The notes beneath the pieces are model-generated. The model ran no database searches. It saw nothing but the letters and a program-made list of their open reading frames with translations, and was not told the DNA's origin. From positions 1-35,926 of the forward strand of contig JAMPBI010000002.1 of assembly GCA_023666775.1 (NCBI GenBank): a stretch of DNA of 35,926 bases, given 5' to 3'. Positions within the stretch are counted from its first letter, which is position 1. Every line of letters starts with the position of its first letter. Position numbers and translations under genes: made by a program. Of this stretch, positions 1 to 35,926 are shown piece by piece. This DNA comes from Alistipes sp. GTDB taxonomy: Bacteria; Bacillota; Clostridia; Lachnospirales; Lachnospiraceae.

Positions 1-53
1 TGAGATTTAGTACATCAAGGGGACAGGGGATTTATATAAATAATAAAATTTTT

Positions 54-824
54 ATGAATTCTTGGAATATAAATGATGTTACATGTATAGAAACACCGGT
101 GTCATTTGGGGGATATAATGGAGATCAATTTGACGTTGGATTTGTAGGAGCGTTTACATATATCAATGGTCAGCCTCATAATCGGTATCGATATCGGACA
201 ACATCTATTGAAGCACAGTCAATTGGAAGGTTTTGCATGATCGCGCAGGATTGCATAATTGGTATGGGAGGACATCCAATGAATGCAATTACGGGAAGTG
301 CTGTATTTAAAGCAGGAAATGCGTGGTGTGAAAACTGGTATTCTGATAAAGGATATAACTGGCTTGATAAAATGGCACAAAAATATAAGGAAGCAGCATA
401 TAAACCGTTGCCTATAATAGGAAATGATGTGTGGGTTGGAGAGGGAGTAAAAATTTTAAATGGAGTAAACATTGGAGACGGAGCTGTTATTGCTGCCGGG
501 GGGGTAGTAGTCAATGATGTAGAACCATATACTGTAGTAGGCGGTGTTCCGGCAAGGAACATTAAAAAAAGATTTTCTGACAATATAGTGGAACGGCTTC
601 TAAAACTTTGTTGGTGGGAGTATGGAGTGGATATTATGGTTGGTATTGATCTGTATTGTCCGGATAAAGCCGTTGAATTATTGGAAGAAAGAGTCCATAT
701 TGGGCAACAGAAGTATATTGCAGATAGTTTTGAGTTTCATTGGGATAGTAATTCTATTTACTATTGCCATCAAAACAAAAAACAATTTTATAGTTATATT
801 GATAAAATAAGGAGCTTAAAATGA
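54..824 (+). CDS. Hexapeptide-repeat (LbH) acetyltransferase of the xenobiotic acetyltransferase (XAT: Vat/CatB-like) class, probably a sugar O-acetyltransferase
   Basis: The motif [52 protein letters not shown] is followed by LLKLCWWEY, which is typical of XAT-class enzymes. The stop overlaps the next start (ATGA at 821-824). No good SD precedes ATG 54, so the start is uncertain. Confidence 0.8.
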
Positions 825-1729
825 ATAGATGCATGTTGTGTGGTGGAAATGAGTTTGAGTTTGTTCATAATTTGCGCGATGATAGTAAACGTCATGTGTA
901 TCAATGCAGGAAATGTGGACATGTACAGGTATTGCCGCTTCCTACTGTTGATGAAGATTATCAATACTATCAGACAGGTGTTATGTATTCGGGGATGTTT
1001 GTAAATAAATCGGATATTGAAGATGTTGAAAGAACCGCAAATAGAGCACGTAAATTCGCTGAAAATCAACATAAAAAATTAATTCCTTTTTTACATGCAG
1101 ATTGGAAAATACTGGAGATTGGTTCTGCGTTCGGTTGGTTAGTAGAATATATGCAGAAGCTTGGATATGACTTTAATGGTGTTGAGATTTCAGAATTGTA
1201 TAGAGAGGCGTACCACAGGAGAACAGGAAAAAATTTATATAATTTTAATTTATTATGGGATAATCAGGATACAATCAGACATTATGGTGTATATGACTGT
1301 ATTGTATTGTTTCATACATTAGAACATATTAATGATCCTGTCAAATTTTTGTTAAATGCGAGAAAATTATTGAAGATCGGGGGGGTAATTTATATTGAAG
1401 TTCCAAACAATGATGATTGGATGATGGGACAATCACAAAAATATATGGATTTTCACTTTGCGAGAAGTCATGTATCTTATTTTACAAAAGAGACATTAGA
1501 GTTGGTGCTTGGGAAATCCGGTTTCTGCAATATTTCAGTAGAAGGAAATCAGATATACTCCATAGAGAATGTCTTTCAATGGTTTAGAAAAGATGAACCA
1601 TTTTTAGAATATCATCAGATAGATGTTCCGGAACCGTTGGAATGGTTGAATGAGCTGTATAAAAGGCGTATTGAAGAGGAGATGAAATCTTTTGCAATAA
1701 TTGGTAAGGGGACCAAGGTAGCAGATTAA
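821..1729 (+). CDS. Class I SAM-dependent methyltransferase with an N-terminal CxxC...CxxC zinc-ribbon
   Basis: The N-terminus CMLCGG...CRKCGH forms a 4-Cys ribbon. Motif I reads [11 protein letters not shown], and the Rossmann-fold post-motifs read [12 protein letters not shown] and [14 protein letters not shown]. The gene is ATGA-coupled to the upstream gene. Confidence 0.75.
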
Positions 1730-1869
1730 ACAGAAGTGAATTTGAGGTTGATCCTTCAAATCATTAAGGCGTGCGTAATTTTAGGCAATTTGGAGCGGAT
1801 CATGAAGAATTTCTGTTTAGTACCCGGTACTAGTAGGTATTGGAAAAGATAGTGTTACGGACATTTTCG

Positions 1870-1898
1870 TTTACAAAAATGAGGCGTTAATGTATAAT
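1870..1898 (+). promoter_or_regulatory. Putative sigma-A type promoter (TTTACA-17 nt-TATAAT) in the 200-bp gap upstream of the GT2 genes
   Basis: TTTACA lies at 1870-1875 and TATAAT at 1893-1898, with a hand-counted 17-nt spacer. AGGAGG at 1916-1921 precedes ATG 1931. Confidence 0.35.
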
Positions 1899-1930
1899 GA
1901 ACACAGAATGCGTGCAGGAGGAAGTATATT

Positions 1931-2950
1931 ATGAGTAAGATATTGTCGGTTTCCATAGCGGCATACAATGTGCAAAGCACATTAGAGGAAGCACTGCTTC
2001 CGTTTACAAAGAGCAAATATAAAGAAAAGCTGGATATAATGATCATTAACGACGGTTCAAAGGACGGTACGGCAGATATCGCGAAAAGGTATGAGCAGAA
2101 ATTTCCGGGAGTTTTTCGGTTAATTAATAAAGAAAATGGAGGCTGGGGATCAACATTAAATGTTGGAATGAAGGAAGCGAGTGGAAAGTATTTCAAGCAG
2201 CTGGATGGAGATGATTATTTTTCGGAAGAAAATCTGGACGGGTATATTGAATTTTTATCGGAATGTGACGCGGATATTGTTCATACACCTTATGTCGCAT
2301 ATGATGATAAAACGGGTTCAATATTAAGAAGTTTTGGCGCATATGGGAAAAATATTCTGCCGCAGAGACGAAAGGTTAAGTTTTCAGAGTTGGATGGATT
2401 TATTCCGGCTATGCACACATTGACCGTGAGAACACAGATTTTAAAAGATAATCCAATAAATATAACGGAGCATTGTTTTTATACCGATGTAGAGTTTCTT
2501 TTGAAAGTTTGTAATTATAGTGAGACAGTTATGTATTATGAACTTCCTATTTATTATTACAGACTGGCAAGAAATGGTCAGAGTATGAGCGTGGAAGGTG
2601 TTCGTAAGCATTATAAAGATCATTTAAAAATGCTCAAAACAATGCTGGAATATGAAAAAAAGAATGTGGATTCAGAGTGGAGGAAAAAGTTATTCCGGCT
2701 TCGGCTGGAAAATGCTTGTGATATGCAGTACAAGTTCTTTTTTGCCCTGAAAAAGAATGGACAGGCTAAGAAAGAAGTTCAGGAATTTGACAAAATGTTA
2801 AGGGACGAATATCCATATTATTATGAGAAAACGAAAAGCAGGATAATAAGCAGTTTGAGAAACAATAATTTCATTGGATATAATGTATTTGCAAGGGTTG
2901 CGGACAGTAGATATAAAAAATTAAAATTAGGAATATACGAAGGGTGTTAG
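1931..2950 (+). CDS. Family 2 glycosyltransferase (GT-A fold)
   Basis: The N-terminal motif is SVSIAAYNV...LEEAL, followed by IINDGSKDGT and a DGDD (DxD) motif. A strong SD is present. Confidence 0.85.
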   Translation: MSKILSVSIAAYNVQSTLEEALLPFTKSKYKEKLDIMIINDGSKDGTADIAKRYEQKFPGVFRLINKENGGWGSTLNVGMKEASGKYFKQLDGDDYFSEENLDGYIEFLSECDADIVHTPYVAYDDKTGSILRSFGAYGKNILPQRRKVKFSELDGFIPAMHTLTVRTQILKDNPINITEHCFYTDVEFLLKVCNYSETVMYYELPIYYYRLARNGQSMSVEGVRKHYKDHLKMLKTMLEYEKKNVDSEWRKKLFRLRLENACDMQYKFFFALKKNGQAKKEVQEFDKMLRDEYPYYYEKTKSRIISSLRNNNFIGYNVFARVADSRYKKLKLGIYEGC

Positions 2951-2952
2951 TT

Positions 2953-3933
2953 ATGGGTGTAAAAATTAGTGTAATCGTTCCTTTTTATAAAACTCCGATT
3001 ATAAAATTTAAAGTTTGTATTGAAAGCTTTTTAAATCAATCGTTTAAAGATTTTGAGTTACTGTTGATTGATGATGGTAATAGCTCAAAGTATAAAGAAG
3101 TTTGTGAAGAATATGTAAAAAATGATGACAGGGTGAAACTTATTTCACAGAAAAATTCCGGTGTTTCTGTAGCCAGAAATGCAGGACTTAAAAATGCGGA
3201 AGGGGAGTACATCATTTTTTGTGATAGCGATGATTATGTGGACAGTAATTTTTTGGAAGTGATGTATAACAACGTTTTGAATTATGATTTAGTCATCTGC
3301 GGTGTTTGTGAGCAGCATTTTCCAAGTAACGACTCGTCGGTTGACATGAAGGTGTTTTATTCTACGCCGACACAATATAACTGGATTCAGTATGTTAATT
3401 TCACTCCAAATAAGATATTTAAGAAATCCATTATTGAGGACTACTCTATTAAATTCGATCCGAAGGTTCGTTTAGGAGAAGACGCATTATTTGTGGGTGA
3501 ATATTTAAAACATTGTAAACATGTGCGTTGTATTAAAGATGCGATGTATCATTATGTGATAAATGAAAAGTCTGCTATACACACATATGACGCAAGGTAC
3601 TGGCAGTGGGAAAAGAGGGTTATTGAGCTTCAATATGAAATGTTTACGCAGTATCCATTGAATAAACAGGGACAGGAATTTATGCAGCGGTGGCTTTATA
3701 TAAAAATGAAAAGCTGTCTGTATTATTATATGTCGAATGAAAAAAGAAAGAAATATAAGAATAAGTTCCTGCATGAAATCATACATCACAAATATTTTAG
3801 GCATATTTTTAATGAATATAATAAAAATGGCTTTTATGGTAAAGGTGATAAAATGATTTTATTTGTTTGGAAGTTATTAGGAGAAAATGGAATTAAGATG
3901 ACTCATTGGTATTCGGCGCATAGAAGGCGGTAA
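2953..3933 (+). CDS. Family 2 glycosyltransferase (GT-A fold)
   Basis: Motifs ISVIVPFYK, LLLIDDGNSS, VSVARNAGL and CDSDD are present. The ORF track starts at GTG 2944, which overlaps the upstream stop. ATG 2953 (MGVKISV) is the more conventional start. Confidence 0.85.
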   Translation: MGVKISVIVPFYKTPIIKFKVCIESFLNQSFKDFELLLIDDGNSSKYKEVCEEYVKNDDRVKLISQKNSGVSVARNAGLKNAEGEYIIFCDSDDYVDSNFLEVMYNNVLNYDLVICGVCEQHFPSNDSSVDMKVFYSTPTQYNWIQYVNFTPNKIFKKSIIEDYSIKFDPKVRLGEDALFVGEYLKHCKHVRCIKDAMYHYVINEKSAIHTYDARYWQWEKRVIELQYEMFTQYPLNKQGQEFMQRWLYIKMKSCLYYYMSNEKRKKYKNKFLHEIIHHKYFRHIFNEYNKNGFYGKGDKMILFVWKLLGENGIKMTHWYSAHRRR

Positions 3934-3976
3934 GGGCGGATTTATCAATTGTGTTATAAGGAAATGAGGGAAAACG

Positions 3977-4852
3977 ATGGATAAAGAATATTTTTTAAAA
4001 AAATATAATCTGGACGATGAATTTAAAAATACATCATTAAGCTGGAATGTGTTTGATGAGATCTATGTTGATTATAAAGATAACCATTATGAGAATGTTG
4101 TAAAACAAACAGAAGAATTAGTTGGGAAATTTTATGAAGTACTTAATCAGGTCGATGAGAAAGAAAGGGTTAAGGTAGATACAATATTCGGTAGAGCTAA
4201 AAATCCAGAGCATTTGATTGAAAAAATTATTCGAAAAATTGCATTGGAAAATAAAGAAAGATATTCTAAAATTTCTAAGCAAAGCTATTTGTCCGTTGTG
4301 ACAGATGTCATTGGTATAAGAATATTAGTGTTAGCTAAAGAAGATTGGAAGATTGCCGATGATATTATAAGGACAATATTTCAAGGCTCGATTAAAGAGG
4401 CTAAGGCGTATGTGTGTTATGGAGATAGAAAGATATTTAATGAAAATCTGTTGACGCCTGATTATACAAATAGAGGTTACCGTTCCCAGCATTATGTTAC
4501 TGATTGGAAACAATATTATGCTGAAATACAGGTGAGGACATTGGCAGAAGAGGTTCATGGGAATCTGGAACATAGGGTGAGATATCCATATCGGGTTGAT
4601 AATAAGTTTTTAAAAAGGTATGGCAAGGTAATATCACAAAATGTTTCGCAATTAGATGCGTTGATTTCAACATGTGTTTGCTTAAATGATAAAACTTTGG
4701 ACGTATTGAATCAGCAGTTCAAAGATGATGAGTATGTTGATTGGTCTCAAAATCACAAAACAAGTGAAACCGTTCATATAGAAGAAAAAGAAAAACGTAA
4801 AGAGAATCTTGATGCAAGACTGGTAGCTAAAGAAATATTGGAGAAAAGATAA
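3977..4852 (+). CDS. RelA/SpoT-domain protein (small alarmone synthetase fold; nucleotide pyrophosphokinase-like), candidate toxSAS
   Basis: The order of SAS motifs matches RelP/RelQ-type synthetases. They are GRAKNPEHLIEKIIRK (RxKxxxS/KxxRK), TDVIGIRILV (D-x-x-G-x-R), GYRSQHYV (GYRSxH) and AEIQVRTLAEEVHGNLEHRVRYPY (EIQxRT...EH...Y-x-Y). An SD (GAGGG) lies 6 nt before the ATG. The protein carries extra N-terminal (about 70 aa) and C-terminal (about 80 aa) regions of unknown function. Confidence 0.8.
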   Translation: MDKEYFLKKYNLDDEFKNTSLSWNVFDEIYVDYKDNHYENVVKQTEELVGKFYEVLNQVDEKERVKVDTIFGRAKNPEHLIEKIIRKIALENKERYSKISKQSYLSVVTDVIGIRILVLAKEDWKIADDIIRTIFQGSIKEAKAYVCYGDRKIFNENLLTPDYTNRGYRSQHYVTDWKQYYAEIQVRTLAEEVHGNLEHRVRYPYRVDNKFLKRYGKVISQNVSQLDALISTCVCLNDKTLDVLNQQFKDDEYVDWSQNHKTSETVHIEEKEKRKENLDARLVAKEILEKR

Positions 4853-4866
4853 AGCGGGGTAGAAAA

Positions 4867-5082
4867 ATGGAAACGCGTACAAGTAAGGAAAATATGAAGA
4901 TGCTGATTCAAGAAGGAGTCAATGGAGTTACGAAGAAAGATACAATGCCTAACTCGGCATTTCCGTTGGAGAATGAGGCGGAAGCAATGTATTTTAAATC
5001 AGCAAGGGATTTTTTGGAAACAGTGGCTGCACATGTTATATTTAGTGCTGATGAGGAAGAGTCAGGGGGAATATGGATATGA
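4867..5082 (+). CDS. Small acidic hypothetical protein (71 aa), possible cognate partner or antitoxin of the RelA/SpoT-domain protein
   Basis: The ORF starts 14 nt after the upstream stop, with GGGGT 7 nt before the ATG. Its stop overlaps the ATG at 5079 as ATGA. It is rich in D/E and has no recognisable motif. Whether it is coding is supported only by this coupling geometry. Confidence 0.4.
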   Translation: METRTSKENMKMLIQEGVNGVTKKDTMPNSAFPLENEAEAMYFKSARDFLETVAAHVIFSADEEESGGIWI

Positions 5083-5636
5083 TAGAAAATACTTATCAGG
5101 GATTAATTGGTCGAGTTGGAAAAGAACATTTTGAAGCACGGTTTGACGAGTTGGTTAAACAGATTCAGGTCTTTTTGGAAGAAGCTAAATATGATGATAG
5201 TGTTCAACTGAATGAGCGAATACTATATCATGTATTATTGGATTTTTATTCAGATATTGAACGGTTGAAGGATTTTCATGGTATTGTCAATGTCAAGACG
5301 GATAAAATTATTGCATATCTTTTATCGTGGTTCATTAGAAGAAAACCTATCCAGATCACCGAATGCAGTAAAGATGAGAAGGATATTTTTGTCAATGAGA
5401 GATTTGCGTGTACGCTTTTAATTAATGAATGTTTATCTGATAAAAGTATTGGAGAAATTGATACAAGACTGGATGATTTTAAACTGGATTATTATAAGCG
5501 CTATGTTGAATTGTTGTTGTATTATTTCAAGTATCGGGCAGTTAATCCACAGGTAATTGAGCTTGTTATAGAAAGTTTTAAAGTGGGAAGGTTATTTCCT
5601 GTAATAAATAAAGTAGAGGTGCATAATGAAATATGA
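5079..5636 (+). CDS. Hypothetical, predicted all-helical protein (about 185 aa), third gene of the RelA/SpoT cassette
   Basis: The ORF track starts at ATG 5073. ATG 5079 has GGGGGA 8 nt upstream and forms an ATGA overlap with the previous stop. No HD, Walker or other catalytic motif was recognised. The 3' end overlaps the glf start by 11 nt. Confidence 0.55.
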   Translation: MIENTYQGLIGRVGKEHFEARFDELVKQIQVFLEEAKYDDSVQLNERILYHVLLDFYSDIERLKDFHGIVNVKTDKIIAYLLSWFIRRKPIQITECSKDEKDIFVNERFACTLLINECLSDKSIGEIDTRLDDFKLDYYKRYVELLLYYFKYRAVNPQVIELVIESFKVGRLFPVINKVEVHNEI

Positions 5637-6723
5637 TTTTTTGGTAGTTGGCGCAGGAATTTTCGGAGCTGTCTTTGCGCACGAGGCAAAAGCAGCAGGG
5701 AAAACCGTTTTGGTTATAGATAAACGTGATCATATTGCAGGTAATATTTATACAGAGAATATAGAGGGGATTAATGTTCATAAGTATGGAGCCCATATTT
5801 TTCATACATCGGATAAACAGGTTTGGGATTATGTGAATCGGTTTGCTGAATTTAATAATTATGTTAATTCGCCGATTGCGATTTACAAGGATGAGTTATA
5901 TAATCTGCCGTTTAATATGAACACATTTAGTAAGATGTGGGGGATTAAAACGCCTGACGAAGCGAAGAAGATTATTGGCGAGCAAAAGAAACAGTATTAT
6001 GTTGAAAATCCGTCAAATCTTGAGGAACAGGCGTTGTCGCTTGCGGGGAAAGATGTGTATGAGAAACTGATAAAAGGGTACACGGAGAAACAATGGGGAA
6101 GAGATTGCAGGGAATTGCCGGCATTTATTATTAAGAGACTTCCGTTCCGCTTTACCTATAATAATAATTATTTTAATGACCGCTATCAGGGGATACCGAT
6201 TGGCGGCTACACGGCAATTGTTGAAAAAATGCTGGCTGGTATTGATGTACGGCTGAAGACTAATTTTTTAAAAGAACAGCAAAAATATGCGGATATTGCG
6301 GACAAAATAATTTATACAGGTATGATTGATCAATACTTTGAGTATAAATTAGGTGTTTTGGAATACCGCTCTGTGCGTTTTGAAACAGAAAAACTTGATT
6401 GTGAGAATTATCAGGGCAATGCCGTGGTGAATTATACGGACAGGGAAGTTCCATACACAAGAATAATTGAGCATAAACATTTTGAATTTGGCGATCAGCC
6501 AATAACGATTATTTCGCGTGAATATTCCAGTGAATGGCATAAGGGAGATGAGCCTTATTATCCGGTGAATGATGAAAAGAATAATGCGTTATATGAACAA
6601 TATAATGAACTGGCGTTAAAAGAGAATAAGGTTATATTTGGAGGAAGACTGGGAAGTTATAAGTATTATGACATGGATAAGACTGTCAGGGCGGCATTAG
6701 ATATGGCGGAGAAATTTTTATAG
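5626..6723 (+). CDS. glf: UDP-galactopyranose mutase
   Basis: The N-terminal FAD-binding motif is YDFLVVGAGIFGAVFAHEA, followed by GNIYTE, HKYGAHIFHT and a C-terminal FGGRLGSYKYYDMD. Length (365 aa) and motifs are classic for Glf. Confidence 0.95.
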   Translation: MKYDFLVVGAGIFGAVFAHEAKAAGKTVLVIDKRDHIAGNIYTENIEGINVHKYGAHIFHTSDKQVWDYVNRFAEFNNYVNSPIAIYKDELYNLPFNMNTFSKMWGIKTPDEAKKIIGEQKKQYYVENPSNLEEQALSLAGKDVYEKLIKGYTEKQWGRDCRELPAFIIKRLPFRFTYNNNYFNDRYQGIPIGGYTAIVEKMLAGIDVRLKTNFLKEQQKYADIADKIIYTGMIDQYFEYKLGVLEYRSVRFETEKLDCENYQGNAVVNYTDREVPYTRIIEHKHFEFGDQPITIISREYSSEWHKGDEPYYPVNDEKNNALYEQYNELALKENKVIFGGRLGSYKYYDMDKTVRAALDMAEKFL

Positions 6724-6792
6724 AAACATATTAGTTAAAAAGTAAGCGATATAATACAATGATTTACCATTAGGGAAGAAGGAGATAAATAG

Positions 6793-7650
6793 ATGGCAAT
6801 TACAAACAAAAAAATCCTAATAGCAGTAATTGTTGTGCAAATGGCAGTATGTATATTATTGGGAACACAGAAAAACGGTTGGTTTACTGATGAAACATGG
6901 TCATACGGATTGGCAAACAGTGAAAATTATACTTTCATTGATGCTGAGACAGCAAAGGGAAATTCGGAAACAGGGTGGGTTGATAAAAATTTCTTTGAGG
7001 ATTATGTTGTTGTTTCGCGTGATGTCCCGATTTCCTTTAACGCGGCATTTGAGAACCAAAGAAATGATGTGCATCCACCGTTGTATTATTGTTTGCTGCA
7101 TGTTTTTTGTTTATTGAACCGGGGGTCTTTTTCAAAATGGACCGGGTTAGCGTTAAATTTTTTGATATTGTTTTTTATTGACCTGTTAATGTATTATATT
7201 GCGAATTATTTGTTAAAAGACGAAAAATTGTCTATTATTCCAATCTTGCTATGGTCATTTTCCGGTGTAGGGTTGAGTAACATTTTATATATACGTATGT
7301 ATTTGCTTTTGACATGTGAAATGCTTGCGTATGTAGCAATCCATATTAAATTATTAAAACAACATACAGTTAAGATAAAGGACACTTTTAGTATATTACT
7401 AATTGTTGCGTGCGGAGGTCTTACACATTATTATTTTTATCTGTTTGTGGTATGCTTTTCTGCGCCAATATGTATGTATTTTTTGCTGACTAAAAAAATC
7501 AAAAAAATGTTTATGTATGGGATCAATATATGTGCGGGTGTTGGAATGGCGTTATGTATTTTCCCTGAAGCTTTGGTACATATATTTGGCGGTTACCGTG
7601 GTACAGAAGTGATTGGCAATCTTGTACATGGCAGGAGTGCGGGGGGGTAA
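6793..7650 (+). CDS. GT-C fold (ArnT/PMT, GT39/GT83-like) membrane glycosyltransferase, N-terminal fragment ending directly after a G7 tract
   Basis: The first-loop motif is FTDETWSYGLAN (DE...Y...A), followed by HPPLYYCLLH and multiple TM helices. The ORF terminates at TAA 7648-7650, immediately after GGGGGGG at 7641-7647. Confidence 0.65.
   Translation: MAITNKKILIAVIVVQMAVCILLGTQKNGWFTDETWSYGLANSENYTFIDAETAKGNSETGWVDKNFFEDYVVVSRDVPISFNAAFENQRNDVHPPLYYCLLHVFCLLNRGSFSKWTGLALNFLILFFIDLLMYYIANYLLKDEKLSIIPILLWSFSGVGLSNILYIRMYLLLTCEMLAYVAIHIKLLKQHTVKIKDTFSILLIVACGGLTHYYFYLFVVCFSAPICMYFLLTKKIKKMFMYGINICAGVGMALCIFPEALVHIFGGYRGTEVIGNLVHGRSAGG
7641..7647 (+). repeat. G7 homopolymer at the frameshift point of the split GT-C gene
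   Basis: The run was counted directly (gtgc ggggggg taa). The downstream ORF's frame is open from 7569, so one additional G would fuse the two ORFs. Confidence 0.9.
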
Positions 7651-7664
7651 TTGCTAAAGTTTAT

Positions 7665-8453
7665 TTGGAAATGATTAATAATTCCATGTTTGCGGGTACT
7701 ATTAAAGCCTGTCTGGTTTTGGTATTACTATTGATACTGATCCATATTACAAAACATTTTGTCAAGATGGAATGTACATTTAACAAATTAACAAGAGAGG
7801 TTAGTATTCGATTTATAAGGACAGAAAATAGAGGTATTCCGCAAATTTGTTTTACACTTACGGATGAGTTCATATTGGAGATATTGCTCTTTATATCATA
7901 TGGTATATTTTTTCTGGCAGCAATAAATGGCAGCGAACTTGTTACCAACAGATATATATACCCTATATATCCGGTTATTGCACTGATAACAGTAAAGCTA
8001 ATTAAAGATCTGCTCAGGAATATGATACGTTCCAATCATATAAAGAGTATAATCATTTTTGTTTTTTCCATTATACTCTGTTTCGGGAGTGTTATGAAAT
8101 ACAAAATCGATTATCTGTATTTGGACTATAATGGAATTTATCACAATGCGCAGGAAGTTAGGGGAACGGATTGTCTGTTGTATTGTGGTGACGGTTGGGT
8201 GGATGTATATGGCGGGTTTTCTCTTAGGCTGTTACATGATGAAACATATTTTGTAAGATCGTATGAGTTGTATGATATTGAGGCGATACTTTCCGTAAGG
8301 GATACGGCAGATGGTTTGACGATATGTTTGCCAAGTGAATATTCGGATGAAGATACCAGAATCATATTAGATACAATTACTGCGCAGACAGGACTGCAAA
8401 GTTATCGGTATATATTTAAATTTTTAGGGGTACAGGAATGGCTTCTTGAATAA
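7665..8453 (+). CDS. C-terminal fragment of the same GT-C membrane glycosyltransferase (TM helices plus an extracytoplasmic C-terminal domain)
   Basis: Only a TTG start is available and there is no SD. The frame is open upstream to 7569, overlapping the end of 6793-7650. The content continues as TM helices followed by a soluble tail of about 110 aa. Confidence 0.6.
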   Translation: MEMINNSMFAGTIKACLVLVLLLILIHITKHFVKMECTFNKLTREVSIRFIRTENRGIPQICFTLTDEFILEILLFISYGIFFLAAINGSELVTNRYIYPIYPVIALITVKLIKDLLRNMIRSNHIKSIIIFVFSIILCFGSVMKYKIDYLYLDYNGIYHNAQEVRGTDCLLYCGDGWVDVYGGFSLRLLHDETYFVRSYELYDIEAILSVRDTADGLTICLPSEYSDEDTRIILDTITAQTGLQSYRYIFKFLGVQEWLLE

Positions 8454-8488
8454 AGTCAAAGAGAACGTATATAAAATGTGAAAGTTGA

Positions 8489-8513
8489 AAATAGAAATTT
8501 CTATTTATTTTTT
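8489..8513 (+). terminator. Weak AT-rich hairpin plus T-run downstream of the GT-C gene
   Basis: AAATAGA/TCTATTT forms a stem (8489-8506), followed by ATTTTTT. The stem is AT-only, so stability is low. Confidence 0.3.
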
Positions 8514-8579
8514 AGGTAATATATGATAGAATTTATTCATAAATGTTTCATTTAATTTTAGGATAAAGGAGAAAAGAAA

Positions 8580-10601
8580 ATGGGAAAAACAGGTAAAAAA
8601 ATTCTAAAGTTGACCACGGCATTACTTTTAACGGTTGTATTGATAATTCCGTTAAACGTTAATGCCCAAACAAATTCGGCGTCGGATGTCATGCCTGAGG
8701 GAAGTGCTTTACAGCAGAACCAGGCGGAAGATGATGTCGTGCTTACAGAAAAATATTCCAATACGGACACCGAGATGGTGATTTTAGACGGCGGCGAGAA
8801 ACGGGTACAGAGTTCCGGGTATGTATCAAAGAAGGGGCTTCAGGGAGCCAATCCTTTTTTGGATGCGCATTATGCGGATCTTGGAGTAACACAGACTCTT
8901 TATAACTGTAATCTTTTAGATATTATCGGAACGCCATCGGATCATGAGATAGTATATGTTTATAACGGAAAAACGTATTATTTTAATTATATCATGGGCT
9001 TAAGCACACAGACACATGCGTTAAATGAGGCTGGAATAGATATATCGGTAGTACTCTTGCTTCCTTATAAATCTCAATATGCTAATATGATTTATTCAGG
9101 CGCGCGGGGGGATACCGGAAGAACATATTATGCATGGAATTTGGATGATCCGGAGACAGCAGAGCTTTTTGAAGCGATTATAAATTTCCTGGCAGATACT
9201 TACAGTAAAAAAACAGGTGATGAGTGGGAAGTATATATCAAAAACTGGATTATCGGTAATGAAGTTAATATGCCGAATCATTGGAATTATACAGGAACGT
9301 TGGATCTTAATACAAATGTTAATTTATACGCAAGGCAGTTTAAGCTGGTTAGCGAGACCTTGGCACGCTATAGCGCGGAATATAATGCGGATATGAAAGC
9401 GTATATTTCAATCGAGCATAGTTGGATGGATAATGATGAGGGAAGGGGCATTGCCGGAAAAACATTTATTGATGCGTTTGCAGCCAGATTGAATGAAATT
9501 GCTCCGGGAATGAATTGGAATTTAGCGTATCACGCATATCCGGCGATTATGACCGATTCCAATATATGGAATTCAGGTTATACAACAAACGATATTAACA
9601 CCAGATTTATATCCGGTAAGAATCTTAATATTTTAACAAATTATATTAAGAATACTTATGGAAGTGATAAGAGGATTATTTTGTCAGAACAGGGCTTTAC
9701 GATGAGCGGCGGACAATATGCGCAGCAGGCGGCGGCACTTGCGTATACATATTATATGGCAGAGTTTGACGATATGATAGACGCTGTGATTTTCAGAAGT
9801 CTGCAGGATAATGATGCAGAAGCTGCACAGGGATTTAATTTTGGTCTGTTAAATAAAGACGAAAGCATGAGACCTGCGTATAATGTGTTTAAATATATGG
9901 ATACTGCATATTGGTATGAATATACAGCGGATTGCTTGTCAACTATAGGTATATCCGACTGGGCGCAGGTTATTCCCGGATTTAATGCGTTAAAATTTTC
10001 TAATGCGAATGGGTTATGCTTAGGCAGCGATGGAAATTGGCATTATTATGAAAATGGTGAAATTAATCGTAATTTTGTCGGAATGGCAGAAAATGAATAT
10101 GGCTGGTGGTATATTCGGAACGGTGAGATTGATTGGAGCTTTACCGGAATGGCGGAAAATGAGTATGGCTGGTGGTATTTTAGAAATGGTGCCATTGATT
10201 GGAGCTTTACCGGAATGGCAGAGAATATATATGGCTGGTGGTATTTCAGAAATGGCGCCATTGATTGGAGCTTTACCGGAATGGCGGAAAATGAGTATGG
10301 CTGGTGGTATTTTAGAAATGGTGCCATTGATTGGAGCTTTACCGGAATGGCAGAGAATATATATGGCTGGTGGTATTTTAGAGATGGCTCCATCGATTGG
10401 AACTATACCGGAATGGCAGAAAATGAGTATGGCTGGTGGTATATACGGAATGGATTTATTGATTGGAGTTTTACCGGCATTGCGGAGAATATGTATGGCA
10501 GATGGTATTATCAGAACGGACAAATTGCTTGGGGATATTCCGGAACCGTTGATTATGATGGAGTAACATATACGATTGTGAATGGAATAGTAGCAGAATA
10601 G
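8580..10601 (+). CDS. Secreted TIM-barrel glycoside-hydrolase-like protein (clan GH-A style NE...E) with a C-terminal 22-residue aromatic wall-binding repeat domain
   Basis: A signal peptide is present (…LNVNA/QT). WIIGNEVNMPNHW is a candidate acid/base motif and ILSEQGF, about 140 aa later, a candidate nucleophile. Eight 22-aa repeats (EYGWWYxRNGxIDWSFTGMAEN) follow. Confidence 0.75.
   Translation: MGKTGKKILKLTTALLLTVVLIIPLNVNAQTNSASDVMPEGSALQQNQAEDDVVLTEKYSNTDTEMVILDGGEKRVQSSGYVSKKGLQGANPFLDAHYADLGVTQTLYNCNLLDIIGTPSDHEIVYVYNGKTYYFNYIMGLSTQTHALNEAGIDISVVLLLPYKSQYANMIYSGARGDTGRTYYAWNLDDPETAELFEAIINFLADTYSKKTGDEWEVYIKNWIIGNEVNMPNHWNYTGTLDLNTNVNLYARQFKLVSETLARYSAEYNADMKAYISIEHSWMDNDEGRGIAGKTFIDAFAARLNEIAPGMNWNLAYHAYPAIMTDSNIWNSGYTTNDINTRFISGKNLNILTNYIKNTYGSDKRIILSEQGFTMSGGQYAQQAAALAYTYYMAEFDDMIDAVIFRSLQDNDAEAAQGFNFGLLNKDESMRPAYNVFKYMDTAYWYEYTADCLSTIGISDWAQVIPGFNALKFSNANGLCLGSDGNWHYYENGEINRNFVGMAENEYGWWYIRNGEIDWSFTGMAENEYGWWYFRNGAIDWSFTGMAENIYGWWYFRNGAIDWSFTGMAENEYGWWYFRNGAIDWSFTGMAENIYGWWYFRDGSIDWNYTGMAENEYGWWYIRNGFIDWSFTGIAENMYGRWYYQNGQIAWGYSGTVDYDGVTYTIVNGIVAE
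10029..10556 (+). repeat. Coding tandem repeats, 66-bp unit (22 aa) x 8, including a 132-bp higher-order repeat
   Basis: The spacing between successive GGAATGG motifs is 66 nt. The 66-mer at 10140-10205 is identical to 10272-10337. Confidence 0.9.
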
Positions 10602-10618
10602 TAATAAAATAGTCAGAG

Positions 10619-10654
10619 TAAGGGAGAAACAAGTTTTCTTCCTTACTTTTCTTA
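10619..10654 (+). terminator. Rho-independent terminator after the hydrolase gene
   Basis: GTAAGGGAGAAA-CAAG-TTTCTTCCTTAC forms a 12-bp stem with one G-U pair, followed by TTTTCTT. Confidence 0.6.
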
Positions 10655-10727
10655 TGTAAAAAGAATTGTGCAAATGAGAAAAATAGTGTATATTAGTTAA
10701 GACTTATAAAATGTGCAGGAGGCTTTT

Positions 10728-12680
10728 ATGAAGCAGAGAGTTAAATGGATCGATATAGCAAAAGGCATATGCATGATTTCAGTAATATTGGGACATTTGG
10801 GAGTTCCGGAAATCAATGATGTTGTTTATGCGTATCATTTGTCGCTTTTTTTCATATTAAGTGGATATACAATGAAAAAAAATGCGGTAAATATGGAATA
10901 TCTCAATAAGAAATTTAATTCGCTTCTTCGGCCATATTTCATTACATGTTTTTGTATAATATTGCTGGATATATTTAACTGTTTCATGTTATGGCATAAT
11001 ACTTCTGGCGAATACGTCACCAATATAATAGCAAATGACATCATTAAAGCATTTTGGGCTTCCGGGGCTATTACAAATTTTGGGGCTATTGAGATAGGAT
11101 TGAGGATTGGCGTGATTTGGTTTTTACCGGCGCTGTTCTTTTCTTTAATATTTGTACAAGTGATTATCAATTATATTGAAAATAAGAAAATACAGTGTAT
11201 TATAGTGGCTGTTTGTGCTTTTGCCGGTATGGTTTCGGCGAGATTTATCTGGCTTCCCTTTAGTATCCAGTCTGCCCTTATGGCAGCGCCATATATATTG
11301 TTAGGCTATGAGATAAGGCAGAGAAATTGGATAAATAGACTAAATCTAAAGGTGTTTTTGGGGTGTCTTATAATATTTTTATTGGGGATTAAAGGACATA
11401 TATCGCTTATAAGTTTTGTTAATGCCGACGCACCGGACTTTTTTCTTTCTTTCATTGTAGGGGTTGCGTCAAGTCTTTGCGTTATATATATATCGATTAA
11501 AGTGAAAACATGCAGACCGCTTGAACTGATTGGTAAATATTCGCTTTATTTTATGTGTATTCATTTGTTGGAAGCAGAACAGATGGGAAGTTGGAAATGG
11601 AACATTTTAGAATATTTTGGAATAAATAATAAAATTGTTAATTTCGTTGTGCCATTGCTTTTGATTTCCTTTATTGTATTTTTGATCATTACACTAAAGA
11701 AGGCGGCCGCCGGTTTTAAAACCAAAGGCAATAAAGAAGAAACCGGTATGAATGAGAATACAATTTCGGATATTGCTATGGGGGGGTTAGTAATATTATT
11801 AATTTTGGGAAATTATGAGATTGCTCCAAATTTCCGAAATATAGTATATAGTTTTCATATGATGGCGTTTGTTTTTTATTTAGGATATTGTTTCAATGGA
11901 ACAGCTTGTGAAAATATGAAATATACAATCTGGGGGCTGATAAAAACATTTCTTTTCCCATACGGTTGTTTTAGCGTTATTTACTGTTTGATAACACATG
12001 AAGGGATTGAAATAGAAGTGAAAAATGTTTTATTGGCATTTAGCTCTTCTATAGGGGCTGCGTATTTTGTTTTGCTGCTTTTTTTGGTGAGTTTGTTATA
12101 TTTGTGTATTGAAAAATACATAAATCAGGATTGGAAGAAACATGTTGTTGTTTTGCTTTTTTCTTTAAGCGGATATTTCATAGGAAAGTTGGGATTTGCG
12201 CTTCCGTGGAATGCGGATATAGCCGCATACAGTATTTTATTTTATCATATAGGGCATTGCTTTAAAAAGTGTAATATTATGTCATATGTATGTAACAGAT
12301 ATTATTGGTATTTTTTATTAAGCGTTATTTGGGCGTATATGATATACCAGGGAGGAATGGAAATCCCGGTTAGGCGTTATGGAAATTATTCGTGGAGCTT
12401 ATTGGGGGTGGTTTGTGGAAGTCTTCTGCTATATATGTTTTCAGGAAGTATTTTGAAAACAAACGGAAAAATTGTGAGGATACTGGAAATCATTGGTAAA
12501 AGCTATATATATATATTGATTGTGCACACACTTTTTAATTATCATGTATATAAATTGTGTAGTCGGTTATGGGAAGCAGGAACTTTTCCACATCTGGTAG
12601 TTATAGTCATAATTCAGGTTTTTGTAGGAATGGTAATTGCGTTGAGTGTTAATAAAATGGTTTATAGGAAACGAGGTTGA
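10728..12680 (+). CDS. Acyltransferase family 3 (AT3) membrane O-acyltransferase, internally duplicated (two AT3-like halves)
   Basis: RVKWIDIAKGICMISVILGHLG...YHLSLFFILSGY is the typical AT3 N-terminus. The second half repeats the pattern as ISDIAMGGLVILLILGNYE...FHMMAFVFYLGY. AGGAGG lies 5 nt before ATG 10728, whereas the track starts at GTG 10713. Confidence 0.8.
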   Translation: MKQRVKWIDIAKGICMISVILGHLGVPEINDVVYAYHLSLFFILSGYTMKKNAVNMEYLNKKFNSLLRPYFITCFCIILLDIFNCFMLWHNTSGEYVTNIIANDIIKAFWASGAITNFGAIEIGLRIGVIWFLPALFFSLIFVQVIINYIENKKIQCIIVAVCAFAGMVSARFIWLPFSIQSALMAAPYILLGYEIRQRNWINRLNLKVFLGCLIIFLLGIKGHISLISFVNADAPDFFLSFIVGVASSLCVIYISIKVKTCRPLELIGKYSLYFMCIHLLEAEQMGSWKWNILEYFGINNKIVNFVVPLLLISFIVFLIITLKKAAAGFKTKGNKEETGMNENTISDIAMGGLVILLILGNYEIAPNFRNIVYSFHMMAFVFYLGYCFNGTACENMKYTIWGLIKTFLFPYGCFSVIYCLITHEGIEIEVKNVLLAFSSSIGAAYFVLLLFLVSLLYLCIEKYINQDWKKHVVVLLFSLSGYFIGKLGFALPWNADIAAYSILFYHIGHCFKKCNIMSYVCNRYYWYFLLSVIWAYMIYQGGMEIPVRRYGNYSWSLLGVVCGSLLLYMFSGSILKTNGKIVRILEIIGKSYIYILIVHTLFNYHVYKLCSRLWEAGTFPHLVVIVIIQVFVGMVIALSVNKMVYRKRG

Positions 12681-12684
12681 GATA

Positions 12685-14412
12685 ATGAAAAACACATACG
12701 GTATTTTAGTTATTTTTTTAATTGTTTTTTGGGGAGGCATAATATTAAATCCCTTGAGCTTATTTGGAGCACAGTTTGATGGAGAAACAGAGGACTCCCC
12801 ATATGAAAAAGGTGGACTGGTTCATATGGAAGTGTTAGAAAACGTTTCCTTAGAAGATGAAATTTCGCTTCAAAATCATGAAAATAATTTACCTTCTAAA
12901 TATATGGTTGGTGATGAATTATATTGGAAAAATTTTTCCGGTTCTTTCTATTATGAACAGATGCCGGATAAAATTAAAAAGTTATGGAAACAGATGGAAC
13001 AGGCGTGCATATTAGCGGCTGTTTCTGATCAGGATTGCAGTTTTGTAAGTGTTCAAGTAAATAGTTCGGATAATTTTTCAAGGCAGGAAATTGTAGATTT
13101 TATTTTGATTTTTAAATATTCTAATCCGCAATATTATTTCTTATCAAATAAGATGTTTATAAATAGCGTAGACGACGAAAGAAATGTGGGAATTTATTTA
13201 TATGAAGAATTTAAAGATGGCACTGTAAGAAAAAAAGCAACGGAAATGTTCACTCAAAAGATGAATAATTGGATTGCCGTGATACAGAAAGAAAAGTATG
13301 ATGAAGATAAACTTAAAGCCGCGCACGATATAATTGTCCAAAATACGAAATACGGATATGGAACGTATGACCAATCTGCGTATAGCATGGTTTGCGAGGG
13401 TGTGACGGTTTGTGCGGGATATACGGCGGCGTTGCAAATGCTTTTGAATGCGGTTGGTATTGAAACAGCAGAGGTTACCAGTGATTCCCATAGCTGGAAT
13501 ATTGTCAGACTTCATGATTATTGGTATAATGTAGACGTTACATGGGCTGACAGTACGGTTGTTATATATGATTATTACAATAAAAGTGATGTAACATTTA
13601 GGGCAAATACAACGATGCATGATCCGGAGACTATTTGGGATGGATTATTGCCGGAAATGAAGTATGATTCGGTTGCTTTAAAGAGAACCGCGTATAGGCC
13701 TGCTTATATTCAAGACGGAGGATATGATTATTTTATCATAAATGATAATCTATCTATTGAAGCTGCTTTGGTAAAGGTTATTGGAATTGGCGGTGAGGTT
13801 ATTGACAGAGTCCCGAATATCCTTGTTTATGGAGATAAGGCATATTCAGTTACAAATTTTGATGAGTTATTGTTGTCTGTTAATGGGTTAAATTTAGGAG
13901 ATGATGGTATATGGCATTATTATAATTACGGTCTGATTAACGATTTTTTTGTAGGAATGGCAGAAAATGAATACGGCTGGTGGTATATAACAGATGGTCA
14001 GGTCAATTGGACTTATACGGGAATGGCAGAAAATGAGTATGGCTGGTGGTATTATCATGACGGACAGCTAGACTGGGATTACACAGGAATGACATGTAAT
14101 GAATACGGCTGGTGGTATTATCGTAATGGACGGCTGGACTGGGATTATACGGGAATGGCATGTAATGAATACGGCTGGTGGTATTATCGTAATGGACGGC
14201 TGGACTGGGATTATACGGGAATGGCATGTAATGAATATGGCTGGTGGTATTATCGTGACGGACAGCTGGACTGGGATTACACGGGAATGGCAGAAAACGA
14301 ATATGGCTGGTGGTATTATTCCAATGGAATGATTGACTGGTCTTATACCGGCTTTGGAGAAAATCAGTACGGACAATGGTATTTTGAGAATGGACGTATT
14401 GTATACGATTGA
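12685..14412 (+). CDS. Secreted transglutaminase-like (Cys-His-Asp papain-fold) protein with a C-terminal 22-residue wall-binding repeat domain
   Basis: A signal peptide follows ATG 12685, with GAGGT upstream; the track start at 12646 overlaps the previous gene. The core motif is CAGYTAALQMLLNAVGI...HSWNIV...NVDVTWAD (C...H...D). Seven full 22-aa repeats plus a terminal partial repeat follow. Confidence 0.78.
   Translation: MKNTYGILVIFLIVFWGGIILNPLSLFGAQFDGETEDSPYEKGGLVHMEVLENVSLEDEISLQNHENNLPSKYMVGDELYWKNFSGSFYYEQMPDKIKKLWKQMEQACILAAVSDQDCSFVSVQVNSSDNFSRQEIVDFILIFKYSNPQYYFLSNKMFINSVDDERNVGIYLYEEFKDGTVRKKATEMFTQKMNNWIAVIQKEKYDEDKLKAAHDIIVQNTKYGYGTYDQSAYSMVCEGVTVCAGYTAALQMLLNAVGIETAEVTSDSHSWNIVRLHDYWYNVDVTWADSTVVIYDYYNKSDVTFRANTTMHDPETIWDGLLPEMKYDSVALKRTAYRPAYIQDGGYDYFIINDNLSIEAALVKVIGIGGEVIDRVPNILVYGDKAYSVTNFDELLLSVNGLNLGDDGIWHYYNYGLINDFFVGMAENEYGWWYITDGQVNWTYTGMAENEYGWWYYHDGQLDWDYTGMTCNEYGWWYYRNGRLDWDYTGMACNEYGWWYYRNGRLDWDYTGMACNEYGWWYYRDGQLDWDYTGMAENEYGWWYYSNGMIDWSYTGFGENQYGQWYFENGRIVYD
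13903..14409 (+). repeat. Coding tandem repeats, 66-bp unit, with one perfect 66-bp tandem duplication
   Basis: 14095-14160 is identical to 14161-14226 (tgtaatgaatacggctggtggtattatcgtaatggacggctggactgggattatacgggaatggca). Confidence 0.9.
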
Positions 14413-14434
14413 CAGGAAGAAAGGAAAGAGGAGT

Positions 14435-16279
14435 ATGAAGAGAAAAAGTATTGTTTCTATTATTTTGGTGCTAATGTTGGTATTTAGTAATTTGCATTGG
14501 AATTATGATACAATATATGCAGGGGAACAGGACGAATTTTATCAAATGACGGAAGAGAATATTGTTCAGGCGTTGCTTTATTTATGCGATAGTTATGATA
14601 TTAAAGCATTGCCGGATTTAAATAGTGAATCGGTGGTTACGATTTATTCAGGACAAACAGTAAATCTTGTTGGTATTGAGATTGTTGATGTTGATGTATG
14701 GTATAAGGTGAGGACGGCAATTAGTGATATTGAATATGAGGGATATATAGAGAGGGATTACCTTCTTTGTACAAATGAATTACTTATTGAATGGGAGAAG
14801 GAGAATATTAGCTGGGAGTATCTTAACAAGGCAGTTCTGTATTCGAGTTATGCCGATATAGAACAATTTCCTGAGAGTTATCGTGCATACTTATATGAAT
14901 TGAAGGCAGCGCATCCTAATTGGAATTTTGTTAAGTTTAATACAAATCTGGACTGGAATACGGTTGTAAATAATCAGATGTATGAAGGCAGGAATTTAGT
15001 ACCTTCAAGTTATGGCGAGGCATGGAAAACGGGGAGATATGATAATAATTGGAGTATGGCGTCAAGGGCGGCAGTTCAATATTATTTAGATCCGAGAAAT
15101 TATCTTAATGAGACCTATATATTCGCAATGGAGCAATTAACATACAATGCGACATATCATAATCTTAATGGTGTGCAAAATATTATAAACGGAACGTTTA
15201 TGGAAGGAGAGATACCGGGAGAAGGTATTGGATATGCGCAGGCATTTTATGAAATAGGGAGTGAAATCGGAGTCAGTCCGTATCACCTTGCAAGCCGGGT
15301 TAAGCAGGAACAGGGAGTGGCGGGAACTTCACCGCTTATTTCCGGCGAATATCCGGGATTTGAGCATTTATATAATTATTTTAATATAAAAGCAAGTGGA
15401 GTAACAAATACGCAAATATTTGTCAATGGCTTAACATATGCAAGGGAGGCAGGCTGGGTAACCAGATGGCTGGCATTAAAGGGAGGCTCACAATTTATTG
15501 CCAATAGTTATATTTTGAGGTTTCAGGATACCCCATATCTTCAAAAATTTGATGTTGATGCCAGTTATGATGGTTTATATATGCATCAGTATATGCAGAA
15601 TATAGTAGCCCCAATGAGTGAGGGGAAGACGATGAAGAATGCATATACAAAGTCAAATAGCATTGATAATGTGTTTTCTTTTAAAATCCCTGTATATGAT
15701 AATATGCCTGATTATGCTTCGCCGGTTCCGGGTGATAATGCTAATTTATCCGGATTGCAGATGGGAAATGACGGAATTTGGAGATACTATAGAAATGGTA
15801 CTGTCGCGTATGACTTCACAGGAATGGCAGAGAATGAATATGGCTGGTGGTATATCACGGACGGTGAAATAGATTGGAATTACACGGGAATGGCAAGTAA
15901 CGAATATGGCTGGTGGTATTACCGGAACGGACAGTTGGATTGGACATATACAGGAATGGCATGCAACGAATACGGCTGGTGGTATTACCGGGACGGACAG
16001 CTGGACTGGGCTTATACGGGAATGGCGTGTAATGAATATGGCTGGTGGTATTACCGAAGCGGACAGTTGGATTGGACATATACAGGAATGGCATGTAATG
16101 AATATGGCTGGTGGTATTATCGGGACGGGCAGTTGGATTGGACATATACAGGAATGGCAGAAAATGAGTATGGCTGGTGGTATTACCAGAATGGAAACTT
16201 AGACTGGACTTATACTGGTTATGCTTCAAATGAGTATGGTGAATGGCATTTTACCAACGGGGTTATTGATTGGACGTAA
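14435..16279 (+). CDS. Secreted peptidoglycan hydrolase: SH3b domain plus GH73-like N-acetylglucosaminidase domain plus a C-terminal 22-residue wall-binding repeat domain
   Basis: A signal peptide follows ATG 14435, with AAGAGGAG upstream. An SH3b-like segment reads VVTIYSGQTVNLVG...VWYKVR. GVSPYHLASRVKQEQG...YNYFNIKASG...TPYLQKFDV resembles clostridial GH73 autolysins. Seven full 22-aa repeats plus a partial repeat follow. Confidence 0.75.
   Translation: MKRKSIVSIILVLMLVFSNLHWNYDTIYAGEQDEFYQMTEENIVQALLYLCDSYDIKALPDLNSESVVTIYSGQTVNLVGIEIVDVDVWYKVRTAISDIEYEGYIERDYLLCTNELLIEWEKENISWEYLNKAVLYSSYADIEQFPESYRAYLYELKAAHPNWNFVKFNTNLDWNTVVNNQMYEGRNLVPSSYGEAWKTGRYDNNWSMASRAAVQYYLDPRNYLNETYIFAMEQLTYNATYHNLNGVQNIINGTFMEGEIPGEGIGYAQAFYEIGSEIGVSPYHLASRVKQEQGVAGTSPLISGEYPGFEHLYNYFNIKASGVTNTQIFVNGLTYAREAGWVTRWLALKGGSQFIANSYILRFQDTPYLQKFDVDASYDGLYMHQYMQNIVAPMSEGKTMKNAYTKSNSIDNVFSFKIPVYDNMPDYASPVPGDNANLSGLQMGNDGIWRYYRNGTVAYDFTGMAENEYGWWYITDGEIDWNYTGMASNEYGWWYYRNGQLDWTYTGMACNEYGWWYYRDGQLDWAYTGMACNEYGWWYYRSGQLDWTYTGMACNEYGWWYYRDGQLDWTYTGMAENEYGWWYYQNGNLDWTYTGYASNEYGEWHFTNGVIDWT
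15770..16276 (+). repeat. Coding tandem repeats, 66-bp unit, same length (507 bp) as the array in the preceding gene
   Basis: EYGWWYYR(N/D/S)GQLDWTYTGMA(C/E)N units are repeated. The DNA shares long identical stretches (for example ggaatggcagaaaatgagtatggctggtggtat) with the other two arrays. Confidence 0.9.
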
Positions 16280-16287
16280 ACTATATG

Positions 16288-16337
16288 AAAGGAATGTTTG
16301 CCTGGTATGGGTTTAGGCAGACATTCCTTTTGTTTTT
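16288..16337 (+). terminator. Strong rho-independent terminator closing the AT-rich locus
   Basis: AAAGGAATGTTTGCCT-(11-nt loop)-AGGCAGACATTCCTTT forms a 16-bp stem with one G-U pair, followed by TGTTTTT. Confidence 0.75.
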
Positions 16338-16355
16338 AGGAAAATGTTTCTTTTA

Positions 16356-16384
16356 TTGCCATAATTTTTCCGTTGTAGTACAAT
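16356..16384 (+). promoter_or_regulatory. Putative sigma-A promoter (TTGCCA-17 nt-TACAAT) for the manC-like/manA fusion gene
   Basis: The hexamers lie at 16356-16361 and 16379-16384, with a hand-counted 17-nt spacer. GAGGTG precedes ATG 16411. Confidence 0.4.
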
Positions 16385-16410
16385 AATATCATTACGAGGT
16401 GACAAGATAT

Positions 16411-18735
16411 ATGAAATGTATTGTACTTGCAGGAGGAACAGGTGATACGCTTTGGCCGCTGTCCCGCCGTAAATATCCAAAACAATTTATGCCTTTTCGA
16501 GAAAAACGTTCTCTATTTCAGGAAAATATCGTTCGTAATATGACGTATTGTGATGAATTTGTAATCGTTACAAATATAGAATTTCAATATGTAGTGGAGA
16601 GCCAAATGCGCGCGCTTCAGGGAGTTCATTACAGTCTTATTTTAGAAGAAACAAGCCGCATGACGGCGCTTCCGATACTTGTTGCGACTATGCTTGAGGA
16701 CGAAAATGAGGAATTAATGGTCATTGGTTCGGATACCATTGTGGAAGGCGGAGAGTATCAGAATGCCATGATCATATCAAAGAATCTGATTACAGCAAAT
16801 CGGATTATTCTGCATGGAATAAAACCGACAAAAGCGAGTACAAGGTTTGCGTATGTTTTAGGAGAGAAAGAAAATGTCCGTGAGATCATTTATCGTCCTA
16901 CAGAACAGGCAGCGCAAGAATTAATAAAGAACGCCGACTGTTATTGGAATTCCGGAATTATTATTTATAAGGCAAAGAATCTTCTCGAAGATTTTAAAAG
17001 AGTTAATCCTCAAATGTACCTGCAATGTCGAAAAATTGTAGAAATGATGACAGATGAGGTTAAAATAATTCCCGCAAAGTATGCTCGTGAAGCAGAATGT
17101 ATCAGTATTCATGAGGCGTATCTTATGAGAAGCAAAAATCTGTATCTTCTTCCTTGTGAGTACGATTGGAGCGATATTGGAAGCCTGCGTGCGTTTAAGA
17201 GATTTTTGCAGCCTGGCGATACGAAGAATGTGTTAGTCAGAAGCAGTGATTCGGTTATTATCAACCGGGATCCGGACCGGTTGGTAGTAGTCAACGGCAT
17301 TCAGGACGCGGTAGTGGTTAATACAAACGACGCGGTTTATATTTCATCAATGGAACAGGCAGACGATATTCGCGGTATTATGGAGCAATATCACGACCAA
17401 TATATTGATTATTTTGACTATAATACGATTTCGTTTCGAAGTTGGGGAAAACATGAAACCTTAAAGAGAGGGCATGATTATAAGGTTAAAAAAGTCACAA
17501 TCTCGCCGGGACATGAGTTTTCCCTGCATAAGCACGAGTACCGCAGCGAGCAGTGGACCGTAGTAAAGGGCACGCCGACAATCACCCTTGGGGAGAAGAA
17601 CGGGGAACTGGTAACGAAGGATTACCAGATGGGTTCCTGTATTTTTGTACCGATCGGAACACCGCATAAGGTGCGGAATAACACGTTGGAAGACGTGGAG
17701 ATTGTGGAAGTGGCGGTAGGGCACCGGGTTCAGGATTCCGATGTGATCCGTCTTGGAAAGCAGGTCACGGAAAAAGAGCATTTTATTAAGCTGACGCCTT
17801 CCTTTAAAGATTATCTTTGGGGCGGGACAAGGATCCGCGACGAATTGGGAAAACAATGCGATCTGGATATTATAGCCGAGAGCTGGGAATTGTCTGCCCA
17901 TGCGGACGGCGTTTGCAGGGTAGCGTGCGGCAGATATGAGGGAATGTATTTTAATGATTATCTGGAAGCCATCGGGCGTGAGGCGCTGGGGTGGAAATGC
18001 CAGCATTATGACAGGTTTCCGATCCTGATCAAGTTTATTGACGCGGCAAATCCGTTGTCCGTCCAGATACACCCTGATGACGAGTACGCGCTTAAAAATG
18101 AGGGCGAATACGGCAAAAATGAAATGTGGTATGTTATGGACTGCGATGAAGGCGCGTACATCTATTACGGAACAAAAGGCGTGGTTTCCAAGGAAGAACT
18201 GAGGGAGCGTATTAAAAATAATACGATCTTAGAAGTGCTGAATAAAGTGTATGTGCATAAGGGAGACGTTTTTTATGTGCAGGCGGGTACGATCCACGCG
18301 ATCTGCGGCGGCATTTTGATCTGTGAGATCCAGCAGAGTTCAAACTGTACCTACCGTATGTACGATTATGACAGAAGGGACAAATTCGGAAATCCGAGAC
18401 AGCTTCATATTAATAAGGCGATTGACGTTGTGCGAATGGATCAAGTGAGCGGGTTGAAGTACGGATTACCCGAACCGGACGGAGCAGGCAATGAGAAGAC
18501 GCTGCTTGTCCAGTGTAAATATTTTGAATGTAATAAGTATGTTGTGCGGGAAGAGTTAAATCTGCCGGTAGACGAAACGTCGTTCCGTTCCATTATGGTG
18601 GTAAACGGTTCCGGAGTGATCGGCGACGGCGGATACTCCATGGAATTTGTCCGCGGGGACAGTTTCTTTGTTCCGGCATATAAAAATATAATCAATATCA
18701 AAGGACAGTGTGAGATTATAGTGACGCATATTTAG
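16411..18735 (+). CDS. Triple-domain fusion: ManC-like nucleotidyltransferase, cupin (type II PMI-like) and class I mannose-6-phosphate isomerase (ManA)
   Basis: The N-terminus is MKCIVLAGGTGDTLWPLSRRKYPKQF. The cupin segment reads SWGKHETL...KVKKVTISPGHEFSLHKHEYRSEQWTVVKG. The C-terminal ManA segment reads LTPSFKDYLWGG...ESWELSAH...SVQIHPDDEYA...GKNEMWYV. Confidence 0.85.
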   Translation: MKCIVLAGGTGDTLWPLSRRKYPKQFMPFREKRSLFQENIVRNMTYCDEFVIVTNIEFQYVVESQMRALQGVHYSLILEETSRMTALPILVATMLEDENEELMVIGSDTIVEGGEYQNAMIISKNLITANRIILHGIKPTKASTRFAYVLGEKENVREIIYRPTEQAAQELIKNADCYWNSGIIIYKAKNLLEDFKRVNPQMYLQCRKIVEMMTDEVKIIPAKYAREAECISIHEAYLMRSKNLYLLPCEYDWSDIGSLRAFKRFLQPGDTKNVLVRSSDSVIINRDPDRLVVVNGIQDAVVVNTNDAVYISSMEQADDIRGIMEQYHDQYIDYFDYNTISFRSWGKHETLKRGHDYKVKKVTISPGHEFSLHKHEYRSEQWTVVKGTPTITLGEKNGELVTKDYQMGSCIFVPIGTPHKVRNNTLEDVEIVEVAVGHRVQDSDVIRLGKQVTEKEHFIKLTPSFKDYLWGGTRIRDELGKQCDLDIIAESWELSAHADGVCRVACGRYEGMYFNDYLEAIGREALGWKCQHYDRFPILIKFIDAANPLSVQIHPDDEYALKNEGEYGKNEMWYVMDCDEGAYIYYGTKGVVSKEELRERIKNNTILEVLNKVYVHKGDVFYVQAGTIHAICGGILICEIQQSSNCTYRMYDYDRRDKFGNPRQLHINKAIDVVRMDQVSGLKYGLPEPDGAGNEKTLLVQCKYFECNKYVVREELNLPVDETSFRSIMVVNGSGVIGDGGYSMEFVRGDSFFVPAYKNIINIKGQCEIIVTHI

Positions 18736-18755
18736 AAAGAAGCGGAGGGATATTT

Positions 18756-21700
18756 GTGAAAGGAACTTTAAGAAAACGGATCATATGGATATGTCTGGCG
18801 GGAATATTCTGTCTTTTTCTAAGTTTTCCGCAGCGTACCGCGGCGGAGGAACAGCAGACGCAGGATATTTCAAATCTGGTTATTTTTGTTAAATACAACG
18901 GGGATTCCAGGGATATTTTTAATGCGGAAAAGGATTATACAACATATAAGGTAAGTAACTGGAATGATATTAAGAAAATGTACGGACCGAATGTACAACA
19001 TGATTATACATCAGGAAACGACTATGACAATTCATTCCAAAATTATATTTATACGATTTCGGAACATAAAGTGAGCGTAACGAATATTTTTCCGCAGGAA
19101 AACGAAGATGGTACGGCTGTAAACACATATGAACTGAAAAAGAGTTCCTATGGTACGGAGGGCGAGATAATCGCGGAGGTACTGAACGCGTTAAATGACG
19201 CACGTATCAATAATGACAGTAATACATTTGAATTATCAAAATACAAGCTGGATAACCTGCAAAACGGTTTTGTCGATAATCTTACGATTATTATACAGGG
19301 GGACGCGGGGGAAGACAGGAATAATATCATTTATCCCCATAAAGCACAGTACAGTGGGCAGGAAACGTTAAACGGCTGCCGTATATTTAATTATAATATG
19401 ATTCCGTCAGCGGTTCTTGTGACAGATGACGCCTCTACGGGAGTAAAGCAGGCGCAGGGAGTAATTGCGCATGAGTTCCTGCATATTTTGGGTTTTCCGG
19501 ATCTATACCGCACAAGCGGCGACGGACATCCTGTCGGCGAGTGGGATACGATGGCGAGAAACAGTTCTTTTTTGCAGTATCCGCTTTCTTATCTCAGGGC
19601 GCAGCAGGGGTGGATATCGGCAGACGAGATTACGGAAAGCGGCAGGTATACGCTTACGGCTGTATCGGAGAGCGGCGGAAATAAGATTTTCATTTTAAAG
19701 ACGCCGGTATCCGATACCGAAATGATCGTTCTGGAATACCGGAAAAAGAGTTCCAGTATTTATGATTTTGAACACAGGATCCCTTCCAGCGGCCTCTTAA
19801 TGTACCGGGTAGATACCAAGGTCGAGGGTTATACCAATATTGCGGGTGAAAATTATATATATGTGTACCGCCCGAATGTAACGGATCCGGAAGCGGGAAA
19901 AGATGTATTGACATCGGGAACTTATGCGGGTGCCAATGCCGTCTATGAAGCGGCTCTTGATGTCGCGAACGGCGAGACGGAATATGGAAGCACCGATTTA
20001 ACGAAGTCTTTTAGGGATAATACTTTATACTATTCCGATGGAAAAAACAGCGGGATATATATAAGCGGTCTGGAGTTGTCGCCGGATCAGAAACAACTTT
20101 CTTTTTCCGTAACGTTTGCGGATTATGAAAGCGCGGATTTATGGGAAAATGTAGGAAATGCGTTTGGAAATAACAGTTATGGCGACGCGGTTTTATATGC
20201 GGATAAAGATAACAAAACGCTTTATATGGCACAGACAAATGGGATCGGCTCAAATGCCGGGGTTCAGGTATACCGATGGAACGGCGCGTCGTGGGAGACG
20301 TTTGGAGGAACCGTTAATAATGCGATGTCTCCGACGATCGCGGTGTGCGGCGGTCAGATGTATCTGGCATATCAGAGAAATGATAATGGGAGTACGAGTA
20401 TCTGCCGTCTGGATAACGGAAGCTGGAGCGTGATAAAGGAGACGTCTGCGCAATATGTGCAGAGTATGCAGTTCGTAGCGGATAATGATAGTATTTATGC
20501 GGTATATCAGGAAAATATATCTTCGGGGGGGAAGAAACTTGTTATCTATGATGTAAAAAATAATATCGTGGTGAATGAGGAAAAGACGCTTCGGGATTTT
20601 GGCAATCCGTCCGTATGCAAGAACGGTTCCCATCTTTATGTTCTGTACTCTGATTTTTTCGGGGATAGCGGGAACAATCATGCGGTGATTGATGTTTATG
20701 ACATTGGCAAAAAGAAATGGAGTAATCTGAAAACATACCCTCTGACGGCAACCAATATCCACTCGATCAAGGCGGTTGACGGAAAAATCTATGCGTTCGT
20801 GGGAAAAACGGGAGAAAATCCTATCGTATCGGTATATGACGGTGTCTGGTGGAAAGATACGAAAGTCGCAGAGATGAACCATTTTCTTAATGTGTCAATG
20901 GAAATCATTAAAGGTGAAGTTTATCTTACGTTCATGGACACGAAAAAAAATCAGTCTTATGTTTTGCGGGGAAACGGGAACGGTTTTTCCGTTTATTGTG
21001 ATGATGTGGGAACCGGCTTGTTTGCGCTAAGTGCATGCAGTATGGACAATACGATCTACACGGCGACGAAGGCGCTTGGGTCAGAAGTTTCTCATGTCAA
21101 GAAAAAAGATGTGACCATACCGGACTATGCGTTGGTTTTGAACGCGCCGGGGCAGTATACCAATGCGGAGGTTTATATTGACGGCGTACAGGAACCTGCG
21201 GTTAAGAACGGTTCGGTTTATTCGTTAAATCTGTCTCATGGAAACGCGAGAACGGCTGTTATGTATAACTATGATTCGGCAGGTATTCCACGGGAAATGT
21301 ATGTCTGGATATTAAGAACCGAAAACGGAAATTATGTGGCGGAAGCGGCAGGAGGATTGGAAAATTTACTGAGTTACCATGGCTTTTCCGTCCGAATTAA
21401 AAGTCCGGCAGGTATTCGTTTTAAATCCGGTATTGATATAGAGCTTAGGGAACGGCTTCTTGGTGCGGGAGTGGACGGTTTTAAGCTGGAAGAGTACGGA
21501 ACATTGTATATGACAAATGCCAACCGCGGTAAATATCCGTTTATAAAGTCCGGTAATAAAGTGGGGAGTGGACGTTCGTACTGGGTAGAAGACTCCGTTG
21601 TAAATGATAAAATTTTGGAAACGGTAGATGGAAGATACCGGTTCGCCTCAGTGTTGATCAATCTGCCGAAAGAGCAGTACGCAACGGATTTTGCATTTAG

Positions 21701-21878
21701 GGCGTACATTATTTTAGAGAGAAACGGAGAGAAATTTATATTGTATGGTCCGCCGGTTTACAGAAGCATTTATACGGTTGCGAAACAGTTAGATGTCAGA
21801 GGGGAGTTCAAACCGGGAAGTAATGGAGATAATTTTATAAAAGGCATTATTCGTTCGGTTGAAACCGGCGGGGATTGA
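18756..21878 (+). CDS. Secreted M6 (immune-inhibitor-A-like) zinc metalloprotease domain protein with a central propeller-like repeat region and an uncharacterised C-terminal domain
   Basis: The GTG start has GGAGGG 7 nt upstream. A signal peptide is present (…FPQRTAA/EEQ). The zinc motif is HEFLHILGFPDLY (HExxHxxGxxD). About seven repeats of roughly 40 aa follow, each of the form (bulky)Y-(A/L/V)-x-Y/F...(V/I)-Y/R-x-x-(N/D)G-x-W. Confidence 0.7.
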   Translation: MKGTLRKRIIWICLAGIFCLFLSFPQRTAAEEQQTQDISNLVIFVKYNGDSRDIFNAEKDYTTYKVSNWNDIKKMYGPNVQHDYTSGNDYDNSFQNYIYTISEHKVSVTNIFPQENEDGTAVNTYELKKSSYGTEGEIIAEVLNALNDARINNDSNTFELSKYKLDNLQNGFVDNLTIIIQGDAGEDRNNIIYPHKAQYSGQETLNGCRIFNYNMIPSAVLVTDDASTGVKQAQGVIAHEFLHILGFPDLYRTSGDGHPVGEWDTMARNSSFLQYPLSYLRAQQGWISADEITESGRYTLTAVSESGGNKIFILKTPVSDTEMIVLEYRKKSSSIYDFEHRIPSSGLLMYRVDTKVEGYTNIAGENYIYVYRPNVTDPEAGKDVLTSGTYAGANAVYEAALDVANGETEYGSTDLTKSFRDNTLYYSDGKNSGIYISGLELSPDQKQLSFSVTFADYESADLWENVGNAFGNNSYGDAVLYADKDNKTLYMAQTNGIGSNAGVQVYRWNGASWETFGGTVNNAMSPTIAVCGGQMYLAYQRNDNGSTSICRLDNGSWSVIKETSAQYVQSMQFVADNDSIYAVYQENISSGGKKLVIYDVKNNIVVNEEKTLRDFGNPSVCKNGSHLYVLYSDFFGDSGNNHAVIDVYDIGKKKWSNLKTYPLTATNIHSIKAVDGKIYAFVGKTGENPIVSVYDGVWWKDTKVAEMNHFLNVSMEIIKGEVYLTFMDTKKNQSYVLRGNGNGFSVYCDDVGTGLFALSACSMDNTIYTATKALGSEVSHVKKKDVTIPDYALVLNAPGQYTNAEVYIDGVQEPAVKNGSVYSLNLSHGNARTAVMYNYDSAGIPREMYVWILRTENGNYVAEAAGGLENLLSYHGFSVRIKSPAGIRFKSGIDIELRERLLGAGVDGFKLEEYGTLYMTNANRGKYPFIKSGNKVGSGRSYWVEDSVVNDKILETVDGRYRFASVLINLPKEQYATDFAFRAYIILERNGEKFILYGPPVYRSIYTVAKQLDVRGEFKPGSNGDNFIKGIIRSVETGGD

Positions 21879-21921
21879 TAGTTTTAGTACAATATTAGCA
21901 AAGGGGCATGGAGGCAGAACA

Positions 21922-22992
21922 ATGAAAGTATATGGAGTAATCATGGCGGGCGGAGGCGGAACCCGTTTCTGGCCGATTTCAAGGCAGGCAAGACCAAAAC
22001 AGCTTTTGAATTTAAGCGGCAAGGAAATCATGGTGAATGAGGCGGTTGACCGTTTGGCAAAGACAGCGGATATGGAGGATATATTTATTGTAACCAATAA
22101 GACCCAGACGGCGGTTATGAAGGAAGTGACAAGCGGACGGATCCGGGAAGACCACATTTTATCCGAGCCGTCTGCCAGAAATACGGCGGCATGTATCGGT
22201 TACGCGGCAATGGAGATCATAAAAAAATACGGAGACGGGATTATGGTGATCACGCCGTCCGACGCGTTTATTAAAAATGAAGATGAGTTTACGAATATTT
22301 TGTCAAAAGCGGTGAAGGAGGCGGAAGCAACCGAACATCTCGTCACGGTGGGAATTACACCTACGTTTCCGTCAACCGGTTACGGTTATATTAAGTATGA
22401 TACCGTATCGGAAGGCGAGGTAAAGAAGGTACAGGAGTTTAAGGAAAAACCGGATTTAGAGACGGCAAAGGAGTATGTGGCGTCCGGAAGTTACGCGTGG
22501 AACAGCGGTATGTTTATCTGGAAAGCGTCGGTTATTTTAAAGAATTTCGAGAAGTTCCTTCCGGAGATTTACGCGGATCTTCTAAAGATCGGTGAGGCAA
22601 TGGGAACAAAAGCCGAGTATGATGTGATCAATGAGGTATATCCGCAGATTAAGAGCATTTCCGTGGACTACGGTATTATGGAACAATCCGATGAGGTTAT
22701 GGTGGTTCCGGGTGAATTTGGCTGGAATGATGTGGCAAGTTTTGATATGCTGAAGGTCATGCATGATGAAGACGCGGACGGAAATGTTATTGTAGGTAAC
22801 TGTGTGAATGTTGATACAAAGAACAGCGTAGTGTATTCTTCCGGCGGACGTCTTGTCGCAACACTGGGGCTTGACAATATTGTAGTGGTTGAGACGGCGG
22901 ACAGCATTATGGTTTGCAGCAAAGACCGCGTTCAGGAAGTCAAAAAGATTGTGGACGAGTTGAAAGCGCAGGGGAAGACGGAATATTTGTAA
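21922..22992 (+). CDS. manC: Mannose-1-phosphate guanylyltransferase (no cupin domain)
   Basis: MKVYGVIMAGGGGTRFWPISRQARPKQL carries the canonical GxGTRxWPxSR motif. Also present are TPSDAFI, GYGYI and WNSGMFIW. GGAGG lies upstream of ATG 21922, whereas the track starts at 21859. Confidence 0.9.
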   Translation: MKVYGVIMAGGGGTRFWPISRQARPKQLLNLSGKEIMVNEAVDRLAKTADMEDIFIVTNKTQTAVMKEVTSGRIREDHILSEPSARNTAACIGYAAMEIIKKYGDGIMVITPSDAFIKNEDEFTNILSKAVKEAEATEHLVTVGITPTFPSTGYGYIKYDTVSEGEVKKVQEFKEKPDLETAKEYVASGSYAWNSGMFIWKASVILKNFEKFLPEIYADLLKIGEAMGTKAEYDVINEVYPQIKSISVDYGIMEQSDEVMVVPGEFGWNDVASFDMLKVMHDEDADGNVIVGNCVNVDTKNSVVYSSGGRLVATLGLDNIVVVETADSIMVCSKDRVQEVKKIVDELKAQGKTEYL

Positions 22993-23038
22993 AATTATTT
23001 ATGTTGAATAAAATAAAAAGTGATTGAGGTATCCGGTA

Positions 23039-24967
23039 ATGTTTACAAGCATTTGTTTTATTATTACGAGTATCGTGGCTTTTGTGATGATTATGTTGTC
23101 TCCGAGGAAGGATAAAATAGAAAACGGAGTTACGCAGGCAGTAGCTTCTGTAATGATTTTGATTACCTACTGGGTTTTTACAGCGGGATTGATTAATATG
23201 CTGAATTTACCGGTAAATATAGGAAACTTATCAAAAAGTAGTCTCTTGATCATTCTTTTGGTGTGTTGTAGCATTATAAAGAAAAAGAAGATTCAGAAGT
23301 ATTTTTTTTCGTGGAAAGACGCACTTGTTGTCTTAAGTATACTGGCTGTTACAATAGCAATCGGTATGGTACGTTATGGCGTAAATTTTGATGTGTTTGC
23401 GTATTCCCAGGACGATTCGGTAAGGCATTTTCATTACGCGACTGGTCTGGTAGAAACCGGAAAGCTTCCAGGCAGATATACTTTGTATTTGATTAATATG
23501 ATTTTTATACAGGTGCTTGACCCCATAATTGGCATGGTGAATTGGTACAGAGCGTTTTTGTTTTCGGAAATGTTTTTATTTCTGGAAATTGGTGTTGTGT
23601 TCTGGATTTTGATACGTACTTATATAAAGGATAGATATTCATGGGGGGTGGGTATTGTCATGGAATATTTATTTTTGTTAGGATATCCGTTGATGAATAT
23701 GCTATGTGGCTTTGAGTATCTTGGTTCGGGAATGCTTGTCTGTACGTGGCTGCTGTGGATCATGTATAAGATAGAAAAGAAGGAAATTGGAAATTGGGTA
23801 GGAATTATATTATTGATGCTTGCCAATCTGGCAATGTGTAATTCTTATACCCTGTTTGCTCCGGCAATGCTTCTGGGCGAATTTATTTATTTTGTTGTAT
23901 TGCAAAATAAAAGAAAGTTTTATTCGTGGTATTCCTTATTTCTTTTTTTGTTCGGATTTATAGTACCTGGTGTTTTGTGTATCTGTTTTGTGGCACCGGA
24001 CTATATGAATATAATGTTTCCGCTAATATTAGCGGTATTGGCGGCTATGAGTCTTTTGTTGTGGGTAAATCGGTTGAAATTTTTCCGCAGACACTACCGT
24101 ATCCGTAATTTTTTATGGGTAGTTGGTGTGGCGGTGGTATGTTGTCTGGGATTTCGCTATGTTTTAATGGATATCGTGGTGAATTATCTGAGAACCGATG
24201 GAAGCATTTACAGAGAACCTTATGCGAACTTCATATTTTGGATATTTCCTGTTATCCTGTTTGTTTTGCGTGATATTAGAAAAAAGCGTCTGGACGCGGG
24301 ATTATCTGTGATGGCTTTTGTACTTATTTTTGGAATTTGGATGATTTATTGTGTTACAATAGGAGAAATGGGTACTTATTATTTTTATAAGCTGCATTTT
24401 CTGATGTGGGTATTAGTATACTGGTGCGCATTTCGGGAAATTGTATCCGCGAAGGGAGCGGAACGGAGATATATGACGACTTACCTTATTATGGGGCTTG
24501 TGTGTTTTGGTATTTTTTTAACAGGATTTGAGAAAAACCTTCAAAAAGAACAGGAATATATGTGGCCGAGCAATATATCGGCAAATATCTTTGGTGTATA
24601 TCAGAATAATATAGAGTCCCTTCAGGCGGGCGGCAATGTGACAAGAGATATGCAGACCATGTATAATGCGGTTCGTGAGGTGGTGGATACGCAGGATACA
24701 TTTGTGCCGTATTTCGGGGTGGAGCTAAGATACTTAAAGGAATATTATTATTATCTTAGCGATCAGAATCCCTATGATCACCCTGAATATTTAAACAATG
24801 CGGACTATCCTTCTTTCGATATTTTTGAGGATTTACAAAAACTAGGCTGTAAATATATCTTTGTGGAAAAGGGTTACGGAGAAACCTATAAAGAATATAA
24901 GCCTGTATTTGACTGGTTCCCTGTTCGTTTTGAAAATGATTACGGGTGGCTTTTAAAAGTGGAATAA
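23039..24967 (+). CDS. Large polytopic membrane protein with a soluble C-terminal domain; possible GT-C-type glycosyltransferase or polysaccharide polymerase
   Basis: At least 12 hydrophobic helices are present. A loop motif SQDDSVRHFHYATGL is reminiscent of the GT-C acidic loop. The C-terminal tail of about 140 aa ends ...YGWLLKVE, resembling the end of 7665-8453 (...QEWLLE). GAGGT lies 7 nt before ATG 23039. The segment is AT-rich, like the left locus. Confidence 0.55.
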   Translation: MFTSICFIITSIVAFVMIMLSPRKDKIENGVTQAVASVMILITYWVFTAGLINMLNLPVNIGNLSKSSLLIILLVCCSIIKKKKIQKYFFSWKDALVVLSILAVTIAIGMVRYGVNFDVFAYSQDDSVRHFHYATGLVETGKLPGRYTLYLINMIFIQVLDPIIGMVNWYRAFLFSEMFLFLEIGVVFWILIRTYIKDRYSWGVGIVMEYLFLLGYPLMNMLCGFEYLGSGMLVCTWLLWIMYKIEKKEIGNWVGIILLMLANLAMCNSYTLFAPAMLLGEFIYFVVLQNKRKFYSWYSLFLFLFGFIVPGVLCICFVAPDYMNIMFPLILAVLAAMSLLLWVNRLKFFRRHYRIRNFLWVVGVAVVCCLGFRYVLMDIVVNYLRTDGSIYREPYANFIFWIFPVILFVLRDIRKKRLDAGLSVMAFVLIFGIWMIYCVTIGEMGTYYFYKLHFLMWVLVYWCAFREIVSAKGAERRYMTTYLIMGLVCFGIFLTGFEKNLQKEQEYMWPSNISANIFGVYQNNIESLQAGGNVTRDMQTMYNAVREVVDTQDTFVPYFGVELRYLKEYYYYLSDQNPYDHPEYLNNADYPSFDIFEDLQKLGCKYIFVEKGYGETYKEYKPVFDWFPVRFENDYGWLLKVE

Positions 24968-25047
24968 GTGTGATATACTTATGGAACAAAGAAATTGCAG
25001 GGTATTCCTGTTAAATAAAAATTAAAAAAGTTAAAGGAAAAAAGAAA

Positions 25048-26394
25048 ATGGGTAAATATTTTGGTACAGACGGCTTCCGCGGGGAAGCAAACGTAAATCT
25101 GACAGTGGAACACGCGTACAAAGTCGGTCGTTTTATCGGCTGGTATTTTGGCAGGGAGCATAAGTGCAAGGTGGTGATCGGAAAGGACACCAGACGTTCC
25201 AGTTATATGTTTGAGTATTCTCTGGTTGCGGGACTTACGGCATCAGGAGCCGATGCGTATCTTCTGCATGTTACCACGACGCCAAGCGTTTCTTATGTAG
25301 TACGGACGGAAGATTTTGACTGCGGTATTATGATTACCGCAAGCCACAATCCGTTTTATGATAACGGGATTAAGCTTCTGAACAGTAACGGTGAGAAGAT
25401 GGAGGAGACTGTTATTTCCCGGATAGAAGACTATCTTGACGGCGCAATGGAAGAAATCCCTTTTGCGCACAAGGAGGCAATAGGCTGTACGGTAGATTAT
25501 GTCGCCGGAAGAAACCGCTATATGGGGTACCTTATTTCACTTGCCATCTATTCTTTTAAGGGAAAGAGGATCGGGCTTGACTGCGCCAACGGAAGCGCAT
25601 GGAATCTGGCGAAGGCGGTATTTGACGCGCTGGGGGCCAAGACTTATGTGATCAATAACGAACCGGACGGAACGAATATTAATACCAACTGCGGTTCGAC
25701 TCACATAGAGGGATTGCAGAAACTGGTAGTGGAACAGGGACTGGATGTCGGATTTGCGTTCGACGGGGACGCGGACCGCTGTTTATGCGTGGACGAAAAT
25801 GGAAACGTCATCAACGGCGATCTGATTTTATACATTTACGGCTGTTACATGAAGGAAAGAGGAAAACTTATCGGTAATACCGTCGTTACAACGGTCATGT
25901 CCAATTTTGGTCTTTACAAGGCGTTTGACGAAGTGGGAATCGAGTATGAGAAAACGGCTGTCGGAGATAAATATGTATATGAAAGTATGACCAATAACGG
26001 CCATCGTCTCGGAGGAGAAGCGTCAGGACATATTATTTTCAGCAAGTACGCGACCACAGGCGACGGAATTATCACCGCACTCAAAATGATGGAAGTTATG
26101 CTGGCGAAAAAGAAAACGCTTTCCGAACTGGCAAAACCGGTGACGATATACCCGCAGCTTCTTAAAAATGTCCGTGTTACGGATAAAGCGGCGGCACAGA
26201 ATGATCCCGAGGTAAAGGCGGCGGTTAAGAAAGTGGCTGAGAAACTTGGAAATGACGGACGTATTCTGGTGCGGGAAAGCGGAACGGAACCGCTGGTCCG
26301 TGTTATGGTAGAAGCGGCGACAGATGAAATCTGCGAGAAATATGTCACGCAGGTGATTGACGCAATTATCCGGCGGGGGTATGAAGTGAAATAG
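25048..26394 (+). CDS. glmM: Phosphoglucosamine mutase
   Basis: GKYFGTDGFRGEAN is present, along with the active-site TASHNPFYDNGIK, then FDGDADR and GGEASGH. The length is 448 aa. Confidence 0.95.
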   Translation: MGKYFGTDGFRGEANVNLTVEHAYKVGRFIGWYFGREHKCKVVIGKDTRRSSYMFEYSLVAGLTASGADAYLLHVTTTPSVSYVVRTEDFDCGIMITASHNPFYDNGIKLLNSNGEKMEETVISRIEDYLDGAMEEIPFAHKEAIGCTVDYVAGRNRYMGYLISLAIYSFKGKRIGLDCANGSAWNLAKAVFDALGAKTYVINNEPDGTNINTNCGSTHIEGLQKLVVEQGLDVGFAFDGDADRCLCVDENGNVINGDLILYIYGCYMKERGKLIGNTVVTTVMSNFGLYKAFDEVGIEYEKTAVGDKYVYESMTNNGHRLGGEASGHIIFSKYATTGDGIITALKMMEVMLAKKKTLSELAKPVTIYPQLLKNVRVTDKAAAQNDPEVKAAVKKVAEKLGNDGRILVRESGTEPLVRVMVEAATDEICEKYVTQVIDAIIRRGYEVK

Positions 26395-26407
26395 GAATGG
26401 TGAAGGA

Positions 26408-27046
26408 ATGAAAAAGAATAGCGCAATTGTTTTAGCGATATGTATTTTATGTTTTGTAATAGGAGTTCTGGTTGGTCTTCTCGGATTGAAGAAGACAACG
26501 CCGGTAACCTCCACGGAAACGGTAACACTTTCAGAGATTTCCGTGCGGTTAAATTCGGGAAATCTGGAGTGGTTTAACGGAAAGGAATGGATTATTTACG
26601 GAAGTGTGGAGGAGCTGCTTCTTTCCGATGATATGACAATGGAGGAGCTGGAAGAATACTATTATCCAATCATTGCCGCGAGAATCCAAACGGAAGAAAG
26701 CGTTGCGGAGGCAGAAAGCGTAAAGGCGTCTGAAGCAGCTTCCGCTGCGGAAGCGGAATCGATAGCAAAGGCGGAGTCCGAAGCGGCGTCTGCCGCGGCA
26801 GCCGAGCAGAATAAAACGACTACGAAGCCAAATGTTGTAAAACCAACTACAACTACGAAACCGGTACAGACGCAGGCGCCGGAAAATAATTACGAGGAGG
26901 AAGATAATTCCTCAAATAATTCCCAGCCGGATCCACAGCCGCAGCCGGAACCGGAACCACAACCAGAGCCGGAACCGCAGCCGGAACCAGAACCGGATAA
27001 TTCGGGCGACGGAGAAGATATGGAGTGGTCTCCGGATATTATGTAA
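26408..27046 (+). CDS. N-terminally membrane-anchored low-complexity protein (Ala/Glu/Ser repeats, Thr/Pro/Lys linker, PEPQ repeats)
   Basis: A single N-terminal TM helix (AIVLAICILCFVIGVLVGLLGL) is followed by AEAESVKASEAASAAEAESIAKAESEAASAAAAE, then TTTKPNVVKPTTTTKP, then PDPQPQPEPEPQPEPEPQPEPEP. Confidence 0.6.
   Translation: MKKNSAIVLAICILCFVIGVLVGLLGLKKTTPVTSTETVTLSEISVRLNSGNLEWFNGKEWIIYGSVEELLLSDDMTMEELEEYYYPIIAARIQTEESVAEAESVKASEAASAAEAESIAKAESEAASAAAAEQNKTTTKPNVVKPTTTTKPVQTQAPENNYEEEDNSSNNSQPDPQPQPEPEPQPEPEPQPEPEPDNSGDGEDMEWSPDIM
26924..26998 (+). repeat. Imperfect 6-nt (CCNGAN/CCNCAN) microsatellite-like coding repeat encoding (P-E/Q)n
   Basis: The run reads cagccggatccacagccgcagccggaaccggaaccacaaccagagccggaaccgcagccggaaccagaaccggat. 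Confidence 0.8.
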
Positions 27047-27076
27047 CAAATAATTTTCTAAAAGGAGGGAAATATT

Positions 27077-28087
27077 ATGGCAATTCTTGTAACAGGCGGC
27101 GCCGGATATATCGGCAGCCACACGGTAGTAGAACTTCAGAATGCGGGTTATGATGTGGTTGTTGTGGATAATCTTGTCAATTCCAGCGAAAAAGTTCTTG
27201 AGAGAGTAAAGGCGATAACCGGGAAAGACGTTACGTTTTATAAGGTTGACATTCAGGATAAAGAAGGTCTTGAGCAGGTGTTTGACAAAGAGAACATCGA
27301 ATCCTGTATTCACTTCGCGGGTCTGAAGGCGGTCGGCGAGTCGGTTGTAAAGCCGCTTGAATACTATACCAATAATATCGCGGGAACGTTGACCCTTTTA
27401 GATGTAATGCGGACGCATAACGTGAAGAACATTGTATTTTCATCTTCCGCAACGGTTTACGGAAATCCGGCGTTTATCCCAATCACGGAGGAATGCCCTA
27501 AGGGACAGTGTACGAACCCTTATGGCTGGACGAAGTCCATGCTGGAGCAGATCTTGACGGATCTGCAATACGCGGATAAAGAGTGGAACGTTATCCTCCT
27601 GAGATACTTTAATCCGATCGGAGCGCATAAGAGCGGAACGATCGGTGAAAATCCAAACGGTATTCCAAACAACCTGATGCCGTATATCACGCAGGTTGCC
27701 GTAGGGAAATTAAAAGAGCTGGGAGTTTTCGGGAATGATTACGACACACCTGACGGAACAGGCGTGAGAGACTATATACATGTAGTGGATCTGGCGCTGG
27801 GGCATGTCAAGGCAATTGAAAAGCTGTCGGAAAATCCGGGGCTTAAGATTTATAACCTGGGAACGGGCAAGGGCTATAGCGTGCTTGATATTGTCAAAAA
27901 CTTCGAGGAGGCTTCCGGAGTAAAAATCCCGTATGTGATAAAGCCTCGGCGTGCCGGTGATATTGCCACATGCTACTCCGACGCGTCCCTGGCAAAAAAA
28001 GAACTTGGGTGGACTGCCGAACGTGATCTGAAAGAAATGTGCGAGGATTCATGGAGATGGCAGAAAAATAATCCGGAGGGATACTAA
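27077..28087 (+). CDS. galE: UDP-glucose 4-epimerase
   Basis: [15 protein letters not shown] is the NAD-binding motif. SSSATVYG, the YGWTK catalytic motif (YxxxK) and [10 protein letters not shown] are also present. The length is 336 aa. Confidence 0.95.
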
Positions 28088-28088
28088 G

Positions 28089-29051
28089 ATGTTAAAGGCG
28101 GTTATTCTGGCAGCAGGACAGGGAACAAGAATGAAGTCCAGACTTCCGAAGGTTGTTCACCGAGTGATGGGGAAATGTATGGTAGAACATGCGATCCATG
28201 CGGCAAGGCAGGCGGGAGCAGATGAAATCTGCGTAGTGGTCGGTCACGGAGCCGAAACGGTAAAAGCCGAGATCCTTTCCGGGAAAGAAGCGTCCGCGAT
28301 CACATTTGTCACGCAGGAACAGCAGCTTGGGACAGGACACGCGGTAAAATGCGCAAGGGATTTTATCGGAACAGAGGGCGAGACGCTGATCCTTTTCGGG
28401 GATACGCCGCTGATCACAGGTGCGACCCTTGGAAAGCTGGTTTCGACTCATCGGGAACAGGGAAACAGTATCACGGTACTTTCGGCAGTTCTTGACGATC
28501 CGTCGGGTTACGGAAGAATTATCCGTGACGCGCGGGGGCTCTTTGTAAAGAGCGTGGAACACAAAGACGCGACCGAGGAAGAACGCAGGTGTAAAGAGGT
28601 AAATTCGGGAATGTATGTTTTTGATTCGGCGCGGTTGTATGAGGCGCTGGATTTATTGAAAAATGACAATGCCCAGGGCGAATATTATCTTCCGGATACC
28701 CTGATGATCATTAAGGATAAGAGGCTGAAAGTAGACGCGATGGTGGTGGAAGACGCGACGGAGATTGAGGGAGTAAATTCCCGTGTCCAGCTTGCCGGCG
28801 CGGAAGAGATCATGAAGCTTCGTATCAACAGAAGATGGATGGAAGCCGGAGTCACGATCATTGATCCGAAAACGACTTATATAACGCCGGACGTCCAAAT
28901 TGAAAATGACGTTGTGATCTATCCGAACACATTTATCACGGGAAGCACGGTAATTCACGCGGAAAGCGTCATCGGACCGTTTTCTTATCTTGAAAACGCA
29001 GTGATAGACCAGGGCTCGGAACTTCCTGCGTACACGAAGATGACGGAGTGA
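28089..29051 (+). CDS. glmU: GlmU-like sugar-1-phosphate uridylyltransferase with a truncated LbH (acetyltransferase) domain
   Basis: MLKAVILAAGQGTRMKSRLPKVVH is the GlmU N-terminal signature, followed by QQLGTGHAV and a linker helix. Only about 4 LbH turns are present before the stop at 320 aa, whereas typical GlmU is about 455 aa. pth starts 11 nt later. Confidence 0.75.
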   Translation: MLKAVILAAGQGTRMKSRLPKVVHRVMGKCMVEHAIHAARQAGADEICVVVGHGAETVKAEILSGKEASAITFVTQEQQLGTGHAVKCARDFIGTEGETLILFGDTPLITGATLGKLVSTHREQGNSITVLSAVLDDPSGYGRIIRDARGLFVKSVEHKDATEEERRCKEVNSGMYVFDSARLYEALDLLKNDNAQGEYYLPDTLMIIKDKRLKVDAMVVEDATEIEGVNSRVQLAGAEEIMKLRINRRWMEAGVTIIDPKTTYITPDVQIENDVVIYPNTFITGSTVIHAESVIGPFSYLENAVIDQGSELPAYTKMTE

Positions 29052-29061
29052 CGGCGGCGGT

Positions 29062-29619
29062 ATGAAGATAATTGTGGGTTTGGGAAATCCCGAAAGAAAA
29101 TATGACGGAACAAGGCATAATATCGGATTTTCGGTGATCGATAACATATGCGGTGAGTATAATATTGCGCTGGATATCAGGAAACATAAAGGTTTGTGCG
29201 GAAAAGGCGTTATAGCCGGTGAAAAGGCAGTGCTTGTAAAACCTCTTACTTATATGAACCTAAGCGGCGAATGCGTCCGTGAGGTCATGGATTTTTATAA
29301 AGTAAAGCCTCAGGATATCATTGTGATTTTTGACGATATCAGTCTTCCGCCCGGAAAGATCCGCGTCCGTCCGAAGGGCAGCGCCGGAGGGCATAATGGG
29401 ATCAAAAGTATCATTGCCCATTTAAACAGCGAGGAGTTCTGGCGGATTAAGTGCGGCGTCGGGGATAAACCGAAGGGGTATGATCTGGCGGATTATGTAC
29501 TGTCGCAATTTACAAAGGAAGAGATCCCTCTTATAGAAGAAGAGAGGAAAACGGCGGTAAAAGCATGTGAATGTATGATCGCGCGTGGTATTAATGAGGC
29601 GATGAATCAATATAATTAA
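29062..29619 (+). CDS. pth: Peptidyl-tRNA hydrolase
   Basis: MKIIVGLGNPERKYDGTRHNIGF, TYMNLSG and GSAGGHNGIKSI are present. The length is 185 aa. Confidence 0.95.
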   Translation: MKIIVGLGNPERKYDGTRHNIGFSVIDNICGEYNIALDIRKHKGLCGKGVIAGEKAVLVKPLTYMNLSGECVREVMDFYKVKPQDIIVIFDDISLPPGKIRVRPKGSAGGHNGIKSIIAHLNSEEFWRIKCGVGDKPKGYDLADYVLSQFTKEEIPLIEEERKTAVKACECMIARGINEAMNQYN

Positions 29620-29667
29620 ATGAAAGTCATAAAATCATCCGGGGTATGAAAAACATATCCCGGACAA

Positions 29668-32600
29668 ATGCCGTTGGAGGAAAAGATGCGGATTTTTTTG
29701 GAACCGGTAAGGGAACTGGAACAGTATGATGAACTGATCGAAACAATTGAAAACACCAAGACCGTTATGATCAGCGGAGTCGCGGATACGGACAAGGCAC
29801 ATCTGGCGTGGGGGATATCACAGGCATTTCCCGCAAAGCAGAAAGTCATAGTAACCTATAGCGAATCAAAGGCAAAAAGTCTTGTGGAAGAATATTCGTT
29901 TTATGATAAAAACGTAGTATATTATCCCGCAAAAGATTTTATTTTTTATAATGCGGACGTACACAGCAACTATATTGTAGAACAGCGCATGGCGGCGATC
30001 CGTGCCATTATGGAAACGGAAGAGCTTACGGTGGTTACAACGATCGACGCGCTTGCGGACCGTCTTCTGCCGATTGAAAGCCTTTCAAAAAATGTACTCA
30101 CGGTCCGGGAAGCGGACGTACTCGATCTGGAAGAGTGGAAAGAGAAACTCCTTCGTATGGGGTATGAACGTCTGGGACAGGTGGAGAGTGCCGGTCAGTT
30201 CGCGATCCGGGGCGGGATTATGGACATTTTCCCGTTTACGGCGGAATGTCCCGTCCGCATTGAACTGTGGGACGACGAGGTGGATTCGATCCGCACGTTT
30301 GACGTGTCCAGCCAGCGTTCCATTGAACGCTTGGAGACGGTGACGGTCTATCCGGCAACGGAAAATCCCGTAACAAAAGAGCAGATAGCGGAGGGCGTCG
30401 GAAAGATTGAGAAAGAGCTTGCCGCCGCGGTCGGACATTTTACGGACGAAAAATTTCTTGAGGAGGCAGGCAGGCTAAAAAAAGCGGTCGGCGAGGCGCT
30501 GGAGGAAATAAAGGAACAAAGCGGCAGCCGTTTTATAGAAAAATATATTTCGTATTTTTATAATACGACCGTATCTTTTGTAGAATACTTTAACAGGGAC
30601 GCGGTGTTTTTTCTGGACGAACCGGACCGGATTTCGGAGAAAATGTCGGGAGTCGAGGCGGAATTTCGCGAGAGCATGAGCCATCGTCTGGAGAAGGGAT
30701 ACGTCCTTGCGGGACAGACGGATATTTTGCGGAACGAAAAGGAGATCATGGCGAAATTAGGGGCAAGAAGAAGTGTCGCGTTGTCGGCGCTTTCCTATAA
30801 ACCGAAGTATCTTGATATTGAGAAAGAAATCATGTTTCACACAAAAAGCATTAGTTCTTATAACAATAAGTTTGAAATGTTGGTGGGAGATTTAAAAAGA
30901 TACCGCAGGAGCGGATACCGGATCGTTCTGGTGTGCAGTTCCAGAACCCGCGCGGGCAGGATAGCAGACTCGCTTTTTGATTATGATATCGGAGCGTTTT
31001 ATTCGGCGGATTATGATAAAGAGCTGGGCGCCGGACAAATCATGGTTACTTACGGGCAGATGAAAAACGGATTTGAATATCCGGACGTGAAATTTGCCGC
31101 GATCGCCGAAAGCGATATTTTCGGTCAGAGGAAGAAAAAACGTCGCAAAAAGAAACGGTATGAGGGAAAAGAAATCGCGAGTTTTAACGATCTCACGCCG
31201 GGGGATTATGTGGTCCATGAGGATCATGGACTGGGAATTTACCGCGGTATCGAGAAGATGACCGTAGAAGGGATTGAGAAAGATTACATTAAGATTGAAT
31301 ACAGCAATAACGGAAATCTGTATGTGCTTGCCACCCAGCTTGACGTTATCCAGAAGTATGCCGGCGCGGAGGCGAAAGCGCCGAAGCTGAATAAACTGGG
31401 AAGCCAGGAGTGGGTGAAGACCAAAACGAAGGTACACGGAGCCGTGGCGGAGATTGCTAAGGATTTAGTGGAACTTTATGCCGTCAGACAGACCAAGGAA
31501 GGGTTTGCGTTTAGCAAGGATACACAGTGGCAGAAGGAATTTGAGGAACTGTTTCCGTATGAGGAGACGGAGGATCAGATCGGCGCTATTGAGGATACAA
31601 AAAACGATATGGAAAGCCGTAAGATCATGGACAGACTGATCTGTGGAGACGTGGGCTACGGAAAAACGGAGATTGCGATCCGCGCGGCGTTTAAGGCGGT
31701 GCAGGACGGGAAACAGGTCGTTTATCTCTGCCCGACAACGATCCTCGCGGGACAGCATTATGATACGTTTGCGCAGAGAATGAAGGATTTTCCCGTTAAA
31801 GTAGAACTACTGTCGCGTTTTCGGACGACGAAGCAGATAAAAGCGACGGTGGAAGGGCTGAAAAAAGGTCTTGTGGATATCGTGATCGGGACCCACAGGG
31901 TTTTATCGGCGGACGTGCAGTTTAAAAATCTGGGACTTTTGATCATTGATGAAGAACAGCGATTTGGAGTAACCCACAAGGAAAAAATAAAAAAATTAAA
32001 GGATAACGTGGACGTTCTCACGCTTTCCGCCACACCGATACCGAGAACCCTTCATATGTCCTTAGTAGGGATCCGGGATATGAGCGTTCTTGACGAGCCG
32101 CCGCAGGACAGACTTCCGATCCAGACGTTTGTAACGGAGTATAACGATGAGATGGTCAGGGAAGCGATCCATCGTGAATTATCCCGTCAGGGTCAGGTAT
32201 ACTATGTTTATAACCGCGTGCAGGATATTGACAGGATCGCGTTAAAAGTGCAGGAGCTTGTGCCGGACGCAAGAGTGGCTTACGCCCACGGGCAGATGGA
32301 CGAGAGGAGCCTTGAGGCGGTCATGTATGATTTTATAAACGGTGAGATCGACGTCCTTGTCTCGACGACGATAATCGAAACGGGACTTGACATCGCGAAT
32401 GTGAATACCATGATCATACATGACGCGGATAAATTCGGGCTTTCCCAGCTTTATCAGCTCCGCGGGCGTATCGGACGTTCCAGCAGGACGGCTTACGCGT
32501 TTCTGATGTATAAGCGCGACCGTATGATCAAAGAAACGGCGGAAAAACGTTTGCAGGCGATCAAAGAGTTTTCCGAGCTGGGGTCCGGTTTTAAGATCGC

Positions 32601-33204
32601 GATGAAGGATCTGGAGATCCGCGGCGCGGGAAATGTTCTCGGGGCAAGGCAGCATGGGCATATGGAAGCCGTCGGATATGATCTGTACTGTAAAATGTTA
32701 AACGAGGCGGTGCTGGAATTAAAGGGGCAAACGGAAAGCAAGCCGTATGAGACAACCGTAGATGTTACGCTGGACGCGTTTATTCCGGCGTCTTATATAA
32801 AAAACGAAGCGCAGAAACTCGAAATATATAAGCGGATCGCTTCCATTGAAACGAGAGAGGAACTGCTGGATATGGAAGATGAACTGGTGGACCGGTTTGG
32901 GGACCTGCCGCGTTCGGCGTCGAATCTGTTAAGTATCGCGCTTTTGAAGGCAAAGGCGCACAATGCCTATGTGACGGAGATCAAGGGCGGTAAGAAAGGC
33001 GTGAGGCTTCGCATGTTTGCCAACGCAAAGATCAATGTGGAGCGTATTCCCGACATTATAGCGCAGTACAACGGCATGCTGAAATTTAAGGTGGAAACCC
33101 AGCCGTATTTTACCTACGTTCCTATAAAAAATTACGCGGGAGCGGAAGGAGATCTGGAATTTCTGGAGGACATCATGGAGCTGGCAGACAAGATCGGCGG
33201 CTGA
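29668..33204 (+). CDS. mfd: Transcription-repair coupling factor
   Basis: The protein is 1178 aa. It has a UvrB-homology N-terminus, a CarD/RNAP-interaction segment (GDYVVHEDHGLGIYRGI), superfamily 2 helicase motifs (GDVGYGKTE, DEEQRFG, LSATPIPRT) and a TRG motif region (QLRGRIGRS). An alternative start lies at ATG 29686. Confidence 0.97.
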   Translation: MPLEEKMRIFLEPVRELEQYDELIETIENTKTVMISGVADTDKAHLAWGISQAFPAKQKVIVTYSESKAKSLVEEYSFYDKNVVYYPAKDFIFYNADVHSNYIVEQRMAAIRAIMETEELTVVTTIDALADRLLPIESLSKNVLTVREADVLDLEEWKEKLLRMGYERLGQVESAGQFAIRGGIMDIFPFTAECPVRIELWDDEVDSIRTFDVSSQRSIERLETVTVYPATENPVTKEQIAEGVGKIEKELAAAVGHFTDEKFLEEAGRLKKAVGEALEEIKEQSGSRFIEKYISYFYNTTVSFVEYFNRDAVFFLDEPDRISEKMSGVEAEFRESMSHRLEKGYVLAGQTDILRNEKEIMAKLGARRSVALSALSYKPKYLDIEKEIMFHTKSISSYNNKFEMLVGDLKRYRRSGYRIVLVCSSRTRAGRIADSLFDYDIGAFYSADYDKELGAGQIMVTYGQMKNGFEYPDVKFAAIAESDIFGQRKKKRRKKKRYEGKEIASFNDLTPGDYVVHEDHGLGIYRGIEKMTVEGIEKDYIKIEYSNNGNLYVLATQLDVIQKYAGAEAKAPKLNKLGSQEWVKTKTKVHGAVAEIAKDLVELYAVRQTKEGFAFSKDTQWQKEFEELFPYEETEDQIGAIEDTKNDMESRKIMDRLICGDVGYGKTEIAIRAAFKAVQDGKQVVYLCPTTILAGQHYDTFAQRMKDFPVKVELLSRFRTTKQIKATVEGLKKGLVDIVIGTHRVLSADVQFKNLGLLIIDEEQRFGVTHKEKIKKLKDNVDVLTLSATPIPRTLHMSLVGIRDMSVLDEPPQDRLPIQTFVTEYNDEMVREAIHRELSRQGQVYYVYNRVQDIDRIALKVQELVPDARVAYAHGQMDERSLEAVMYDFINGEIDVLVSTTIIETGLDIANVNTMIIHDADKFGLSQLYQLRGRIGRSSRTAYAFLMYKRDRMIKETAEKRLQAIKEFSELGSGFKIAMKDLEIRGAGNVLGARQHGHMEAVGYDLYCKMLNEAVLELKGQTESKPYETTVDVTLDAFIPASYIKNEAQKLEIYKRIASIETREELLDMEDELVDRFGDLPRSASNLLSIALLKAKAHNAYVTEIKGGKKGVRLRMFANAKINVERIPDIIAQYNGMLKFKVETQPYFTYVPIKNYAGAEGDLEFLEDIMELADKIGG

Positions 33205-33245
33205 ATTTAAAATTGTTTTTTTCTCAGAAAATGTGCTTTGGTTTA

Positions 33246-33274
33246 GTATATATTTTCTTTTTTTCCACATAATA
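33246..33274 (+). promoter_or_regulatory. Possible forespore sigma-G/F type promoter upstream of spoVT (GTATA-17 nt-CATAATA)
   Basis: GTATA at 33246-33250 and CATAATA at 33268-33274 fit GHATR-17/18-CATxHTA. B. subtilis spoVT is sigma-G dependent. This is a motif match only. Confidence 0.3.
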
Positions 33275-33323
33275 CATATACAGCTTGGCAAGCATTATCA
33301 GGTATTGTATGGAGGAAATGAAA

Positions 33324-33872
33324 ATGAAGGCAACAGGAATTGTACGTCGGATTGATGATTTGGGAAGGGTTGTAGTGCCAAAGGAAATCAGAAGAACACT
33401 TCGGATTCGTGAGGGTGACCCGCTGGAAATATTTACGGACCGCGAGGGTGAAATCATTTTAAAGAAGTATTCTCCGATTGGTGAGCTGGGAGTATTTGCC
33501 AGACAATATGCGGATTCGCTGGCACAGACTACGGGACATACGGTGTGTATTACGGACAGGGATCAGATTGTCGCGGTTTCCGGCGCGCCGAAGAAAGAGT
33601 TGATCGCAAAACCCATCAGCAAGCAGCTCGAAAACGCGATAGACAATCGTTCAAGTATCGTGGCGATTAAAGATGATAACCGTTTTATTCCGATCGTAAA
33701 CGGCGACCTTGAGGAGTATCATTCCCAGGTTATCAGCCCGATCATATGTGAAGGCGACGCGATCGGCTCCGTTGTGATCACCACAAAGGAAAACCGTACA
33801 AAGCTCGGCGATACGGAAGTAAAGATCGCCGATTCAGCGGCGGGATTTCTGGGAAGACAGATGGAGTCTTGA
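33324..33872 (+). CDS. spoVT: Stage V sporulation regulator SpoVT (AbrB-type swapped-hairpin N-domain plus GAF-like C-domain)
   Basis: MKATGIVRRIDDLGRVVVPKEIRRTLRIREGDPLEIF is nearly identical to the Bacillus SpoVT N-terminus. GGAGGA lies 7 nt before ATG 33324, whereas the track starts at 33285. Confidence 0.93.
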   Translation: MKATGIVRRIDDLGRVVVPKEIRRTLRIREGDPLEIFTDREGEIILKKYSPIGELGVFARQYADSLAQTTGHTVCITDRDQIVAVSGAPKKELIAKPISKQLENAIDNRSSIVAIKDDNRFIPIVNGDLEEYHSQVISPIICEGDAIGSVVITTKENRTKLGDTEVKIADSAAGFLGRQMES

Positions 33873-33921
33873 CAAATGAGGAAGAAACCTTTATAAATGA
33901 AAGAAAAAGGTGGAATGGAAC

Positions 33922-34161
33922 ATGCGGTTAGATAAATATTTAAAAGTATCCCGTCTGATCAAGAGGCGTACCGTGGCAAACGAGGCGTGCGACGCGGGGA
34001 GAGTGCTGATCAATGATAAGACGGCAAAGGCGTCCCAGGAAGTAAAGGTCGGCGATACCATTGAGATACAATTCGGACAAAAAACGGTAAAGGTCCGGGT
34101 TACGGAGATAAAGGAAACGACCCGTAAGGACGATGCGGGGGACATGTTTGAATATTTGTAG
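33922..34161 (+). CDS. yabO: S4-domain RNA-binding protein of the YabO/RqcP (Hsp15-like) type
   Basis: MRLDKYLKVSRLIKRRTVANEACDAGRVLINDK is the S4 alpha-L motif. The product is about 80 aa. The gene occupies a syntenic position before yabP. Confidence 0.85.
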   Translation: MRLDKYLKVSRLIKRRTVANEACDAGRVLINDKTAKASQEVKVGDTIEIQFGQKTVKVRVTEIKETTRKDDAGDMFEYL

Positions 34162-34170
34162 AATAATTTT

Positions 34171-34234
34171 AAAACCTCCTAATATATTGTAATAACGGAT
34201 ACGGTCAATTCTGTTATGAAGTATAGGAGGTTTT
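34171..34234 (+). promoter_or_regulatory. Bipartite hairpin that pairs an anti-SD (CCTCCT) with the yabP Shine-Dalgarno (AGGAGG); terminator or translational control element
   Basis: AAAACCTCCTA (34171-34181) pairs perfectly with TAGGAGGTTTT (34224-34234). An inner stem pairs ATAACGG (34192-98) with CTGTTAT (34211-17), with one G-U pair. The structure is followed by TGTTTT. Confidence 0.4.
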
Positions 34235-34238
34235 TGTT

Positions 34239-34529
34239 TTGGAGGAAAAACAGACAATACGGAGCGTCAGTCATAAAATTCTCATGGATAATCGCAAGAA
34301 AGGCAGCATTACAGGTGTAGCGGACGTAATCTCCTTTGACTTGAAGGAAATACTTCTGGAAACGACTATGGGAATGCTCACAATAAAAGGACAAGATTTA
34401 AAGGTCACGAGGCTCTCGGTGGAAAAGGGAGAGGTGGATCTGACGGGACAGATTGACAGTATGACCTATACGGAGATTTCCAGTTATGCGAAAAAGACAG
34501 AAGGTTTTATTACAAGGATGTTTAAGTGA
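34239..34529 (+). CDS. yabP: Sporulation protein YabP
   Basis: HKILMDNRKKGSITGVADVISFDLKEILLETTMGMLTIKGQDLKVTRLSVEKGEVDLTGQIDSMTY matches the YabP family pattern. The TTG start has AGGAGG (34225-34230) 8 nt upstream. Confidence 0.88.
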   Translation: MEEKQTIRSVSHKILMDNRKKGSITGVADVISFDLKEILLETTMGMLTIKGQDLKVTRLSVEKGEVDLTGQIDSMTYTEISSYAKKTEGFITRMFK

Positions 34530-34906
34530 TGGGCGAGCTGGTACAGTGGGAATTACAGTATGTATCCGTAACGATCACGGTCGGGATAGGGCTGGCCGTT
34601 CTGTATGACTGTCTGCGCATATGGAGGCGGCTGATCCCTCACGGGGTGATCTGGCTGTCCGCGGAGGATATTTTATTCTGGATGACGGCGGCGCTTATTA
34701 CTTTTATGGTGTGTTTTACGGAGGACGCGGGAAATATCCGCTGGTTTGCCGTGGCGGGGGAAGTTCTCGGCGCGTTAATGTATCATTACACCGTAGGGCG
34801 TGTTTTCGTGAAGTATGTTTCTTTTATTTTGCTTACGCCGTTTCGAATTATAAAAAAAGCATTGAAAAAACTGTCCGAATCCTTTAGAATAGGTCATAAC
34901 AGATAA
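34526..34906 (+). CDS. yabQ: Spore cortex biosynthesis protein YabQ (membrane)
   Basis: The start (GTG 34526 or ATG 34529) overlaps the yabP stop. LAVLYDCLRIWRRLIPHG...EDILFW is YabQ-like. Several TM helices are present. Confidence 0.8.
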   Translation: MMGELVQWELQYVSVTITVGIGLAVLYDCLRIWRRLIPHGVIWLSAEDILFWMTAALITFMVCFTEDAGNIRWFAVAGEVLGALMYHYTVGRVFVKYVSFILLTPFRIIKKALKKLSESFRIGHNR

Positions 34907-34925
34907 AGTCAGGAGATGACGGAAG

Positions 34926-35225
34926 ATGACGAAGAGGAGAAAACAGAGAGTATTCAATCTTGCGGGGTATATCGCGATATTTGCCGTTGTTATTACGATT
35001 GCCGTAGTAACGTGGGTTCGGGGTATGTCGCTTCAGAAACAGCTTGACGCTTATGACGTAAGGCAGGAACAGCTCGATTCTTTGATCGAGCAGGAAGAGA
35101 ACAGGACGATCCAGATCGAGGAACGCAAGAAATATATGCAGACCAAGCAGTATATCGAAGATGTCGCAAGGGAGAAGGTTGGATTGGTTTATCCCGATGA
35201 GATCATGTTCAAGTCCAACAAGTAA
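34926..35225 (+). CDS. divIC: Septum formation initiator family protein (DivIC/FtsB)
   Basis: A short basic N-terminus is followed by a single TM helix, a coiled coil and KYIEDVAREKVGLVYPDEIMF, the typical DivIC/FtsB C-terminal motif. Confidence 0.85.
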   Translation: MTKRRKQRVFNLAGYIAIFAVVITIAVVTWVRGMSLQKQLDAYDVRQEQLDSLIEQEENRTIQIEERKKYMQTKQYIEDVAREKVGLVYPDEIMFKSNK

Positions 35226-35240
35226 ATTTTTTCGCTGTTT

Positions 35241-35272
35241 TAAGACCTTGATCGGGTTCAGGGTCTTTTTTG
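35241..35272 (+). terminator. Rho-independent terminator after divIC
   Basis: AAGACCTTGA-TCGGGT-TCAGGGTCTT forms a 10-bp stem with one G-U pair, followed by a T6 run. Confidence 0.7.
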
Positions 35273-35295
35273 GTTTCATAGGAAATATGTCCGTT

Positions 35296-35384
35296 TGTCG
35301 AACGATTTTTAAGTTTGGCGCGCTGTTTTGACATTTTTTTAACGCCTCCGAGGTTATAATGGTAAAGTTAGTGAAAATGGCGAA
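35296..35384 (+). promoter_or_regulatory. spoIIE-type promoter: Spo0A box TGTCGAA, TTGACA-21 nt-TATAAT, and a second 0A-like box TGGCGAA downstream
   Basis: TGTCGAA lies at 35296-35302, TTGACA at 35328-35333 and TATAAT at 35355-35360. The spacer 35334-35354 is 21 nt by hand count. TGGCGAA lies at 35378-35384. Confidence 0.45.
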
Positions 35385-35465
35385 ACGGGGTGAAGTTTTT
35401 TGGAAAAATATAATCTGGCATATACAGGGGAACATTTGGAAAATTCGGCAAAAGTTCTTGAAAAA

Positions 35466-35926
35466 ATGGCGGATATTTATGAAAAGCTTTCGGACCGGTA
35501 TCACAGTTCGGAAGTTTCCGGCTCCGTCATTGTCCAATTGAGGGAGATCGCGCGGCTGGTCATGGAATTTACCGGCGCGTACAGCAGGGAAGTTGAGCCT
35601 GACAAGCAGGTTTATGAAGAGATTGAAAAGAACCTCGACAGACGGGGGATCCGGCTTGGGGACATGCGCGTCATTGAGCGCGGCGACGGAACAAAGGAAT
35701 ACTATCTCCGTCTGAAGACATATAAGAATAAATGTCCTACAACCAGGGAAGTCGCGGGGTTATTGTCGGAAATTCTCGGGACAGGCGTTGTCCCGGAGGA
35801 AAACAACCGCGTAATGCTGAACGGAAATTTTAACGAGTATATTTTTGCGGAATGTGGAAGATTTCAGATCATATATGGCGTGGCGAGGCGAAATAAAGCG
35901 GGAAACGTAATTTCGGGGGATACATA
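35466..35926 (+). CDS. spoIIE: SpoIIE-family PP2C phosphatase, 5' part only (runs off the window); not in the supplied ORF track because no stop is reached
   Basis: My own translation from ATG 35466 gives MADIYEKLSDRY...EYYLRLKTYKNKCPTTREVAGLLSEILGTGVVPEE...ECGRFQIIYGVARRNKAGNVISGDT. The last segment matches the SpoIIE GVAxxxKxGxxxSGDxY entry into the PP2C domain. The frame is open from 35394, and TTG 35400 is an alternative start. Confidence 0.6.
   Translation, partial: MADIYEKLSDRYHSSEVSGSVIVQLREIARLVMEFTGAYSREVEPDKQVYEEIEKNLDRRGIRLGDMRVIERGDGTKEYYLRLKTYKNKCPTTREVAGLLSEILGTGVVPEENNRVMLNGNFNEYIFAECGRFQIIYGVARRNKAGNVISGDT

Follow-up and report, generated by a model that had tools for sequence, protein, structure and literature searches.

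A small alarmone synthetase with two orphan partner proteins in gut Firmicutes: a candidate toxin-antitoxin-like or switchable nucleotide-signalling module

Small alarmone synthetases (SAS) are known as stand-alone housekeeping enzymes or as toxins accompanied by a handful of antitoxin types. What, then, is the role of a synthetase that is followed by two small genes of no recognisable family within a wall-polysaccharide operon? The question is raised by a stretch of 35,926 nucleotides, hereafter the window, at the start of contig JAMPBI010000002.1 from an Alistipes sp. assembly placed among the Lachnospiraceae by GTDB (GCA_023666775.1). A preliminary description had proposed that it contains a toxSAS-type toxin-antitoxin or anti-phage cassette. 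Judged from its sequence, the cassette appears to bring a new set of partners to a nucleotide-signalling module of a toxin-antitoxin-like or switchable kind, the novelty being a RelQ/RelP-like enzyme tied to two conserved proteins of no known family.

Layout of the cassette

The cassette comprises three ORFs on the + strand, all confirmed where they had been placed. Gene A (3977-4852) encodes a 291-aa small alarmone synthetase with a RelA/SpoT SYNTH domain, gene B (4867-5082) a protein of 71 aa (75-85 aa in homologues), and gene C (5073-5636) an almost entirely helical protein. Two candidate starts exist for C: one at 5073, which gives 187 aa, and an ATG at 5079, which gives 185 aa and forms an ATGA stop/start overlap with the end of B (5079-5082), implying that B and C are translationally coupled. 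A GAGG-type ribosome-binding site lies upstream of 3977, and the 14-nt gap between the A stop and the B start (4853-4866) contains a G-rich one. At the other end, C overlaps glf by 11 nt (5626-5636), its stop occupying 5634-5636 and the glf ATG lying at 5626. The spacing and both overlaps are thus as first described. Since each ORF has dozens to hundreds of conserved homologues, A, B and C can be taken as real genes.

Pfam also bears out the two GT2 genes and glf as flanking genes, but not the “GT-C” gene that had been assigned next to them: this region consists of two adjacent multi-pass membrane ORFs with a faint Glyco_transf_22 match (E 0.02). A promoter/terminator scan found no + strand terminator-like sites between 1 and 8836 and promoter-like sites at chance level only, and the counts of both kinds of site are overall those expected by chance. 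In this genome, the cassette is predicted to be co-transcribed with the wall-polysaccharide operon. Rfam and tRNA scans over the window were both empty.

The synthetase and its two partners

The profile search that had been proposed as a check on A gave a clear match to PF04607 (RelA_SpoT; E 2e-16, 60.6 bits vs a cut-off of 27), and Pfam detected no HD hydrolase, TGS, ACT or any other second domain. The motif patterns sought, R-x-K-x3-[SH]-x3-K, D-x2-G-[IL]-R, G-Y-[RQ]-S-x-H and E-[IV]-Q-[IV]-R-T, are present as R73-x-K75-x3-H79-x3-K83, D110-x2-G-I-R115, G167-Y-R-S-Q-H172 and E183-I-Q-V-R-T. They match the RelQ/RelP structures column for column and are invariant across 33 homologues; as had been supposed, the catalytic residues are not missing. 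With its SYNTH domain and catalytic motif set, A belongs to the small alarmone synthetase class of the RSH superfamily, and by motifs and fold it is predicted to be catalytically intact. The replacement of W-A by H-G (or Y-G), pointed out previously, holds for the window's clade only, while more distant A members retain the W.

The AlphaFold model of A (pLDDT 83.7) finds its best Foldseek matches in 2be3, 6fgj, 3l9d, 6ewz and 5dec (E 2e-8 to 1e-6), with the toxSAS folds CapRel (E 5e-5) and FaRel2 (E 6e-4) ranked below RelQ/RelP. Likewise, the A family profile run against PDB sequences matched only RelQ/RelP/YjbM/YwaC (E about 1e-7) and did not reach CapRel, FaRel2 or Tas1. By sequence as well as by fold, A therefore resembles the housekeeping RelQ/RelP enzymes most, rather than CapRel or FaRel2; the TM-score is up to 0.75 on the target, the catalytic motif set is the same and the overall charge is similar. 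A differs from RelQ/RelP by its low identity (17-26%), an extra tail of 50 aa and, in the window's clade, the change of W-A to Y/H-G. Given this identity and a score of 23 bits for the NCBIfam YjbM equivalog, far under the cut-off of 320, the A family appears distinct from the RelQ/RelP subfamilies.

Extensions of about 70 and 80 aa on either side of the catalytic core had been described, which seems overstated. The Foldseek alignments to RelQ/RelP extend over about 205-225 columns, i.e., nearly all of these 190-200-residue structures; from this span and the secondary structure of the model, the SAS fold of A probably ends near residue 235. This would reduce the unassigned parts to the N-terminal ~20 residues and a tail (238-291). 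The tail is modelled as a helix, a disordered linker and a second helix, and it carries an invariant Y253-x-x-W256 in the window's clade. It was considered as a general docking site for B and C and rejected, as the D-x-Y-x-x-W motif is confined to this clade and lacking from distant A proteins linked to B and C.

Two further properties of A bear on its function. It is mildly acidic overall (median pI 6.0), unlike the tRNA-binding toxSAS, which are basic, and this would favour a nucleotide as acceptor. In addition, two clades nested in the family consist of stand-alone A genes located among housekeeping genes (peptide deformylase, MgtE, GalT, PTS), indicating that the enzyme is tolerable without B and C.

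That B and C belong to no recognisable family was borne out in every library tried. B gave no match in Pfam, NCBIfam, PADLOC, PHROGs or PDB sequences, the best E value of its profile against the latter being 0.32. Of the three proteins, B has the lowest conservation (mean column identity 31%; family consensus L..E...G.....D.LPN......GE.EA.YF...R.FL.S.), and almost all related loci have it between A and C. Its acidic character, noted earlier, is real in the window (pI 4.6) but does not extend to the family (median 6.8, range 4.6-9.7).

C forms a large orphan family, with homologues in 910 representative clusters (50% identity) at E<=1e-3. As anticipated for this protein of about 185 aa, its AlphaFold model is almost entirely helical; the fold is confidently predicted (pLDDT 89.4, pTM 0.85) and without a PDB match, Foldseek searches of PDB and BFVD having returned nothing under E 0.38. 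Pfam, NCBIfam, PADLOC and PHROGs gave no match, nor did PDB sequences, also when profiles were used. The statement that there is no HD-type hydrolase among the partners thus stands, neither B nor C having an HD or other Pfam domain. Assignments of C as HD/SAH, MazG-like, TetR-like, HEPN or Panacea-like were discarded, as none has a Foldseek match as far as these tools can see. The conserved polar residues of C are D61, R64, K78, W86, R90-K-P-x-Q94, N108-E109, Y150, R155 and E163. Within the near clade, 29 columns are invariant and mean column identity is 57%; in the wider family, at about 30% pairwise identity, seven columns remain invariant (D61, K78, W86, N108, E109, Y150, E163) and R64, K66, Q94 and R155 nearly so. 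C is more conserved than A, which together with its invariant polar residues is atypical for an antitoxin.

Linkage, spread and neighbourhood

A, B and C occur in the same order and on the same strand in ~40 of the 80 best genome loci. Between A and B there are usually 0-40 nt (range -59 to 61), and most related loci have B and C overlapping or directly adjoining. A metagenome scan, queried with a subset of the C alignment, recovered distant relatives of C, and the triad was present in every such locus with enough upstream DNA, the order persisting also at loci where the identity of C has fallen to about 30%. The neighbourhood analysis suggested earlier accordingly gives a positive answer: the three genes remain associated beyond polysaccharide loci and form a real, obligately linked unit. 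Two apparent B-C fusion proteins were also encountered (P0289, P0315), though a single-base assembly error where stop and start overlap could also produce them.

The cassette has a wide distribution among gut Firmicutes, and the C family is frequent in Lachnospiraceae of the human gut and in bacteria related to them. C. difficile, whose sequences are included in the Firmicutes SAS subgroup cloRel (Atkinson et al. 2011, PMC3153485), was not among the best 80 genome loci. In 63 metagenome contigs of a common human-gut species the cassette occupies one fixed locus, and a strain related to that of the window keeps it at the same place (GT2 90% and A 86% identical). A search for an empty site by exact look-up of the glf product gave no match. 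The location of the cassette is chromosomal: no C homologue was present in 72,556 plasmids or 50,697 phage genomes, and a single one out of 2.9 million viral contigs carries the cassette. An asymmetry of pseudogenisation in human-gut contigs (A and B disrupted, C intact) was dismissed, since the indels are scattered singletons, the contigs are low-coverage as judged by name and the loci had been selected for an intact C.

The flanks of the cassette are heterogeneous, with 119 Pfam families among 101 neighbours and none dominant, which suggests that the A-B-C module is independent of its neighbours. Distant clades are found beside amino-acid transport, RecQ or arabinose genes. Glycan and flagellin-glycosylation genes are neighbours of 9 of the 41 ABC loci compared to none of the 40 A-only loci, and further contexts of this kind occur at L084, L087, L088 and L089; the remaining 32 of the 41 ABC loci have no glycan genes nearby. 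The earlier alternative according to which the cassette regulates the surrounding polysaccharide pathway is therefore unsupported as a general function, the flanks varying widely, yet the excess of glycan neighbours is real.

As for defence genes, a SIR2-STALD-TIR gene lies directly upstream of the cassette at L084, and DpdF and PDC candidates are also among the neighbours. This signal looked suggestive within the ABC set and was dropped as evidence, because PADLOC hits are not commoner there than around the A-only control loci. These have at least the same number, among them Lamassu, restriction-modification and reverse transcriptase genes. Hits to mad3/mad8 turn up in the ABC and A-only sets alike and are thus probably generic. 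A, B and C themselves match none of the defence models of PADLOC-DB v2.0.0.

Possible roles of the module

Conserved operons of two or three genes containing a SAS have been predictive of toxicity (Jimmy et al. 2020, PMC7229694), and A-B-C is such a conserved, tightly coupled operon with non-housekeeping partners. By PDB profile and Foldseek, A falls in none of the validated toxic subfamilies (FaRel, FaRel2, PhRel, PhRel2, CapRel). Similarly, B and C have no Pfam or PDB profile match to a known antitoxin type (SAH/HD, pZFD-like ATfaRel2/ATcapRel, Panacea/DUF4065), nor does C have a fold match. Contrary to what had been thought, a toxSAS with two partners is not without precedent: FaRel sits between two antitoxin genes in the Cellulomonas marina operon aTfaRel-faRel-aT2faRel (PMC7229694, PMC11782079), in which a hydrolase and a small antitoxin accompany the toxSAS (PMC11782079). 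Both systems are three-gene SAS operons with one small, specific partner and one conserved, enzyme-like partner, and both lack the regulatory domain of long RSH proteins. They differ in that FaRel is the middle gene whereas the synthetase comes first in our cassette, and in that C has neither an HD domain nor a match to a known fold, the conserved partner of FaRel being an HD-domain SAH. Furthermore, A is closer to RelQ/RelP than to FaRel2 (8pu1/8pu3/8pu4), which here serves for comparison in place of a FaRel structure.

With FaRel2:ATfaRel2 and CapRel, A has the SYNTH fold in common, though these fold matches are much weaker and A is not basic overall. In these systems, the ATP site is blocked via a YXXY motif, either by a small antitoxin of about 73 aa or by a domain fused at the C-terminus. 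The Y253-x-x-W256 of the A tail recalls this motif, but can be regarded only as a lead restricted to the window's clade, since it is absent in distant clades. The B profile matches no PDB sequence, and ATfaRel2 is deposited there as 8PU2 (PMC11782079). A different type of control is offered by PANGU type I, composed of Pag1A NAP and the SAS Pag1B/GRel, in which the partner can activate an inert SAS tetramer (bioRxiv 10.64898/2026.04.06.716658). Here too an alarmone-producing SAS stands in a tight operon with a non-enzymatic partner, but the partner activates rather than neutralises and the SAS alone is non-toxic, which provides a precedent for B-C as a switch or sensor. PANGU nevertheless differs in having two genes and a YejK-like nucleoid protein, to which B and C have no similarity.

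There is close to an even chance, in our view, that A-B-C is a toxSAS-like conflict or stress module in which a RelQ/RelP-type A is under the control of B-C. We infer for it a physical interaction of the three proteins, toxicity of A, an acceptor substrate and a trigger, as follows. The module would be self-contained, old and vertically stable. As a pyrophosphokinase of the RelQ/RelP type, A would transfer the beta-gamma pyrophosphate from ATP to a 3'-OH, most likely that of a purine nucleotide rather than tRNA, producing an alarmone of the (p)ppGpp or (p)ppApp type. Translational coupling would keep B and C in a constant ratio to A, and together B and C would form a control unit dedicated to A, binding it and determining how active it is. 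Unrestrained, A could flood the cell with alarmone and drain ATP/GTP, leading to growth arrest; B-C would either neutralise it or release or activate it upon a trigger such as phage infection. In the neutralising version, which would be similar to FaRel, B, being small and variable, would be a type II-like antitoxin, and C, being conserved and enzyme-like, the second partner.

This reading is favoured by the intact motifs and fold of A, the conservation of the triad, the association of conserved SAS operons with toxicity and the FaRel and PANGU precedents, and also by the apparent B-C fusions and the few loci beside defence genes. It is weakened by the likeness of A to RelQ/RelP, which are non-toxic, the A-only clades, the conservation of C, the absence from plasmids and phages and the fixed gut locus. 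Of the initial toxSAS/anti-phage hypothesis, the intact synthetase and the linked triad thus hold up, while the RelQ/RelP likeness, A-only clades, C conservation, rarity in mobile elements and control-like level of defence neighbours speak against it. The toxSAS or defence reading is plausible but unproven, and a switchable, non-toxic synthetase with B-C as its control unit is nearly as likely. Indeed, it is quite possible, if on balance doubtful, that A is a non-toxic regulatory SAS for which B and C are sensor or regulatory subunits responding to an envelope or metabolic cue, with no toxin-antitoxin or immune role. The points that weaken the toxSAS-like reading all argue in this direction, as do the high conservation of the cassette in a common gut species, the fact that A, B and C are all strongly conserved, C most of all, and the enrichment of glycan and flagellin-glycosylation neighbours. 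Yet known housekeeping SAS are stand-alone genes, and an overlapping three-gene layout with small orphan partners is a signature of toxicity in other SAS subfamilies (PMC7229694). Moreover, flanks that differ so widely between lineages leave no single pathway to be served. The same diversity makes it very unlikely that the cassette acts in wall-polysaccharide biosynthesis or modification, e.g., by pyrophosphorylating a sugar-nucleotide or lipid-linked intermediate. The coupling to glf between glycosyltransferases, the retention of this locus in the related strain and the recurrence of glycan contexts would fit such a role, but not the heterogeneous Pfam families around the cassette, the loci lacking glycan genes or the different surroundings of the distant clades.

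The remaining alternatives concern C. A reversal of roles, in which C is a HEPN-like RNase toxin that A neutralises by covalent modification as in the type VII HepT/MntA systems, is highly improbable. It is suggested by an Rx4H pattern (R-L-K-D-F-H, R64 to H69) at the end of a long helix of C and by the fold of A, the RelA/SpoT SYNTH domain and MNT having a common Pol-beta-like nucleotidyltransferase fold; the gene order also agrees, the transferase preceding the helical protein in MntA-HepT as A precedes C. Nonetheless, H69 is replaced by Q or E in some members of the wider family, the residue following the Arg is not polar as it is in HEPN motifs, neither Pfam, PDB profile nor Foldseek detects HEPN in C, and B is left without a role. 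A sub-variant of the toxSAS-like reading, in which C is an enzyme of new fold (e.g., a phosphohydrolase) that degrades the product of A or removes the tRNA 3'-pyrophosphate, has a better standing but is still unlikely. C would then correspond in function to the SAH ATfaRel and be a type IV-like antitoxin, with B tethering C to A or acting as a separate type II antitoxin. The acidic, basic and aromatic residues of C that stay invariant at about 30% identity, its conservation above that of A and the FaRel operon are in keeping with this proposal, and at 185 aa C, all-helical, is SAH-like in class as well as in size, SAH proteins being of comparable length. Against it, C lacks an HD motif or Pfam match, no hydrolase fold, whether HD, MazG or another, is detected by Foldseek, and the conserved residues might just as well make up a surface for protein-protein contact or for ligand sensing. 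It is conceivable, if rather doubtful, that A-B-C is a three-component nucleotide-signalling system new to description, in which the new-fold C would, as a receptor or a hydrolase, read or destroy the product of A and, with B, turn a RelQ-like synthetase into a triggered growth-arrest or immune switch. Once worked out, the role of B and C may reveal a new mechanism of toxSAS neutralisation or activation, or else a regulated alarmone pathway in abundant gut anaerobes, and would at the same time assign a function to a sizeable family of orphan proteins.

Gene layout and the RelQ/RelP-like synthetase

All three genes of the cassette were found, when the ORF coordinates were re-read, at the positions assigned to them in the preliminary description. 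Gene A, which encodes the small alarmone synthetase (SAS), lies on the + strand at 3977-4852 (291 aa), closely preceded, by a few bases, by a GAGG-type ribosome-binding site, and is followed on the same strand by the genes for two orphan proteins, B (4867-5082, 71 aa), whose start lies 14 nt past the A stop, and C (5073 or 5079 to 5636, 187 or 185 aa). If C starts at 5079, its ATG and the stop of B overlap as ATGA; the start codon of glf (ATG, 5626) falls within the 3' end of C.

Both its domain and its motifs assign A to the SAS class of the RSH superfamily. The protein scores 60.6 bits against PF04607 RelA_SpoT (cut-off 27), and its four motifs (R73-x-K75-x3-H79-x3-K83, D110-x2-G-I-R115, G167-Y-R-S-Q-H172 and E183-I-Q-V-R-T) align column for column with the solved structures of the housekeeping SAS RelQ/RelP (YjbM/YwaC) and are invariant in 33 homologues. 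The catalytic motifs are intact, as had been claimed, and A is predicted to be an intact, active RelQ/RelP-like pyrophosphokinase. The replacement of W-A by H-G (or Y-G) holds in the clade of the window only; distant members retain EGW[SGL]E. Searched against PDB sequences, the family profile of A reaches only RelQ/RelP/YjbM/YwaC (E about 1e-7). Likewise, Foldseek ranks RelQ/RelP first for the AlphaFold model (pLDDT 83.7), with E values of 2e-8 to 1e-6 and TM-scores of up to 0.75 on the target, followed by long Rel (5e-6), CapRel (5e-5), the exported synthetase SaEAS (1e-4) and FaRel2 (6e-4). Nevertheless, A probably falls outside RelQ/RelP proper, since it scores 23 bits against the NCBIfam YjbM equivalog, whose cut-off is 320. 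It is also outside every validated subfamily of the toxSAS, the toxic SAS with antitoxin partners.

The Foldseek alignments with RelQ/RelP cover about 205-225 columns, nearly the full chains of 190-200 residues; together with the secondary structure of the model, this span suggests that the SAS fold extends to about residue 235. The modelled tail beyond it comprises a helix (238-250), a disordered linker (262-278) and a second helix (280-290). Within this tail, D251-x-Y253-x-x-W256 (4727-4744 in the window) is invariant in the clade of the window and absent from distant clades. It is reminiscent of the YXXY motif that ATfaRel2 and the C-terminal domain of CapRel use to block the ATP site. Whole A proteins are not basic (median pI 6.0); the core of the window's A has a pI of 9.5.

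The orphan partners and the A-B-C triad

The earlier impression that B and C are unrecognisable was borne out: neither has a family match in Pfam, NCBIfam or PADLOC. B also found no match in PDB sequence and profile searches, and C gave nothing in profile searches of PDB sequences or in Pfam scans of 45 diverse members. The AlphaFold model of C is confident (pLDDT 89.4, pTM 0.85) and almost wholly helical, and Foldseek found no fold match for it (best E 1.6 in PDB, 0.38 in BFVD). C is the best conserved of the three: its mean column identity is 57 %, and the values for A and B are 47 % and 31 %. Even among C proteins of about 30 % pairwise identity, D61, K78, W86, N108, E109, Y150 and E163 are invariant and R64, K66, Q94 and R155 nearly so. 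The consensus of B is weak, although recognisable, and has a G and an LPN motif.

A scan of genome collections with the profile of A returned 80 loci, about 40 of which carry homologues of both B and C 3' of A on the same strand (ABC loci). A and B are typically 0-40 nt apart, and C in most cases abuts or overlaps B. Against 1.84 billion proteins, the C profile collects 910 representative clusters (E<=1e-3). Metagenome loci whose C shares no more than about 30-36 % identity with that of the window again show A-B-C in unchanged order wherever upstream DNA sufficed, so the triad is old and effectively obligate. To judge from sequence, the obligate linkage of A to its two orphan partners is also translationally coupled. 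Immediate flanks vary from locus to locus, with 119 Pfam families among 101 neighbours of 30 non-redundant loci, none dominant, and glf adjoins the cassette in the window only among the loci compared. The three genes thus travel together outside polysaccharide loci, a check proposed in the preliminary description, and the cassette is independent of its neighbours.

Two database proteins (P0289 and P0315) are single chains passing both the B and C models, and two others found by C-profile search (P0246 and P0252, about 365 aa) carry two C domains in tandem. These putative B-C fusions and the C-C proteins hint that B and C work together. The fusions require caution because a one-base indel at the overlapping B stop and C start yields the same picture in some contigs, apparently of low coverage by their names.

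Proposed roles: growth arrest or regulated synthesis

No paper describing the triad was found in the literature searched, and the sources carry its members solely as 'hypothetical protein'. Two partners for one SAS, an arrangement not recognised in the preliminary description, are not in themselves new: FaRel is accompanied by a hydrolase as well as by a small antitoxin specific to it (PMC7229694, PMC11782079). What is new here is the partner proteins B and C. Published precedents diverge. The partners in toxSAS systems neutralise a synthetase that is toxic (PMC7229694), whereas in PANGU the SAS alone is non-toxic and the partner activates an otherwise inert SAS tetramer, which makes pppGpp and aborts infection (bioRxiv 10.64898/2026.04.06.716658).

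In either case, B and C would bind A and set its activity. The operon architecture, known here from genes, is by itself that of a toxSAS, and a toxSAS-like growth-arrest module under B-C control is our tentative preference, at somewhat below an even chance. That A is instead a non-toxic regulated synthetase seems only somewhat less likely. Its likeness to RelQ/RelP, the high conservation of C and the existence of partner-less clades lean to a switch or regulatory unit; a conflict module is favoured by the varied flanks and by the three overlapping genes. In a rough neighbour-joining tree, two partner-less clades are nested within the ABC-linked family, so the enzyme can persist without B and C. 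One (L040-L080, Enterocloster/Clostridium; 260-330 aa) has housekeeping neighbours, with genes for peptide deformylase, MgtE, GalT or PTS beside it. The second clade (L036, L038, L041, L052, L057, L059, L075) is non-Firmicutes, and its longer proteins (340-420 aa) bear a C-terminal extension of 100-150 aa without assignment.

Smaller shares of probability go to C being a hydrolase of new fold, to a role-reversed HEPN/MNT-like system and to a direct role in the glycan pathway. The last has a real trend beside it: in the clade of the window the cassette often lies in or next to surface-glycan or flagellin-glycosylation islands (the window, L172, L087, L001, L006/7, L009, L084-86, L088, L089) marked by NeuB, CTP_transf_3, MptE-like, GtrA, Acyl_transf_3, GT2 and flagellin genes, and flagellin genes adjoin it in L081-83, L008 and L024. 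By seed BLAST, such neighbours occur at 9 of 41 ABC loci versus none of the 40 partner-less control loci. Distant clades have the cassette beside unrelated housekeeping genes, and the trend may well reflect a location in variable islands and not a pathway held in common.

Residence and surroundings of the cassette

C homologues are absent from 72,556 plasmids and 50,697 phage genomes, and of 2.9 million viral contigs a single one carries the cassette. In a common human-gut species, it is found in 63 metagenome contigs (at least 92.6 % nucleotide identity) with the same flanks, fixed between DUF975 and Na:Ala symporter/polysaccharide deacetylase/recQ genes (L108-L171). A second strain of the window's lineage has the same GT2-A-B arrangement (GT2 90 %, A 86 % identical). 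The cassette of this lineage is a stable resident and not a recent insertion. Scattered single-base indels break A and B in some contigs of the gut species that are, by their names, apparently of low coverage, and in a few contigs B and C are fused as a result; these indels are probably assembly errors.

In L084-L086, a SIR2-STALD-TIR protein (5877-7883) is encoded directly upstream of A, within a flagellin-glycosylation-type island; two of these contigs have the gene split into SIR2 and STALD-TIR. Other defence neighbours of ABC loci are DpdF and several PDC candidates. Since the partner-less controls have no fewer of them, among others Lamassu, restriction-modification and reverse transcriptase genes, defence neighbours do not discriminate and were dropped as evidence.

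In the window, a Pfam scan confirms two GT2 genes upstream of the cassette and glf downstream. The 'GT-C' label previously given to the next gene was not confirmed: only a faint Glyco_transf_22 match (E 0.02) falls on two adjacent multi-pass membrane ORFs (6793-7650, 285 aa, and 7665-8453, 262 aa, both +), the latter of which starts with TTG. The two may be distinct genes or the halves of a single GT-C-like gene that a stop or frameshift interrupts. Beyond them, three secreted wall proteins with six choline-binding repeats (PF21540) each (8580-10601, 12646-14412 and 14333-16279, +) differ in their N-terminal domains (DUF5722, transglutaminase-like, and one without assignment), and an Acyl_transf_3 acyltransferase gene (10713-12680, +) lies among them. 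Housekeeping genes of higher G+C follow from about 17 kb on (a ManC/PMI fusion, an M6 peptidase-like gene, mfd). This succession of glycan, choline-binding and housekeeping genes identifies the region as a chromosomal wall-polysaccharide locus. The whole glycan island is compositionally distinct; G+C is 31-38 % over the glycan locus including the cassette (about 1-17000) and 43-51 % in the housekeeping part (17000-35926). The window has all its long ORFs on the + strand and shows a strongly positive GC skew.
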